From: an uncultured Acidimicrobiia bacterium | GTDB lineage: Bacteria; Acidobacteriota; Terriglobia; Versatilivoradales; Versatilivoraceae | Length of the DNA: 64,000 nucleotides | Assembly: GCA_963786955.1 (NCBI GenBank) | Contig: CAWBAT010000008.1 | Location: 32,001-96,000 of the forward strand | Direction: 5' to 3' | Shown: positions 1-64,000 of the stretch, in pieces | Numbering within the stretch: position 1 is the stretch's first letter | How the letters are laid out: the number at the start of each line of letters is the position of its first letter | Notes under the pieces: model-generated | What the model was told of the DNA's origin: nothing | The model's input: the letters and a program-made list of their open reading frames with translations, nothing else | Database searches by the model: none | Program-made: the position numbers and the translations under genes

Positions 1-1245
1 GCCCATAACGGCGCGAACGCCAAATCGCTTGATGATGTCGGCTTGATAAGGTTCCTCCCGAGAACTGGTGGTAGGCCCGGCAGCAGTGATTCGGTAATTC
101 CCATTGTTCTTCAACACGACTGGACCGCAATGATAGAGGATCATTCCCTCTAAGCTGACCGGAGGATCATGTTTCATGAGATAGGAGTGGACAGCATCTC
201 GACCCGTATACATTTCTCCATTCACGAGCACAACGTCTCCCACCTTCAACCGTCGTACCTGCTCCACACTTAAGGGGGCTTGGAGCCGGATTTCTTTGCC
301 CGTGAGATGGAATCCTTCTCCAGTGCTCATTGCACGCGGTGGCTTTTCATCGCGATAGAGCCAGCGCTTGATCGCTCCAGTCGAAGCATCCAAAACGACT
401 CCGAGGCGGCGAAAGGCCCAGCAGTCGTAAGCAACAGAGACGAAGAAACTCGCAGGCAAGCGGTTCAACACGCCGACCTTGCACCCGATCAGTGTGATAT
501 TTCCTCCAAACCCCATCGTTCCTATCCCAAGGGTGTTCGCAGCACGCATCACGTAATCTTCGAGTGTGGCGAGTTCAGGATTCGGATTGGTGTCGTCCAG
601 AGTTCGAAACAGCTGTTCTTTTGCATAGGTGTAGCCTGATGTTCTATCCCCACCGATGCAAACCCCAATCGCCCCAGCGCTGCATCCTTGACCTTGGGCT
701 TGCCAGACCGCGTGCAACATGCACTTTCGCACTCCGTCAAGTGTCCGGTCAGCCCGTCCCAAATGAGGCAATTCACAGGGAAGAGAGTATTGAATGTTCT
801 TGTTTTCGCATCCGCCACCCTTCAAAATAAGTTTAACTTCAATTTCATCTTCACTTTCCCACTGCTCGAAGTGCATGATCGGAGTGCCGGGGCCCGAGTT
901 GTCGCCAGAGTTCTTACCCGTTAGGGAATCAACCGAATTAGGCCGCAACTTTCCTTGCCGGGTCGCTTCGGCGATTGCTTCCCGAATCCATTGCTTCATT
1001 TGTATTTGATTGGCGCCTATCGGCGTTTTGATCTTGAAAGTGGGCATCCCGGTATCTTGGCAGATGGGACCCTGATCCTCATACGCCTCATCGATATTGG
1101 TTGCGATGACGGCCAGGGCCTGAGAAGACTGTGAAGGCGTCTGTTCATTTTCTACAGCTGCCGCCATGGCAACCCGGACATCTGGTGGCAAATTTGTGGA
1201 TGTCTGGATGATCAGCTCGACCATGCTATCCCTGAAACGCAACAT
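1..1245 (-). CDS. Class I (Fe-S) fumarate hydratase, fused alpha/beta type, truncated by the left window edge
   Basis: Not in the ORF track because there is no stop in the window. Translated by hand from ATG 1245 (SD AAGGAGG upstream): MLRFRDSMVELIIQTSTNLPPDV...PICQDTG...KGGGCEN...GRDAVH...YHCGPVV...AGPTTSSREEPY, which are class I fumarase/tartrate dehydratase motifs. Confidence 0.9.
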   Translation of the reverse strand, partial: MLRFRDSMVELIIQTSTNLPPDVRVAMAAAVENEQTPSQSSQALAVIATNIDEAYEDQGPICQDTGMPTFKIKTPIGANQIQMKQWIREAIAEATRQGKLRPNSVDSLTGKNSGDNSGPGTPIMHFEQWESEDEIEVKLILKGGGCENKNIQYSLPCELPHLGRADRTLDGVRKCMLHAVWQAQGQGCSAGAIGVCIGGDRTSGYTYAKEQLFRTLDDTNPNPELATLEDYVMRAANTLGIGTMGFGGNITLIGCKVGVLNRLPASFFVSVAYDCWAFRRLGVVLDASTGAIKRWLYRDEKPPRAMSTGEGFHLTGKEIRLQAPLSVEQVRRLKVGDVVLVNGEMYTGRDAVHSYLMKHDPPVSLEGMILYHCGPVVLKNNGNYRITAAGPTTSSREEPYQADIIKRFGVRAVMG

Positions 1246-1417
1246 AGAACCTCCTTAGTACCTGGGACAAGCCCACGACAGTTAATCTTAACACCCCGAA
1301 TAATCTGTTAAAAGGGTCGAATTCTTGTTATAAGCTACGCAAGTCTTGAGTAAAAGGCGTCTTGATTGATTCTCCACGACCGCCAGCCTTTCAATACTAG
1401 AGCACAATCTTTGACCC

Positions 1418-2101
1418 ATGCATAAACATTGTCCTTCTTGTCATCAGTTATTGGATGAATCAGTTCAGCTCTGCCCAAGTTGTGGGACCTCGGTCGGTGA
1501 TGTCCAACCCCTGGATGCGCCCGTCCGAATTGCAGAAGGCCAATTGCCACCCCCGTTGATTCCTGACGGCCCAGGACAGGCGGCTCCCCCACCCGCAACT
1601 TTTCATTATTCGACTCCTGGTTCAATCGACCCGAATCTATTGAAACCCGCTTTCTTGGGTGCCATCATCTTAGGTGTTCTTTGTGCGGTCCCCCTCGTCA
1701 ATTGTTGTTGTTTCTTGTGGATTAGTGGTGCAGGGATTGCTGCCGTTTACCTGTTACGCCAGGAATATGGGGGAGAGATCTCGCCTGGGCTAGGCGCTAA
1801 GCTTGGGTTTCTGACAGGGATTCTAGGTGCCTTATTCTGGCAGGTTCTCGAGCTTCCAATTTCCTATATTAAGAGCCCGGAAGCAGCGAGGCAATTGCAG
1901 GAGTTGCTCAAAAACCAAAATATTCCTTCAGAAGCCTTGCCGTTTGTTGAGAAGTTCATGGAGATTATGAAAGATCCGTTTAATCCTTTGCTTCTGCTCA
2001 TCGGAATCAGTTTCAAGTTGTTTGCCTGCGGGATCTTGACCACGCTAGGGGGGATTCTCGGATCCGCTTTCTGGAGTAAGCCGAAACCCCCTAACCCTTG
2101 A
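1418..2101 (+). CDS. Zinc-ribbon membrane protein (hypothetical)
   Basis: N-terminal CPSC-x10-CPSC, a Pro-rich linker, then about 4 hydrophobic helices. Confidence 0.7.
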   Translation: MHKHCPSCHQLLDESVQLCPSCGTSVGDVQPLDAPVRIAEGQLPPPLIPDGPGQAAPPPATFHYSTPGSIDPNLLKPAFLGAIILGVLCAVPLVNCCCFLWISGAGIAAVYLLRQEYGGEISPGLGAKLGFLTGILGALFWQVLELPISYIKSPEAARQLQELLKNQNIPSEALPFVEKFMEIMKDPFNPLLLLIGISFKLFACGILTTLGGILGSAFWSKPKPPNP

Positions 2102-2160
2102 TTATAATTGGTTTATAGATTCTTCGGGTTTCTCAGTCTTCCTCTCATGCTCCCCCTGAA

Positions 2161-2264
2161 GGTGTTAAGAAATTGGGGCGGCCCTCTATGAGCGCCGACC
2201 AAGCCGTTGAAATGAAAAGAACACGGCGGGCACAGACCGCCGCTACAACTGATTTTTTCACACC
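2161..2264. repeat. REP doublet (GTAG-type) with flanking inverted repeat
   Basis: 2224-2246 reads GTAGCGGCGGTCTGTGCCCGCCG on the minus strand. A degenerate partner lies at about 2174-2197. The flanks GGTGTTAAGAAAT and ATTTTTTCACACC are roughly complementary. Confidence 0.5.
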
Positions 2265-2578
2265 TCCCCTGTCGATTGGTTCGCTGCAAACCATCAAAAT
2301 CACTGGCATAACTTTCGTTCCCTCAGACTCGTGCGGATTAGGTATTTCCTGAATCCCATGCTGGCTTCGTCTCTCCATTTAAGCCTAGTGCCACAAATCG
2401 GCCTACAGTTAAGCCATTCAAGCATTTTTGACCTTGACTTTTAAACCCTTTGGATTTTAGATATAACCAATTTCATTCTAGGTTGATCCTGTGCGGTCCC
2501 GTACGATTTGCTGTTCCAGAGAGATTGTGTTGTAGAGCTCCATACCTTAAGTGACCTTATTGATAAGGAGGATTGAGC

Positions 2579-2995
2579 GTGACCATGGATGAGAACGATA
2601 AGCCAGTAGACTTCGCCGATTTGTTCGGAGACACTCTTGATGAAGAGACCGAAAAGCAAATTATACCGGCTACTGTTGAGCCCCCAGCCCCTCCTGCAGT
2701 AATTGTTCCGCCCGCAGCTGTCCCGGCGCCGCCCACTAAACCAAGACCGAAGCCGAAGGCAAAAGCGGCAAAGAAAGCTAAGGCGCCTGTGAAGAAAGTT
2801 GCCAAAAAGAAAGTAAAGGCTGCTACGAAGAAATCTGCCAAGAAGAAAGTGAAGTCCAAAACGAAAAAAGCCAAGGCTCCCGCGAAGAAAGCAAGAGTTG
2901 CTTCGAGAGCGAAGACTGCAAAAAAGACGGTAAAGAAGGCTAAGAAACGAGCCACAAAGACTGCTAAGAAAAAGTCGAAGAAGTCCAAGAAATAG
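2579..2995 (+). CDS. Histone H1-like Lys/Ala-rich DNA-binding protein
   Basis: SD AAGGAGG at 2565-2571 (GTG 2579 or ATG 2585 start). Acidic N-terminus, Pro-rich linker, then a long KKAKA/KKVAKK/AKKT tail. A terminator follows. Confidence 0.75.
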   Translation: MTMDENDKPVDFADLFGDTLDEETEKQIIPATVEPPAPPAVIVPPAAVPAPPTKPRPKPKAKAAKKAKAPVKKVAKKKVKAATKKSAKKKVKSKTKKAKAPAKKARVASRAKTAKKTVKKAKKRATKTAKKKSKKSKK

Positions 2996-3020
2996 ACGTT
3001 GATTTCAGGGCTTAAGATGG

Positions 3021-3054
3021 AAGCCTGCCCTCTCTTTGGGCGGGCTTTTTTTTT
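3021..3054 (+). terminator. Rho-independent terminator
   Basis: Stem AAGCCTGCCC / GGGCGGGCTT running into a T9 tract, about 25 nt after the stop at 2995. Confidence 0.85.
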
Positions 3055-3214
3055 GCAGCGACATTCCTGCTTGTTTTCAGGCGATGATGCCAAGGTTATT
3101 GAGAAACAAATGCTGATCGGAATGATTGTCCAATCCAAAACCCACTGCGTTTCTTCTCTTGCTCGCATCACGAAGTGAAGGAAATCCTAAACGGCAGCGC
3201 CAAGGAGGTGTTTG

Positions 3215-3595
3215 ATGAAGAAAGTCGTGACTGTAGCTCAAGGCCCCAAGCCGCAGGCTCCATACTCCCAGGCAATCATTGCAAATGGATTCGTATTTGT
3301 TTCGGGGCAGGGACCGATCTCATCAAAGACCGGCAAGATCGTACTTGGAGACATCAAGGATCAAACCCGTCTGGTGTTGGAAAACATCCAAACAATATTA
3401 GAAGCGGCAGGATCCTCGTTAGATAAGGCAGTCAAATGTAGTGTATTCTTGAAAGATATTCATGATTTTGCAGCAATGAACGAAGTGTACAAAACCTTTT
3501 TTAGGGAAAACCCCCCAGCGCGGACGACTGTCCAGGCAGGCGATATTTTTGGGGGCATCGGAGTAGAAATTGATTGTATCGCGACACTCGAATAA
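3215..3595 (+). CDS. ridA: RidA/YjgF family reactive enamine/imine deaminase
   Basis: APYSQAI, FVSGQGP, FAAMNEVY, PPARTTV and VEIDCIA motifs; SD AAGGAGG. Confidence 0.9.
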   Translation: MKKVVTVAQGPKPQAPYSQAIIANGFVFVSGQGPISSKTGKIVLGDIKDQTRLVLENIQTILEAAGSSLDKAVKCSVFLKDIHDFAAMNEVYKTFFRENPPARTTVQAGDIFGGIGVEIDCIATLE

Positions 3596-3643
3596 AGCAG
3601 CCGTTTTCCCGGGCTGAGGCTGGGAATGGTTCCCATCCCCTGA

Positions 3644-4441
3644 TCAAGAATTTGAATTGGATGCAGTGAAAACCGGTATCACGGGCGCCATTGTGCTAGG
3701 TGGAGCATCTCCGGCATAGAGTACTCTTTCCAGGAAAAGCCCCGAGGCTGGAGCCGTCCACTGACCCGTGGATCCGTTGGTTTTTCCAAGGAATTGATGG
3801 ACAATTTCGGGTTCCAATTCACCTAAACCGATTCGAACAACCACTCCAACAATGCGGCGAACCATTCTCCAAAGATAGTGCGAGGCTCCTAGCCGAATGA
3901 GAAGGAGGTCCTGAGCCACTACGATCCGGGCTTCTGTTAATTCGACGATTGTCGAGCCTTGCTCGTTGGCCCGCTCCGTAAACGAGCGAAAATCATGTCT
4001 TCCGCAAAACAGGCTTAGGGCGTTTTCGATCTTCTTGACGTCGATTTGGCCTTTGACCCACCAGACGTAATCTTTGGCAAAAGCGGTTCGACGGGTTGAA
4101 ATTTGATACAGGTAGTACCTTGCAATTGCTGAGTGGCGTGCATGAAATCGCTCGGAAGAAGGTTCGACCTTCAAGACGTGGATGTCCGGCGGCAATTTTA
4201 GATTTAAGCCGTCGCAGATCTGATCCGGAGGGAACTTCTTAAGAGTGCGCAAATGCGCTATTTGAGCTAAGGCATGGACCCCCGCATCCGTTCTACCAGA
4301 ACCGCCGATGTCCACCTCTTCATGAAAGTACTCCTCTGCGGCTTTCCTTAATTCTCCCTGAATGGTTCTTCCTTGTGCCTGTTCCTGCCAGCCCAGATAA
4401 CGAGTTCCTTTGTACTCAACAGTTAGTTTCAAGGTTGGCAT
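3644..4441 (-). CDS. truA: tRNA pseudouridine(38-40) synthase
   Basis: EYKGTRYLGWQ, GSGRTDAGVHA (catalytic Asp), FHARHSA, YLWRMVRRIVG, TAPASGLFL. Start taken at MPTLKL. Confidence 0.93.
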   Translation of the reverse strand: MPTLKLTVEYKGTRYLGWQEQAQGRTIQGELRKAAEEYFHEEVDIGGSGRTDAGVHALAQIAHLRTLKKFPPDQICDGLNLKLPPDIHVLKVEPSSERFHARHSAIARYYLYQISTRRTAFAKDYVWWVKGQIDVKKIENALSLFCGRHDFRSFTERANEQGSTIVELTEARIVVAQDLLLIRLGASHYLWRMVRRIVGVVVRIGLGELEPEIVHQFLGKTNGSTGQWTAPASGLFLERVLYAGDAPPSTMAPVIPVFTASNSNS

Positions 4442-4563
4442 AGGCGCATAGTCTATCACAGGTGCCCCGTGAACGAGATCTAAGGAGTCACTCAAACGAT
4501 AGGCAAAGGAAGGTTTATTTTTATCTCCCTTCCTTTTCTTCGAAATCATCTATAATTCATTCT

Positions 4564-5580
4564 ATGAAGTCGGAGCCATCCCTCGAAGATCGTTTTCAAG
4601 GCTGTTTCTTGGGTCTTGCCATCGGTGACGCGTTGGGTTACCCCACCGAGTTCCTCTCACTTTCTGAAATCCAGAAGCGTTACGGGATAAATGGGATCGA
4701 AGACCTGCCCGGAAATCCTGCCTTACATTCGGATGATACCCAAATGTCGATGTCCGTTGCCACTGCCCTCATTCAAGCCGGGCACGCCGGCGTTGAACAT
4801 TGGATGGATGTTTTGGTGAGGGAATTTGTGAAATGGTTGCGGAGTCCCGAGAACGACCGGGCTCCAGGGAACACATCGATTAAGGGATCCATGCATCTGG
4901 AGGCGGGAATTCCCTGGACAGAATCCGGAATTGTACAGTCCAAGGGATGTGGCGCCATCATGAGAGTTGCTCCCATTGGCCTCTATTTTCATGGGGACCC
5001 GACTGAATTGCGCACGGCTGCCCGGGCTTCTGCACTTTCCACGCATGCCCATCCTACTGCCTTGGTTGCGGCCGAAGTCACGGCATTTTGCGTAGCTTGG
5101 GCCGTCGGCGGGGTTCCCCCCTCGGAATTTTGTGAGCGGACCAGGAGCCTCCAATCTCCATCAGTCACTTCCTGGGATCCCGTCTTAGGGGAGAGCTGGA
5201 AGCGTGCGGGATACTCGAGTCCGAGAGAGTATTTGGCTGCAGGATGGTCTCAATTGTTGTCGGAACTCGACAAGATTTCTCAGTCCCTGGCGCAAGATCC
5301 TTCGGATGTTTGTGAAATTCTTGGAGGAGGATGGGGTTCGGATGAAGCCTTGGCTTGTGCGCTGGCCTGCGTGATCGAATTCCCCGAAGACTATAGCGCA
5401 GCCATTAAACGGGGAGCCAACACAAGTGGAGATTCTGATTCCATTGCCTCGATCGCCGGAGCCATTAGCGGTGCTTTTCTGGGAACCGAGGCCATTCAAA
5501 AAGACTGGCGTAAGCGCATCGAGAATCGCCGGGCTCTCGTCACTCTTTCCAAAAAGCTGTATCTTGCTCATCAGAAATGA
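4564..5580 (+). CDS. ADP-ribosylglycohydrolase (DraG/ARH family)
   Basis: GLAIGDALG, SDDTQM, GCGAIMRVAP, THAHP, GDSDSIASIAGAISGA motifs. Confidence 0.9.
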   Translation: MKSEPSLEDRFQGCFLGLAIGDALGYPTEFLSLSEIQKRYGINGIEDLPGNPALHSDDTQMSMSVATALIQAGHAGVEHWMDVLVREFVKWLRSPENDRAPGNTSIKGSMHLEAGIPWTESGIVQSKGCGAIMRVAPIGLYFHGDPTELRTAARASALSTHAHPTALVAAEVTAFCVAWAVGGVPPSEFCERTRSLQSPSVTSWDPVLGESWKRAGYSSPREYLAAGWSQLLSELDKISQSLAQDPSDVCEILGGGWGSDEALACALACVIEFPEDYSAAIKRGANTSGDSDSIASIAGAISGAFLGTEAIQKDWRKRIENRRALVTLSKKLYLAHQK

Positions 5581-5616
5581 GCCTTAAGACCACAAAAACT
5601 GGAAATCCAAGGGGGA

Positions 5617-5850
5617 GTCCCCGAAGGGGACCAACATGAGTAGCCCCGGGTGGCACGGGCCGCGCCACCCGGGGGGGACGTCATGTCAAGGAGCCCCGAC
5701 CCTGAAAGGGTCGAACAGAGAGGGTATGCAGATCGTTCGAGGTGGTTCAACCCTTTCAGGGTTGGATTCAGAACTTTCTGACCACCGTGGGTTTCGCTCC
5801 GCGTTGCTACGCTCGACCCACGGCTATTGATGTTGGTCCCCTTCGGGGAC
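5617..5850. repeat. 234-bp REPIN/MITE-like element with nested inverted repeats
   Basis: 34-bp terminal IR starting GTCCCCGAAGGGGACCAACAT (4 mismatches). Inner 21-bp IR CCGACCCTGAAAGGGTCGAAC at 5696-5716 versus 5745-5765 (2 mismatches). Confidence 0.75.
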
Positions 5851-6004
5851 TGCAGTTAGCTCCCTTTCTGTGTCCAGCAGAAGACTCGTGGGCGCCATCA
5901 GCCCTTGGGGCGAGGGGATTGATGAGTGGGTGCGCTCCTCAACCCTTTCGAGATCTCAATGCTACCCCCGGTGTCCAGCCGAAGATATGTGTAACGATCT
6001 GCTT

Positions 6005-6187
6005 GTACAAGGGGGGGGACGCCGTTGTTGTTCCTGTTCTGATTCCTCTCGCCGGGTTTGTAGGCCCTCCAAAATTTGCACCTCACCCGATGCTTGATCT
6101 TCTCGATTCCCGCTTGCTTATTTCCATCCGTCCCCCCCTTGCACGGTTTTCTTTAGGGACATAGCTACAAAGGGAGACTTGAGGTGG
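6005..6187. repeat. Degenerate copies of the CCCCCCTT..AAGGGGGGAC hairpin repeat
   Basis: GTACAAGGGGGGGGACG (6005-6021) faces CGTCCCCCCCTTGCAC (6129-6144). The second copy continues after a 24-nt interruption. Confidence 0.55.
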
Positions 6188-6248
6188 TAAAGACTAAACG
6201 GCAAATACCCATGAATGTGCTTCCATTCGTTACCCGGAATTTTTCCCT

Positions 6249-7317
6249 CTACCCATCTTTTGACATTCTTCCATAGTGATAGGCTTCATCATACATGGCG
6301 ATGATATTTTCCATCGGCGTGTTGACTTGCAGATTGTGGCAGGGAGCGAGAATGTAGCCTGTATCATCGCTTGCTAACGAGTCTATGCAATGACGAACTT
6401 CAAGACGGACCTCTTCGGGAGTACCAAAAGGCAAAATTCTCTGATTCTCGACGGCGCCGTGGAAGCAAATCCGTTGGCCGAAATCACGCTTTAGATCCTC
6501 CATATCCATCCCCGGACAAGTCCATTGAACCGGATTTAGAATATCGATACCCATCTCAACAAGAGTTGGCAAAAAAATTCGGTTGCTTCCATCATCATGG
6601 TGGAAAACTTTGATTCCGAACTCGTGGCAGAGGTCAATGAATCGCTGGTGGTGGGGCGCATAGAACTTTTTGTAAAGATCCAGGCTGATCATGGGCCCCT
6701 TTTGGGTTCCTAAGTCATCCGTCACCTGGGCCACATCGACTAGACCGTCACAAGCCTCAAACATCCGACGATGGTACTCGTAAAAAAAATCAGAGATTCT
6801 TCCTAATAAGACATGGGTAAATGTCAGGATCTTCCAGGGGGTCAATGAGTGACTGTTCCAGTCCGCGGAGCAGATTATGGAAAAAGAAAGGAGCCATGTA
6901 CCCACACAATACGACTTGAGATTCATGCAGCACTTTTGCGTGTTCCTTCATCAGGGAGTAATTAAACCAGTCTTCCTGCGGCCATGCGTAGGCACTCAGA
7001 TCATCGATCGATCTGGCAAATGCCAGCGGGTAGAAAAACTGCTCGTCGTAAAACCCGCCCTCGTGAGCCATCCGTTTCGTCCGCATCCCCCAATAATTAA
7101 CCGTTTCGTTTCCAGGTATTTTGGGAAGGGCCGGGCCAGCATACTCCGGGCTGACTGACCCCATCCCATCGATGTGTAACTCGGCCATGGCTGTTGCTTG
7201 GTCCCCGAATCGGGCTCGAAGTTTTTCCCACACTTCTGGTGTGGCCCAAATGTCGGTGGGTATGCGATCGATCGGACGGCGATTGATCGCCGCCAACATC
7301 CGTTCTCGCGAGTTCAT
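6249..7317 (-). pseudogene. Uroporphyrinogen decarboxylase-like (URO-D/MtaA-CmuA superfamily) protein, frameshifted near 6820
   Basis: ORF 6790-7317 gives MNSRERMLAAINRRPIDRIP...LRGLEQSLIDPLEDPD. The overlapping frame continues THVLLGRISDFF...DDLGTQ...ILPFGTPEEV...GYILAPCHNLQ. Removing one base gives about 355 aa. May be a sequencing error. Confidence 0.75.
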
Positions 7318-7402
7318 TGTTTAAGAGTTCCTCTGGGATTGAATAGATGAGAGCCCATGACTAGAGTAGATGTCTTAATTGTTGTCTGCCAGTAATTCTT
7401 CA

Positions 7403-7640
7403 CCCCCCTGAAGTCCCCCCTTGTGCAAGGGGGGACCATGATGAACGTGCTTCCCCTTTGTGAACGTTTCCTTTTGGGACAATTCAAGGGAGGGCGTTGT
7501 TGTTCTTGTTGCGTCTCTAATTACTTTTGACAGATCGGTAGAAAATCTAAAACCATGCACTTCGCCCCATGCTTGACTTATTAAATCCACGTCCGCCTCT
7601 TTTTACTTGTCCCCCCTTAACAGGGGGGACTTGAGGGGGG
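7403..7640. repeat. Inverted pair of hairpin repeats (CCCCCCTSAAGTCCCCCCT..AAGGGGGGAC)
   Basis: 7403-7436 and 7609-7640 are inverted copies. 7403-7436 is the exact reverse complement of 37585-37618. Confidence 0.8.
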
Positions 7641-8099
7641 CTGTAACGTATTTGCAACATTATTTAGTTCTTTGTCTTTGTATCGATCAGTACATGAACC
7701 TGCTTCACACAACGTCCTGCAGATTTTCGCCTAGTCCAGGGTTTGGATCAATATTCGAAAGACGGAAATAATTCTTAAGAAGGTGACGACTGCAAACTTT
7801 TTGTCCACCATGAGCATCAATCAAAATGCTCTCCGTTCAGTTTCAATGTCGATTGAGAACGGTTTGGAGCTTGATTACGACGATTAAAAGTGAAGAGTAT
7901 TTCATTTCGCAAGAAACGATGCTAGTTTCAGCTTGCAAGTTGATGATCTTCGAAAAGCCCTTCCTGGAGCCAGATTCGGGGCTACAAGCTAAAATGAAAG
8001 AGCCGGAGCAAGTGGCTTATTGAAATCCAACTTCAACCAAAAACTGTTGTTATATTCAACACCCCATTATTAAAACTATTTAGAAAAGAGGGAATCACT

Positions 8100-9188
8100 A
8101 TGAAAGAGAAACCTATTCGATCCACATCCCCCCTCATCATAAGTACTGTTTTATTTTTGAACCTGTTTGTCATGCTCGCTTGGATTGAAGCGGCCGGGAA
8201 CCAACCCACCGGACCCGCTGCCCAAGGAGACAGCCTTAGCATCACCGGGATCTCCCCAAACTCCGGTCCAGTCACAGGTGGGACCCCTATTCGAGTTTCG
8301 GGGACCGACATCTCGAACGATGCGACTCTAACGATCAAAGGAGTTGCAGCGGTTAACGTGGTTCGGGTTGAGGACAATTTGATCACGGCGGTTACTCCTG
8401 CCGTTGCAACTTCCGGACCGGCGGATGTTACCGTTTCTGTTTCGAACGGGAAATCCGTGACCCTGACGGGAGGTTTCACCTACACGACCAATCAGACACC
8501 GGCGCCGCCAACAACCGCTCAATTCATTCCTTACGTCGTTGACGACGATAGTTTCAGAACCAATTTGATCCTTACCAATATGACCGCTAATCAAGCTACG
8601 GTAACGGTCACATTTGTCGATGCCAGTGGCACGGTGATTGGTTCCAAGACCTATACCATTGTGGGCAATGGCCGAATTCAGCTTGGAAACGTTCTACGGG
8701 ATATTTTGGAAAGTACCATCCCAACGCATAAGACCGGCTATTTGCAGGTTGAGTCATCGCAGTCCCTGTCCATGGCGACCACTCCGATTGATAACTCCAC
8801 AAACTCCTCTTCAGTGGTTCAGGGTACAAGGGGGCGGGGAACTCATCTCCTATTGCCTACCTCCACATCGATTGGAGCCTTTAAGACCACTCTCACCCTG
8901 GTGAATGATGACAAGTCACAAAATGAAATCGAGATCAAACTACGCGACGACAGTGGAACGGTCCGGGTCATTAAGAAGGTTGCATTAGCTCCCTACGGGT
9001 TCTTCCATGTAGAGGACATCCACGGCTTCCTGGGCGTCAATGGTGCCGTGGGGGCCATCGAGCTCAGGTCTAGTGGCTCGAATCCGGCCCACTTTGTGGC
9101 CGTATCTAAAGTGTATGCCCCGCTGACCACCCAGAGTGGCAGTGTCGGGACGACTAGTTCATTCTTCTTTGCCGAACCGATCGAATAG
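8100..9188 (+). CDS. Secreted IPT/TIG domain protein with two tandem beta-sandwich repeats
   Basis: Signal peptide; ITGISPNSGPVTGGTPIRVSGT (IPT/TIG); two similar C-terminal units (FRTNLILTN..DASG / FKTTLTLVN..DDSG). Confidence 0.8.
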   Translation: MKEKPIRSTSPLIISTVLFLNLFVMLAWIEAAGNQPTGPAAQGDSLSITGISPNSGPVTGGTPIRVSGTDISNDATLTIKGVAAVNVVRVEDNLITAVTPAVATSGPADVTVSVSNGKSVTLTGGFTYTTNQTPAPPTTAQFIPYVVDDDSFRTNLILTNMTANQATVTVTFVDASGTVIGSKTYTIVGNGRIQLGNVLRDILESTIPTHKTGYLQVESSQSLSMATTPIDNSTNSSSVVQGTRGRGTHLLLPTSTSIGAFKTTLTLVNDDKSQNEIEIKLRDDSGTVRVIKKVALAPYGFFHVEDIHGFLGVNGAVGAIELRSSGSNPAHFVAVSKVYAPLTTQSGSVGTTSSFFFAEPIE

Positions 9189-9263
9189 CGAGGAATCAGA
9201 GCAGACAGACATTGGCAAATTTCCTAGCGTACCCATCTGCCGACCAGTCTGAATTTGGTTTCA

Positions 9264-9324
9264 AAATGTCTAAACTTGAGCAGCAGGCCTTGCCTCTTGA
9301 GGTCTCTCTTAAGTTTGGACATTT
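9264..9324. repeat. Short inverted repeat (REP-like)
   Basis: AAATGTCTAAACTTGAG (9264-9280) versus CTTAAGTTTGGACATTT (9308-9324), 2 mismatches in 17. Confidence 0.45.
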
Positions 9325-9563
9325 GCACTAGAAGAGACCTGACCAGAGACTTGGATTTAAGTCGTCCTTTCCGCATAAAAAATCCGCTGCTCTTCCCCGA
9401 AAACTGAGGGCTCCCGCATCGCCCACCGTCGAAGTTCTTTCTTCCCTTGAAAATGAGAATTCTTTACTTGCCTGCATCCCCCCGCTTAAGCATGATCAAC
9501 AAAGCTAAAAGGATCGCCCGGATCTTCCGATAAGCTAATGGAAGAGCACAAGGGGGGGGATGT

Positions 9564-9899
9564 TTGGACTCAGAACAGTTTGATTTTCCACGCCTTAGTC
9601 TGAGTGTCCGGGCGCGTCAGTTTGTCGACTACTTTTTTTGTGTGGGCTACGGGATCATCGGGCTGCAGATCATACTTGACCTGGCTGGAGCTCACAACGA
9701 AAGCGGGTTCAAGAGGTTTCTAAATAAGGTTACTTATCCCATACTCGGACCGTTTGAGGGGATTTTCCCGGATCCCGTCTTCAATGACCGCTTTCACATC
9801 CGTATTTCCTATCTTGTCGCTCTCCTCGTGTATTTGCTGATTCATCTTGCCGTGTATTACTTCTTCAAGTTATTGCAGCCGAAGAGGCAACTGATATAG
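9564..9899 (+). CDS. YggT-like small membrane protein
   Basis: Two hydrophobic segments around GAHNESGFKRFLNKVTYPILGPFEGIFP; TTG start after a G-rich SD. Confidence 0.65.
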   Translation: MDSEQFDFPRLSLSVRARQFVDYFFCVGYGIIGLQIILDLAGAHNESGFKRFLNKVTYPILGPFEGIFPDPVFNDRFHIRISYLVALLVYLLIHLAVYYFFKLLQPKRQLI

Positions 9900-10401
9900 C
9901 CGGAAGAGTTTGTTCATCCTTGCTGACTGCTGGGATCAATGCTAAATTCCGCCTATATTGAAGAGACGCTGGTTGAAATCTTAAATGATCTGATTTCTGC
10001 CAGGCTGGTCCAGAGACAGTTTCGGATGAATAGGGCGTATCCCTTGGTTACCTTGAACCCCAGTGGATTGACGGATAACAGGATACATAGTGCCAGTATC
10101 CTGATTCGTAGATAATGGGTCCGTCTCTAATCATTATGCGGTATCTGTCCGATTTTCTTATATAGACCAGGGGGGTGTAAACATTGCATGTTAGAAAAGG
10201 AATTTGCGATAGTTAAGAGTAAGATCCAAACTTTGCGGAGGCAGGGAATTGACGGTCGCTTTGTGGAACACTTGAATCGTTGAGACCGCGGATCATGTAT
10301 AGCACGATTTCTATGAACAACACCCCCTTGCCGCTCCTAATGGCCACAGTGGGCTCGGAGGCATGATTATTCTAAGTTGCGTTTCAGAGGTGCGCGTCGC
10401 C

Positions 10402-11490
10402 ATGAATAAACCAGATCCTGAGGCAAATAATACCACCCGTCGTGAATTTCTTTATTCAATGTCGGCCATGGCTCTTTCTCAGTTTACGAAGACAGCTCAA
10501 CCAGTCGCATTGAAGTCATTTGGGATTGCCCAAGCTTCTTTTCGAATTCGGTTCACGCAGGCGGCCCAAGCCAGTGAGAGTAAAGAGCCGGCAATTCCTG
10601 CCGAGAAATATATTGATCTGTGTAAGTCGTTTGGCGGAGATGGCTGTCAGTTTGACTTCAGCCTTCTGAGTTCGACCGATGAGGATTATTTAAAGCGTCT
10701 CCGGCGTTCCCTCGAAGACAAGGGCATGTTTCTAGAGCTTTCCATGCCAGCCCAGTGGCTTGCGGACCCGAACACCTTGACCAATGCGGCGGCTGTGGCT
10801 AAGGAACTGGGCGCCACTCGCATTCGCGTCGCAATCAACGGGAGGCGCTATGAGGACTTTTCTTCACTCAAACAGTGGAAAGACTTTTATTCCCACTGGT
10901 TTGAAGTGATGCGCCAAGCTGAACCTCTGCTCAGGGGAAAAGGCTTGACCGTAGGGATTGAAAATCATGGGGACTGGATGGCAGACGAACTAGTGGAGAT
11001 CCTTCACCAGATTAACAGCCCACATCTGGGGGCCTGTGTCGACTTCGGAAACAGCTTGGCATTGCTTGAAGACCCTCTGGAAGTGGCCCGGAAATTAAGC
11101 CCCTATGCCGTGACCGCGCTACTAAAAGATATGACTATCAGTTCCACTGAAGACGGATTCCTATTGACAGATGTACCTTTAGGCCAGGGGATAATCCCGC
11201 TCGCAAAAATCATGGAAATCCTACGAAGAGGCCGCTCGGATATCCATTTTTGCCTGAACATGGATACGCGTGATCCATGGAAAGTTCCGTTCAAGAAGGA
11301 CAGATACTGGGTCGCTTACGAAGAAAGGAACGAGGAGCGAATCGAAAAATTTAAAACTTCCATTCTCAGCAAATCTTCTTCGGCGTCACTTCCTAAGGTG
11401 AGCGGGATGAGTAGTCCCAGAATGTTGGCCGTCGAAGATGACAACATCCGGAAATCCGTCTCTTATGCGAAGAGAACCTTGGGCTTTTAA
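10402..11490 (+). CDS. Sugar phosphate isomerase/epimerase (xylose isomerase-like TIM barrel), Tat signal
   Basis: TRREFL twin-arginine motif; GIENHGD, ACVDFGNSL, LKD and PLGQG motifs. Confidence 0.8.
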   Translation: MNKPDPEANNTTRREFLYSMSAMALSQFTKTAQPVALKSFGIAQASFRIRFTQAAQASESKEPAIPAEKYIDLCKSFGGDGCQFDFSLLSSTDEDYLKRLRRSLEDKGMFLELSMPAQWLADPNTLTNAAAVAKELGATRIRVAINGRRYEDFSSLKQWKDFYSHWFEVMRQAEPLLRGKGLTVGIENHGDWMADELVEILHQINSPHLGACVDFGNSLALLEDPLEVARKLSPYAVTALLKDMTISSTEDGFLLTDVPLGQGIIPLAKIMEILRRGRSDIHFCLNMDTRDPWKVPFKKDRYWVAYEERNEERIEKFKTSILSKSSSASLPKVSGMSSPRMLAVEDDNIRKSVSYAKRTLGF

Positions 11491-11580
11491 GAACTTGTTT
11501 CGGGAGTCCGGTAGTTCTTGCAGTGAGGCAAGAGTTGGGCATCTTCTTGCAACCCTGGCGAACGAGGCGGGGAGGCGTTT

Positions 11581-11994
11581 ATGAAGTACTTAATGGCTGT
11601 GTTGGCCTCACTCTTATCGGTTTGGCTCTTTTATTTTCTTGTGGCAGCATTTTTTGTTCAGTTTGAGGGGTTCCCGGTGATTTTGATTTGGCTGGGGAAT
11701 ATTATCCTCTTCTTGCTGAGCCACAGCGTCAGGCAGGTCCTCAGCCGATTTTTTTTCCTCTCGGCCATCGAGACGCTGGTCCCTCCTTTGGCCGCATTCA
11801 TTCATGGCTTCGGAAATGAGCAAGAGCTGCTCAAGTCTCTAATGAACAGTAGCCAGGATCCTGCACTGATCCGCTATCTAATCTCCAGTGGCTACGACAC
11901 CGAACGGGTAGTGATAACAAGCCTTGGATTCATGCTCATTTTTTCACTTTTTGCGTTCTTTCTTTCCCCTGAGACCGACCAGTTTAAGTATTGA
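11581..11994 (+). CDS. Hypothetical membrane protein
   Basis: SD GGGAGG and four hydrophobic segments. Confidence 0.6.
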   Translation: MKYLMAVLASLLSVWLFYFLVAAFFVQFEGFPVILIWLGNIILFLLSHSVRQVLSRFFFLSAIETLVPPLAAFIHGFGNEQELLKSLMNSSQDPALIRYLISSGYDTERVVITSLGFMLIFSLFAFFLSPETDQFKY

Positions 11995-12016
11995 TTCCGT
12001 TCGACGAACGCCAATA

Positions 12017-12087
12017 GGTGGAACGCGCGCTCCCGCGCGCGTTCAAGCGTGCGCCGGGGGACAGCGGTCCCACGCCCACGCTCCACC
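12017..12087. repeat. GTGG-type REP doublet, copy 1
   Basis: GGTGGAACGCGCGCTCC..GCGCGTTCA..AGCGTGCG..GGGACAGCGGTCCCACGC.CACGCTCCACC. Near-identical to 29978-30053 and lies between convergent genes. Confidence 0.8.
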
Positions 12088-12158
12088 CCGCCTGCAGACA
12101 GCTCGAAGCTGTGTTACTGTTTCCATGAAATGGAGCATTTGGGGGAACAGCCTCAGAC

Positions 12159-13196
12159 TCAACTCCACCTGAAGAGGCGAAAGGCCAGGAGAATGGAAAT
12201 CGCCCCCCAGGCCGAGACAATAGAGAGCCGCACCCATTGATCCAGTAGACCGGATCCTTCCAGGATAACGGAGCGCAAGGCGTCATTGAGTGCCGTCAAA
12301 GGCAATGCACGTATAAAGGGTTGCAAAGCTGCAGGAAAACGATCGGCTGAAAAGAAAACCCCGGATAAGACATACATTGGCAGCATGACCAGGTTGATCA
12401 GCCCAGAGATCGTCTCAATTTTCCGGGCCCGGCTTCCGCAAAGCAATCCTATCCCTGAAAAACAGAGTGATCCGATGAATGCCACGAGCACGATACTGAG
12501 CCAGGATCCTTGAATCATCATTCCAAAAGCATAAACGCCAAAAAGCAGAAGCAGAACCACTTCAGCAATCATAAAAACCAGTCGGCTGAAGACCAGGGAA
12601 AGCAGCAGATCCAGTCGCCGCATCGGGGTGGCGACCAAACGCTTTAAGAGTTTTTTCATGCGCATTTCCACCAGCCCGAATCCGATTCCCCACATTCCGC
12701 CGCCCATGAGGTTCATCCCTAACAGGCCAGGGATCAGAAAGTCGATATAGCGTGAACCCGGCTGAGAAATCAAAGTATCTTGAGTGTCGACCCTATTCTG
12801 TCGGCCCGCAGCGTTCTGTAAAGCATTATCCACCAAGGTGCGCGCCAGCAGGCTGTCCGGGCGAGTGGGATCATACCGATATTCATAGCTTTTCCCAGGG
12901 ATCACAACAACGGCCACTTTTCCTAGGCGAAGAGCTGAAGCGGCATGTTCTACCGGGAGGATCTGCACTTCCACCCCAGGTGCGTCTTTCAATTTCGCGA
13001 CAACGGTACTGGCCTCTCCACCTTCCGTTATCGCTACCCAGATTTTTTCAGGGGGGCGATTGCGAAAGGCAATCCCCAGTCCGATGGCCAGAAGAATAGG
13101 AAAGCCGAATACCCAGAAAATGACCTCGGGTTCACGATAAAACTCGCGAAAATTCCAAAGGATGAGCTCGACGAGCGGGCTGCGATTTTTCATCAA
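12159..13196 (-). CDS. ABC-2 type exporter permease
   Basis: REPEVIFWVFGFP, RYIDFLIPGLLGMNLM, LKRLVATPM, LSGVFFS, LPLTALNDALR. Confidence 0.9.
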   Translation of the reverse strand: MMKNRSPLVELILWNFREFYREPEVIFWVFGFPILLAIGLGIAFRNRPPEKIWVAITEGGEASTVVAKLKDAPGVEVQILPVEHAASALRLGKVAVVVIPGKSYEYRYDPTRPDSLLARTLVDNALQNAAGRQNRVDTQDTLISQPGSRYIDFLIPGLLGMNLMGGGMWGIGFGLVEMRMKKLLKRLVATPMRRLDLLLSLVFSRLVFMIAEVVLLLLFGVYAFGMMIQGSWLSIVLVAFIGSLCFSGIGLLCGSRARKIETISGLINLVMLPMYVLSGVFFSADRFPAALQPFIRALPLTALNDALRSVILEGSGLLDQWVRLSIVSAWGAISILLAFRLFRWS

Positions 13197-13308
13197 TGAT
13201 CCCTTTCCGTCGGAAGGAATTTACAAAAGCTTAAAGTTGCTGTCTCAGTGTCGTTTTCTCGGAATGTAAAATGGATCCCTTTCAACAGCGTGCTTTACCC
13301 AAGATGTC

Positions 13309-14256
13309 TCAATCGTCGCGCAAATGCCTTCCGGTAAGCTTTACAAACACATCTTCCAGGCTGGCGTGCCGGGTGGTCAGGCGGGCTAAGGGAATTCCCT
13401 TGTTGTTCAGTAAAGAAATAAGTTTGGGGATGGCAAGGTGTGGCTCTTGAACCTGCAAAGAGAATCCATCGGGCAGCGAACGGGCCGAATTGACGGAATC
13501 GAGCCCCACTAAAAGTTCAGAGGAAATAGCCGCATTCGGGACATCTTCCACGGCAAACTCCACCACATGTTCTCCGCCGAGCGATGCAATGAGTTCGCGC
13601 GGCGAGCCCAACGCGATGAGTTTTCCATGATCCACAATCCCCACCCGACCGCAAAGGCGCTCAGCCTCATCCATATAGTGAGTGGTGAGCAAGATCGTAC
13701 CGCCATTCCCCTGAAACCGATGAATAATATCCCACAGTTGACGACGTGATTGCGGATCAAGACCGGTGGTCGGCTCATCCAGAAAAAGGACTTGTGGGTC
13801 ACCCACCAGTGCACAAGCCACTGCCAATCGTTGCCGTTGCCCGCCGGATAGCTTATTGACCCAAGTATTCCCTTTTTCGGTTAATTCAACCTCGTCCATC
13901 ACAGCCTTGGGGGCGCGCCCTTCCCGATAAAAACTTCGGAACAGAGCCAAGACCTCGTGAACTGTCAGTTTGTCGGGCAATTTTGTTTCTTGTAATGAGA
14001 TTCCCAGCCCTTCACGAAGTTCTTGATCTGCTTCTCCCCAACGTTTTCCGAGGATCTCGACTAGCCCGGCCGTAGGCTCGATGAGACCTTCCAAGATCTC
14101 AATCGTTGTGGTCTTCCCAGCCCCATTAGGGCCCAACAAGCCAAAACACTCCCCTTTATAAATTTCCAGGTCAAGTCCCCTTACGGCTTCCACCTGATTG
14201 TCATAGTTCTTATACAGATTCCTGCAACGAATGGCTTCTTGAACCATAATTTTCAT
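13309..14256 (-). CDS. ABC transporter ATP-binding protein (NodI/DrrA-like)
   Basis: GPNGAGKTT, LSGGQRQR, LFLDEPTTGLDP, TTHYMDEAE. Exact start uncertain (14247-14274). Confidence 0.92.
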   Translation of the reverse strand: MKIMVQEAIRCRNLYKNYDNQVEAVRGLDLEIYKGECFGLLGPNGAGKTTTIEILEGLIEPTAGLVEILGKRWGEADQELREGLGISLQETKLPDKLTVHEVLALFRSFYREGRAPKAVMDEVELTEKGNTWVNKLSGGQRQRLAVACALVGDPQVLFLDEPTTGLDPQSRRQLWDIIHRFQGNGGTILLTTHYMDEAERLCGRVGIVDHGKLIALGSPRELIASLGGEHVVEFAVEDVPNAAISSELLVGLDSVNSARSLPDGFSLQVQEPHLAIPKLISLLNNKGIPLARLTTRHASLEDVFVKLTGRHLRDD

Positions 14257-14434
14257 ATTAACACAAGCCCTCACCAGGCCTCGGGAATTGGATTTCGTGG
14301 TTCGGGTAAAGTCTTCCTAATTCGTCCCACAGATGCTAACATGAGCTGCTTAAATTGCAGGCCTTGCTCTTCTTTCAAGGGAGAGACCGAGACACATGCA
14401 TGATGTGGAATTCAATACAGGCTTTTGGAAAACA

Positions 14435-15760
14435 ATGAAGAAGATAGGATTTGTCAGTCTCGGATGTGAGAAAAACCTCGTGGATACCGAGGTGATGATG
14501 GGGCTGTTGAACCAACGGGGTTACCAGATCACTCCAGAACCTCAAACGGCCGACATTATCGTTGTCAATACCTGCGGATTTATAGACAAGGCCAAGCAAG
14601 AGAGTATTGATACTATTCTGGAGATGGCTGAGTACAAAAACTCCGGGAATTGTTCCCGCCTCGTCGTGACAGGCTGCCTCGTTGAAAGATATCGGTCCGA
14701 AATTCAAAAAGAAATTCCCGAAGTGGATGCCGTTTTGGGGACAACTCAAATCGAGTCCATCATCCAGCTTTGCGAGAACACTGAGCCGCCGAAAATTGAC
14801 AATCCTTACTACCTCTACGATGAACATTCTCCACGCCTACTCACGACACCCCGCTTTACGGCCTACATTAAGATCGCGGAAGGATGCGACCGCCCGTGTA
14901 CATTCTGTATTATCCCCAAGATACGAGGCCACTATCGCAGCCGCCCCTTATCCTCTATTCTGAATGAAGCTCGTTTTCTGGCCGAAAACGGAGTCAAAGA
15001 AATCGTCTTGATTTCCCAAGAAACAACAAAATACGGCGACGATATCGGCCTCAAACATGGGATTTCTGATCTCCTCCGTCAACTCTCCGCCATTGAGGGG
15101 TTGCGGTGGATTCGATTCCTTTACTGCTTTCCTTCTCAAGTCGATGAGTCCCTATTAGACACACTGAGAGAAGAGGACAAGGTCTGCAGTTATATCGATA
15201 TACCGTTGCAGCACGCCAATGGAAGACTCTTGAAATCCATGCAACGCGGCGGTAATGCCGACAGCTTACGAAGGTTTGTGGAGCATATCCGCCAAAAGGT
15301 TCCGGGTGTGACGATGCGAACCTCGATGATTGTGGGCTATCCCAGTGAAACCGAGGAAGAGTTTGCCGAACTCTGTCATTTTGTCGAGGAGATGGAATTC
15401 GACCGGTTGGGGACGTTTACCTATTCTGATGAAGAGGGAACCGGCAGTTATTTGTTAGATGGCAAGTTGCCTTCCCGTACCATCAACCAGCGAAAGAATC
15501 ACCTCATGCGATTACAGGCTAAGATTTCGAAGAAAAAAAATCGACAGCTTATCGGAAAGCGATTTCCGTTGTTAGTAGAAGGCCATTCCGAAGAAACAGA
15601 TCTCCTTTGGCAAGGACGCATGGAGTCCCAGGCTCCCCGCATCGATGGGGTAGTCTTAATTAACGATGTGGAAGGTGAAATGCCACAAGCCGGTGAATTT
15701 CGCACGGTTGAGATTGCTCAAAGCATGGAATATGACTTAATGGGCAAACTGGTCTGTTGA
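14435..15760 (+). CDS. rimO: Ribosomal protein S12 methylthiotransferase
   Basis: SLGCEKNLVDTE, VNTCGFI, YIKIAEGCDRPCTFCIIP (radical SAM), YIDIPLQH, QAPRIDG. Confidence 0.95.
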   Translation: MKKIGFVSLGCEKNLVDTEVMMGLLNQRGYQITPEPQTADIIVVNTCGFIDKAKQESIDTILEMAEYKNSGNCSRLVVTGCLVERYRSEIQKEIPEVDAVLGTTQIESIIQLCENTEPPKIDNPYYLYDEHSPRLLTTPRFTAYIKIAEGCDRPCTFCIIPKIRGHYRSRPLSSILNEARFLAENGVKEIVLISQETTKYGDDIGLKHGISDLLRQLSAIEGLRWIRFLYCFPSQVDESLLDTLREEDKVCSYIDIPLQHANGRLLKSMQRGGNADSLRRFVEHIRQKVPGVTMRTSMIVGYPSETEEEFAELCHFVEEMEFDRLGTFTYSDEEGTGSYLLDGKLPSRTINQRKNHLMRLQAKISKKKNRQLIGKRFPLLVEGHSEETDLLWQGRMESQAPRIDGVVLINDVEGEMPQAGEFRTVEIAQSMEYDLMGKLVC

Positions 15761-15784
15761 GGATTCCAGAATAAAGTGACGACT

Positions 15785-15907
15785 CCTCACTCCCCGGCCC
15801 TTCTCCCATTGGTGAGAGGGCGTCCCTTCAGCTGAAGGGCAGGTTGAGGGGCAAAGTGTCCATTGAAACGACCTCCAAGATTGTCACGATGAATTGCAAA
15901 CAGCGAT
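15785..15907 (+). repeat. Hairpin repeat plus 63-nt tail shared with 23767-23829
   Basis: CCTCACTCCCCGGCCCTTCTCCC..GAGAGGG..GTTGAGGGG hairpins; 15845-15907 matches 23767-23829 at 53 of 63 positions. Confidence 0.7.
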
Positions 15908-16068
15908 CAGTGCCGCCCATTGTTTTAAAGCTGAATTACGTTGTACCGTTTGATTTCAATCTTCTCGCCCACGATTGGTACATCTTTAGTAACACGGAGA
16001 GGACGTGGGCTGTTGTCACCCGATGACGGAGAATGCGCTCCTTACAAATGAGAGCGGGGCCCGCCTAC

Positions 16069-16254
16069 ATGAAATGTCCTATCTGCAAAAAGGAAGCAAG
16101 GTGGGAAGGAAATACATTTCGCCCCTTTTGTAGCGAAAGATGCAAACTCATTGACTTGGGGAACTGGGCCAGCGAAAGGTATCGCGTTGCTCGCCAAGAC
16201 GAAGAGCCGGAAGAAGAACCTAGCATGGAAGAGAATCCAGCGAACGAGCCGTGA
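16069..16254 (+). CDS. yacG: DNA gyrase inhibitor YacG
   Basis: MKCPICKK...[22 protein letters not shown]. Confidence 0.92.
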
Positions 16255-16282
16255 AGTTAATGCACAGTGTCCTTGCATCCAG

Positions 16283-16801
16283 ATGACCACCGTTAGACCC
16301 AAAATAAAGCTGGCACTGACAGACCGAGTGGCTCTCTTGATCGCGACGGGGTTGGGGATAGGTTACGCCCCTGTGGCGCCTGGAACATTCGGCTCATTCT
16401 TGGGGATTCTTCTTATCCTTTTGCTCTCCCGATTAGGATGGGAAGACGGACATCGGGTCGCTTTCTATTTAGTCATGGTGGGGATCATCAGCGCCATTGG
16501 AATATGGGCTGCTTCAAGAGCGGAGTCCATTTTCCAGCGGAAGGATCCCCCTCAAGTGGTGATCGATGAAATCGTAGGGCAGTTATTAACCTTTGGCTTG
16601 ATTTTCAGGAATCCCCGGTTTCTCCTGCTCTTGATTGGATTCCTCTTCTTTCGACTCTTTGACATTGTAAAACCTTTTCCAATCCGTAAGCTTGAAAAGG
16701 CGCCGCTTGGATTTGGGATTATGTTAGATGATCTTGTCGCGGGTTTTTACGCCTCGCTGGTTGTCAAAATTTTGCACCTTTTTTGGCCTGACCTGGCTTA
16801 A
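16283..16801 (+). CDS. pgpA: Phosphatidylglycerophosphatase A
   Basis: GYAPVAPGTFGS, KDPPQVVIDEIVGQ, FRLFDIVKPFPI, GIMLDDLVAG. Confidence 0.93.
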   Translation: MTTVRPKIKLALTDRVALLIATGLGIGYAPVAPGTFGSFLGILLILLLSRLGWEDGHRVAFYLVMVGIISAIGIWAASRAESIFQRKDPPQVVIDEIVGQLLTFGLIFRNPRFLLLLIGFLFFRLFDIVKPFPIRKLEKAPLGFGIMLDDLVAGFYASLVVKILHLFWPDLA

Positions 16802-16942
16802 TGCCATTGTGTTCGTAATTGGGAAGATGACCAGGACCTATTCTTGAGCCACTTTCGGGGGGGGGACTTGTTGATCCTTTGTTCCGGTGAAGGTGGAAGA
16901 AGAGGGTTCCTGAGATTTAGGTAAGGAACGAACCTTCGCACC

Positions 16943-17950
16943 ATGATTAAGATTATCGAAATTTCTCCATCGGTAGCTCTTCCGGGTGGTAATATTCTGA
17001 TCCGCTGGATGGGGAGACCTCGAGAAGCCTTTTCCCGCCCGACAGTCTTTTTCAACGATCTCCCGGCACATTTGATTTCTGCCTCCTCGGAATTGATTGT
17101 GGCGCAGGTGCCTGCCGACGCTCGAAGCGGGAAGATGTGGTTTACCCTTGAGGACGAGGAGAGCAATAGTCTTCCCATTGAGATTGCGCGTCTTTTGGCA
17201 TCGGATCTCCACCCGGTCGCGAACCCGGCGCTGGACTCTTCGGGGAGCATCTATACTACTCTCAGTGGACGTCGCGGGGAAAAGGTCAGCAACTCGGTTT
17301 TCAGAGTCGATGCCTCGGGCAAAGTCCAGGCATTTGTGAGTGATTTGATGAACCCCACAAGCCTGGCGTTTAACAACCAAGGCGAACTGTTCATCTCAAG
17401 TCGACACGAGGAAAATGTCTACAAAGTTTCCCCCTTTGGGGAGAAGAGCATTTATACCAAGGGAATGGGCGTAGCAACTGGGATTGCCTTTGATCGGGAA
17501 GACAACTTGTATGTCGGAGATCGGAGCGGAAACGTATTCAAAATTGATCGCAAACGCGAGATTTTTGTGTTGGCAACCCTGGAGCCCAGTGTCTCAGCGT
17601 ATCACTTAGCGTTTGATGCCGATCAAAATCTCTATGTCACGGGCCCAACGACTTCAAGTGTGGACCATATCTATCAGATTACTTCAAACGGAACGGTTTC
17701 CATCTTCTATTCAGGTTTGGGAAGGCCCCAGGGGCTGGCATTCGACAGTCGCGGCACTCTTTATGTGGCGGCCTCCCTCGAAGGACGTCGCGGAATTGTG
17801 GCAGTAACCCCTGAACGTGAGGCCAGGATTGTTGTCTCTGGAAATAACCTCGTGGGCTTAGCCTTCGGCTTCCATCATGACCTGTATCTGTGCAGTACCG
17901 ATTCCATCTACCACGTGAATTTTAGCGTTATGGGCAAGCCTCTCCCCTAG
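16943..17950 (+). CDS. IPT/TIG plus NHL/SMP-30-like beta-propeller protein
   Basis: N-terminal Ig-like segment, then repeats of P.GLAFD..G.LYV. Confidence 0.75.
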   Translation: MIKIIEISPSVALPGGNILIRWMGRPREAFSRPTVFFNDLPAHLISASSELIVAQVPADARSGKMWFTLEDEESNSLPIEIARLLASDLHPVANPALDSSGSIYTTLSGRRGEKVSNSVFRVDASGKVQAFVSDLMNPTSLAFNNQGELFISSRHEENVYKVSPFGEKSIYTKGMGVATGIAFDREDNLYVGDRSGNVFKIDRKREIFVLATLEPSVSAYHLAFDADQNLYVTGPTTSSVDHIYQITSNGTVSIFYSGLGRPQGLAFDSRGTLYVAASLEGRRGIVAVTPEREARIVVSGNNLVGLAFGFHHDLYLCSTDSIYHVNFSVMGKPLP

Positions 17951-18099
17951 TAACAAGATGCGCTCATGCAGGCGCGTCCTTCCATTGGAGAGTATTGGCT
18001 CCCACTGGCTAGCGGAGAATAGCTGGGAAAAGGCCGGACGATCGTAGGCCGAATGTCGGATCTAAACCTTGGGCCGTTCAAGCAAGGACCCCTCCTCAA

Positions 18100-19347
18100 A
18101 TGATTAAGAGCGCAGAGATAATCGCAATTGGTTCTGAGTTATTGACTCCCAATTGCATCGATACCAACTCGCTGTTCTTGACCGAGCGATTAAACTCGAT
18201 TGGGATCGAAGTCGAAATGAAAACCATTGTCGGCGACAACGAGGCTTATCTGGAGCAATTGGTTCGAGAATCGATTAAGCGTTCTTCGCTTGTTATTTCG
18301 ACTGGCGGCCTTGGGCCGACTGAGGACGACGTTACCAAGAAAGTCTTTGCAAGAGTTCTGAAGAGACAAATGGTACTGGATGATCAAATTCTCGATCGTA
18401 TCCAGGCGCGATTTCACGCTCGAGGAATGACGATGCCCGCCATTAATGCCAGACAGGCCCTCGTGCCAGTGGGGGCAACCGTTCTGGAGAATGTGGCAGG
18501 AACCGCACCGGGCTTGTGGATGGAAGAGGGGGAATGCCGAATCATCCTTCTGCCCGGTCCGCCCAGCGAACTCAAGTCCATGTTTGATAGCTCTTGCTTG
18601 CCCAGGTTAGCCGAACTTTCAGGCGGAGCAAGGCTTTTCACCCAAGTTTTTAAGGTCACCGGTCTGAGCGAATCTGCGCTGGACGAGCGGATCTCACCAA
18701 TTTACGTCAAATATAAGAATCCGGTCACGACAGTTCTGGCAACCTACCCGAGTGAAGTTCAAATTCACTTGACGGGCCGTGGCAAGTCTGAAGAAGATGC
18801 CAGAAAAATTGTGATGGAGCTGGCCGATCAAATTGAAATTGAGTTGGGCGATGATATCTTTTCTCGAGGTGAAGAGAATTTAGAACAGATCGTTGGCTAT
18901 TACCTCCTGATGCGCCGTCACACCCTTGCAGTTGCCGAAAGTTGCACGGGGGGGCTAATTTCTCAGAGAATAACGTCGGTTCCAGGAAGCTCCGCGTATT
19001 TCCTTTGTGGAATCACCTGCTACAGCAATCAATCTAAGATTGAATTGGCAGGGATTCCGCCGCTTCACATTGAAATGAATGGGGCCGTCAGCCCGGAGAT
19101 AGCCAAGGGCCTGGCTGAAGGGATTCGCGAACGGACAGGAGCAACCGTGGGTGTCGGAGTGACAGGAATCGCGGGACCTTCCGGGGCCACAGTCGAAAAA
19201 CCGGTTGGGCTGGTTTACATTGCCCTATCCATGGCAGATTGCTTGGAGCATCGCGAATGTCGCTTCGGGGGGGATCGCGAGCGAATTCGGCAGTGGTCTT
19301 CGCAGGTTGCACTGGATATGGTGCGGCGAAAGTTGATGTACGGATGA
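18100..19347 (+). CDS. cinA: Competence/damage-inducible protein A (molybdopterin-binding-like domain plus NMN deamidase)
   Basis: AIGSELL, TGGLGPTEDD, LPGPPSE, AESCTGG, GAVS, TGIAGPSG, KPVGLV. Confidence 0.93.
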   Translation: MIKSAEIIAIGSELLTPNCIDTNSLFLTERLNSIGIEVEMKTIVGDNEAYLEQLVRESIKRSSLVISTGGLGPTEDDVTKKVFARVLKRQMVLDDQILDRIQARFHARGMTMPAINARQALVPVGATVLENVAGTAPGLWMEEGECRIILLPGPPSELKSMFDSSCLPRLAELSGGARLFTQVFKVTGLSESALDERISPIYVKYKNPVTTVLATYPSEVQIHLTGRGKSEEDARKIVMELADQIEIELGDDIFSRGEENLEQIVGYYLLMRRHTLAVAESCTGGLISQRITSVPGSSAYFLCGITCYSNQSKIELAGIPPLHIEMNGAVSPEIAKGLAEGIRERTGATVGVGVTGIAGPSGATVEKPVGLVYIALSMADCLEHRECRFGGDRERIRQWSSQVALDMVRRKLMYG

Positions 19348-19964
19348 CCTTATATTGGCGGGAGCTTCTTCTCATCATCATCGCCTATGGCATCGGTTCA
19401 ATCCCCTTTGGCTACCTGATCGTTCAAGTCAAAAAGGGATTTGACGTCCGTTCGGTCGGCAGTGGAAATATCGGAGCGACCAACGTTTTGAGAACCGTCG
19501 GCCGATCAGGCGCCTTTTTGACGCTGTTTCTGGATGGAGCGAAAGGATTTCTGGTGGTGTGGATTGCAGATTCCTGGACAGGTCATAATCCGGTTGCGAT
19601 CGGTCTTTCAGCCGTGGCCGTTCTCCTGGGGCACATTTTTCCGGTCTTTTTGCGTTTTCGAGGCGGGAAAGGGGTTGCGACCGCGCTCGGTATTTTCCTT
19701 TACATTGGGCTGACTCCGATACTCTGGACCCTTGGAATATTCTCTGCGGTAGTGTTGATTTCACGATACATCTCTCTGGGGTCGATTATCGCTGCGGCAA
19801 TTTTTCCAATCTTATATTTTTTCATGCAATTTAAGCATCAGCCCTCCGTCTGGCTACTCATCTCTGTATGTTTCTGCTGTTTTCTGGTCATTGTAAAACA
19901 TCATGACAATTTACGCAGGTTACTTGCCGGCAGAGAAAATAAGTTCTCAGCCGCCACGAAGTGA
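19344..19964 (+). CDS. plsY: Glycerol-3-phosphate acyltransferase PlsY
   Basis: GSIPFG, GSGNIGATNVLR, DGAKG, GHIFPVF..FRGGKGVAT, KHHDNLRRL. ATGA overlap with cinA. Confidence 0.95.
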   Translation: MTLYWRELLLIIIAYGIGSIPFGYLIVQVKKGFDVRSVGSGNIGATNVLRTVGRSGAFLTLFLDGAKGFLVVWIADSWTGHNPVAIGLSAVAVLLGHIFPVFLRFRGGKGVATALGIFLYIGLTPILWTLGIFSAVVLISRYISLGSIIAAAIFPILYFFMQFKHQPSVWLLISVCFCCFLVIVKHHDNLRRLLAGRENKFSAATK

Positions 19965-20057
19965 AGCTTTTGTTTGGAGGGGCCCGATTATCTCGTTTCA
20001 AGTTCAAATTATAGCGAGGGGCACGGCCTCTTGCTTTGTTCGTGAAAAGTGCTTTCT

Positions 20058-21056
20058 ATGAAAAAGGTTGCGATCATCGGAGGTGGCAGTTGGGGGACCG
20101 CTCTGGCTTTAGTCTTGTCCCAGAAATGCCAACAGGTCAGAATCTGGGTCTATGAAGCAGAGTTAGTCGATGCCATCAATCAGAATCATCGAAATAATCT
20201 CTACATGCCGGAGTGTGAGTTACCTTCGGCGATCCAGGCCACGCATTCTCTAGCGGATGCTTTGGCAGAATCTGAGATGGCCATAATGGTGGTACCTTCC
20301 CGCCACTTTCGGAAGGTTTCAGAAGAGCTGAAGCCTTGTATACGGCCTGAAACAATTCTAGTGAGTGCCACCAAGGGGATCGAAAATCAAACTCTCTGTC
20401 GAATGTCTCAAATTCTCGAAGAAGTTCTCTGCGAACAATCCGGATGCCACATTGCGGCGATTTCCGGTCCATCCTTTGCAAAAGAGGTCGCCCGAGGCAA
20501 TCCAACAGCGATTGTGGTTGCCAGTCATGACAAGAAGACGGCTGAATTCGTTCAGTCCGAGCTCTCGAGCGCTAACCTGCGCCTATATACCAGTAACGAT
20601 ATGGTCGGAGTGGAACTAGGCGGGGCTGTAAAGAATGTCATTGCGATTGCAGCGGGAGTCTGTGCCGGCCTGGGATACGGATCCAATTCGCTGGCAGCAT
20701 TAATCACTCGAGGATTGGCGGAGATGACCCGGCTGGTCGTTGCTTGTGGAGGAAAACCGCTGACCCTTGCCGGCTTATCCGGGATTGGAGATCTTGTTTT
20801 GACATGTACAGGAGACCTCAGCCGAAACCGCTCCATCGGAATACAACTGGGACAAGGAAGAAAGCTTGATGAAATTATCACGGGGATGAGGACGGTGGCA
20901 GAAGGGATCCCCACAACCCAGGCAACTCTTTCTCTCGCTAAGAAACATCATGTCGAAATGCCCATCATCGAACAGATGGATGCCGTACTGAATCGAGGAA
21001 AGGTGGCTCGTCAGGCGATTCGCGAACTGATGGAACGACCGCTAAAAGAAGAATAA
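20058..21056 (+). CDS. gpsA: NAD(P)H-dependent glycerol-3-phosphate dehydrogenase
   Basis: GGGSWGTALA, ATKGIE, SGPSFAKEV, GGAVKNVIAIA, GDLVLTCTGDLSRNR. Confidence 0.95.
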   Translation: MKKVAIIGGGSWGTALALVLSQKCQQVRIWVYEAELVDAINQNHRNNLYMPECELPSAIQATHSLADALAESEMAIMVVPSRHFRKVSEELKPCIRPETILVSATKGIENQTLCRMSQILEEVLCEQSGCHIAAISGPSFAKEVARGNPTAIVVASHDKKTAEFVQSELSSANLRLYTSNDMVGVELGGAVKNVIAIAAGVCAGLGYGSNSLAALITRGLAEMTRLVVACGGKPLTLAGLSGIGDLVLTCTGDLSRNRSIGIQLGQGRKLDEIITGMRTVAEGIPTTQATLSLAKKHHVEMPIIEQMDAVLNRGKVARQAIRELMERPLKEE

Positions 21057-21203
21057 GGAACAATCAAAGGTGTCACTTAGCTGGCAGCTCTGGGTCAAGA
21101 GGTCTTGCCAAAGTGGGAAAGAGCCAACCCGTCATGCTTTGTGGTTAAATCGTCTTTCAATGAAACATCCCGCGGGAAGTATCCCAGGCGTTGACCCCCT
21201 ACC

Positions 21204-21809
21204 TTATGTTTGCCGATCTAGCTCTCTGGAACCTTCCAATGGTTCGACAAGCTTTAAAAAATCGCGAATGATTTGAGCCGTCAATCCCCAGACCTCTTTC
21301 GATTCAAATTGATAAAAATAAATCTTTTTTTCCTGTTCAAAACGCTTTTTCATTTCGACGCGCAATAGGCGGTTATCTCGAAAAATGCTCCAAGGGACTC
21401 GAAGAACCTCCTCCACCTCGTCCGGGTTTGGTCTTAAGTCCTTTGGAGGCGCGATCCAACCCACAAAGGGTGTTACAATCAGCCCTGTTATCGAGTAATA
21501 CTCGTCAAATTCACCCAGGATGCTTATATCTCCCGGTACCAATCCGATTTCTTCCCACGTCTCGCGGAGCGCCGTGTGAACGAGATCCCGGTCATCGGAG
21601 GCCTGGACTCCCCCAGGAAAAGAGATCTGATTTTTATGGGTCTCCACTTTGTCGGTTCGGAGTGTCAACAGAAAGAAGTTGCGGGAATCATCCTGGAAGA
21701 TAGGCATCAAAACGGCCGCCCGCCCCAAATGGTCTTGAAATAGTTTGCGCGGGCCGCGCGAGTTCAGTAAAGAGGATATCTGCAGTGCGAGAGAGGGTAG
21801 CGGTTCCAT
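21204..21809 (-). CDS. Nudix CoA pyrophosphatase (NudL/PCD1-like)
   Basis: AAVL, LLTLR..HKNQISFPGG..TALRETWEEIG, NPDEV, VWGLTA. Confidence 0.88.
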   Translation of the reverse strand: MEPLPSLALQISSLLNSRGPRKLFQDHLGRAAVLMPIFQDDSRNFFLLTLRTDKVETHKNQISFPGGVQASDDRDLVHTALRETWEEIGLVPGDISILGEFDEYYSITGLIVTPFVGWIAPPKDLRPNPDEVEEVLRVPWSIFRDNRLLRVEMKKRFEQEKKIYFYQFESKEVWGLTAQIIRDFLKLVEPLEGSRELDRQT

Positions 21810-22135
21810 CACAACGAAGTATCATTTCATGTTTATATCGGCATGAAGCTGCTTAGTGAGAAAGCCCCGAGCCGTTGCTCGTCCGGTTAGTGTACATTCA
21901 GATCCGGAGTTCTATTTTAGCGAGGCAACATGGCCTGACCAACAAAAAACGCAGAACTGTTTTGAATTATTAAAAAAAGGAGGGGTTGAAATTGACACCA
22001 CCGAGCCCGGAAATGGAGCGAATGAAGTCAGGGATTGAGTTTTTGCTCTCGGAGAACCGGCAGGGCTCATGAATTCAATGGCCCAGCCACACAGGGAACC
22101 GGTTCAGCTTATGTTTTCTTCAGATCGGAGCCAGC

Positions 22136-23296
22136 TTAGAATAATCTTCTTGAGATATTGAAACCAATTCCCAATCCACTCCAGGAGTCACTGTATCCCG
22201 GGTAAAGGGCACTGCGGGTGGCCGATCGTTGGGAGATCGACGTCCCGGGAGAATTCGTGAAACCGAACGTGAAGCTGTGACGGAAGATTTTCTTCTGAAC
22301 TCCCAGCATGAATGAAGCGCGTTGAGTCCCCAGAAGTCCTAAAACACGTGGGCTTGCTTCGGCTACAAAAGCCACAGTGGGACGAATGTCGATGGAAACG
22401 CCGGCCCCAAGCGCGACAGTTGTTTCCCCCTTCCCTTTAAACTGAAGGTTAATAACATCTTGTAACGAACGATTGTTGAAAGAAATACTGGGCACAAAAT
22501 AGACCTGAGAGCGCTTCTTGATCGTCTTTGCCAGGGCGAATTCCATACTGGTAATGTACTCATTCCGGAAATCGTTTGTCCCCTCGACGGAGACCCGTAC
22601 GATGCTCGAAAAAGGCTGTCCAAGTTCTTCCTGTGAAAGCTGAGCGCCAACACCAAATTGGAGCTCTCTGCCTAGTGCTGTAGGAACCCGGTACGCCCCT
22701 ACAAAAAATCGGTCGGTCAATCCATACGTCAGGCCGAAAGAGGAAACCGAGAAGCCGTCCATCCCAAACAGGTAAGACAATCGAGCTTGTCCGACAAAGG
22801 TTGTGTCGTACGAAAAGCGGTGGGCGAAATCCACATAGAGCGCGTGTTTGTCAATATGGCGAGCCGTGGGAAGAGTCCAGAGGATGATATCCTCGGTATG
22901 ATAAACATCCTCATCTTTCTTGATGACTTTCTTGGAAGTTGAAGCGGTATCGGAGTTCTTTGCCTCGGAAGGGGCCGGCCCTGCCTGTCCCGAAGCCACT
23001 TCGGTTGCTCCGGGATCCCGTGGAGGAATCTCAAGGATTTGATGGGTCGCGGTATCAATCAAATAGCGTTTCCCGTCTTTTTCGAGCAAAATCTGAGAAC
23101 TGGACTCTTTGACAAACTCCACGCCCTTTAGTGCTGGAACCGGAGTTAGATGTTGCAGGTCCACACCTTTGTTGGTATCGGCTGTAGCTGAAGCGACATC
23201 CGTCAAAGAGGTGTCTTCAATTGTCTGGGCAGGGAGAAAGACCGGGAAAAGGGCTACCAGAAGTACACTCAAGAAGCGAACGAATCTCAAAACCAT
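22136..23296 (-). CDS. Outer-membrane beta-barrel protein, DUF5777-like
   Basis: Signal peptide; LPTAR..FAHRF..LFGMD, HSFTFGFTNS, C-terminal GFNISRRLF. Confidence 0.65.
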   Translation of the reverse strand: MVLRFVRFLSVLLVALFPVFLPAQTIEDTSLTDVASATADTNKGVDLQHLTPVPALKGVEFVKESSSQILLEKDGKRYLIDTATHQILEIPPRDPGATEVASGQAGPAPSEAKNSDTASTSKKVIKKDEDVYHTEDIILWTLPTARHIDKHALYVDFAHRFSYDTTFVGQARLSYLFGMDGFSVSSFGLTYGLTDRFFVGAYRVPTALGRELQFGVGAQLSQEELGQPFSSIVRVSVEGTNDFRNEYITSMEFALAKTIKKRSQVYFVPSISFNNRSLQDVINLQFKGKGETTVALGAGVSIDIRPTVAFVAEASPRVLGLLGTQRASFMLGVQKKIFRHSFTFGFTNSPGTSISQRSATRSALYPGYSDSWSGLGIGFNISRRLF

Positions 23297-23635
23297 GGAT
23301 TAACTCTCCTCATTTGTATTTGCCATGTAGTGGAAAGTCTGTTTGAACGCGCGGCCAATCCGCCCCTTGGTCATCCCGGACTTAAGATTTGCAAGCAAAT
23401 AGCGCTTTCCTCAATATATCTCTTTTGGGGTGACTCTGACGGGGTGCACTCGTTAGTTGTGTAGGGGAGGGGTTGAGTGGAAGAATCTGGTGGTTGAGCC
23501 GTTTAGCAGAGAAAGGACAGCCTTGGCAATTCCCGGGGGACTCAATGGAAAGCGGGTATTGACCTTGCTATATTAAACCGCGTTCAAACGGTGACCGTCT
23601 GAATTCCCCTCCGCTGGAGGGAAGGTGTGAAAAGA

Positions 23636-23701
23636 TTGTAGTAACGACTTCAGTTGTTCCGGAGCCAGGTTAAAAAGAAACGACTAAAGTCGTCACTACA
23701 A
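23636..23701. repeat. GTAG-type REP doublet
   Basis: TTGTAGTAACGACTTCAGTTGTT versus the reverse complement of AACGACTAAAGTCGTCACTACAA, 3 mismatches in 23. Confidence 0.7.
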
Positions 23702-23766
23702 ACCCTCAATAAGCCCGCTCATCAATTCTTTCAAACCTTCAGGGGTTTGGGGCGCCGAAGGCGAGG

Positions 23767-23829
23767 TGAGGGGCCAAGTGTCAAACGAATCAACCTCCAA
23801 AATTGTCACTATAATTTGCAAACAGCGAT
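23767..23829 (+). repeat. Second copy of the 63-nt tail seen at 15845-15907
   Basis: 53 of 63 identity, aligned by eye without gaps. Confidence 0.7.
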
Positions 23830-24045
23830 AGATTACCATTTAAAGAGGGTGCTCCCTCGGGGATTGGTTGGACAGGCAAAGAATTTGGATGTTGCAAAGA
23901 GTTGGCGCACGCCTGATCCAGCAGAATCACTTGCCGTTCCGGGCTGGCTTGCTATGATGTCGGTGGCGGAGCACCTTCAGATTGAAACTTCGAAGGAAAT
24001 TCGAAAGAGTCTCCTTAATATTTTTTCGAGCCTCAGGTGAAGAAT

Positions 24046-25332
24046 ATGGCACGAACCGCAATGGTTACCTGTTTAGTTGTGGCTCTATTTGTAGCCACTG
24101 CAGCGGCACAGTCATCCCCTCTCTCGGTGGAGGATTGCATTCGACTGGCTCAAACGGCTCAGTCCACGATCACTATGGCCCAACAGCAAAGTGAGATTGC
24201 CCGTTACGGTCGAACCATGGCTCGATCTGGATTTCTTCCGCAGTTTCGTTTTGATAATTCCTTCATTTACAATAGTCCCTTACTTAATAACCCAGCTGTC
24301 TTCAGCTTCGTCAACTTAAACGGGATACGCGAATATATCTCCCTGCTGAATACCACCCTGGAGCTGGATACTTCTGGAAGATTGCGGGCGGTGATGGCGC
24401 GAGCTCGGGCGGACCAAGACATTGCAACCGCGAGCCTGGGAATTGCCCAACGCGATTTGCGACGGCTGGTTACTGCTGCTTTTTTTCAACTCCAGCTTTC
24501 GCGCCATCTGGTTGAGGCAGCCCGCAATACTTTGGCAGAAGCCCAACAATTCGAAGCACGCACAGAGCTTCTTTTCAAGAAGGGAGAAGCAGCCGAAGGG
24601 GACTTGTTTAAAGCCTCTGCCCAGGCAGCCTTTCTGGAGCAAGCCCTGAGTGCTGCGGAACTTCAGGAGCAGTTGTCCAATCATGCTCTCGCCTCGTTTT
24701 GGACCCGCGACGTCAACACGCCTTTGGTCTTGAAAGATGTGCTGGATCAGCCTGTGCCTCCTCCTCTTGAAGGGATTGGAGAGCACGGTTCTCCGGATCC
24801 CTTCATGCGCCGGCTTGAATTGGTTATTCTGGACGCACAGCGGCGTGGCATTCTCGCAGATTCTCACCGGGCTCGAGCCGAACTTTTGCCGCAGGCCAAT
24901 ATCACTTTTGAATACGGAGTCGATTCAACCCAAGCCCTGATTCGCGATCGAGGCTATGCCGCCTTCTTCAACCTCAGTATTCCTATTTTTGATTGGTTCA
25001 AGGCTCACAGTGCGACCCGACAATTTCAGTTACAGGCGAAGCAAGTGGAATTTACGCGCGATATCGCCGTGCGAACCTTTTCCAAGGAGTACTGGGACGC
25101 AATGGATCGCGTTAAGACGCTTCACTCTCAAATCTTGATGACACAAAAACAAGTGAAGTTTTCTGAAGAGGACCTTCGGATAAGTCGCCTGCGACAGGAG
25201 GGAGGAGAAGGGTCGGCTCTCCACGTCGTTGTTGCCCAGACTCAACTGGCTCAGGCGCGCACCAATTATTACACGGTCCTGGCAAATTATTGGATTGCCA
25301 GAACAGATCTGGATATTGCCAGTGGACATTGA
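24046..25332 (+). CDS. TolC family outer-membrane efflux protein
   Basis: Signal peptide, two OEP repeats (ARSGFLP / ARAELLP, LSIPIFDW), first gene of an OMF-MFP-RND operon. Confidence 0.88.
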   Translation: MARTAMVTCLVVALFVATAAAQSSPLSVEDCIRLAQTAQSTITMAQQQSEIARYGRTMARSGFLPQFRFDNSFIYNSPLLNNPAVFSFVNLNGIREYISLLNTTLELDTSGRLRAVMARARADQDIATASLGIAQRDLRRLVTAAFFQLQLSRHLVEAARNTLAEAQQFEARTELLFKKGEAAEGDLFKASAQAAFLEQALSAAELQEQLSNHALASFWTRDVNTPLVLKDVLDQPVPPPLEGIGEHGSPDPFMRRLELVILDAQRRGILADSHRARAELLPQANITFEYGVDSTQALIRDRGYAAFFNLSIPIFDWFKAHSATRQFQLQAKQVEFTRDIAVRTFSKEYWDAMDRVKTLHSQILMTQKQVKFSEEDLRISRLRQEGGEGSALHVVVAQTQLAQARTNYYTVLANYWIARTDLDIASGH

Positions 25333-25374
25333 TCTGAATTCAAGGCAGCGTGCGGGCACGCGGCCTTCAAAGTT

Positions 25375-25397
25375 GTAGGCCGGGTCACCGACCCGGC
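25375..25397 (+). repeat. Single GTAG-type REP
   Basis: GTAG-GCCGGGTC-ACC-GACCCGGC, a perfect 8-bp hairpin after a GTAG tetranucleotide. Confidence 0.55.
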
Positions 25398-25584
25398 GTT
25401 AACGTCACCGTATTTATGAAAAGCAGTACTTACTACTAGCCTGTCATTTTTAACCCGGATGATGCCAAGAAAGCCAGCGAGAGCAGTGATTGGATGCAAT
25501 ATTGCTCATGAAGCGGGAACCATTCCATTGAAAGTAACCTGTGTGATCCGAGCACTTCCCCGTGTTCCCCGTGGTCTAACAACC

Positions 25585-26844
25585 ATGTCAAACGTTGCCC
25601 AGTGCGGACTTAGAATTTGCATCTCCTACTTTGCGCTCTCATGGATTCTCCTACTTCTGGGCTGCAGCCAGTCCGAAGACACTGTCCCCAAACATGTGGT
25701 TGCCGTCAAGGTTGCCAGAACAGAGCGATTCGATGTGAGCCTTACGATTCGAGCCCCAGCGACTCTCTTTCCCCGTGAACAGGTTAACCTGGCTCCCCGA
25801 ACGGCTTCTCCCATCCGCGAGCTACGAGCGCGCAAAGGGGACAACGTATCAGCAGGTCAGGTTCTGGCTGTTCTAGAAAATCATGATCTACAAGCCCAAC
25901 GGCAGGAGTCCGAAGCAGCTGTCATGGAGTCCCAGGCCAATTTAGAGAAGATTTCAAGTGGCACCCTGGTGACGGAGGTGGAGCGAGCCCGAGGGCAAGT
26001 GGCTATTGCTGAAGCAGGGTTGAATCAGGCCCAGAAGAATTACGACCGCCGTGAGGAGCTTTTTGCACAAGGTGCTATCCCGCAGCGAGACCTGCTTTTT
26101 AGCCAGACTGAATTAGCCCAGGCTAAAACCGCGTTTGACGTAGCTACAAAGACACTGGAGTTGCTCGAACATCAATCGGGTGGAAGAGATATTCGGCAGG
26201 CAGAGAGCCGTCTAGCGCAAGCCAAAGCCCGCTTGCAACTGATTGAAGCTCAGCTTCACTTTACAGAATTACAGAGCCCGTTTGGCGGAAGTATTACCGA
26301 ACAATTCTTGTATCCAGGTGACATGGCCAAACCTGAAACCCCGATTTTTACGGTCATGGATTTGTCAACAGTCGTTGCCCGAGCTCAGGTCCCAGAAGAG
26401 CAGACGGGAGCGATACAGTTAGGTCAGCATGCATTCTTTACCCCTTTGAGGCAAGATCAGAGTCCGTTCGAAGGGCGTATCAGCCTGGTCAATAAGGCCG
26501 TCGATTCTGTCCGCCGTACGGTCGAGGTTTGGTGTGAAATCTCCAACCACTCGCGCCAATTGCGGGCAGGTGAATTTGGAACTCTGTCGATTATTACAGG
26601 CGTTGCCCCGCAAAGCGTGGTTGTTCCGTTAACGGGAATCCAGTTTGTGGGAGGATCCCACGAAGGGTGGGTAATGGTCGTTGATGAAAAACACAGCGCA
26701 CACAAGGTGCAGATCAGGGCTGGTGAGGTCTTTGACGGTAAGACTCAAATTACGCAAGGACTCAAAGGCGAGGAGCTCATCATTGTGGAGGGTGGCTACG
26801 GGCTCCCTGAAGGGACCGAAGTGACATTCACGGAGAAGCCATGA
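25585..26844 (+). CDS. RND efflux periplasmic adaptor (MFP), probable lipoprotein
   Basis: LLLLGC lipobox, lipoyl half-motifs (GDNVSAGQVL / LQSPFGGSI), long helical hairpin. Confidence 0.88.
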   Translation: MSNVAQCGLRICISYFALSWILLLLGCSQSEDTVPKHVVAVKVARTERFDVSLTIRAPATLFPREQVNLAPRTASPIRELRARKGDNVSAGQVLAVLENHDLQAQRQESEAAVMESQANLEKISSGTLVTEVERARGQVAIAEAGLNQAQKNYDRREELFAQGAIPQRDLLFSQTELAQAKTAFDVATKTLELLEHQSGGRDIRQAESRLAQAKARLQLIEAQLHFTELQSPFGGSITEQFLYPGDMAKPETPIFTVMDLSTVVARAQVPEEQTGAIQLGQHAFFTPLRQDQSPFEGRISLVNKAVDSVRRTVEVWCEISNHSRQLRAGEFGTLSIITGVAPQSVVVPLTGIQFVGGSHEGWVMVVDEKHSAHKVQIRAGEVFDGKTQITQGLKGEELIIVEGGYGLPEGTEVTFTEKP

Positions 26845-29800
26845 CGCCACGCCTGGCTCATTTTGTCGAAGACCACGGGCGCGCTCTACTGCTTATCGTC
26901 TTGAGCTTTGCCCTGGCCGGTCTCATTTTAGCTTTCCGCCTGCCAATCGCTATCTTCCCCCAGACAGATTTCCCCCGAATTATCATTTTAGTCGACAACG
27001 GGATTGCACCGGTGGACGTGCAGATGCTGACGGTCACTCGTCCGATTGAGCAGGCCATCCGAATTGTTCCGGGGATCACCGATGTTCGATCGGTGACCAG
27101 TCGCGGGTCGAGTGAGATCAGTGTATTCTTTCGTTGGGATGTGGATATCCTGAACGCCTTGCATTTGGTTCAGGGAAGAATCTCTCAAATCACCCCTACG
27201 TTACCGCCAACCGCGCGCTTTTACATCAATCGATTGACTTTCTCCGTATTTCCCATGATCGGCTTTAGCATGACTTCGCCGACCCGGAGTATCTCAGACC
27301 TCTGGGAACTGGCTTACTACAACTTGGCTCCGCGTCTCTACCGGCTCCCAGGGGTGGCGGAAGCCCGCATCGTTGGAGGTCGTCCACAGGAATACCACGT
27401 GGTTGTAAATCCGGAAAAACTCAACAGCTATGGGATGCCTTTGACAAAAGTTGTCGATGCCATTCGCTCCAGTAACCTGATTGCTGCTGCAGGAATGGTG
27501 CAGGAAAATTACCACCTCTATCTGACTACGGTTACTGGACTGATGCGGCACAAGGAAGAAATTGAAGAGACCGTGGTGGCAGTCGTTCAAGGGACACCGG
27601 TGTTCGTTAAAGATTTGGCACAAGTGGTTCCCGGCGAAAGACCTACTTACAACATTGTCACGGCTAATGGCCGTCCAGCCGTCCTGATTAATGTTTTGCA
27701 GCAACCGGACGGCAATGCGGTCCAGATTGCGGATGCCGTCAATCAGGAACTCCGCGAGATTCGTAAGAGTCTTCCTGCAGACATTGAACTAGCTACTTTC
27801 TACGATCAGTCGGTCCTGGTCCGGGACTCCATCGGCAGCGTGACCGAAAGTATTGTGGTCGGATTGGTCCTTTCTGCTGCGGTTTTGATGGGTTTTCTCA
27901 AGAGCTGGAGAACTACATTGGTCGCAGCCCTTGTCATACCCCTCGCCATCCTCATCGCCGTGGTTTTTATGAAGCTGTTTCATATGAGCTTCAACCTCAT
28001 GACCCTGGGAGGACTGGCCGCTTCGATTGGTGTCGTCATTGATGACGCCATCGTCATGGTAGAGAATATTATCGTGCATTTATCGCTCGGTCAGGCCCCG
28101 AAAATTGCCGCACGGAGTGCCATTCAGGAATTAACCCCCGCTCTGATTGGATCCACACTGACACCGATCATGGTTTTTGTCCCTTTGGTTTTCCTGGGAG
28201 GGATCACCGCTGTCTTCTTCCGTGCCTTGGCCATGACCATGGTTACAGCGTTGCTGGCTTCTCTCTTTTTGGCCATTTTTTTTACACCCGTGTTAGCGAG
28301 GTTGTTTTTAAAACGACGGGAAATTCCCCAAGCGCCCCCTCTGGGTTCGGAAGAACTAAATCTATTGGAAGCAGAACAAACAGGGGAGGGAAAAATTCTC
28401 CGAGGGTTGACTAAGCGTTATGAATTCGCCCTTCACTGGGCACTGATGCATAGCCGAAAAATATTATTCGTTTCCGCATTGATCTTGTTGTCCTCTCTCG
28501 TTATCTATTGGCAACTGGGGAGCAGTTTTTTGCCGGAATTGGACGAGGGAGCCTTCGTTTTGGACTACATCATGCCTTCCGGCACGTCGCTGGAGGAAAG
28601 TAACCGCGTGCTGCTTCACATTGAACAGTTGTTGCAAGGCACTCCTGAAATTGAAAGCTACTCTCGCCGCACCGGAGCGCGTCTGGCTCTGGCGATTGCT
28701 GAACCCAATACCGGGGATTTCCTCATCATGCTGAAACGGAAACGCCAGCGCTCCCTCAACGAAATAACGGATGAATTGCGCCACAAGATCGTGAAATCAG
28801 AACCGGCTATTGAGGTCGAATTCCCGCATATCTTGGAGGATCTCATCGGTGATCTGGCTTGGTCTCCGAAGCCCATTGAGATCAAGATCTATCACGACAA
28901 CGAAGCCACCTACGAGGCCATTGCTCGCGAGATTGAAAATTGGCTTCCTAAAATAAAGGGTGTGGTTGATGTGGTGAACTGGACCGTGGGGGTGGGACCT
29001 TCTGTCAATTTCCGGGTAGACTCGGAGAAAGCCCGGCGGGCTGGATTTAATGTTCAGGATGTAGCCGCCTTGGAGTCCGCCATACTAGATGGTGAACTGG
29101 CTTCAAATATGATCCAAGGGGACAGGCTCATCGGGATCCGGGTTCGCTACCCCGCCGATTTCCGCTCGTCAACGGACAAGCTGAATTCACTCTTGCTGAC
29201 CTCCCCGACCGGCTCTACCGTTCCTCTTTCCAGTATCTCCAAGATTGAAGTTGAAGAAGGCCAGAGCGAGGTTCGCCGAGAAAACTTGCGAAACATGACC
29301 ATGGTGACAGCTTATGTTTCCAATCGGGACCTGGGTTCGGTGATGAAGGAAATTCACCGCCGCCTATTCAAGGAGATCCAGATTCCACCTGGCACAGAAA
29401 TCGAGTTTGGCGGCCTCTATCAAATCCAACGCGAATCATTCCTCGGGTTGACCCAAGTTCTACTGATGTCAATCCTCTTGATATTCATTATTTTGGTTTT
29501 CGAGTTTCGTTCTTTTTCCCACCCTATCGCCATATTGGTAGCAACCCTATTGTGCAGCTTTGGGGCTTTGTTGGCCTTGTTCGTGACAAGATCGACTTTG
29601 AACATTGCTTCCTTCATGGGCGTCATTATGGTTGTGGGCATTGTTCACAAAAACGGGATTCTGATGCTGGATGCGGAAAAATACTTTTCAGCCCATGGCT
29701 ATCCGCTGCGCGAAGCGGTCTTTCAGGCCGGGCGTCGTCGATTACGACCCATCCTCATGACCGCTCTCGCGACGATTTTCGGGATGCTGCCGCTGGCGCT

Positions 29801-29933
29801 GGGTGTGGGGTCAGGAGCTCAACTGCTAAAACCCCTGGCCATTGCCGTCATTGGCGGTGTGGGGGTTTCCATGATTCTTTCGCTGCTCATTACACCGGTG
29901 CTCTTTTGCTGGCTACGTGAGCGGGGATTATAA
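26841..29933 (+). CDS. RND efflux permease (AcrB/CusA superfamily), substrate unknown
   Basis: 1030 aa; GVVIDDAIVMVENI, GIVHKNGILMLD, RLRPILMT. ATGA overlap with the MFP gene. Confidence 0.93.
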   Translation: MTPRLAHFVEDHGRALLLIVLSFALAGLILAFRLPIAIFPQTDFPRIIILVDNGIAPVDVQMLTVTRPIEQAIRIVPGITDVRSVTSRGSSEISVFFRWDVDILNALHLVQGRISQITPTLPPTARFYINRLTFSVFPMIGFSMTSPTRSISDLWELAYYNLAPRLYRLPGVAEARIVGGRPQEYHVVVNPEKLNSYGMPLTKVVDAIRSSNLIAAAGMVQENYHLYLTTVTGLMRHKEEIEETVVAVVQGTPVFVKDLAQVVPGERPTYNIVTANGRPAVLINVLQQPDGNAVQIADAVNQELREIRKSLPADIELATFYDQSVLVRDSIGSVTESIVVGLVLSAAVLMGFLKSWRTTLVAALVIPLAILIAVVFMKLFHMSFNLMTLGGLAASIGVVIDDAIVMVENIIVHLSLGQAPKIAARSAIQELTPALIGSTLTPIMVFVPLVFLGGITAVFFRALAMTMVTALLASLFLAIFFTPVLARLFLKRREIPQAPPLGSEELNLLEAEQTGEGKILRGLTKRYEFALHWALMHSRKILFVSALILLSSLVIYWQLGSSFLPELDEGAFVLDYIMPSGTSLEESNRVLLHIEQLLQGTPEIESYSRRTGARLALAIAEPNTGDFLIMLKRKRQRSLNEITDELRHKIVKSEPAIEVEFPHILEDLIGDLAWSPKPIEIKIYHDNEATYEAIAREIENWLPKIKGVVDVVNWTVGVGPSVNFRVDSEKARRAGFNVQDVAALESAILDGELASNMIQGDRLIGIRVRYPADFRSSTDKLNSLLLTSPTGSTVPLSSISKIEVEEGQSEVRRENLRNMTMVTAYVSNRDLGSVMKEIHRRLFKEIQIPPGTEIEFGGLYQIQRESFLGLTQVLLMSILLIFIILVFEFRSFSHPIAILVATLLCSFGALLALFVTRSTLNIASFMGVIMVVGIVHKNGILMLDAEKYFSAHGYPLREAVFQAGRRRLRPILMTALATIFGMLPLALGVGSGAQLLKPLAIAVIGGVGVSMILSLLITPVLFCWLRERGL

Positions 29934-29977
29934 GAATCTCAGAAAAGGGAAAAAGTATACCGAAGACCTGCGGATTT

Positions 29978-30053
29978 AGGTGGAACGCGCGCTCCGCCGC
30001 GCGTTCATTGAGCGTGCGCGGGGAGACAGCGGTCCCACGCGCACGCTCCACCT
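29978..30053. repeat. GTGG-type REP doublet, copy 2
   Basis: Near-identical to 12017-12087; lies between convergent genes. Confidence 0.8.
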
Positions 30054-30084
30054 GGCAACGCTCACACAATTTCGGGATCCGGGG

Positions 30085-30510
30085 TTACTTGACTACCAGT
30101 TTTCCCTTCATTTTCCCGTGTCCAAAACCGCAGAACTTGCAACAAACAAACTCAAATTCTCCTGCCTTTTCTGCATAAAATTCAATCGTTACCGGTTCAC
30201 TGGGACTGAATTTTACACAACTGTCTTTGACACCCTTGATTTCGAACCCGTGCTCTTTATCAATAGCCTTAAGGTGGATTTTCAAAAGGGTCTTGGCAGG
30301 TACCTCGATTAATGCCGGAACGAATTCGTATTTTTTGGCGCTGACATCAAACTCTTTAACCGCTGCGTCGGCAGGGGCTGTGTTACCTACCTTCACTACC
30401 TTTGCACCAGAAGGGCCTGAAGATGGTTTATCGTCTGCAATGGCCCGGCTAATCTCAAAGACAGAGAAGCAGAAGAGAATTGCCAAGGGTAAGGTAAGAG
30501 TACTTTTCAT
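30085..30510 (-). CDS. Secreted cupredoxin with CuA-type motif (CoxB C-terminal-like)
   Basis: Signal peptide; HGFEI...C-CKF-C-GFG-H-GK-M (H...CxxxCxxxHxxM); SD AAGGAGG. Confidence 0.8.
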   Translation of the reverse strand: MKSTLTLPLAILFCFSVFEISRAIADDKPSSGPSGAKVVKVGNTAPADAAVKEFDVSAKKYEFVPALIEVPAKTLLKIHLKAIDKEHGFEIKGVKDSCVKFSPSEPVTIEFYAEKAGEFEFVCCKFCGFGHGKMKGKLVVK

Positions 30511-30620
30511 GAATCCTCCTTTTCAATGCGACTGCCAGTCAGAATTTCTCAAATAATAGATCTGGAGAGTTTCATTCTCCGTCGTCACTATATTCAGCAA
30601 TCCTCAATATAATGGAGATG

Positions 30621-31418
30621 TTACCTTTTCAAAGTCGAGAGATTTTTTTCGTGATGCGCTCGCACTTGATGACAGACCTGGGTAGCAGCCCTCAGAAGCA
30701 AGGTGAAATCACAGCCCATCAGAACCCATTGCATGCCTTTGTCCAGCCATTCGATCAACACGTCCGGATCATCCCCAACAGCGATACCAACGAAAACGCC
30801 AGATTGGCGGGCTTTGGCAATTACTGTATCGATCGCCTGAAGCACGGCGGGATGCCTTGGTTCGCCCATGTGTCCCATCGATCCGGAGAGATCATTGGGT
30901 CCGACCACAATCCCTGTCAATCCTGGAACAGCAAGAATCTCGTCAAGATTATGGACTGCATCGATATGTTCGATTTGAACGATGACGATCATGTTTTCGT
31001 TGGCTGACTGACAAAAATCCCGACCTCCCTGCCGCGCATAATGGCTGGGGCGGCGTGGGCCATATCCCCGGATGCCTTCTGGGGGGTAGCGGCAGGCAGC
31101 CACGGCTCGCCGGGCATCCTCAGCCGTGCGGATCAAGGGAATAATAACCCCGGCCGCCCCGATGTCGAGCACGGGCTTAATGATTACAGGGTCGTTCCAG
31201 GAGACTCGGACGAGCGGAGTCGTCCCGCTTCCTTTGGTCGCCATCACATGCGCTTGAACGGTTTCTATTGAGAGCGGGGCATGTTCCATGTCGATCCAAA
31301 CAAAATCCAAGAGCCCACACAACGCTTCCGTGATGGTCGGGTCGCTGAAGCTGATCCCGGTACCAATACAAACCTGTCCTTGGCTGAGTTTGGATTGAAA
31401 TGAACTGGCTTTTTCCAT
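30621..31418 (-). CDS. HpcH/HpaI family class II aldolase
   Basis: DFVWIDMEH, LDIGAAGVIIP, RYPPEGIRG, QIE, VGPNDLS. Confidence 0.9.
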   Translation of the reverse strand: MEKASSFQSKLSQGQVCIGTGISFSDPTITEALCGLLDFVWIDMEHAPLSIETVQAHVMATKGSGTTPLVRVSWNDPVIIKPVLDIGAAGVIIPLIRTAEDARRAVAACRYPPEGIRGYGPRRPSHYARQGGRDFCQSANENMIVIVQIEHIDAVHNLDEILAVPGLTGIVVGPNDLSGSMGHMGEPRHPAVLQAIDTVIAKARQSGVFVGIAVGDDPDVLIEWLDKGMQWVLMGCDFTLLLRAATQVCHQVRAHHEKNLSTLKR

Positions 31419-31544
31419 ATGGATCGTCTCCTATTACATCATGGCATGAACTTATTTCTTAAGAGAAAGAGAAGGCACAAATTCAAAGCGGCTTCCGTGC
31501 ATCAAGTCGTTTCTGTTCTGTTGAAGGCCCTTAACCTTTAACAA

Positions 31545-32396
31545 TCACTTCTTGGATTCCTGGATGAGTCTTGACATGTATTCGTAGGTCTCCCAAACCC
31601 AGGCGTCCGGATCTATGGGAACACCGCAATTCAGCTGGGCAGTCAGGTATCCGTCATAACCCACCTCTTTGAGAACACGGATGAACATCCGCCAGTTAAT
31701 AGTTCCTTTGCCCGGCACGTTATGAACTAGTCCTTCACCGCTGCCACTGTTGTCGCTGATGTGGACGTAGACTAAATGCTTCGCAACTTTGCGGACTGAA
31801 TCAGAAAGGTGGGGGTCTGTGATGTTTTGATCTGCGGTATCGATCATCAGCCGGCAGCTCTTTGAATTAATCTCTTTCATCATTTTCAAACTATCGTCAA
31901 GAGTTACGATCACACGGGACTCCGAGGGCGCAAGAGTATGAAGGGCGAGAGTGACTCGGCATTTTTCCGCATGCTTTGCGACTTCGCTCATCCCTTCCCG
32001 ATTCCATTGCCAGGCTTGTTCAAAGTTGGTGCCGGCCATCATGTGGCCGCTGATCATGTTGATGGTGGGGCATCCGATGTCCGCAGCCAAGTCCACACAT
32101 TTTTTATAATAGTCGACAGTTTCCTTTCGCACCCAATCTTTACAGTAGGAGAAGTTGTAGCGCCGTGCGAGAGCTCCCCCGTTCACGGAGAGCGCAACGA
32201 TTTCCAACCCCCGATCCCGGCACTGCTTCTTGATTTCCTTCCGATAGGCTTTGTCCCGGCTCAGGGGATCCAGGTGAGGACTGTCCGCCCAGATGTCAAT
32301 GCCTTGATAACCAAACTTTGCGGTGCGCTCGATGGCATCTTCGAGCGTGGCATAATCGAGATAGATCATTGTACAAAGACCCAGTTTTAATGGCAT
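31545..32396 (-). CDS. Sugar phosphate isomerase/epimerase (FrlC/psicose 3-epimerase-like TIM barrel)
   Basis: GYQGIDIWADSPH, MIDTAD, YVHISDN, PGKGTINW, GYDGYL; SD AAGGAG. Confidence 0.82.
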   Translation of the reverse strand: MPLKLGLCTMIYLDYATLEDAIERTAKFGYQGIDIWADSPHLDPLSRDKAYRKEIKKQCRDRGLEIVALSVNGGALARRYNFSYCKDWVRKETVDYYKKCVDLAADIGCPTINMISGHMMAGTNFEQAWQWNREGMSEVAKHAEKCRVTLALHTLAPSESRVIVTLDDSLKMMKEINSKSCRLMIDTADQNITDPHLSDSVRKVAKHLVYVHISDNSGSGEGLVHNVPGKGTINWRMFIRVLKEVGYDGYLTAQLNCGVPIDPDAWVWETYEYMSRLIQESKK

Positions 32397-32634
32397 GGCT
32401 TCTTCTCCTTTAAATGAATGAAATCTCTAGACAGGGTCATAGCGGACACTTGTGACACAGCTCATATGTTACTAATACTTGAACGATGTTTTATATATTA
32501 ATATTGTCAGACTACATTCCGGACACGAGGAAGGGTGAAATGGAACGAATGTGGAAGCGAGGGCACTGCATGAAATCGAAACACTCCTCACGAGAGTCGT
32601 CAATAGATTTTCATTCGCCGATCGAAGGTTAGAT

Positions 32635-33363
32635 ATGGAAGACTCACCAATCCTTCTCCCAACCCTTGTGACCATCCCAGCAGGAGAGTTCCAAATGGGT
32701 TGTGAGCAGGGGCGAGATGATGAGAAGCCTGTCCATACAGTGTGGGTTGACTGTTTCGTGATCGGGGTCTATACCGTAACCAATGAGGAATACCTGCAAT
32801 TTGTTCACGATACCAAGAGAGAAATTCCGTCAGTGTTTGCTGAAGAGCGATTTTCCCATCCTCGACAACCGGTTGTCGCTGTGAGTTGGTTTGAAGCGAT
32901 GGATTACTGTCAATGGCTGTCCTCAAAGACTGGTGCAGCAGTTCGTCTCCCCACAGAGGCAGAATGGGAGCGGGCAGTGCGTTGCGGACAGGACCGAATG
33001 CTCTACTCCTGGGGAAATGAGGATCCGGACCGCTTTGAGATTTATCGGACTGGCTGGCAAGACGAAAGGCCCCAGCCGGTGGGTTTATTCAGTCCTAATG
33101 CGTTAGGTATTCATAACCTTGGGGACAATGTGCATGAATGGTGTTTAGACTGGTACGATCCAAAGTATTATGAGCGATCACCCCGTCTCAATCCCCTAAA
33201 TGTGGAGCCGAGTGCGCGTCGTGCCTCCCGCGGCGGCTCCTGGCGACATCGGATCAAAGTTAGCCGCTGCGCTGCGCGGAGTAGTCTGGATCCCAGTTTC
33301 AAATATACCGATTATGGATTTCGAATTGTAACGACGTCTCTGTCGCCATCCACAATTCCTTGA
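32635..33363 (+). CDS. FGE-sulfatase (SUMF1) domain protein
   Basis: IPAGEFQMG, DEKPVH, PVVAVSW, RLPTEAEWE, NVHEWC, RGGSW, GFR. Confidence 0.88.
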   Translation: MEDSPILLPTLVTIPAGEFQMGCEQGRDDEKPVHTVWVDCFVIGVYTVTNEEYLQFVHDTKREIPSVFAEERFSHPRQPVVAVSWFEAMDYCQWLSSKTGAAVRLPTEAEWERAVRCGQDRMLYSWGNEDPDRFEIYRTGWQDERPQPVGLFSPNALGIHNLGDNVHEWCLDWYDPKYYERSPRLNPLNVEPSARRASRGGSWRHRIKVSRCAARSSLDPSFKYTDYGFRIVTTSLSPSTIP

Positions 33364-33415
33364 GGTAAATCCAAGTTCATCCCGTGATTTTTACTTTGAA
33401 TTTTCTTCCCGACTC

Positions 33416-34531
33416 TTACAGCGACAAAGCTGCCTGCAGCAGCGCCCGAGTATAGCCTACATTGTAAGCATACCCAGCGTACCCGCCTCCCCCTGGATAG
33501 TAGGACCTGAAGTTGGGTTGCTCGCGGTCATAGTCAATCGCGCGTGGATGCTCAGGATAGACGAGCCGTGGGTACTTCTGGCGCACCAGTTCCTGCATTA
33601 CGGCAAACATATTGACTTCACCATTGTCCAAAAAAACCTCCGTATACTTCTCGTTTGCCACTCGCACGCGCACGTTCCGGAAATGCACGTGGTTAATGCG
33701 ATCTCGACTGCCGAAGTAGCGGCAGACCTCGACCGGGTCCGCGCCCAACTCCTTTGTCACTCCACAATCAAATGTGATCCCATTGGATTTACTCGGGACG
33801 ATGGCGATGAGCTTCTTCCAACCTTCGAGGCTTCCCATAATTTGTTGCGATCCGCGGCTGAGAGGCGCAGGGGGATCATTGGGGTGTAAGGCCATGCGCA
33901 CCCCCGATTTCTCGGCCACAGGAATGATCGCTTCAAGAAAATAAGTGATATTTTTCCACATTTCGTCCAGGTTGTGGGTGCCTTCTTCGGGGAGAGGAGG
34001 CAGATCCTTCATCCGGTCATAGTCGAATGCCGTATAACCGGCCCCTGCCCTTCCAGTTTCCTCGTAGTATCCCTCCATGGCGCGGTGTGCATAGAAGTTG
34101 TACTCGATAACCGGCAGGCCAGCCCGGCCGGCTGCTTGGATGGATTGAATCACCTTTTCGATCTCTTCGTCACGGCCGGTCTTTCCATAAATCGTATTTG
34201 GAAAACCAGAAATCATCAGGTTGCCCAGGCTGAGACCGCCGGCTTTGAAGCTATCCATGGTGGATCGAATCTCGCTCTCCTGCCAGGGAATGCCCGGTCC
34301 CCACTTGAGCACGTGGTCTACCCCGAGTTGTTTTACCCTGCGCATTCCAGCCTCATTGAGATTGCCAGTCGCAAGGAGAGCCGACCCCGTTTCCAGACAG
34401 ATTTTAGGAGTGTCACTTCTTTCGGAATATTTTTCCGAATCGTTGTCTCCGGATGCTGATGCCGTCAATGGAAATAACGCCAGCGACCCCATTGCCTTTA
34501 TCATCTCTCTTCGCTGAAACCAGGACTTCAT
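33416..34531 (-). CDS. Mannonate dehydratase (UxuA) family protein with Tat-like signal
   Basis: EYNF, YFLEAIIPVAEKSGVRMALHPNDPP, NGITFDCG, INHVHFRNV, PEH; N-terminal QRREMIK. Confidence 0.85.
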   Translation of the reverse strand: MKSWFQRREMIKAMGSLALFPLTASASGDNDSEKYSERSDTPKICLETGSALLATGNLNEAGMRRVKQLGVDHVLKWGPGIPWQESEIRSTMDSFKAGGLSLGNLMISGFPNTIYGKTGRDEEIEKVIQSIQAAGRAGLPVIEYNFYAHRAMEGYYEETGRAGAGYTAFDYDRMKDLPPLPEEGTHNLDEMWKNITYFLEAIIPVAEKSGVRMALHPNDPPAPLSRGSQQIMGSLEGWKKLIAIVPSKSNGITFDCGVTKELGADPVEVCRYFGSRDRINHVHFRNVRVRVANEKYTEVFLDNGEVNMFAVMQELVRQKYPRLVYPEHPRAIDYDREQPNFRSYYPGGGGYAGYAYNVGYTRALLQAALSL

Positions 34532-34799
34532 AGGTTATTCCTCCTGTAAAGATCCTCAACTTGGATTTTGCTCTCATGGAACTAATTCGGCAGGCGCCGG
34601 AAAAGTGTTTTTATGTGGGTGTAGGAAGCCAAGCTGAGAGAGAATAATCCAGTTATCAGACAACTTAAAGAGCTGATAGCATGACCGAGTTAGGAATTAA
34701 TGGTCAAGAGTTTAGTCCCATCGGTGAATAACAGGGAGCTGCAGGGTCTGCCGTTGTTTCCGTCATGAATTCTCTAATTCGTCATGAACGTGTGTCTTA

Positions 34800-36800
34800 A
34801 TGGGTTGGATTGAAATGAAGAAAGATCATAGTTGGGGAGGGGGAATAATTTGGAACCCTACCCCTCAATATGTTGAGCGAAGCCACCTGAAACGATTCAT
34901 GAGCCTTCATCATATCGAATCATTTGCGAAACTCCACGCACGATCCATTGAGGACATTGCTTGGTTTACCGATTCAGTCATCCGATATCTTGATATCCAG
35001 TTTCAATCTCCCTATCGTCAAGTCCTGAGCCTGAATCGGGGGATCGAATTTCCAGACTGGTGCGTCGGAGGAAAGCTGAATATTGTCGAGAACTGCGTTG
35101 ACAAATGGATTGCAAAACCTGATTCACGAAACCGCCCAGCCATTATTTGGGAGGGTGAAGAGGGTCAAATAAGCCAGCTTACTTATGGCGAATTATTCAA
35201 AGTTGTCAATCAGTGTGCCAACGCGCTGCGTGAACTGGAACTGAGGAAAGGGGATTTTATCGGCCTCTACATGCCGATGACCCTTGAAGCCTGCATTGCA
35301 TTATTGGCCTGCGCAAAGATTGGGGCCGTTTGCCTGCCTCTCTTTTCCGGCTATGGTGCCGGAGCATTGGTCTCGCGCCTGGGGCACGCAAAGATAAAAG
35401 CATTATTCACGGCGGATGGTTTTTACCGCCGCGGCCGAGTGACTCCGATGAAATCCGTTGCCGATCAGGCAGCTGAAGAACTTCCTACGTTGAAGCATCT
35501 TATCGTCTTGAAACGCACCGGAATCGACGTGGATTGGAGGCAGGGAAGGGATCACTGGTGGCACGAGCTTATACCCTCTCAGCGCGAGAACACATTGCCG
35601 GCTCAAACGGATGCCGAAGATATGCTGATGCTCCTTTATACTTCGGGAACTACGGGAAGGCCCAAGGGAGCGGTGCATACGCACTGTAGCTTTCCAATAA
35701 AAGCCGCGCAGGATATGGCTTTTGGCACAGATGTTCAGCCGGGGGACGTCATTCATTGGTACTCCGATATGGGTTGGATGATGGGACCATGGTTAGTTTT
35801 TGGTGCGACGATTCTTGGAGCGACCTGTTTCATCTATGATGGCGCATTGGATTATCCGGGGCCCGACCGCTTGTGGTCATTGGTGGAGCGACACAAGATC
35901 AGCGTTTTGGGAATATCTCCTACTCTCATACGGTCCTTGATTCCTCATGGCGTCGAACCGGTCAGAGCGCACAACCTCTCTTCTATTCATTTGTTTGCCT
36001 CTACGGGAGAACCTTGGAATCACGATCCCTGGTTGTGGCTGTTCGAGACAGTGGGTAAAGGGCAACGTCCGATTATCAATTACTCGGGTGGAACAGAGGT
36101 CGGTGGAGGAATTCTAATGGGGAATCCGCTTCTTCCCTTGAAGCCCACGGCCTTCTCAGCTCCGTGCCCGGGGATAGCCGCCGATGTGGTCGATTCTCAA
36201 GGAATGCCTGTTCGCGGCGAGGTTGGGGAATTGGTCGTTCGAACGCCCTGGATCGGAATGACGCGAGGGTTCTGGCAGGACGAACAACGTTACCTTGAAA
36301 CCTACTGGTCACAGATCAAAGATGTCTGGGTCCATGGTGATTTGGCGGCAGTAGACTCCGACGGAATGTGGTACATCCTGGGCCGCTCGGATGACACGCT
36401 TAAGATTGCCGGCCGAAGGGTAGGACCCGCTGAAGTGGAGTCAGTTCTGGTGGACCACTCAGCAGTCAGTGAAGCGGCCGCAATTGGGGTTCCTCATCTT
36501 GTTAAGGGGAGCGAAATTGTTTGCTTCTGCGTGCTGGCGCCTGGGTTTAGGGCTTCCGATAACTTGAGTCTCGAACTCCGAGAGAAGGTGGCTCGGGAGC
36601 TTGGCAAGCCAATGCAGCCCAGCCGGGTTCATTTCGTGCCGGATCTCCCGAAAACGCGCAACTCCAAAGTGATGCGCCGCATGATTCGCAGTGCCTACGT
36701 CGGTGAAGAGGAGGGAGATACTTCCAGTCTCGTCAACCCCGAGGCCATTGAGCCGATCCGTCAACTCAAGCAAAAGGATGGGAACTTCTTACAAGATTGA
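34800..36800 (+). CDS. Acetyl-CoA synthetase-like AMP-dependent ligase
   Basis: YTSGTTGRPKG, STGEPW, YSGGTE, GRSDDTLKIAG, LPKTRNSKVMRR. Confidence 0.9.
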   Translation: MGWIEMKKDHSWGGGIIWNPTPQYVERSHLKRFMSLHHIESFAKLHARSIEDIAWFTDSVIRYLDIQFQSPYRQVLSLNRGIEFPDWCVGGKLNIVENCVDKWIAKPDSRNRPAIIWEGEEGQISQLTYGELFKVVNQCANALRELELRKGDFIGLYMPMTLEACIALLACAKIGAVCLPLFSGYGAGALVSRLGHAKIKALFTADGFYRRGRVTPMKSVADQAAEELPTLKHLIVLKRTGIDVDWRQGRDHWWHELIPSQRENTLPAQTDAEDMLMLLYTSGTTGRPKGAVHTHCSFPIKAAQDMAFGTDVQPGDVIHWYSDMGWMMGPWLVFGATILGATCFIYDGALDYPGPDRLWSLVERHKISVLGISPTLIRSLIPHGVEPVRAHNLSSIHLFASTGEPWNHDPWLWLFETVGKGQRPIINYSGGTEVGGGILMGNPLLPLKPTAFSAPCPGIAADVVDSQGMPVRGEVGELVVRTPWIGMTRGFWQDEQRYLETYWSQIKDVWVHGDLAAVDSDGMWYILGRSDDTLKIAGRRVGPAEVESVLVDHSAVSEAAAIGVPHLVKGSEIVCFCVLAPGFRASDNLSLELREKVARELGKPMQPSRVHFVPDLPKTRNSKVMRRMIRSAYVGEEEGDTSSLVNPEAIEPIRQLKQKDGNFLQD

Positions 36801-36951
36801 AAACCGTGAATCCTTCAGGAATTTCCGCAAAAGCAGCTACTGCGGCGGACCGGAATTGGATAACCAATGAACTCTTGATTTCGTCAGGCCGTTCAGACGG
36901 GCTTCGTTCCGTGCCAGGCTTTCTGCCCCAGCGCACAGATATGGAGGAATC

Positions 36952-37410
36952 ATGACTTTCATACCCGCCACGATTACACTGACCGGCCAAATAAGGCTTA
37001 CTGCGCCGATTGCTCGGGTCTTCCCGCTTTTCTCGCCACTTGGCGAAAAGTTGTGGGTTCCAGATTGGAATCCGGAACTCCTCTACCCTCCAAACATTGA
37101 TTGGGCAGAGGGCCAGCTATTTCGAACGCGAGAGGGATTGGGCAGTACTATCTGGGTTGTCTCGGAGCTTGATCTCAAGGCATCTCATGTCGTCTATCAT
37201 CGTGTTGAGGCTGAACGCTACGTTGCCCAAATTGGGGTTCGGTGCTACCAAGTAAGCGCCGATGTTACAGAGGTTAATATCATTTACCGCTTTGTCGGTT
37301 TAACTGAAAGAGGCAATCAAGGGATTAACGCCATGTCTCAGCGAACTTTTGAAGAGAAAATGGAGCGTTGGACCGGATGGCTAAACGAGTATCTGCAGCA
37401 CTCTCGGTAA
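36952..37410 (+). CDS. SRPBCC/START-like hypothetical protein
   Basis: APIARVFPLFSPLGEKLWVPDW pattern, C-terminal helix, SD GGAGG. Confidence 0.65.
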   Translation: MTFIPATITLTGQIRLTAPIARVFPLFSPLGEKLWVPDWNPELLYPPNIDWAEGQLFRTREGLGSTIWVVSELDLKASHVVYHRVEAERYVAQIGVRCYQVSADVTEVNIIYRFVGLTERGNQGINAMSQRTFEEKMERWTGWLNEYLQHSR

Positions 37411-37584
37411 AATGAACACCTATTCGAAGATCTACCGTTTATTACCTTTATGACGCAGAAAATGAAAATGGCAACGAGACCAACGACACCCTTCTTGGAC
37501 GAAGACAGAATGAAAGAATCTCCCTCCATGGACAAGGACAAATAAAGAAATGTGCCTTTGGGGAAAAGGGGATAATGAAAAAAT

Positions 37585-37619
37585 GTCCCCCCTTGCACAA
37601 GGGGGGACTTCAGGGGGGG
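37585..37619. repeat. Hairpin repeat GTCCCCCCTTGCACAAGGGGGGACTTCAGGGGGG
   Basis: Exact reverse complement of 7403-7436. Confidence 0.8.
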
Positions 37620-37703
37620 CGGAATTACTCGCCAACAACGTTTAATGCGTCTGCATTTGTAGCCATAATCTTATAAATTGCGCTTGAACATGAGGACCCT
37701 GGA

Positions 37704-39822
37704 ATGGATTTATTTAAAAGGTTAACACGGCGTGAGGCCGTCAAGAAAGTCGGGACGATTCCCCTCATCGCACTCTTGACCCCTCCCGTTGCAAGCGGCC
37801 AATTGCCCGGAATCACCGTCACAGAAAAGATACCCCAAACGCGTTCAAGAATTTCATTGAATCCCACCACCATTGTCGTTGCCCCGGATGAACCCTCTTT
37901 CGTTCTCCATGCTGTGAAGGACCTAGCGGAGTACCTGGGTGAATATTCTCCCTCTCCCATTCCGGTCAAATCGAAATTAGCTCGCGAAGCAAATGTGACC
38001 ATTGCAGTAGGGCGAACGGTGATGCACGAGATACTTCCTGGTATCTCCGGGATGGAAGAATTGGGTGACGAAGGATTCCGAATCATGTCCGTTTTGGCCG
38101 GCGGGAAAGTCTATGTGATCGTGAGCGGATTGACTTCCAGAGGCACAAACTGCGGGCTTGCAACATTGATGCAACGGATCCGATTCGAGGAGAATTCTCC
38201 TTACCTAGAAGGACCGTTAGAGATTAGCAGCAAGCCCAAGTTTGACTTGCGGGGAATCCACTTAAATGGATGGCCCCTCAAAAATCCCTACTCATTTCGC
38301 ACTTGGCAAGAAAAGGACTGGCAACGTTTTATCGACTTAACCTGGCTTCAGAAAGGGAACCTCTTTTTTCTATGGCCTTTCATGGAGATTATGCCAGTTC
38401 CCCTTTCTCCAGTGGATGAATCGTATCTCCAAGAGGTCCGCCGGGTGGTCGAATATGCCCAGAAGCAACGCGGAATGGAAGTCTGGATCATGCATAGCGC
38501 GAATCGAATTGCCACATCGGATTGCGGTGTTCATGACCCCAAAACTCGACCCTACTGGGTCGACGAATGCCAAAAGGATATGAATCCGGCCGATCCCATA
38601 CAGGTAGAAAAGATCATGGGGTCGTTGGAAGTGTTCTATCGGACCGTGAACAACGCGGATGGCTACTGCATGATCGATTCCGACCCGGGAGGCTGGCCAC
38701 AAAGCCCGATTAGTGAGCAGGTCAAGATCTTCCAGCGAGCCAGAGCTCTCCTGGATCGGTATCACGTCAACGGAAATAAGGCCACGCTCATCGATTGGAT
38801 GTGGGTGGGGTGGGGGAGACATAAATTCTTCAGCCCATCAAAGACCGTGGTCTCCCAATATGATTGGACCAGCCAAAACCCGGACGCGAGCGACCTGGCC
38901 TTCATGGGAGGACACGATCCGCAACTTCAAACAAAACCTGGCGGAACCATGGAGCCTCATTGCCGGATTTTCACCTTACCTGGATACCTGCCGAAAGGAA
39001 GGCGTATTGGAGAAAACTGTTTTCCTCCCTTACGGCGTCATCGAAGTTGAGCCGGCGTTCCCCTCAACCAGAGTTAGTTTGAATTCCATTCGGAGTGTGT
39101 TTGATTTCGTTCAAGACCTCTCAGAGCTCCGCGGTGTCATGGGGAATAATCAAACCCCAATTTTGCAGCTTCCGCGCACGTTCTTTTTCTTGGCTGCTGC
39201 CTGGGAACTGGACTATAAGAATCGGAGCGAGCGCGAGGTGCTTCATGATCTCTCCGAGCAGCTCTACCCTCAAAATTCAAATTTCATTGCGGAGTGTTTC
39301 CTTGCGCTGGAAGACAACAATTCGAACAAGATTGATGACCTCCTCGGTCGTCTTCAAACTCTCCTCACTCAGGGCAAAATAGGACGGCCCGGAGCCTTGG
39401 GGCGAAAGCTCTTCCCCGATCCCAACGTCGTGGCAAAGAGCCTTGTCTTTCAGTTAAAGATTCGTGCCGCCCGGGAACTATTCCTCCAGGCTCTGACCGG
39501 GGAACCCACTCGAAGTATGTGTGAGGTTTTGATAGTGGAATACTTGGGCGCACTCCTGTCGTGGAGCCAAGAGACGGGGTGGGAAGGGATCGTGATCATT
39601 GGAACCTGGCGCGGCACGATGTATCAGTCCGACAAGAGGTTCACAGAAGCTTTGTCGATTTTGAAACGAATCCTGGGTGAAGGTTCAAGCACAACTCATT
39701 ACGCCGCGATTGCTTCATTCTTTGACTCCATTAGCAGGAGGCTGCGCGAAAAGTATGGTGAAGACGAGGTGATGATGAGTTGTGTGGAACCCTTAAAATT
39801 GGCGGTGATTCAGGCCCCTTAG
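37704..39822 (+). pseudogene. Tat-signal glycoside-hydrolase-like protein (GH20/GH67 N-terminal domain-like), frameshifted at about 38907
   Basis: TRREAVK signal; ELGDEGFRI..SRGTNCGLATL..PKFDLRGIHL. The frame switches at TTC ATG GGA GGA C; removing one G gives FM-EDTIRNFK and one ORF of about 705 aa. May be a sequencing error. Confidence 0.65.
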
Positions 39823-39835
39823 TCAGGTAGCAGAC

Positions 39836-39864
39836 AGGTGGAGCGGGCGCTCCGGCGCACGCTC
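39836..39864. repeat. Single GTGG-type REP (half copy)
   Basis: AGGTGGAGCGGGCGCTCCGGCGCACGCTC resembles one arm of the 12017/29978/47671 family. Confidence 0.55.
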
Positions 39865-40059
39865 ACTAACACGGGTGGAGTGGACGCTAGCACTAATTTG
39901 TCAGCTTCTTGCTTTCCTGTTTAGCCCCATTGGCATAGACAGGTTTGCCGGATCTCAGGCGCATACTGTGGTCGTGCGAAGCATCGAATGCTTTGTACGA
40001 GCAGAGAACCCCGGCACACGATCCTTTAGCAAACTTTTCAACGAGTTCATTGACGGCTC

Positions 40060-40998
40060 ATGATCTCTTTGCTCTTATTTTTCGTAACATTGGCGCCCCA
40101 GTTTAGGACTCTAGAAGGGTATGTGTTTGGGGAAAGAGACGGGGGGCCGCCGCTGAGGCGTTTGACGGTGGAGTTGATCGATCAGGAGCGGGCTAAGTAC
40201 CGCGAGACAACGGAAGCGGACGGTTCTTTCGTGTTCAACAAGGTGCAGGAAGGGCACTACACGTTCCGGGTTCGATTCAGCGACTTCATTATTGTGGAGG
40301 AGGTCGTCACCGTGACTAGCACAGGGAAGAACTTCGCTGCGGTGATGTTGCCCAAGCGGTGGGCTGGAACCCGGACTTTTAGGTCTGTGACCGCGGATCA
40401 ACTTGCGGTGCAGTCAAACCGCGATTTACAAGAAAAACTGACAAAAGCTGTTAAGTTGACGAATCAACGAGATTTCGCTGGAGCGATCCGGTTGTACGAA
40501 CAAGCCGCAGAGACCGCTGGGCAGGCCGACCTCTGGGATGGGCTAGGACTGCTCTATCTTCGTGTGGGGAGAAAGGACGATGCGTTCCACGCCTTCGAAA
40601 AAGCCATCGAGCGGGATCCCGACTACCTGCTCTCTTACGCGCATGTAGGCGCCATCTACCTGAAGGAGCAACGGTACAAGGAACTGCTGGCGGTCGCCAA
40701 GCGCGCCTTGTTAATCGACCCAAAGTGGTTGACGGGACATGCCTTCTTGGGAGAGGCACTGCTAAGAACAGGGGATCTGGAAGGAGCCCTGCAGGCTGCC
40801 GAAACAGCCTCTCAACTGGCACGAGGAAGGGCGCCAGCACCCTATTTGCTCTTGGCGAAGGTTCGATGGGCTCGGCGGGATTGCGCTGGCGCGCGACAAG
40901 ACATGAAACGCTATCTCGAACTGAATACGTCGGTGCGGGAACTTCCTGAGACCGTGAAGTCTCTTGAGATGCTGCGGGCATGCGGGCCTGTGCAATAA
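40060..40998 (+). CDS. Carboxypeptidase-regulatory-like domain plus TPR protein, secreted
   Basis: TEADGSFVFNKVQEGHYTFRV followed by several TPR motifs (AFEKAIERDPDY, KRALLIDPK). Confidence 0.8.
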   Translation: MISLLLFFVTLAPQFRTLEGYVFGERDGGPPLRRLTVELIDQERAKYRETTEADGSFVFNKVQEGHYTFRVRFSDFIIVEEVVTVTSTGKNFAAVMLPKRWAGTRTFRSVTADQLAVQSNRDLQEKLTKAVKLTNQRDFAGAIRLYEQAAETAGQADLWDGLGLLYLRVGRKDDAFHAFEKAIERDPDYLLSYAHVGAIYLKEQRYKELLAVAKRALLIDPKWLTGHAFLGEALLRTGDLEGALQAAETASQLARGRAPAPYLLLAKVRWARRDCAGARQDMKRYLELNTSVRELPETVKSLEMLRACGPVQ

Positions 40999-41004
40999 AT
41001 GAAG

Positions 41005-41036
41005 GGACCCACGACCCGTTTGAGAGTCGTGGGTCC
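41005..41036. terminator. Hairpin between convergent genes, possible bidirectional terminator
   Basis: Perfect 11-bp stem GGACCCACGAC / GTCGTGGGTCC with a 10-nt loop. Confidence 0.6.
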
Positions 41037-41043
41037 AAGTGGT

Positions 41044-41460
41044 TTACTTGGCTGCAATGTAGGTCAGTTTAGGCACTCCATAATTTCTTGCAACTTGAGT
41101 TTCTTTACTAGACTTTGGCACCTCAAGCACCATCGTTCCTCCCGTCCAGACCTCCGCCAGGAAATAAAGATCCCCATAACGACGAAAAACGAACTTTGGC
41201 GTCACCTCTTTAGACTTTTCATTTGCTACGGCCAAAAGAGGGGCGGATTCAAGGTTCTCGATGCCGCGAATGATGAGTACCATTGGAAGGTTAGGGTTGC
41301 GTGCAACCCCGTAGGATCCCGCTGGGAGCGTTTTGCCGACCACAGTGAATTCAAATGGGATGTCACCTCGGAGTATTGTTGTGGTTTGGGCATAGGCAAC
41401 CCCTGCAGCCAGCATGCCCAGCACGAGAGCTGGGAATAGTAAGACGGTTAGTTTTTTCAT
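41044..41460 (-). CDS. Small secreted beta-rich hypothetical protein
   Basis: Signal peptide (AYA), IPFEFTVVGKTLPAGSY...FRRYGDLYFLAEVW; SD AAGGAGG. Confidence 0.8.
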   Translation of the reverse strand: MKKLTVLLFPALVLGMLAAGVAYAQTTTILRGDIPFEFTVVGKTLPAGSYGVARNPNLPMVLIIRGIENLESAPLLAVANEKSKEVTPKFVFRRYGDLYFLAEVWTGGTMVLEVPKSSKETQVARNYGVPKLTYIAAK

Positions 41461-41997
41461 GGTAGCCTCCTTTCCTTTTTGTGAACGGATAGTATAAATT
41501 TACCGGCCTTCCGGCTTCATCTAGCAGAGTGAAGTCTCCCTAACCCGCCCCGTCTGGCCTCCTTTTCCTTCGCAGGGAGCGGATTTAACTTCTATATAAG
41601 AATGCGTAGAAGAATCTAAAAAACTGGCAAGTCGTGAAAATATTTTTGACGGGGAATATGACATCTGCCCGCTTTGACATGGAAAGATAGGGCAGTCATT
41701 GAGTTAGGCCAGTCTTCTCGAAACGTCTGTTTTTGTCGTGTATCCGGTGAACGCATGTTGCTGCCCAATGGACCTGCCATTAACTGAGGAGATTGCGTAG
41801 AGGGGGGTAACTTTTTTATTTTTGGTTGATTTTTGTGGTTGCATGTGTTTGCTAGCGGGAATAGACTAAATTAAATATGGGTAGCACCTGAAGCAGGTCT
41901 CCCAGGTTTCATTTCATTCCGCAAGCATTCCACTCACTTCAGGTTTTTGAAGATCTACACCTATACCCCAGGGCTTCTTCCTTCTAAGGGAGGCTCC

Positions 41998-42633
41998 ATG
42001 GCGAAAGCGTCACCTCAAGAAGTCACACAACTACTCGAAGCCTGGGGTCATGGAGATCAAAAGGCTCTCGGGCAACTCATCCCCGTAGTTTATAAAGAGC
42101 TGCACCGGCTGGCTCACCGTTTTATGAGTCTGGAGCACTCGGGCCCACCGCTGCAGACCACCGAACTGGTCGACGAAGCTTACCTCCGACTCGTTCGGGC
42201 CCAGCAAGTCCCCTGGCAGAACCGGACACACTTTTTGGCAATCGCGGCCCGTCTCATGCGGCAGGTGCTGGTCGACCAAGCCCGGACACGTTACTCCCTT
42301 AAGGGCGGAGGTGCGGTCCAACACATTCCCCTGGACGAGAAGTTTGAGCTTCCTGAGGAGAAGAGCGCGGATCTGTCAGCATTGGATGAGGTTCTGAAAG
42401 CTCTGGCCGTCTTTGATGAGCGCAAAAGTCAGGTCGTAGAGCTCCGTTTCTTTGGGGGGCTCACGATTGAGGAGACAGCGGAGGTCTTAAAGGTTTCCCC
42501 CGATACGGTCATGCGAGACTGGAACGTGGCCAGGTTATGGCTCTACCGGGAGCTTTCACAAACAAGAGACCAGATGGCGATGCGCAATTTGCTTCCCTTC
42601 AAGGATGGGGAAGCGAAGAGCATCAAGGAATAA
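41998..42633 (+). CDS. ECF sigma-70 factor, kinase-associated type
   Basis: EVTQLLEAW..GD, VYKELHRLA, LQTTELVDEAYLRL, MRQVLVDQAR, VVELRFFGGLTIEETAEVL, TVMRDW. Confidence 0.92.
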   Translation: MAKASPQEVTQLLEAWGHGDQKALGQLIPVVYKELHRLAHRFMSLEHSGPPLQTTELVDEAYLRLVRAQQVPWQNRTHFLAIAARLMRQVLVDQARTRYSLKGGGAVQHIPLDEKFELPEEKSADLSALDEVLKALAVFDERKSQVVELRFFGGLTIEETAEVLKVSPDTVMRDWNVARLWLYRELSQTRDQMAMRNLLPFKDGEAKSIKE

Positions 42634-42750
42634 ATGGGAGGAGATGGTATGGCGGACCTTATGGTATAAGGCCTGCGGCGTTTCCTATACACTCACATCT
42701 CAATCGTGCTGAAAAAACGGAAAGCCTGACGTCAGAGTGGGAGGAAAACG

Positions 42751-45700
42751 GTGGAGCAAAACCGTTGGCAGCATATCAGCCAGGTTTTGGAAGCTAGCCT
42801 GGAGCATGAAACGGGCAGTCGAGCCCAGTTTCTCGCTGAAGCCTGTGGTGGGGATGAGGAATTGCGCCGAGAAATAGACTCGCTGCTCGCTTTCGAGCCG
42901 GAGCTCAAACATTTTCTCGAAACACCGGTACTGGAGCAGATATCTCAGTCTCAGACTGCCAAACCAGAACCTTCGCTGGTAGGTCAACAAATCGGTATCT
43001 ACAAAATAGTTTCACAACTCGGAGTCGGCGGCATGGGAGAGGTGTATCGTGCGCTCGACACCCGGTTAGGCCGGACGGTAGCGCTCAAGATTTTGCCCGC
43101 AGAAGTGGCACAAGATCAAAACCGAATGCGGCAGTTCATTCGGGAGGCAAGGGCAGCCTCCGCATTGAATCACTCTAACATTTGCACCATTCATCACGTC
43201 GGAGAGTCGATTGGAATCCACTTTATTGTCATGGAATATGTCGAGGGAGAGACGCTGGCGCAACAAATGGAGGAGAGACGTAGTCCAATCGTCTCAAGAA
43301 AGTCGCCATCACATCCTCAAGAAATAAAGTCTGCTGAGGGAAAGCCACTGGAAAAACGCCAGCTAAGGTTAGTGGAAACTTCCGAAATTCTCGACTTGGG
43401 CATTCAGGTCGCGGATGCCCTCGAAGAAGCCCACAGCAAAGGAATCACCCATCGAGATATCAAGCCTGGCAATATCATGCTCACGCCGCGAAGGCTGGTG
43501 AAAGTCCTGGATTTTGGACTCGCCAAGATGACTCGAAAGGAAGGGGAGACGACGAGGATTGACTTGAAAACGCCAACGCGGGTAGAACCCGGGCTCATCC
43601 GGGGTACGGTCTCGTACATGAGCCCGGAGCAGGTGTTAGGCAGGGAGGTAGACTATCGCTCGGACCTCTTCAGTTTAGGGGCCGTGTTGTACGAGATGGC
43701 AACGGGACGGTTACCGTTTGCAGGAACGACGAGCACTGAAACGATGGACATGATCCTGCATGCGCAACCAGAACCCATCGCGAAATTCCGTCATGATCTG
43801 CCAGCTGAATTGGTCCGGATCATCAAGAAATTGCTTGAAAAGAACAGGGAGCGACGCTACCAGTCGGCACGGGAGATTGGAGTCGATCTAAGAAACCTGA
43901 AGCGGGACAGCAATTCGGGGCTCAAGGCGTTTTCACTTCTATCTGGAAGATATGTTCCTGTATCCCTCAGAACCCGCAATTCCGCACTGCGCGTCGGAAT
44001 ACCAGTAATCTTTCTACTTCTTATCGGTGCAATGTTGTGGTCCTACTATTCTTCCAATCTGCGAGAAAAATCCGCGCCTCGACTAAGAGCGTTCGAATTT
44101 ACAGGCTACCCGGGAGTTGAAGGTAGTCCAGCTTTTTCTCCCGATGGCAAACAGGTCGCGTTTTCATGGGATAGCGCAAAGCGGGACAACTTTGATATTT
44201 ATGTTCGGTATCTTGATGAAGTGGTCCCCCAACGACTAACGAATCACCCGGATATTGAGTATTTCCCTGCCTGGTCTCCCGACGGCCAGTGGATCGCCTT
44301 TCGCCGCTTGACCTCTGGAGGCTCAGACATTGTCGTGATGTCGGCACGCGGTGGCAAAGAGCGTTTGATTGCCTCGACTACTGTGAGATTGGATCATTTG
44401 TGGTACTTGCCCCTCAGCTGGACGAAGGATGGCAAGTTCATTATCGCGACGGACAAGACTAATCCTCAGGCACTCAATCACTGCATTTATCGCTTTCCCC
44501 TGGAAATGGGACGAAAAGAACAATTGACCTTCCCATTGCCCAATCAGGACGATATCTCTTCTGCTCTTTCGCCTGACGGGAAAATGCTGGCCTTCGCCAG
44601 AGGTCAGAACATCGGCGAAGCAGATATCTATCTGCTCTTCTTGGATCCATTAAAGTCTGGCAGAGAGCCGCAACGCCTCACTTCGGAGATGCAAGAAATT
44701 GAGGGCCTGGCTTGGGCACCAAATGGACAAACCATTATTTATTCTTCCAATCGAGGGGGTGCACTACGGACTCTTTGGAAGATATCGGCAAGAGGAGGGA
44801 ATCCTGAGCCTTTGATTGGAATTGGCGATGATGCTTACTTTCCGAGTGTAGCTGCAAGCGGCGATCGGCTCATCTATCAAAGATTGATCTTTAGCTCCAG
44901 CATTTGGCGCATCAAGGAGCTAGGTTCAAGGGCGAAACCCCAGCGGCATGAACACTCTGTAGAGCGTATGGTCAGCCCCAGCCAAAAGAATTTTGACCCC
45001 CAGTTTTCTCCAGACGGAAAGAAGATTGCATTTACGTCGGCCGTCAATTCGGGAATCTTTGATCTCTGGCTGAGTGACACCGATGGTTCGAGCCTGATGC
45101 AACTAACCCATTTGCGGTCAGTGACGACCTTCAGGCCTCGCTGGTCTCCAGACGGTACTCAAATCGCGTTTGCATCCTCCAAAGAAGGCAACCTGGATAT
45201 CTGGGTCGTGAGCGCAGCAGGAGGAGCACCCCGCCTCCTGACCAAGGAAAAGTCTATAGACACTCGACCGAGTTGGTCTAGGGATGGGCGATGGATTTAC
45301 TTTGCCTCCGATCGAGGCGGAGGATTTCAAGCCTGGAAAATCCCTTCTGAAGGTGGAACTGCTGTGCGGGTGACACGGAAGGGAGGATTCATGGCCTTGG
45401 AGTCTCCCGACGCACGTTGGGTTTATTACGACAAATCCGGGCAGGATGGGATCTGGAAAATCCCTGTCAACGGTGGAGAAGAGACTGAAGTGGTGAATGA
45501 AGCGAGGTCCGGCTTCTGGGCCATGGCAGATGAAGGTCTGTTCTTGCTCCATCCAGATACGAAAGAAGGTCCCAAAATAGAATTATTTCAATTTGCTACC
45601 CACAAGCTCGAGACTATCATGACTCTCCGCGACCACTTTGGACCCAGTACCCTATTCGACAACGGGTTAGACGTCACCGCGGATGGAAGCTGGATCATAT

Positions 45701-45756
45701 TTTCAATGATCGAGTTTCCCGAATCCAGTCTCGTGATGGTGGAAAACTTCCGCTGA
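42751..45756 (+). CDS. Ser/Thr protein kinase with TM helix and TolB-like (PD40) beta-propeller
   Basis: GVGGMGEVY, VALK, HRDIKPGN, DFGLAK, YMSPEQ; one TM segment; many PAFSPDG/WSPDG repeats. Confidence 0.93.
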   Translation: MEQNRWQHISQVLEASLEHETGSRAQFLAEACGGDEELRREIDSLLAFEPELKHFLETPVLEQISQSQTAKPEPSLVGQQIGIYKIVSQLGVGGMGEVYRALDTRLGRTVALKILPAEVAQDQNRMRQFIREARAASALNHSNICTIHHVGESIGIHFIVMEYVEGETLAQQMEERRSPIVSRKSPSHPQEIKSAEGKPLEKRQLRLVETSEILDLGIQVADALEEAHSKGITHRDIKPGNIMLTPRRLVKVLDFGLAKMTRKEGETTRIDLKTPTRVEPGLIRGTVSYMSPEQVLGREVDYRSDLFSLGAVLYEMATGRLPFAGTTSTETMDMILHAQPEPIAKFRHDLPAELVRIIKKLLEKNRERRYQSAREIGVDLRNLKRDSNSGLKAFSLLSGRYVPVSLRTRNSALRVGIPVIFLLLIGAMLWSYYSSNLREKSAPRLRAFEFTGYPGVEGSPAFSPDGKQVAFSWDSAKRDNFDIYVRYLDEVVPQRLTNHPDIEYFPAWSPDGQWIAFRRLTSGGSDIVVMSARGGKERLIASTTVRLDHLWYLPLSWTKDGKFIIATDKTNPQALNHCIYRFPLEMGRKEQLTFPLPNQDDISSALSPDGKMLAFARGQNIGEADIYLLFLDPLKSGREPQRLTSEMQEIEGLAWAPNGQTIIYSSNRGGALRTLWKISARGGNPEPLIGIGDDAYFPSVAASGDRLIYQRLIFSSSIWRIKELGSRAKPQRHEHSVERMVSPSQKNFDPQFSPDGKKIAFTSAVNSGIFDLWLSDTDGSSLMQLTHLRSVTTFRPRWSPDGTQIAFASSKEGNLDIWVVSAAGGAPRLLTKEKSIDTRPSWSRDGRWIYFASDRGGGFQAWKIPSEGGTAVRVTRKGGFMALESPDARWVYYDKSGQDGIWKIPVNGGEETEVVNEARSGFWAMADEGLFLLHPDTKEGPKIELFQFATHKLETIMTLRDHFGPSTLFDNGLDVTADGSWIIFSMIEFPESSLVMVENFR

Positions 45757-45900
45757 TCCCATCGCGCACCAGATTGTGACGCAGTCGATCCTGTGACCTA
45801 ACTCGCTCCTTTGCATGACAATCACTGAAAAAAAACTTAAACAGCTCGTCTCTGCTGACGAGCAAAAGCTCCTCGCCCCCGGTCAAACTGTGCCGGATTA

Positions 45901-45965
45901 CGGTCTCGCAGGAGCTCGACCATCGGAATTTACTCGCCTGGAGGGCGGAGCTCTGCGAAGCCGCG
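45901..45965. repeat. GGAG-type REP-like pair
   Basis: TGGAGGGCGGAGCT at 45939 is identical to 47641-47654; a degenerate inverted partner lies at 45901-45924. Confidence 0.55.
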
Positions 45966-46172
45966 ATAACCCCATGAGTGATCCGGCCTCTATGAGAACT
46001 CAAATTAGGTCATTAATGTGCGGACTATGAGTTAAGATGTCCTTGTTGATTCTTATTTCACACCCAGCCAAATCGCGAGAGGATTATCGTAGTCGGATGA
46101 GCTGGAGCGGGTGCTTTGCAGTTGAAGCGGTTTCTAACGCCATACTTCGATTTGATAGCGGGGAGGAATGAT

Positions 46173-47510
46173 ATGGATTATCCTAAAATGTCGCGAAGAA
46201 ATTTCAACAAATCCGTAGCCATGGGAGCAGCCAGTCTGGCGATGTCGGCTGGACCGGCAGTCCGGAACGTGCTGGGAGCCAACGACCGCATAGGCGTGGG
46301 CCTGATTGGGTCAGGTGGTCAAGGGTCATACAATTTGCGGTCTTTTGTAAAAACCGGTCAGGTGGACGTCGTGGCTCTTGCCGATGTGAATGACCTTCCC
46401 CTCAATAATGCCCTGGCAAGCTTGAATCTGCCGGCAGGGAAGGTGAAAAGCTATAAGGACTTTCGAAAGCTTTTAGAGATCAAAGAAATTGATGCGGTGA
46501 TTGTGGCGACTCCCGAGCATTGGCATGCCATCCCCATGATCATGGCCTGCCAAGCGGGAAAAGATGTGTACGTGGAGAAGCCGACTTCGCACACGATCGT
46601 CGAAGGGCGGAGGATGGTGGAGGCGGCCAACAAATATAATCGTGTAGTGCAATGCGGGACACAACAACGGTCTGGAGAGCACTTTCAGAAGGTCACAGAA
46701 ATGATCCGTAACGGTAGAATCGGCAGGATAACGGCGGCGGAGACTTGGGTATTGAGCAAGACGTCGAATCAGCCCCAAGCACAAACAGCCGTAGAAGATA
46801 GTGATCCTCCGCCGGGCTTGGACTGGGACATGTGGCTGGGGCCAGCACCCTATCATCATTACAACCGGAACCGCCACAAGAGCTGGAGTCGTTATTGGGA
46901 GACCGGGGGCGGCGAGATTACCAACTGGGCGCCTCACTTGCTTGATATTATCCAATGGGGAATCGCAGTCGACGCTCCTCGAACGATTGCGGTTTCTGGA
47001 GGCCAGTATCTGACTTCGGGAATCGTTGATACTCCCGACACGGTAGAAGCGATCTACGAATATCCAGGGACCCCAGTCAACGCGAACGGACTTCTGGTGA
47101 AGTTCTATAACCGGGCTGGCCGCGGGCCAGACGGGCATGCTTACGGCATGGAGTTCTACGGCACCGAGGGGACCCTCTTCGTGGACCGGGAAGGCTATAC
47201 GATCTGGCCCATGGATTTGATTCACGACGGCTGGGAAACTTTCGGCCCCACCGCTGTCGTGACTGGAGATGGAACGGCACAACACCAGCCGCACGTCGAA
47301 AACTTCCTGGAGTGTATGCGGTCAAGGAAGAAGCCGAATTCGGACATCGAAACAACACACCGAGCGACCAGCGCATGCATTATTGGGAACATTTCCTACC
47401 AACTGGGCAGGAAACTTCAATGGGACCGCGAAAAAGAGCAGTTTGTGAACGACCCGGAGGCCAACAAGAAGCTGACGAAGGAATATCGAAAACCGTGGAC
47501 TATCAATTAA
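46173..47510 (+). CDS. Gfo/Idh/MocA oxidoreductase with Tat signal
   Basis: SRRNF signal; GANDRIGVGLIGSGGQG, VATPEHWH, DVYVEKP, LDWDMWLGPAP. Confidence 0.92.
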   Translation: MDYPKMSRRNFNKSVAMGAASLAMSAGPAVRNVLGANDRIGVGLIGSGGQGSYNLRSFVKTGQVDVVALADVNDLPLNNALASLNLPAGKVKSYKDFRKLLEIKEIDAVIVATPEHWHAIPMIMACQAGKDVYVEKPTSHTIVEGRRMVEAANKYNRVVQCGTQQRSGEHFQKVTEMIRNGRIGRITAAETWVLSKTSNQPQAQTAVEDSDPPPGLDWDMWLGPAPYHHYNRNRHKSWSRYWETGGGEITNWAPHLLDIIQWGIAVDAPRTIAVSGGQYLTSGIVDTPDTVEAIYEYPGTPVNANGLLVKFYNRAGRGPDGHAYGMEFYGTEGTLFVDREGYTIWPMDLIHDGWETFGPTAVVTGDGTAQHQPHVENFLECMRSRKKPNSDIETTHRATSACIIGNISYQLGRKLQWDREKEQFVNDPEANKKLTKEYRKPWTIN

Positions 47511-47640
47511 ATTAATGAAAGACCACGGACGTGATTTAGCGTTTCTCGTTGTGAGCCGGCCGTAAAACCACAGGGCATCCTGATTCTGCTAGAGCTGCAC
47601 TCGGACGACAGAATCAGATCCTCTTGAGATGCGACAACAT

Positions 47641-48060
47641 TGGAGGGCGGAGCTTGGCGCCGCCGCGTTCAGGTGGAGCGGGCGCGTGGGACCGCCGTCC
47701 CCGCGCGCACGCTTAATGAACACGCGACGGAGCGTGCGTCCCATCATTGATTTCCAGCCTCGTAAGATTCGGCCCTCCAGGACAGACAATGAGTTGACGG
47801 TGCCCCCTTGCCCAACGCGGGAGAAAGTAAATGTATTCGGCGCCCCTCTCACCAGCGCGGGAGAGCGGTTGGGGGGGACCCCTAAAGAAGACTCATTTGT
47901 CATTGTTCACGGTTCATTTCTCATTTTCCATTGAGACGCTTAAATAAAAGATGGCCAATGAGAATTGACCAATGACAAATAAGATTGTTGCAAACAGGAA
48001 AGACTCACTCCTAAAGGTTGACTCCTTTATTCCCCTCCGCTGGAGGGGTGAAGGGGTGGG
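47641..48060. repeat. Cluster of several short repeat families
   Basis: A GGAG-type doublet (47641-47779) encloses an inverted GTGG-type element (47671-47744). Then CCCTCTC..GGGAGAG hairpins, inverted CATTTGT-type heptamer arrays (47894-47980), and ATTCCCCTCCGCTGGAGGG (48029-48047, also at 23603-23621). Confidence 0.7.
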
Positions 48061-48193
48061 TTAGCTGAAGATGTCGTTCTACCAGATTTCGTCAAAGCTT
48101 TGATGAAGCGCAATACTCGCGAGGCTTTTGCAATTTCGGCTACAGGACAATTGCTCTGATAGCACGGGCACTTGCCAGAGAGGAAGATGAGCG

Positions 48194-49540
48194 ATGCATA
48201 ACCCCCCACCCCCCCGAAATTTGACTGGAGAGTCCGGCGTGGGATCCGGGCCTACAGATGCGCAGTGGCGGATCATTGCATTGCTTGTGATTTCGGTAGC
48301 CATGAATTACGTAGACCGTGGGAGCCTTTCGATTGCTGCGCCCGACCTCAACCGAGAATTTCATTTCCACCCTGCCCAAATGGGGGTGCTGTTTTCCGCG
48401 TTTTTTTGGTCCTATGCGGGCTTCATGGTAGTGGCTGGTTGGCTGGCTGACCGCCACCCAATCTCCCTGGTCTTAGGCGTGGGTTACCTGATCTGGTCCC
48501 TGGCCACTTTCGGAACCGGATTCGTCTCCAGTTTTCAGGCTCTCCTGATATTGCGAGTATTTCTTGGGCTAGGGGAGTCTGTGGCTTACCCAGTGTACTC
48601 AAAAATTATTGCTGAACAATTTCCCATCTCCCAGCGAGGTTTGCCGAACGCGCTCATCGATGCCGGAGCCAAAGTTGGCCCAGCGGTCGGTACAATGGTT
48701 GGAGGATTGATCGCGGCACGCTTCGGCTGGAGAATGATGTTTATTGTCCTCGGAATCTGCAGCCTGTTATGGCTCATCCCTTGGTGCCTGTGGGCTCCAC
48801 GCGGCAGGACAAGGACAGATGGAAATCACACACTAACGCCCAGTTCTCAACAATCTCCGGGAATTCTGCAGATTTGCCGACGTCGCGATGCCTGGGGCAC
48901 ATTTATTGGAAATTTCTGTGCGAACTATGCCTACTACTTTCTACTGACCTGGCTCCCCAGCTATCTCGTGACAGAGAGGAAGCTCTCCACGGGAATGATG
49001 GCAATATTAGCTTCGTTGCCATTTTGGGCGAGCGCCAGTTCCTCATTGTTCGGAGGGTGGGCGTCTGACCACTGGATCGCTCGAGGAGCGTCAGCCACAC
49101 GTGTACGAAAGACTTTTGTTGTGACCGGGCTCGTGTTGGGCACTCTCATTTTCCCGGCAGCGTTGGCTGCCGACTTGCGGGTTTCGATGGCGCTTTTAGT
49201 GGGGGCCTATGTTGCCTTCGGACTCTTCTCTTCAAACCACTGGGCCATTACCCAGACGCTAGCGGGTCCGCTGGCGGCGGGCAGATGGACAGGTCTCCAA
49301 AATGGCATCGCCAATTTATCCGGGGTAATTGCTCCCTACGTCACCGGCCTAATCATTGTGCAGACAGGAAATTATTATTGGGCTTTCGCGTCGGCATCAA
49401 TCATCTTGCTTATCGGCGCGTTCTGTTACCTTTTCGTAGTCCAGGAAGTCGCATCGGTAAAATGGCCAGTCCAGAAGGGACTGGCCGAAGACCTGATTCC
49501 CAAGCCCACGGGGGAAACGGCTGGTGGAGGTTTGACTTGA
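48194..49540 (+). CDS. MFS transporter, anion:cation symporter (sugar-acid) type
   Basis: NYVDRGSLSIAAP, SAFFWSY, GWLADR, RVFLGLGES, FGWR, LTWLPSYLV. Confidence 0.9.
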   Translation: MHNPPPPRNLTGESGVGSGPTDAQWRIIALLVISVAMNYVDRGSLSIAAPDLNREFHFHPAQMGVLFSAFFWSYAGFMVVAGWLADRHPISLVLGVGYLIWSLATFGTGFVSSFQALLILRVFLGLGESVAYPVYSKIIAEQFPISQRGLPNALIDAGAKVGPAVGTMVGGLIAARFGWRMMFIVLGICSLLWLIPWCLWAPRGRTRTDGNHTLTPSSQQSPGILQICRRRDAWGTFIGNFCANYAYYFLLTWLPSYLVTERKLSTGMMAILASLPFWASASSSLFGGWASDHWIARGASATRVRKTFVVTGLVLGTLIFPAALAADLRVSMALLVGAYVAFGLFSSNHWAITQTLAGPLAAGRWTGLQNGIANLSGVIAPYVTGLIIVQTGNYYWAFASASIILLIGAFCYLFVVQEVASVKWPVQKGLAEDLIPKPTGETAGGGLT

Positions 49541-49659
49541 TGAGGTTTTAGCGGCAGTGGAACAGAGAGTCAACGTGTCCTGAGATTCGGATCACGCTCG
49601 AATCAAAGACAAGAATCGGCCCGGTTCATGTCGGCTCGTCAATGGAATATCTTGGCAAA

Positions 49660-50843
49660 TTAGACTTTGGCATCGACAGTTATTGCTCGCACCTCTTGCC
49701 AGCTCCCACTCTGCCAGGAACGTTGAAGAGCGGCTTGTACCTTAGCAACCTCGAGAGAATCAGCAAATCCAGGCTCCCCTTGCTTGCCCTCCGCGATCGA
49801 CGTCAGAAATTGGAATGCTTCGATGGTCTTTAGATCCTCGTAACTCAGCCCAATGCCGGGGCCCGGGTTGAAGCGGAGATGGAAAGGATGCTCGGGACTG
49901 CTGAGGACCCGCACATAACCTCCTGAGGCATTGTCCCCACCTGCGAACGAGACTTGCAATTCATTCATTCGTTCGAAATCCCAACTCAGGGCTCCATTCG
50001 TTCCGTGAACTTCAAATGCCATCTGACACTGCGGGCCTTTGATAATTCGGCAGGCCTCCAGCGTGCCATGCGCACCGTTTGTGAAGCGGACCAGGGCTCC
50101 GGCATAATCTTCATTGGTTACGTTCCCCTTGGGACCGTCGCCCCCCAGGCTGAAATGAGTGCCTACCCCGGGTATGGGGAGAGGTCGCTCCGTAATGAAA
50201 GTCTCGGCATTCCCCACGACGCGTTGAATTGGCCCGGCGATCATGTGAGCCATATCGATGACGTGTGACAATAAGTCTCCACTGGCGCCTAAGCCGCCCA
50301 ATTCCTGTTGAAAACGCCACGACAGGACTCCTTGCGGGTTGGTTGCGTATCCAGCAAAGAAACGTCCGCGGTAATGAGTGAGCTTTCCGAGCCGCCCGTC
50401 CTGTATAAGATTCCGGGCATATTGCACCAGGGGCGCCCAACGATAGTTGTAACCGACAAAGGTGAGGACTCCGGCTTAGCGGGCCGCCTGTTCGATGGCG
50501 GCGGTCTCCTCGGGGCTCCTGCCCACCGGCTTCTCGCAAAAAATATGTTTGCCGGCTTTTGCGCTCGCCTTGCCATTTCCAAATGGAAAAAATTGGGAGA
50601 AGCAATATTAATCACTTCGATTTCCGGGTCGTTAACCACGGACAGCCATTCGGTCGTACAGCGCTCAAAGCCCAGTCGATCCCGGGCGTCCTGGGTCCTT
50701 GACTTTACATCGTCGGCGCAGGCAATGAGACGCGGTTGGAGAGCGCAGTCTGGAAAACGTTCCGCGATTTGACGGTAGGAACGACTATGCTGGACACCCA
50801 TCCAACCCATTCCGATGACACCGATTCCGATACTGCGTGGCAT
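49660..50843 (-). pseudogene. Gfo/Idh/MocA oxidoreductase (myo-inositol/levoglucosan dehydrogenase-like), disrupted
   Basis: GVIGMGWMG..HLEMAR, then a frame change near 50568 to [14 protein letters not shown], then an in-frame TAA (50476-50478) before [15 protein letters not shown]. About 394 aa if repaired. Confidence 0.8.
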
Positions 50844-51374
50844 CCCTGAAGCTCCCCCTTTCTCAGAAAACCAGCTCGATCAATAAGAATCTTTAATCTG
50901 CAATTCGAAGCGTATTTACGACCCAGACGGCCAGATGCATTGCGCGCGATATCGTACATCGTAACAGGCGCCGTCTGTCAACACATGTGTATCCCTACCC
51001 ACCCAGTTGGGATTGAAACTATAAAGAATCGAACAATCAGATGATTCTGTTCATGAGGGCATTTAGGGCAGTTCAATTGAACGTAGTGAGATGAGCCAAT
51101 GGTCTAGAACCTTTGCTCACTGGTATACGCCCGATGCAGGTCTGCGAGGTTAGAGAGGAAGCCGGTGAGGTCAGCTAAGTTTTGTGATGTCTGGTCTCGG
51201 AATGGCCTTCGACAGTCATTGGCAAACGGAGCTACTCAATCACTAGGGTTTGTCCTTTGATTGCAACAATAGGGTCCGGGTCTTACGAGAAAGTCAGCGG
51301 TTGAACTAAAGCAAGGGCTTCCCGTCGAAGCTGATCGATTTTGACCCGGAGTAAGTTGCATTCTCGCTCTTCGA

Positions 51375-54300
51375 CTAAACCGCGCCGGTCAGTTTATCTA
51401 TCAACAACCCTGTCAGGTGGGCAACAGTCCGCCCCTTTAAGAGTTGTGCCATCGGAATACTCACCTTTAAGTCGGTCTCAATCCGATTTAACAACTCAAG
51501 GGCCATCAACGAATCAAACCCAAAGTTGTTCAGAGGCTTTAGCGTGTCTATGCTGCCGGCCGGGAGTTGCAGCACTCTAGCGAGTTGGTCGCACAAATAG
51601 TTCTCCAACATTTGTTGGCGTTCTCGTGGCGTAACAGCCAAAAGGCTCTGCAGCGTCAAACTGTGGTCTTTCCTTTCACCAACCGGACTTTCAAACTCAT
51701 GCGTGAAGTGAGCAATCAGCCGCAGTTCCTTAGCTGCCGGGAAAAATTGGCAGAATCGTGTCCAATCAATTGGCAGCACCACCATCTGGGGCGGGGCTTG
51801 GTACAGTAGTTTCGCTAAGATCTGGACGCCTTGCTCCGGTGAGATGAAGTCCATCCCTTGGTCACTCAAACGGCGCTGGTCTTGATCGTGAGCGGCCGCA
51901 ACCATCCCCACTTCTGACCATGGGCCCCAATTAATGCTCAAGGCTGGAAGCCCTTGCGCTTGTCGAAGGTGTGCCAAAGCATCCAAAAAGGCATTGGCGG
52001 CGGCATAATTCCCCTGACCGGGCGCGCCCAAAATTGGAGCCGTGGAGGAGAACAGCACAAAGAAGTCCAATTCCTTATTTTTCGTGAGCAAATGCAAATT
52101 CCAAGCTCCGTCCACCTTGGGAGCCATCACGCGAGCAAAACGCTCCCACTTTTGTTGCAGCAACACGCCATCATCAAGAGCGCCAGCCGCATGAATGATG
52201 CCTCGCAATGGCGGCATCGCATCATCGATTTCGGCGATAACCTTGGTGATTTGGTCATGCTGAGAGACATCCGCCCGGGCAACCACCACCCGTGCTCTCG
52301 TCTTTTCCAGCTTACGTACAATATCTCCGGCATCTCCGGTGGCACCACTGCGCCCGACAAGCACCAAATTCCGTGCTCCTTGGGCTACCAACCACTCGGC
52401 TGCCTTAAGCCCCAAGCCCCCCAAGCCGCCGGTAATGAGATACGTCGCATCGGCATTGAAAGTCCCGTCGGCCGACCGCAACGTCTTCTCTTCCTGGGTA
52501 AGTACAATTTTTCCAACATGCTTAGCTTGCGCCATGTACCGAAACGCACCGATTGCTTCTTGGATGGGAAAGACGCGATACGGCAGTGGTTCGAGGGCTC
52601 CTGATTGGACACTCGCCATCAGCTTGCGCAGCATCTCTTGGATTAACCCGGGCTCTGCGTCCACGATGTCGCCCAAGTAAAATACAAAATAAGCGATATC
52701 GGGTTTCAATCGAACGACCTGGCTTTCGTCCCAAATGCCCGTCTTGCCGATTTCCAGAAAACAGCCCTTCGGGGCCAGCACCGACAAACTCTTGGGAATA
52801 AAATCGCCGGCCAAAGAGTTGAGCACAATATCGACGCCACGCCCCTCCGTCAGGGCCATCACCTCATCGGCAAAATCGAGCGTGCGCGAATCCAAAACGT
52901 GCTGTACGCCCAATGAGCGTAGAAGTGCGCGCTTCCTAGGACTGCCGGCTGTAGCAAAAATTTCCGCACCGACTCGCTGCGCCAGTTGCACGGCAGCCAT
53001 TCCTACGCCGCCAGCGGCCGCATGAATTAAGACCCGCTTCCCGGCTGAGATCTTGGCCAGATGATGCAACGTGTAGTATGCGGTCAGGAAAGCAATGGGC
53101 ATCGTAACCGCTTGCGCAAAGCTCAAGTTGTGTGGTTTGGGCACCACCAGATCGGCCCGGGTCACTACAGATGAGCTAAAACTGCCATAGGCCACTCCCA
53201 CTACCTCGTCCCCAACCTGCACCCCTTTGACACCTTCGCCCACAGCTGTAATCGTTCCGGAACACTCATCTCCAAGTAAATTGTCCGCACCCGGATACTT
53301 TCCCAATGCTTTTAAGACGTCTTTAAAGTTGAGGCCCGTTGCCTGAACGCGAATCTCCACTTCACCTGGGCCTGGCTCGTGGAGTGTCTTGGGGCGGAAC
53401 ACCAACGTGTCCAAAAGGCCACGTGAGTTAACATCGAGCTGGAACGCCCGATCTTCCGGCACGACGAGGCGATGTTTGGCCTCATCCTCGCTTCGGTGGT
53501 GACGCACTATTCTCGCCACCCAGCGGTTAGCTCCCCGAAACGCAACCTGTGTTTCCCTTGCACCTGACCAGGCTTCCCTGAACAGGAGCTCACTTTGATC
53601 GGTTTCCGGCCATGGGTCCAAATCTACTCGTACACAGTGCAGCCCCGGGTGTTCCATGGCGATCGTGCCGCCCAGCCCCCAGAGCGTTGCCTGAGCGACG
53701 GTCAGAAGTGTGGGTTCGGGCCCTGCCGGCTGTGCGCCGCGCGTAACCAGCCATAGGCCCTGCAAACCTTCTCCTAATGTTGCCAGTGCCTGAACCAAGT
53801 GGAGAGCGCCACCGCAAATCTGTGCCTGTGTCGTTTCTTTTCCCGGTTCACTATCCAATGCCCACAAGTAAATCACCCCACGAAGTAGCCGGACTGTTTC
53901 CACGGCTTCTTGGAGTAATCGTTGAAAATCGGCGGGGCGGCTTGGATTGACTTGCCAAAGCCCACCCTTGGCGGCCGCATAAGTCTCGCCGGGAATGACG
54001 AGAACACATGTTTCACCTTGCGCCTTCAGGCGTTCGGCCAGAGCTTCCCCGACTCCACCCTGGTCCGCTAAAATCAACCATCCTCCCGCCTTTTCCCTTG
54101 AGTTTTCGATTTCAAGTTTGGCATCGAATTCCTGAATCTCCCAGGCCACCTCATACAGCCAAGAATCAACGTCTGTTAGGATGGCTCGCTGCAAGGCTTC
54201 GCGCGATGCGTGCCTGAGGTACAAGTCTTCCACCTCTGCCACGATCTGCCCAGTCTCATCAAACAAACGGACATCCACGGCGAAGCTATCTTGGCCTTCT

Positions 54301-57300
54301 GCATCGTTTGGTTTGCGAATAATCTGACCCCATAACGGGGTGGAAGAGCGTTGGTAAATACCAATTCGCTTCATGCCGACTGGCAAATAAACGCCAGTGC
54401 CCATCTTCCCGGTCTCAAACGATGACGCCAGCAAAAGTTGGAAGGCAGCATCGAGCAGCGCTGGATGAATTCGATAGGCGTCTAGATCATTTACCAGGGC
54501 TTCGGGCAAGCATATTTGTCCCAGCACTTCCCCTTCATGCCGCCAAATTTGGGTAATTCCCTGAAAGCGCGGCCCATATTGAAGTCCCAGCTCGCGGACG
54601 CGTGCATAAAATGCACTTGCGTCAATCTCTTCTTGGCAACGTGCTTGTGCCGCGGAAAGTGAGGCGCCATCCAATATAGGTTCTCGATCGGCTTGTCGCA
54701 GGCGAATATTACCCGTCACATGTACTTTCCAATTGCCTTTCTCGGTTAGACTGACTACCTGAAAAGCTGCCGTTTCAGTATCCTCCGGCGTTAGAATGAG
54801 CTGAACAACCGTTGCCTCGGGGGAAGCATCTGGCAGAATCAGGGCTTGGTGAATCGTAACTTCTTCTAGCAGATGATTGCCCGGGCCGAAGGCCGCACTC
54901 GCGGCTGCGAGTGCCATCTCAACATAAGCAGTCCCCGGCACCACTACCGTCCCATAGACTCGATGATCCGTTAGGAAGGATGGCGAATCGGCATGCAAAT
55001 GAACTTCAAACTGAATCTCTTTCAGTGCCGAGCGCAGCCTTTGACCGAGCAAGGGATGAAGCGCCGTTTTTCCCGCACCTTCCTTCGATAGCCCGATACT
55101 CCGGCTTTGAGCATGCTTTTCCCCTCCTTCAAGCCAGTAACGCTCGCGCTGAAACGGATAGGTAGGCAGCACCACGCGGCAACGTCCGCGTGCATAGTCG
55201 TGTTCAAATCCTGCATGGTCCACATCCGCCCCGTGAACATACAACGTTCCCAGACTCTCCAGCATCTGCTGCCAGTCTGCAATATTTTTCCGGAGCGAAG
55301 GGAGCCAAACCTGGGCCTGCTGCGCCTCCGGGATACACAACTTTCCCATTCCCAAAAGTATTGGGCTTGGGCCAATTTCAAGGAAGAACGTATATCCCTC
55401 GCGTTGAAGGGTCTGCATTGTCGCGGAGAATCTTACCCCTTGTCGGATGTGACGCTGCCAGTAAGCTGTGTCTGGTATTTCATCGAAATTCAGCATTTGC
55501 CCTGTCAAGTTGGAGACTAAAGGAAGACGCGGGGCATTGTAATCCACTTGGCGGGCGGTTTGCGCGAAGGCATCCAGCATCGGTTCCATCAAAGGCGAGT
55601 GAAAAGCATGCGAAACGTTCAGAGGCTGAGTCTTCACTTTCTCATTCCGAAGTTTTTCAATCACAGTCTGCACGGCGGTTCGCTCGCCGGATATCACGAT
55701 ATTCTTTGGGCCATTATAGGCAGCGATGGAAACGGATTGGAAATAAGGAGCAATGGCTGCCTCTACGCGCTCTTCTCCTGCGAACACCACGGCCATCATC
55801 CCGTCCCTTGGAAGGGCCTGCATGAGGCGACCACGCTCGGCAATGAGCTTCAGTCCATCATCTAGGGTGAATACGCCAGCCACGCAGGCCGCCACATATT
55901 CACCAACACTATGACCCAGCACAATCGCCGGCTCTATCCCCCAGGATCGCCACAGCGCTGCCAACGCATATTCAATGGCAAATAACGCCGGTTGGGTGTA
56001 AGCGGTCTCGTCCAGCAATGAAGACGAACCGGATTCCGGGTAAAGCACTGACAAGAGCGGCTGTTCCAAGTGGGGACGGAGTAACTCGTTGCACTTGTCT
56101 AATGCCGCGCGGAAGGTGGGCTGGGTCTCATAAAGTTGGCGTCCCATGCCAACATATTGCGAGCCTTGACCTGTAAACAGGAAAGCCACCTTGGGCTTTT
56201 CCGTGCCTTCGATTTGTCCGCTCATCACGCCGGGTTGTTTTTGCCCGTTTGCAAAAGAGTTCAGTTTCTCCCGCATTTGGAGGGATGACTCGGCCACAAC
56301 CGCTAGGCGATGATTAAAATGGCCTCGCCCGGTATTGGCGGTGAAACAGATATCCGCTAGTGAAGCTAAAGGTTCGGCCGTCAGGTGTCTCTCAAATCGA
56401 CCGGCAAGCTCCTTTAATGCCACTTCGCTTTTCGCCGAGACATTGAGAAGATGGAGTGGTCTGTCAGCTTCAAGCTTCACTGGTTGGGCTGCAGGGGCTT
56501 CCTCCACTACTACGTGAGAATTAGTTCCGCTCAGTCCAAACGAGCTGACGCCGGCAATTCTTTTTTCATTCCCGGCAGGCCAGCGGGTTCGTCTTGTCGG
56601 AATGGTGACCGGCACCTCATTCAATGAAATATGTGGATTGATCTGTTTAAAGTGCAACAAAGGTGGTATTTCCTCATTCTGCAATGAAAGCACCAATTTG
56701 ATGAGACCGGCAATGCCGGCTGCGGAGTCGAGGTGGCCGATATTGCTCTTGGCCGAGCCAATCATCAAACGTCTATTCTCTGCTCGTCCCTCGCCGAGCA
56801 CTGCTCCCAAAGCCCGCACCTCAATGGGGTCTCCAAGGGAAGTCCCGGTACCGTGAGCCTCAACATAACTTATCTGAGCCGGTTGGACTCGGGCATCCGT
56901 TAGAGCTTGGCGAATCATCGCCTGCTGAGCCAGTCCGTTCGGAACGGTCAGGCCTCCACTGGGGCCATCATGGTTGACTGCTGAGCCTCTGATCAATGCG
57001 AGGATGTTGTCACCATTTGCAACCGCATCGGAGAGACGCTTGAGAACAACAACTCCGCAACCCTCTCCTCGTCCAAAGCCGTCGGCGGCAGCATCAAAGG
57101 TTTTGCAGCGACCATCAGCAGACAATGCTCTGAATCTGGAGAGGGTGATGTACAATTCCGGTGAAAGAATCAGGCTCACGCCGCCCGCCAGGGCAAGGTC
57201 GCACTCGCCGGAGCGCAGGCTGCGGCAAGCGAGGTGGACTGCTACCAACGATGAGGAGCACGCAGTATCAACAGAGAGACTGGGGCCGTGAAGGCCCAAG

Positions 57301-57887
57301 ACGTAGGACAACCGACCGGCCGCAAAGCTAAAATTGACGCCGGTAACAAAATAGGCGTCTATGTTTGTGGGATCACCCGCTTTCACATGCAGTTTTGAGT
57401 AATCGTCTGTCATGATCCCCATGAACACGCCTGTCTGGCTGCCAGCTAGTTTGTCCGGTGCCTGTCCGGCGTTCTCCAACGCCTCCCAGCTTACCTCTAG
57501 GAGTAATCTTTGCTGAGGGTCCAGGCTCATTGCTTCGCGGGGGGAAATATTGAAGAATCCGGCATCGAATTTGTCGATGTCATCCAAAAAGCTGCCATAT
57601 CGTGTATAAATCTTGCCAGGCGCATCCGGGTCCGGGTCATGATAAGCCTTGACATCCCACCGGTCCTGCGGCATCTCGGCGACAGCATCCACACCGTTGC
57701 GTAAGAGCTGCCAAAACCCCTCCGGATTATTGCCTCCACCAGGGAAACGGCACCCCATGCCGATAACCGCAAGAGGTTCCGTTTTCGAACGCTCGACGGC
57801 GTCGAGCTTAGACTGCATTTTCTCCAGCGAGAAAAGTGCCTGCTTCAGTGGAGACAAAAAGCCGGGATGTTCTGAGTTCTGACTCAT
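51375..57887 (-). CDS. Type I modular PKS: KS-AT(malonyl)-DH-ER-KR-ACP, no TE
   Basis: KS DTACSSS/HGTGT/NIGH; AT GHSVG and HAFH; [22 protein letters not shown]; [11 protein letters not shown]; [18 protein letters not shown]; ACP GFDSL. N-terminal docking helix LSPLKQAL. Confidence 0.95.
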
Positions 57888-60343
57888 GACAGTTTCTTCT
57901 TTATACTCTCTAATCTTTTGATGAGTAATGCTTCTGCTTCGTCCTCAGAGAGTTGTTCGAGCTCATGCAAATCCATCACTGCCTGAGGATGGTTGGCTGT
58001 CGGTGGTTCCACCTGAGAGGCCCCGGACGGATTCAGCGGCAATACGGTCGAGGCAAGATACCCGGAAAGGGATTCAATGGTCGGATAGTCGAAAACCAGA
58101 GTAGAAGAAAGCGGCTGTCCAAGGCTGGTCTGGAGATGGTTCATGAGCTCAACGGCTGCAAGGGAGTTTAGGCCTACGTCAAACAACCCTTGCTGTGGCC
58201 TTATTGGAAAAGAGGGATCAAGTCCCAGTACATTGACGACCTGATCTCGAACATGTGTCCGCAAGATATCTTGACGTTTCGTTGGAGACGCTTCCTCTAA
58301 TCGCCGCAAAAATTCTGGCCGTTCTTTCGCCGGCTGCATGCTTAATTGCAATTCGCCTGCCAGCTTGGATGAATGATCTTCATTAGGAGCCTGATCTCGC
58401 GTAATATCTCCCCCTTCAACACTTAAGCCCCCTCCCTCTTTGTGCAGCCACTCTAACCAGAGGCGCTCGCGTTGCCAAGGATAAGTGGGTAGTTGGGTAC
58501 ATTGGTTCTCATCCGGATAGAGCCCGTTCCAATTCACCTTATTCCCTTGGGCATAGATAGAACCCAATGCCTCAAGCATAATTTTCCGATCCGCGTTTTT
58601 ATCTATCGCAGAAGAAACTACAGTACTTGCTTGATTGCACTCATGTAGCAATCGAGAAATTGCCTCGGAAAGGGCGGGATAAGAGCCAGATTCTGGGAGG
58701 TCGGGCTGATCCTCCCTAACCTTTGGGCTGAAGAACACACCGGGTGTCACCTTCCTCTGTAGGAATGATTGCAGGGACTGGGCCAATGCTTGCAAGGAAT
58801 GACCTATGAGGGCGAGGCGGTATTCATGATGGCTTCGCCGCACGCTAGCGGTGTAACAAATGTCTCGCAGCGAGACACCAGCTCCGATCCCTTTTTCGGT
58901 CAGGAAATTTTTGTAAGCCAGCGCAAGGTCCAATAGCGCCTTCGGAGTGCGTGCAGATAACGTTAGAATTTGCGACTCTCCGTCAACGGGCTGTTCCGCA
59001 CCATTCCTTGCGATGCTGGCGGAGCGAGATTGCTGTCCAGCACCCCGTGGAGGGGCCTCCAACACGGCATGTGCATTGCCCCCAGCCATGGAAATTGCAG
59101 TCACTCCCGCCAGTGAGGGTCCAGATTTGGCGGGCCACGGACCCAGTGTCCGTTGTGCCAACAGGCCGAGCGATTCCATGGGAATCTTCGGATTGAGATG
59201 CTGAAGGTGTAAAGTCGGTGGGATCTCTCCGTGATAGAGGGAAAGCGCCACTTTAATGAGGCCAGCAATACCGGATGCCGAATCCAAGTGACCAATGTTG
59301 GTTTTGACAGAGCCCACAATACAGGGACGAAGACGCTGGGTTCCAGAGTTGAGGACGGCCCCTAGTGCGTTTGCCTCGATGGGGTCGCCTTTGGGAAGTC
59401 CTGTGCCATGCAACTCTACATAGTCGATTTCAGTCGGCTCAACACCCGCGACATGAAGGGCCTCACGAATAACGGTCTCTTGGGCTGATGAGTCACTGGC
59501 CATGATCCATTCGTTATGGCCATTGTGGTTGAGCGCAGTCCCGCGAATGAATGCGTAAACGCGGTCTCCGGGCATTAACTGAGAGCGTAACTTGAGCACA
59601 ATGACCCCGGCGCCCTCCCCGCGAACAAAGCCATCTGCCCGGGCGTCTAAGGTTTTACAGCATCCATCAGGAGAGAGAACTCCGGCCTTGGACAGCATGA
59701 TGTTGACATCGGGCGACAGAATGAGATTCACTCCACCCGCCAATGCCAGGGTAGTCTCTTCCATCCAAAGACTCTGACAGGCAGTGTGGACCGAGGCCAA
59801 CGACGCGGCACAAGCACCATCAATGGCCATGCTTGGCCCCCTCAAATCAAAGAAGTAGGAGATTCGGCTCGGAGCAAAAGCAAAGGCATTGCCGGTAGCC
59901 GCGTAACCATTGAGCTGCAAAGGTTCCCTCGACTGCAGCCTGAGATAGTCGTTCCACATGATCCCCATGAACACGCCAGTCGGGCTGCCACGGACGCTTT
60001 CCAAGGGCAGCCCAGCATCTTCAAGAGCCTCCCACGCGACCTCGAGGAGCAGGCGGTGCTGTGGGTCCATATATTTCGCTTCTCGTGGAGGAATTCGAAA
60101 TGCACGCCAATCGAATTGATCGGCATTGTCGAGGAATCCACCGCGCCGGCTGATCATCTTGCCGGGGCTGTTGGGGTCCGGATCATGGAGTGAGTTTACG
60201 TCCCAGCGATCGGCCGGAACCTCGCGAATTGCATCGCTTCCTTCTCGCAGCAGCTTCCAGAACGCTTGTGGACTGGGAGCCCCTGGGAGACGGCACCCCA
60301 TCCCCACAATGGCGATGGGCTCACGCGGAATTTTTGAATTCAC
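57884..60343 (-). CDS. Type I PKS KS-(AT deleted)-ACP with C-terminal docking domain
   Basis: KS DGAC/HGTG/NIGH; the KS-AT linker joins almost directly to the post-AT linker (LPTYPWQRERLW); no GHSxG; ACP GLNSL; tail LEQLSEDEAEALL. ATGA overlap with the next PKS gene. Confidence 0.9.
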   Translation of the reverse strand: MNSKIPREPIAIVGMGCRLPGAPSPQAFWKLLREGSDAIREVPADRWDVNSLHDPDPNSPGKMISRRGGFLDNADQFDWRAFRIPPREAKYMDPQHRLLLEVAWEALEDAGLPLESVRGSPTGVFMGIMWNDYLRLQSREPLQLNGYAATGNAFAFAPSRISYFFDLRGPSMAIDGACAASLASVHTACQSLWMEETTLALAGGVNLILSPDVNIMLSKAGVLSPDGCCKTLDARADGFVRGEGAGVIVLKLRSQLMPGDRVYAFIRGTALNHNGHNEWIMASDSSAQETVIREALHVAGVEPTEIDYVELHGTGLPKGDPIEANALGAVLNSGTQRLRPCIVGSVKTNIGHLDSASGIAGLIKVALSLYHGEIPPTLHLQHLNPKIPMESLGLLAQRTLGPWPAKSGPSLAGVTAISMAGGNAHAVLEAPPRGAGQQSRSASIARNGAEQPVDGESQILTLSARTPKALLDLALAYKNFLTEKGIGAGVSLRDICYTASVRRSHHEYRLALIGHSLQALAQSLQSFLQRKVTPGVFFSPKVREDQPDLPESGSYPALSEAISRLLHECNQASTVVSSAIDKNADRKIMLEALGSIYAQGNKVNWNGLYPDENQCTQLPTYPWQRERLWLEWLHKEGGGLSVEGGDITRDQAPNEDHSSKLAGELQLSMQPAKERPEFLRRLEEASPTKRQDILRTHVRDQVVNVLGLDPSFPIRPQQGLFDVGLNSLAAVELMNHLQTSLGQPLSSTLVFDYPTIESLSGYLASTVLPLNPSGASQVEPPTANHPQAVMDLHELEQLSEDEAEALLIKRLESIKKKLS

Positions 60344-60364
60344 CGCAGTAGTTCCCCCAGATGT

Positions 60365-60643
60365 TTACAATTGGCGAGGTTCTGCCCGCTGTGCTCCTGC
60401 GAGTTCCACAACCAAGTTAGTTATAGAGGTCAGATCCTTGAAATTGTCTGGAAGAATCTTATCCGCGGGCACTTTCACACTGAATCGGTCTTGGATAAAG
60501 CTAACAATTCTGGCCATCTCAATCGAGTTAATAATCCCCCATTCAAGCAACGGAGTCGATTCATTCAGACCGATATCTTTTCCGTCAAGCACCTCTCGGG
60601 AAATATAACTTTTTACGCCATCGAGAACTTCTGATTGGTTCAT
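60365..60643 (-). CDS. Standalone prolyl/pyrrolyl carrier protein (PltL/AnaD-like)
   Basis: TPLLEWGIINS(I), matching the TPLLEWGILNS motif I recall for PltL; 92 aa. Confidence 0.88.
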   Translation of the reverse strand: MNQSEVLDGVKSYISREVLDGKDIGLNESTPLLEWGIINSIEMARIVSFIQDRFSVKVPADKILPDNFKDLTSITNLVVELAGAQRAEPRQL

Positions 60644-60807
60644 GTTAATCTCTCTTTAAATACTCTATTCTGCAATCAATCTATTTGACAATGCCAGGTC
60701 ACTTACCGTTGCATAATAAGCGCTTCTGCTGCTAGCAGTAAGCCTGAATTTTCAATAGGTTTTCCACCTTAATGGATAACTGGCTCTCTCCGCTGGTGAT
60801 GCAAAAC

Positions 60808-62310
60808 TCAAGAATGAGCCACATCACTCATCAGACTGAGTCGATCAACTTTTCCATTCCTGGTACGAGGAAGGGAATTCAGGAAATTCACTTTATCGAC
60901 AATCATGTAGCGGGGAAGACGCTCGGCACAGTGTCGTTTGATGTCGAGCAACGTAGGCGGTTCGTCGGCTGTGCTCACAATAAAGGCAATGAGCCGTGCC
61001 TCTACCCCACTACCGGATACGACAACCGTTGCCTCCTTGACCTTGGGGTATTGTCCAAGAGCCGCCTCGATGTCTCCCAGCTCAACACGGTGGCCGCGCA
61101 CCTTCACCATGTGATCTTTGCGCCCAATGTACATGTAGTTGCCATCCTCCTCGAGCCGAACAATGTCGCCGGTAGCATACGGCTTGTCGCCGTGAAGTGG
61201 CTGCCCCCAATAGCCCAGAAGCACGGTTGGGCCGGAGACCATCAGTTCGCCTTGCTCTCCTGGGTTGACCTCGGTACCATCGTCTTTGACCCCCCATACA
61301 CGGTCGCCGGAGCATGCCCGGCCGATAGGAACCGGCTTCGTGCGATCCTTCGCGATCTCAGTCACCTCATAGAAGGTACAGACATTGGTCTCGGTCGGGC
61401 CATAGAGGTTGAGATATCGCATTGAAGGCCAACGTTCATATAACCGCCGCAAGTGCCCAATAGGAAATGGCTCGCCAGCAAATAGGATGGCGCGAAGTGG
61501 ATTATGCTGCAGCTCCAGCAGTCCACCCTGCTCCATCATGAGGATCAATGCGGATGGGACGGAATACCAAATTGTTATGTTTTCTTGGATGATAAAGTCG
61601 ACCAGTCTTTGGGGAACATAGGACATTCCATCGGGAATTAGGGAAACTACTCCGCCCGCGCGAAACGCCACGTAGAGATCGAGTACCGATAGGTCAAAAT
61701 GGAACGGGGCGTGGTTAGAAAAATGATCGGCCGAATTTACCCGAAGTTCATCGGCAGCCCAATTGATAAATGCGAGGGCATTGCGATGGCTGATACAAAC
61801 CCCCTTGGGCTTGCCGGTTGAGCCAGACGTATAGAGTATGTAAGCCAAGTCATCGTCAGCAGGGGCCGGTAGTTCTACCGACCGGTCTGAGAATGCCGAT
61901 AGGTCATTCCAGCTAATTCCTTGCCCGGTATCATCCACGCACAAACGCGTCACCTGTTTGAGATCATCTGTGAGAATGGATTCGGCGCGGTTTGCCGTGC
62001 TCACGAGCGCTCGCATGGCGCAGTCCTGCACGATCGTGCGGGTTCGAGCCGCAGGAGCCAGCGGGTCGAGCGGAACGTATGCCGCCCCGATTCGCAGCAC
62101 GCCTTGCATCGCCGCTACTGCGCGCGCTGACTTGTCAAGCCAGATTCCGACTCGGTCGCCGCTGCAGACACCCTGCTCGGCCAGCGCTCGGGCGATACGG
62201 TTCGCCAGGCGATCCAGTTCGCCATATGTGAAGTTGCCATCTGGGCCCTTGACAGCCAATGCGTCCGCTGTGCGCTGCGCGCTCAGGATAAGAATGTCTT
62301 TCAGACTCAT
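60808..62310 (-). CDS. Standalone L-proline adenylation enzyme (PltF/AnaC/RedM-like)
   Basis: YILYTSGSTGKPKG, FDLSVLD, WYSVPS, ILFAGE, NLYGPTETNVC, NGKVDR. Specificity code read by eye: DLLYLALVCK. Confidence 0.9.
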   Translation of the reverse strand: MSLKDILILSAQRTADALAVKGPDGNFTYGELDRLANRIARALAEQGVCSGDRVGIWLDKSARAVAAMQGVLRIGAAYVPLDPLAPAARTRTIVQDCAMRALVSTANRAESILTDDLKQVTRLCVDDTGQGISWNDLSAFSDRSVELPAPADDDLAYILYTSGSTGKPKGVCISHRNALAFINWAADELRVNSADHFSNHAPFHFDLSVLDLYVAFRAGGVVSLIPDGMSYVPQRLVDFIIQENITIWYSVPSALILMMEQGGLLELQHNPLRAILFAGEPFPIGHLRRLYERWPSMRYLNLYGPTETNVCTFYEVTEIAKDRTKPVPIGRACSGDRVWGVKDDGTEVNPGEQGELMVSGPTVLLGYWGQPLHGDKPYATGDIVRLEEDGNYMYIGRKDHMVKVRGHRVELGDIEAALGQYPKVKEATVVVSGSGVEARLIAFIVSTADEPPTLLDIKRHCAERLPRYMIVDKVNFLNSLPRTRNGKVDRLSLMSDVAHS

Positions 62311-62384
62311 GCGTCCAATTCCTTAAATTTTACGAAACTGCTTTTGATTAGTTAATGACGAAGCGAGCCGACCACGGGTGTCCT

Positions 62385-63530
62385 CTATAAACCCAACCAA
62401 CGAGCAATGACCACCCGCTGGATGTCGGACGTGCCGGAATAAAGTATCCCGCCGACGGCGTCACGTAGATCGCGCTCCACCTCAAACTCGGTTGTGTAAC
62501 CATACCCACCATGGATTCTTACGGCGTCGAGGCTCGATTGGACAAAACACTCACTCAGGTGGAGTTTGGCCATCGCGGCTTCCATCACGGCGGGTTTGTC
62601 CATCTTCTTGAGCCAGGCAACTTTATACAAAAGCAGCCGGGAGGTTTCCAAACGTACCTGCATGTCAGCGATGCGATTAGCCACTGATTGAAATTTGCCG
62701 ATCGGTTGGCCAAATTGGCGGCGCTCACGCGCGTATCGAATGCATATTTCCAATTGATGCTCCATCGCGCCGATGTGGCTGGCCAGAATGCAACTCCGTT
62801 CCCATTCCATCGAACTGCTGAAGATGGTGACCCCGGCTCCCTCCGGCCCCAGCCGACTCTCAGCGGGCACGTAACAATCGTCCAAAATTAATTCTCCCAT
62901 CGGTGAAGTACGCAAGCCCATCTTCTCCGTGTGACCACCCACACGAAAACCCGGCGTGCCTTTCTCCACCAAGAAAGCGCCGATGCCGCCGATGCCTTTG
63001 GCAGGATCTAAGGTCGCAAAAACCACGGCTAGATCGGCCATGGGGGCGCTAGTAACGAAAACTTTGGTGCCGTTTAGCACGTAACCGTTATCACGCTTCT
63101 CAGCACGTGTGCGCAGACTGTAGGCATCGGACCCCGAATCCGGTTCAGTCATCCCATGAGCACCAATCAGGTCTCCGCCGCACAATCCAGGCAGATATTT
63201 TTCCTTCTGCGCTTCCGTACCAAAAGTTAAAATAGGGAGTTGCACACTCCACATCTGAGCATTCAAAGCAAAAATTAACCCGTTGTCACGACATCCATAT
63301 CCTAGCCCTTCCATCGTCAGCATCGTCGTCAGAATGTCTGCGTCGGTGCCGCCGTATTTTCCCGGAATGGGCAATCCTTGAATGCCTAACTGGGCGCACT
63401 TTCGCCAATTTTCAGTTGAAAATTCTCCGTCTTTATCACGCTGCACTAGGTTGTTGTTCAGCTCTTGTTGGGCAAATTTGATCACTTCGTGTTTGAACGA
63501 GAGCTGTTCTTCTGTCCAGGAAAAATCCAT
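62385..63530 (-). CDS. Prolyl-carrier-protein dehydrogenase/oxidase (PltE/AnaB-like, acyl-CoA dehydrogenase fold)
   Basis: 381 aa from MDFSW; EGLGYGCRDNGLIF, TEPDSGSD, SMEWER, YSGTSDIQR; adjacent to the proline A domain and carrier protein. Confidence 0.9.
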   Translation of the reverse strand: MDFSWTEEQLSFKHEVIKFAQQELNNNLVQRDKDGEFSTENWRKCAQLGIQGLPIPGKYGGTDADILTTMLTMEGLGYGCRDNGLIFALNAQMWSVQLPILTFGTEAQKEKYLPGLCGGDLIGAHGMTEPDSGSDAYSLRTRAEKRDNGYVLNGTKVFVTSAPMADLAVVFATLDPAKGIGGIGAFLVEKGTPGFRVGGHTEKMGLRTSPMGELILDDCYVPAESRLGPEGAGVTIFSSSMEWERSCILASHIGAMEHQLEICIRYARERRQFGQPIGKFQSVANRIADMQVRLETSRLLLYKVAWLKKMDKPAVMEAAMAKLHLSECFVQSSLDAVRIHGGYGYTTEFEVERDLRDAVGGILYSGTSDIQRVVIARWLGL

Positions 63531-63603
63531 CGTTTCTCTCACTCTCTCTAGGCAACGGCGAATTTTAACTTCCTGCGCCGAACCAGAAGTTCCCAATCAT
63601 GAG

Positions 63604-64000
63604 TTACCTTTGTGGTGACTCTGCGATGCGCTCATAAAGTACCCTAGTGATTCCGCTGAGAAAGTGTTCGAGGCTCTCAGCAACCACCAGTAGAAAAGAA
63701 TTCCAAGTCCTGTCGATGAAGCTGTGACAATGGGGGGACAGTGTGCACTTGAAAGCGCTATTGCTCTGATCTTGCCATGTGAACAGCGTTTGGGGCGTGT
63801 TACTGAGGTCATCCAAGTCCCTGAAAATCGTTATGGCACAGTCCGGCACGCGCGTGCTCATTGTAATATCGGCCCGAAGTGCGGGCAAGATTAATCCCGC
63901 ATGCCCTTGCGAGCGTCGGATCATCGAGGACGCCGTACCAGGCTTGGTGTAGCTTTGCGATGAAGTCGATGTTGGCGGAGGACTCGGGGAGTGGTGACTT
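63604..64000 (-). CDS. C-terminal part of a possible, degenerate type II thioesterase (5' end outside window)
   Basis: LILPALRADI..DCAITIF..DD..W..F..HSFI resembles the GrsT/TEII C-terminus but lacks some usual residues; possible frame change near 63900. Confidence 0.5.
   Translation of the reverse strand, partial: SHHSPSPPPTSTSSQSYTKPGTASSMIRRSQGHAGLILPALRADITMSTRVPDCAITIFRDLDDLSNTPQTLFTWQDQSNSAFKCTLSPHCHSFIDRTWNSFLLVVAESLEHFLSGITRVLYERIAESPQR

Follow-up and report, generated by a model that had tools for sequence, protein, structure and literature searches.

The locus at the end of the window is probably a proline-derived thiotemplated starter cassette followed by two polyketide modules, and its encoded proteins suggest that it would give a short acyl chain with a pyrrolyl cap. 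It is a genomic island of about 14 kb that adjoins tRNA-Leu(CAG), and it belongs to a widespread, uncharacterised family of clusters with the order ProDH-A-PCP-(B12 radical SAM)-KS-ACP-reducing module. Here ProDH is the prolyl-carrier dehydrogenase, A is the adenylation enzyme and PKS2 is the large reducing synthase. The island is an ordinary orphan cluster. No new kind of enzyme chemistry is indicated, and this is not an anatoxin-type toxin cluster. Four things are new relative to an earlier reading of this DNA (the original prediction): the family, the TE that relatives have and this copy lacks, the tRNA-Leu island and a decayed copy in a sister species.

The island and its borders

The window is the whole stretch of 64,000 nucleotides that was analysed, and positions past 64000 are window-equivalent coordinates (contig C8 minus 32000). 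The island extends from about 50,9xx to 64,970. All six elements of the original prediction lie where it had placed them, co-oriented on the minus strand in the order TEII remnant, ProDH, A, PCP, KS-ACP, PKS2 (51375-63999). The features are:

49660..50843, minus strand: GFO/IDH/MocA oxidoreductase (Pfam), conserved chromosomal flank outside the island
51375-57887, minus strand: PKS2, 2170 aa, KS-AT-DH-ER-KR-ACP (Pfam and translation)
51405..51599, minus strand: PKS2 ACP, residues 2097-2161, final domain of the line (PF00550)
55224..56183, minus strand: PKS2 AT domain, residues 569-888, sole AT of the island (PF00698)
56649..57779, minus strand: PKS2 KS domain, residues 37-413 (PF00109, PF02801)
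57884-60343, minus strand: KS-ACP, 819 aa, an AT-deleted cis-AT-type module (Pfam)
60365..60643, minus strand: discrete prolyl carrier protein PCP, 92 aa (PF00550 at 21.9 bits, cut-off 20.8)
60808..62310, minus strand: stand-alone adenylation enzyme A, 500 aa, proline-type (TIGR01733 at 360.6 bits, above cut-off)
62385..63596, minus strand: ProDH, 403 aa from a TTG start (three ACAD Pfam domains)
63658..63975, minus strand: TEII remnant, C-terminal ~106 codons, inside a 131-codon open frame at 63604-63999
64166-64864 (window-equivalent), minus strand: PPTase, Sfp/HetI-type, 232 aa (PF01648 and PF22624)
64971-65057 (window-equivalent), minus strand: tRNA-Leu(CAG) (ARAGORN), upstream boundary of the island

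The cluster runs 0.9 kb beyond the window end. The original prediction had suggested this part of the contig as a place to look for a halogenase, cyclase, C domain or other release enzyme. None of these and no TE was found there, only the PPTase (220 bits to NCBIfam HetI, under the 370 cut-off) and tRNA-Leu, where the gene order shared with G001 and G002, two genomes of the same genus, picks up again. On the other side, the GFO/IDH/MocA gene is in two frames in this assembly and is one 388-codon ORF in G001; two metagenome contigs have one extra G after window 50571. The original prediction had named a probable acidobacterium as host, and a marker gene agrees. The C-terminal 708 aa of RpoB give one continuous match at 81% identity to two Acidobacteriota MAGs, whereas the matches to a Chloroflexota and a Gaiella genome are fragmentary (62-74%).

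The starter cassette and the two modules

A is predicted to be proline-specific. Its best solved relative is PltF (6o6e) with 494 bits and about 48% identity (229/474, hand count), and the segments FDLSVLD, IWYSVPS, LFAGEPFP, GPTETNVCT and NGKVDR are identical in PltF. The proposed code DLLYLALVCK is consistent with this, every code-bearing segment being shared; code positions were assigned to the segments by GrsA numbering. PltL is likewise the best solved relative of PCP (E 6.5e-13), followed by the Bmp1 carrier (1.5e-10) and PigG (4e-7). The serine motif reads TPLLEWGIINS in PCP and TPLLEWGILNS in PltL. A and PCP thereby show the features expected of a thiotemplated prolyl-to-pyrrolyl starter system of the PltF/L/E, RedM/O/W, PigI/G/A or Bmp4/1/3 type. 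ProDH has an acyl-CoA-dehydrogenase fold, a SMEWER motif and an aligned catalytic Glu; its homology starts at Met23. Its top NCBIfam matches are PigA (444 bits) and RedW (405 bits), under the equivalog cut-offs of 500 and 650. Among solved relatives AnaB (4irn) scores 477.6 bits and about 54% identity (205/382, hand count), against 337 bits for Bmp3 and 321 for PigA.

Pyoluteorin of Pseudomonas is a close parallel. There too a stand-alone proline A (PltF), a discrete carrier (PltL) and an ACAD-type dehydrogenase (PltE) prime a type I PKS, and thiotemplated pyrrole formation feeds PltB/C. However, A is only about 48% identical to PltF, and the island has neither halogenase nor TE. Its first PKS module also lacks an AT and its second is fully reducing.

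We propose that proline would be loaded onto PCP, and that oxidation of prolyl-PCP, most probably a four-electron one, would then give pyrrolyl-2-carboxyl-S-PCP. Three lines of reasoning suggest that ProDH makes pyrrole rather than pyrroline. The first is a dehydrogenase tree (97 rows, quick IQ-TREE run, SH-aLRT support only). It places ProDH within a starred 71-row clade that also contains locus L031, whose A and carrier genes flank two flavin halogenase genes. The three ana-type loci make up a starred clade of their own with SH-aLRT 100; this nests within a starred cyanobacterial clade, which a starred branch separates from ProDH. The second is the interval between PCP and KS-ACP in family loci. 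It is visible in seven, and holds a B12 radical-SAM gene in four of them (L086, L089, L090, L092) and a halogenase gene in one. The third is that the dehydrogenase paired with one and the same A-PCP-KS-ACP cassette belongs in some loci to one clade (63-79% identity) and in others to a second, distant one (44-48%), which suggests that both clades do the same job.

The halogenase and radical-SAM arguments rest on relatives; the window locus carries neither gene. Neither enzyme of the relatives is assignable to a characterised pyrrole-modifying family, and the radical-SAM enzyme matches only the general TIGR04190 family, below its cut-off. The closest solved dehydrogenase speaks against a four-electron outcome, since AnaB is, to our knowledge, the one known two-electron enzyme.

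The four radical-SAM loci do have a counterpart in clorobiocin and coumermycin, where a proline-to-pyrrolyl triad (CloN3-CloN4-CloN5) is accompanied by a B12 radical-SAM gene (CloN6). PMC11218499 describes CloN6 as methylating the pyrrole-2-carboxyl unit of clorobiocin. The window copy has no such gene, and the clorobiocin pyrrole unit, unlike the one proposed here, gets no PKS extension.

The domain content bears out the idea of a small type I PKS line that is primed with proline and includes an additional module without an AT. KS-ACP has no AT Pfam match. Aligned with PKS2 by BLASTP, its residues 8-537 correspond to the KS and KS-AT linker, 526-679 to the post-AT linker and 671-763 to the ACP; nothing in it corresponds to the AT core (PKS2 about 556-807). 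The catalytic Cys-His-His is intact and aligned with that of PKS2. Since cis-AT-type linkers are retained on both sides of the gap, KS-ACP is an AT deletion. A homologue in L093 still matches positions 1-121 of the 319-position AT profile. A trans-AT PKS was considered and rejected because these linkers are present and there is no discrete AT gene; no free-standing AT was found in the island or flanks.

PKS2 has the expected motifs by eye: DTACSSS, HGTGT and NIGH in the KS, GHSVGE and HAFH in the AT, a 10-letter motif (not shown) in the DH, AAGGVG in the ER, LDD in the KR and FDSL in the ACP. By these motifs the AT (GHSVGE, HAFH) is malonyl-type and the KR (LDD) B-type. The KS-ACP and PKS2 genes share 4 nt, where the stop of the first meets the start of the second. 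The C-terminus of KS-ACP resembles a docking helix and there is a docking stretch at the N-terminus of PKS2, which has no TE and no C-terminal docking domain. The docking-like ends and the overlap set the module order as PCP -> KS-ACP -> PKS2.

In the next step of the proposed route the KS of KS-ACP would accept the pyrrolyl starter and condense it with malonyl-ACP. Our guess is that its ACP would be malonylated in trans by the PKS2 AT or by a fatty-acid malonyl transferase. PKS2 would then add one malonate and reduce the resulting keto group completely. A single round would give a 5-oxo-5-(pyrrol-2-yl)pentanoyl thioester, and iteration a longer chain. As had been claimed, the line halts after a single fully reducing module and lacks equivalents of AnaF and AnaG, and a search of the flanks found no release domain either.

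Relatives, chain release and the sister genomes

Members of the family were found in metagenomes, in Gaiella and in two Chloroflexota genomes. The ten metagenome loci retrieved by KS-ACP all have the same gene order as far as their contigs reach, with identities of 73-81% for A, 55-68% for KS-ACP and 54-77% for PKS2. No characterised cluster matched, which upholds the claim that the line fits no known pathway; MIBiG and antiSMASH were outside this comparison. If our prediction holds, the island and its relatives make up an uncharacterised family of polyketide clusters that are primed with pyrrole and cross phylum borders, and the portable four-gene starter cassette is a genome-mining target in Acidobacteria, Chloroflexota and Gaiellales.

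The relatives differ in how the line ends. P0133, P0134, P0139, P0140, P0142 and P0167 are about 2455 aa long and have PF00975, and a GxCxG motif occurs in the C-termini of P0133, P0134, P0139 and P0167 and in the Gaiella TE. Many relatives end in a Cys-type TE, but the window copy does not, nor does its nearest PKS2 relative, P0123 (83%, 2214 aa). Since P0123 lacks a TE as well, the TE-less form is not private to this genome. P0123 and a KS-ACP that is 85% identical to ours (P0005) each come from a 22,926-bp contig. The alignment of the P0123 tail continues across the PKS2 stop codon (51425-51246, at 55% identity). There is no TE remnant downstream of that stop.

The discrete thioesterase is damaged too. 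The frame at 63604-63999 has no Pfam match of its own. Its TEII-like part aligns in register with the C-terminal 114 residues (235-348) of L120:1050-2096 (BLASTP pairwise E 4e-9), a thioesterase (PF00975 at 3.5e-48) upstream of ProDH in an ana-type cyanobacterial locus; matches to two other TEIIs are weaker. Only about 190 bp remain between the remnant and the PPTase stop, which shows that the N-terminal half has been lost together with the nucleophile motif, and we read the frame as a truncated TEII. In and around the island there is neither a TE, C or reductase domain nor an intact TEII, so the present copy may release nothing.

One can imagine, then, a relic that has lost its fused TE and its TEII, makes no released product and is following the path of the sister copy. 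We regard this as the strongest alternative, though a rather unlikely one. The truncated TEII fits it, as does an island without a TE when many relatives have one. A search of 40 relatives and of 400 genomes sampled from the phylum gave no A orthologue with more than 50% identity. In G002 two deletions (6.4 and 3.2 kb) have left a fusion of PPTase residues 1-138 with the final 44 codons of KS-ACP, along with PKS2 residues 1-1241 (PPTase' - KS-ACP tail - KS-AT-DH).

However, the five large ORFs (12 kb) of the window copy are all open even though the assembly shows frameshifts elsewhere, and the TE-less form recurs in P0123. Between G000 and G002 the shared part of PKS2 has a dN/dS of 0.128 and a dS of 0.36 over 1196 codons without a stop, and the flanking genes have a dS of 0.38-0.40 and a dN/dS of 0.10-0.15. 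PKS2 evolved under purifying selection with the same dS as its flanks, which means that it was retained throughout the separate history of the two species. The island was already in the ancestor shared with G002 and has since been reduced in G002 to a deletion remnant. In G001 the island is absent and 4.35 kb of other genes lie between the same flanks. Since it was kept under purifying selection, the island has been functional. Comparison with the two sister genomes illustrates cleanly how a biosynthetic island beside a tRNA gene can be kept under selection in one species and deleted piecemeal in another. Pieces 90-99% identical to the locus occur in contigs from sediment RNA libraries, which is a weak hint against decay.

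Anatoxin and the cell envelope as alternatives

The original prediction likened the locus to anatoxin genes. On an anatoxin-like reading ProDH would stop at (S)-1-pyrroline-5-carboxyl-S-carrier like AnaB, PKS2 would act as AnaE, and the product would be a pyrrolinyl acyl unit, possibly a new cyclic imine alkaloid. AnaB is indeed the best solved relative of ProDH, and the TEII remnant, which lies in the AnaA position, has an ana-type TEII as its best match, though just its C-terminal part survives. The order TEII, dehydrogenase, A, carrier, KS-AT-DH-ER-KR-ACP mirrors anaA-E as described in PMC6053186, and also loci L118, L120 and L122. This part of the claim stands, but a further, non-reducing module (KS-ACP) stands ahead of the reducing one.

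The claim of specific kinship is not supported. ProDH falls outside both the ana-type and the cyanobacterial starred clades and groups with enzymes of halogenase-linked loci. A is nearer to PltF, with 40-41% identity to the A enzymes of ana-type loci. PCP is nearer to PltL, and the ana-type carrier was undetected at E 1e-4 in comparison with it. PKS2 is 47% identical to AnaE-like proteins, no more than to unrelated modules (42-52%), and 54-83% identical to its own family. The ana-type cyanobacterial loci have three PKSs each, whereas the island has KS-ACP and one reducing module, and neither AnaF or AnaG equivalents nor a lipocalin-like gene was found in the island or flanks. The resemblance to the ana genes is superficial, and an anatoxin-like product is unlikely.

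An equally doubtful scenario has PKS2 iterating in the manner of mycobacterial MAS/Pks2. It would build a long omega-pyrrolyl fatty chain and pass it from the ACP to an envelope lipid or glycan acceptor, and no thioesterase would be needed. PKS2 is a single TE-less reducing module with the same domain order as MAS/Pks2, and its best full-length NCBIfam match is NF041183 (Pks2/MAS-type), to which residues 38-2167 align end to end (3-2085 of 2086). Upstream of the family loci L085, L086 and L089 there are glycosyltransferases, a sugar-phosphate transferase, a NeuD/PglB-type acyltransferase and sulfotransferases. A precedent is the transfer of the clorobiocin pyrrole-2-carboxyl unit to a sugar (PMC11218499). 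Yet its 1332 bits are far under the cut-off of 2400, PKS2 receives its chain from an upstream module via docking ends, and its AT motif is malonyl-type and not methylmalonyl-type as in MAS/Pks2. Many family members have a TE, the window's own flanks are conserved chromosome with no glycan or lipid-transfer genes, and iteration is unreadable from sequence.

We give about as little weight to the proposal that the ProDH-A-PCP-KS-ACP cassette and the TE-less reducing module make a pyrrole-capped oxo-acyl chain that is never freed but passed by the ACP to a glycan or lipid of the cell envelope. Envelope transfer would fit a much wider, unrecognised habit in Chloroflexota, Acidobacteriota and others, whose polysaccharide loci would house prolyl-to-pyrrolyl triads, and if true it would make pyrrolyl acylation a widespread surface decoration. 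The neighbours named for such triads are membrane O-acyltransferases, glycosyltransferases, sulfotransferases and Wzt-type exporters.

Genes and enzymes of the island

The window carries a real, well-preserved and orphan proline-primed type I polyketide synthase (PKS) island, in a genome of 5.65 Mb and 9 contigs. It merits genome-mining follow-up and is unsurprising in kind. Six head-to-tail reading frames occupy the minus strand from 51375 to 64000. This confirms the six co-oriented elements of the original prediction, and the three motifs it quoted are found in the translations.

Features of the island (window frames called with Pfam and NCBIfam; the last two are in window-equivalent positions)
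51375-57887, minus: PKS2, KS-AT-DH-ER-KR-ACP protein, 2170 aa
57884-60343, minus: KS-ACP, 819 aa, without an AT match
60365-60643, minus: carrier protein (PCP), 92 aa
60808-62310, minus: stand-alone adenylation enzyme (A), 500 aa
62385-63596, minus: prolyl-carrier dehydrogenase (ProDH), acyl-CoA-dehydrogenase fold, top NCBIfam models PigA and RedW
63604-63999, minus: open frame without a family match, the type II thioesterase (TEII) stump
64166-64864, upstream with respect to transcription: phosphopantetheinyl transferase (PPTase), HetI/Sfp-type
64971-65057, upstream with respect to transcription: tRNA-Leu(CAG)

The original prediction proposed looking beyond 64000 for tailoring and release functions. 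Only the PPTase and the tRNA continue the island there, with no halogenase, cyclase, C domain or release enzyme. The same holds for the cluster and the contig flanks read on either side, where no halogenase, cyclase, condensation domain, reductase or thioesterase was found. Past the tRNA come a LamB/PxpA-family gene and an MFS transporter, and further upstream, on the opposite strand, RNase R, a sulfatase and unrelated genes. On the 3' side of PKS2 are a GFO/IDH/MocA oxidoreductase, an MFS transporter, a second oxidoreductase and a Ser/Thr kinase. The product of window 42751-45756 is 1001 aa long and combines a Ser/Thr protein kinase with PD40/WD40-like beta-propeller repeats.

The best solved relative of the A enzyme is PltF (494 bits, ~48% identity by hand count), and every segment holding specificity-code positions is identical to it. 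PCP is closest to PltL, with a nearly identical serine motif. ProDH scores 444 bits against the NCBIfam PigA model (cut-off 500) and 405 bits against RedW (cut-off 650). Its best solved relative is AnaB (477.6 bits, ~54%), followed by Bmp3 (337 bits) and PigA (321 bits), and its catalytic Glu aligns with theirs. KS-ACP retains the Cys, His and His. Its alignment to PKS2 spans KS, KS-AT linker, post-AT linker and ACP, and the AT core is absent. Since the linkers remain without the core, we read KS-ACP as an AT-deleted module of cis-AT type. The two genes overlap by 4 nt, and the C-terminus of KS-ACP and the first 36 residues of PKS2 look like docking elements. PKS2 has the usual catalytic motifs, including an AT motif HAFH that we take, by motif rules assumed here, to be malonyl-type.

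The host stands as a probable acidobacterium. The C-terminal 708 residues of RpoB match an Acidobacteriaceae MAG and a Bryobacteraceae MAG at 81% identity in one continuous alignment, whereas one Chloroflexota and one Gaiella genome give fragmentary matches at 62-74%.

The small frame (Orf106) matches two TEIIs weakly, one in register (E 0.059) and the other over a short stretch only (E 0.017). It has no similarity to the upstream ORF in Gaiella. It does align clearly (E 4e-9) to residues 235-348 of a 348-residue PF00975 protein from a cyanobacterial ana-type locus, whose gene is directly upstream of the dehydrogenase gene there. The frame is a thioesterase stump: the PPTase stop is only ~190 bp away, and the N-terminal half, nucleophile included, has been lost. 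A frame between stump and PPTase (window-equivalent 64010-64150) resembled, to our eye, the end of an IS630-type transposase. Pfam gave no match for it, blastn and tblastx located it nowhere else in the genome, and the insertion sequence reading was dropped.

Comparison with the anatoxin genes

The original prediction likened the cluster to anaBCD-E of the cyanobacterial anatoxin-a (ana) genes. The published ana order and chemistry are taken from PMC6053186. A ProDH search of 401 sampled cyanobacterial genomes gave a match at E 1e-100 or better in 9 of them. Three of 8 further loci fetched (L118, L120, L122) have the ana layout: a lipocalin-like gene, TEII, dehydrogenase, A, carrier, KS-AT-DH-ER-KR-ACP and a further two PKSs. 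The window ProDH is 53-54% identical to these ana-type proteins but 63-79% identical to five members of its own family. The A enzyme is at 40-41% to the ana type, against ~48% to PltF. PKS2 is at 47%, and many unrelated modules reach 42-52%.

A quick maximum-likelihood tree was built from 97 dehydrogenases. HSPs with fewer than 340 aligned residues were dropped, as were L111 and L112, which duplicate L113 and L114. In the tree, a starred clade nested in a starred cyanobacterial clade unites the three ana-type rows. The window ProDH is outside it, across a starred branch, in a clade of 71 rows that includes the family members L085, L087, L089 and L070 and the halogenase-linked L031 group. We argue that the resemblance lies in gene order and in the broad class of enzyme. 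That much of the anaBCD-E likeness holds; specific descent does not, and we judge that the island is not an anatoxin-type cluster.

Four loci (L090, L093, L113, L114) carry the same ProDH-A-PCP-KS-ACP cassette with a dehydrogenase from a distant clade (44-48% to the window's). We read this interchange of dehydrogenase clades, and the halogenase and radical-SAM company of the cassette in relatives, as indirectly favoring pyrrole over pyrroline as the probable starter. The most likely product is a pyrrolyl-capped short oxo-acyl chain.

A family of clusters around a portable cassette

A scan of metagenome contigs with KS-ACP gave 10 loci. The order ProDH-A-PCP-...-KS-ACP is visible in six, at 73-81% identity to the window for A, 55-69% for PCP and 56-68% for KS-ACP; the other four are short contigs that start later in the cluster. 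A PKS2 homologue (54-77%) directly follows KS-ACP in 6 of the 10, while a PPTase follows in L087 and an NRPS in L093. The interval from PCP to KS-ACP, visible in seven loci, holds a B12 radical-SAM gene in four, a halogenase in one and nothing in two. It is empty in the window. Against NCBIfam, these radical-SAM and halogenase genes match only general families, all under cut-off. Upstream of L085, L086 and L089 are glycosyltransferases, a sugar-phosphate transferase, a NeuD/PglB-type acyltransferase or sulfotransferases.

One Gaiella MAG also carries the cassette, as do 2 of the 401 Chloroflexota genomes sampled; in the Chloroflexota locus L113 it feeds an NRPS. Protein searches find KS-ACP proteins of 720-830 aa in many metagenomes, and homologues at 45-47% in Dictyobacter, a Ktedonobacteria isolate and Nannocystis. 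We argue that the island belongs to an uncharacterised family of clusters whose core is this portable cassette. A literature search of partial coverage found no description of the cluster type, which is not proof that it is unpublished.

The 254-kb metagenome contig of L093 encodes, at 3341-22605, a P450, dehydrogenase, A, carrier, halogenase and KS-(partial AT)-ACP, then C-A-PCP with a TubC-type docking domain, KS-AT-KR-ACP and a methyltransferase. It reads as a halogenated-pyrrole PKS-NRPS line using the same starter cassette, and presumably resembles the logic expected for pyrronazol-type compounds.

Chain release differs within the family. The PKS2 homologue in Gaiella is KS-AT-DH-KR-ACP-TE. 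A search with the C-terminal half of PKS2 (residues 1250-2170) found P0133, P0134, P0139, P0140, P0142 and P0167, of ~2455 aa and 51-60% identity, all with a thioesterase. The four C-termini inspected (P0133, P0134, P0139, P0167) have GxCxG in it. The thioesterase fused to the PKS2 homologue of L104 (G045:C188) likewise has GxCxG in place of the usual GxSxG. By this motif they look like off-loading domains with a cysteine nucleophile. P0127 (70%) ends in C and TE. P0123, the nearest homologue (83%, 2214 aa), lacks a thioesterase just as the window's PKS2 does, so the TE-less form is present in at least two organisms. P0123 and P0005, a KS-ACP 85% identical to the window's, appear to share one contig, since both report a 22,926-bp contig. 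Together with P0004 they are the closest relatives, 82-87% identical and encoded on contigs of 20-23 kb. By tblastn, the TE of Gaiella and those of four family members detect no TE remnant 3' of PKS2 near the cluster.

A ProDH scan of species-representative genomes gave 314 stretches, 269 of them encoding relatives. The best 80 of the 269, at 57-79% identity, are spread over Chloroflexota, Acidobacteriota, Proteobacteria, Desulfobacterota, Verrucomicrobia and other groups. An A-domain match is present in 67 of these 80 loci, mostly directly downstream of the dehydrogenase and in a few further off or upstream. A ketosynthase-bearing PKS occurs in only 4 of the 80 (L070, L075, L081, L084); in a fifth, L026, only the ER part matched.

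Four non-PKS loci were scanned. In L005 and L012 (approximately locus positions 5000-19500) the triads sit amid membrane O-acyltransferases (PF01757), beside glycosyltransferases in L005 and with sulfotransferases and an ABC-2/Wzt-type exporter in L012. L020 has only an acetyltransferase and a hexapeptide transferase, and L031 has two flavin halogenases and an NRPS. Dehydrogenase-A-carrier triads in settings like L005 and L012 may serve pyrrolyl acylation of surface glycans, of which we know no description.

The Desulfobacterota loci L075 (Desulfonema magnum) and L084 (Candidatus Electrothrix gigas) have the same dehydrogenase and A type (~5000-21000), each with one C-PCP-KS-AT-DH-ER-KR(-ACP) protein and an arginine decarboxylase. 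L084 adds a TEII and a C-A-PCP-TE NRPS; L075 instead has ABC transporters and a methyltransferase. These are apparently uncharacterised proline-derived hybrid pathways unlike the window cluster.

History of the island and its tRNA site

A search for an A-domain orthologue exceeding 50% identity came up empty: the best match reached 49% among 40 relatives and 48% among 400 genomes sampled from the phylum. The island flanks are conserved in both same-genus genomes, G001 and G002. The distance from the oxidoreductase to the tRNA is 14.1 kb in the window's genome versus 4.35 kb in G001, which has DUF1254 and DUF1214 genes there. At the same site G002 retains PPTase residues 1-138 (86%), fused to the final 44 codons of KS-ACP, and then PKS2 residues 1-1241 (91%), which abut the downstream flank directly. 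This remnant reflects two deletions, of 6.4 and 3.2 kb.

Between the window's genome (G000) and G002, PKS2 has a dS of 0.36 and a dN/dS of 0.128 over 1196 codons with no stops. The flanking MFS gene has 0.40 and 0.10 (419 codons), and the flanking LamB gene 0.38 and 0.15 (260 codons). Since the dS of PKS2 is like that of the flanks and its dN/dS is low, we argue that the common ancestor of the two species already had the island, that it has been under purifying selection, and that it was broken only recently in G002.

G002 also argues against a chimeric join, as it is an independent assembly that shares the PPTase-tRNA junction. In it PKS2 and the GFO flank keep the order and orientation they have in the window, and both of its deletion joints are inside or just past island genes. 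Sediment metagenomes from 16 studies, and three RNA libraries, contain pieces 90-99% identical to the island. These contigs are short and none bridges an island boundary. Those from the RNA libraries match pieces of PKS2, KS-ACP, A and ProDH, which is not proof of transcription.

G002 also has a 16-kb insertion (G002:C2:691557-707727; L124, L126, L127) that lies between the tRNA-Leu and a partial copy of its 3' part and carries NRPS genes in fragments (A, C, PCP and a TPP-enzyme fusion). Because it is at the same tRNA, this tRNA-Leu would be a repeated landing site for biosynthetic islands in the genus. An att-type tRNA repeat at the ends of the window's island was rejected as too weak. The only candidate pairs window 63891-63915, inside the TEII remnant, with 64989-65013 in the inner part of the tRNA (21 of 25 nt identical, 13 exact, E 0.084), and the far end of the island gave no match.

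Two genes outside the island are split. The GFO/IDH/MocA oxidoreductase (window 49660-50843) is in two overlapping frames, while G001 has one ORF of 388 codons. In G002 the frame changes relative to the window translation near residue 95, and two metagenome contigs have an extra G after window 50571. The split reflects a one-base error in the assembly or else a genuine frameshift. An AcrB-type RND pump (L002:15559-18671, window-equivalent 77559-80671) is in frames of 160 and 877 aa that jointly cover the Pfam model, which is likely a second indel in the assembly.
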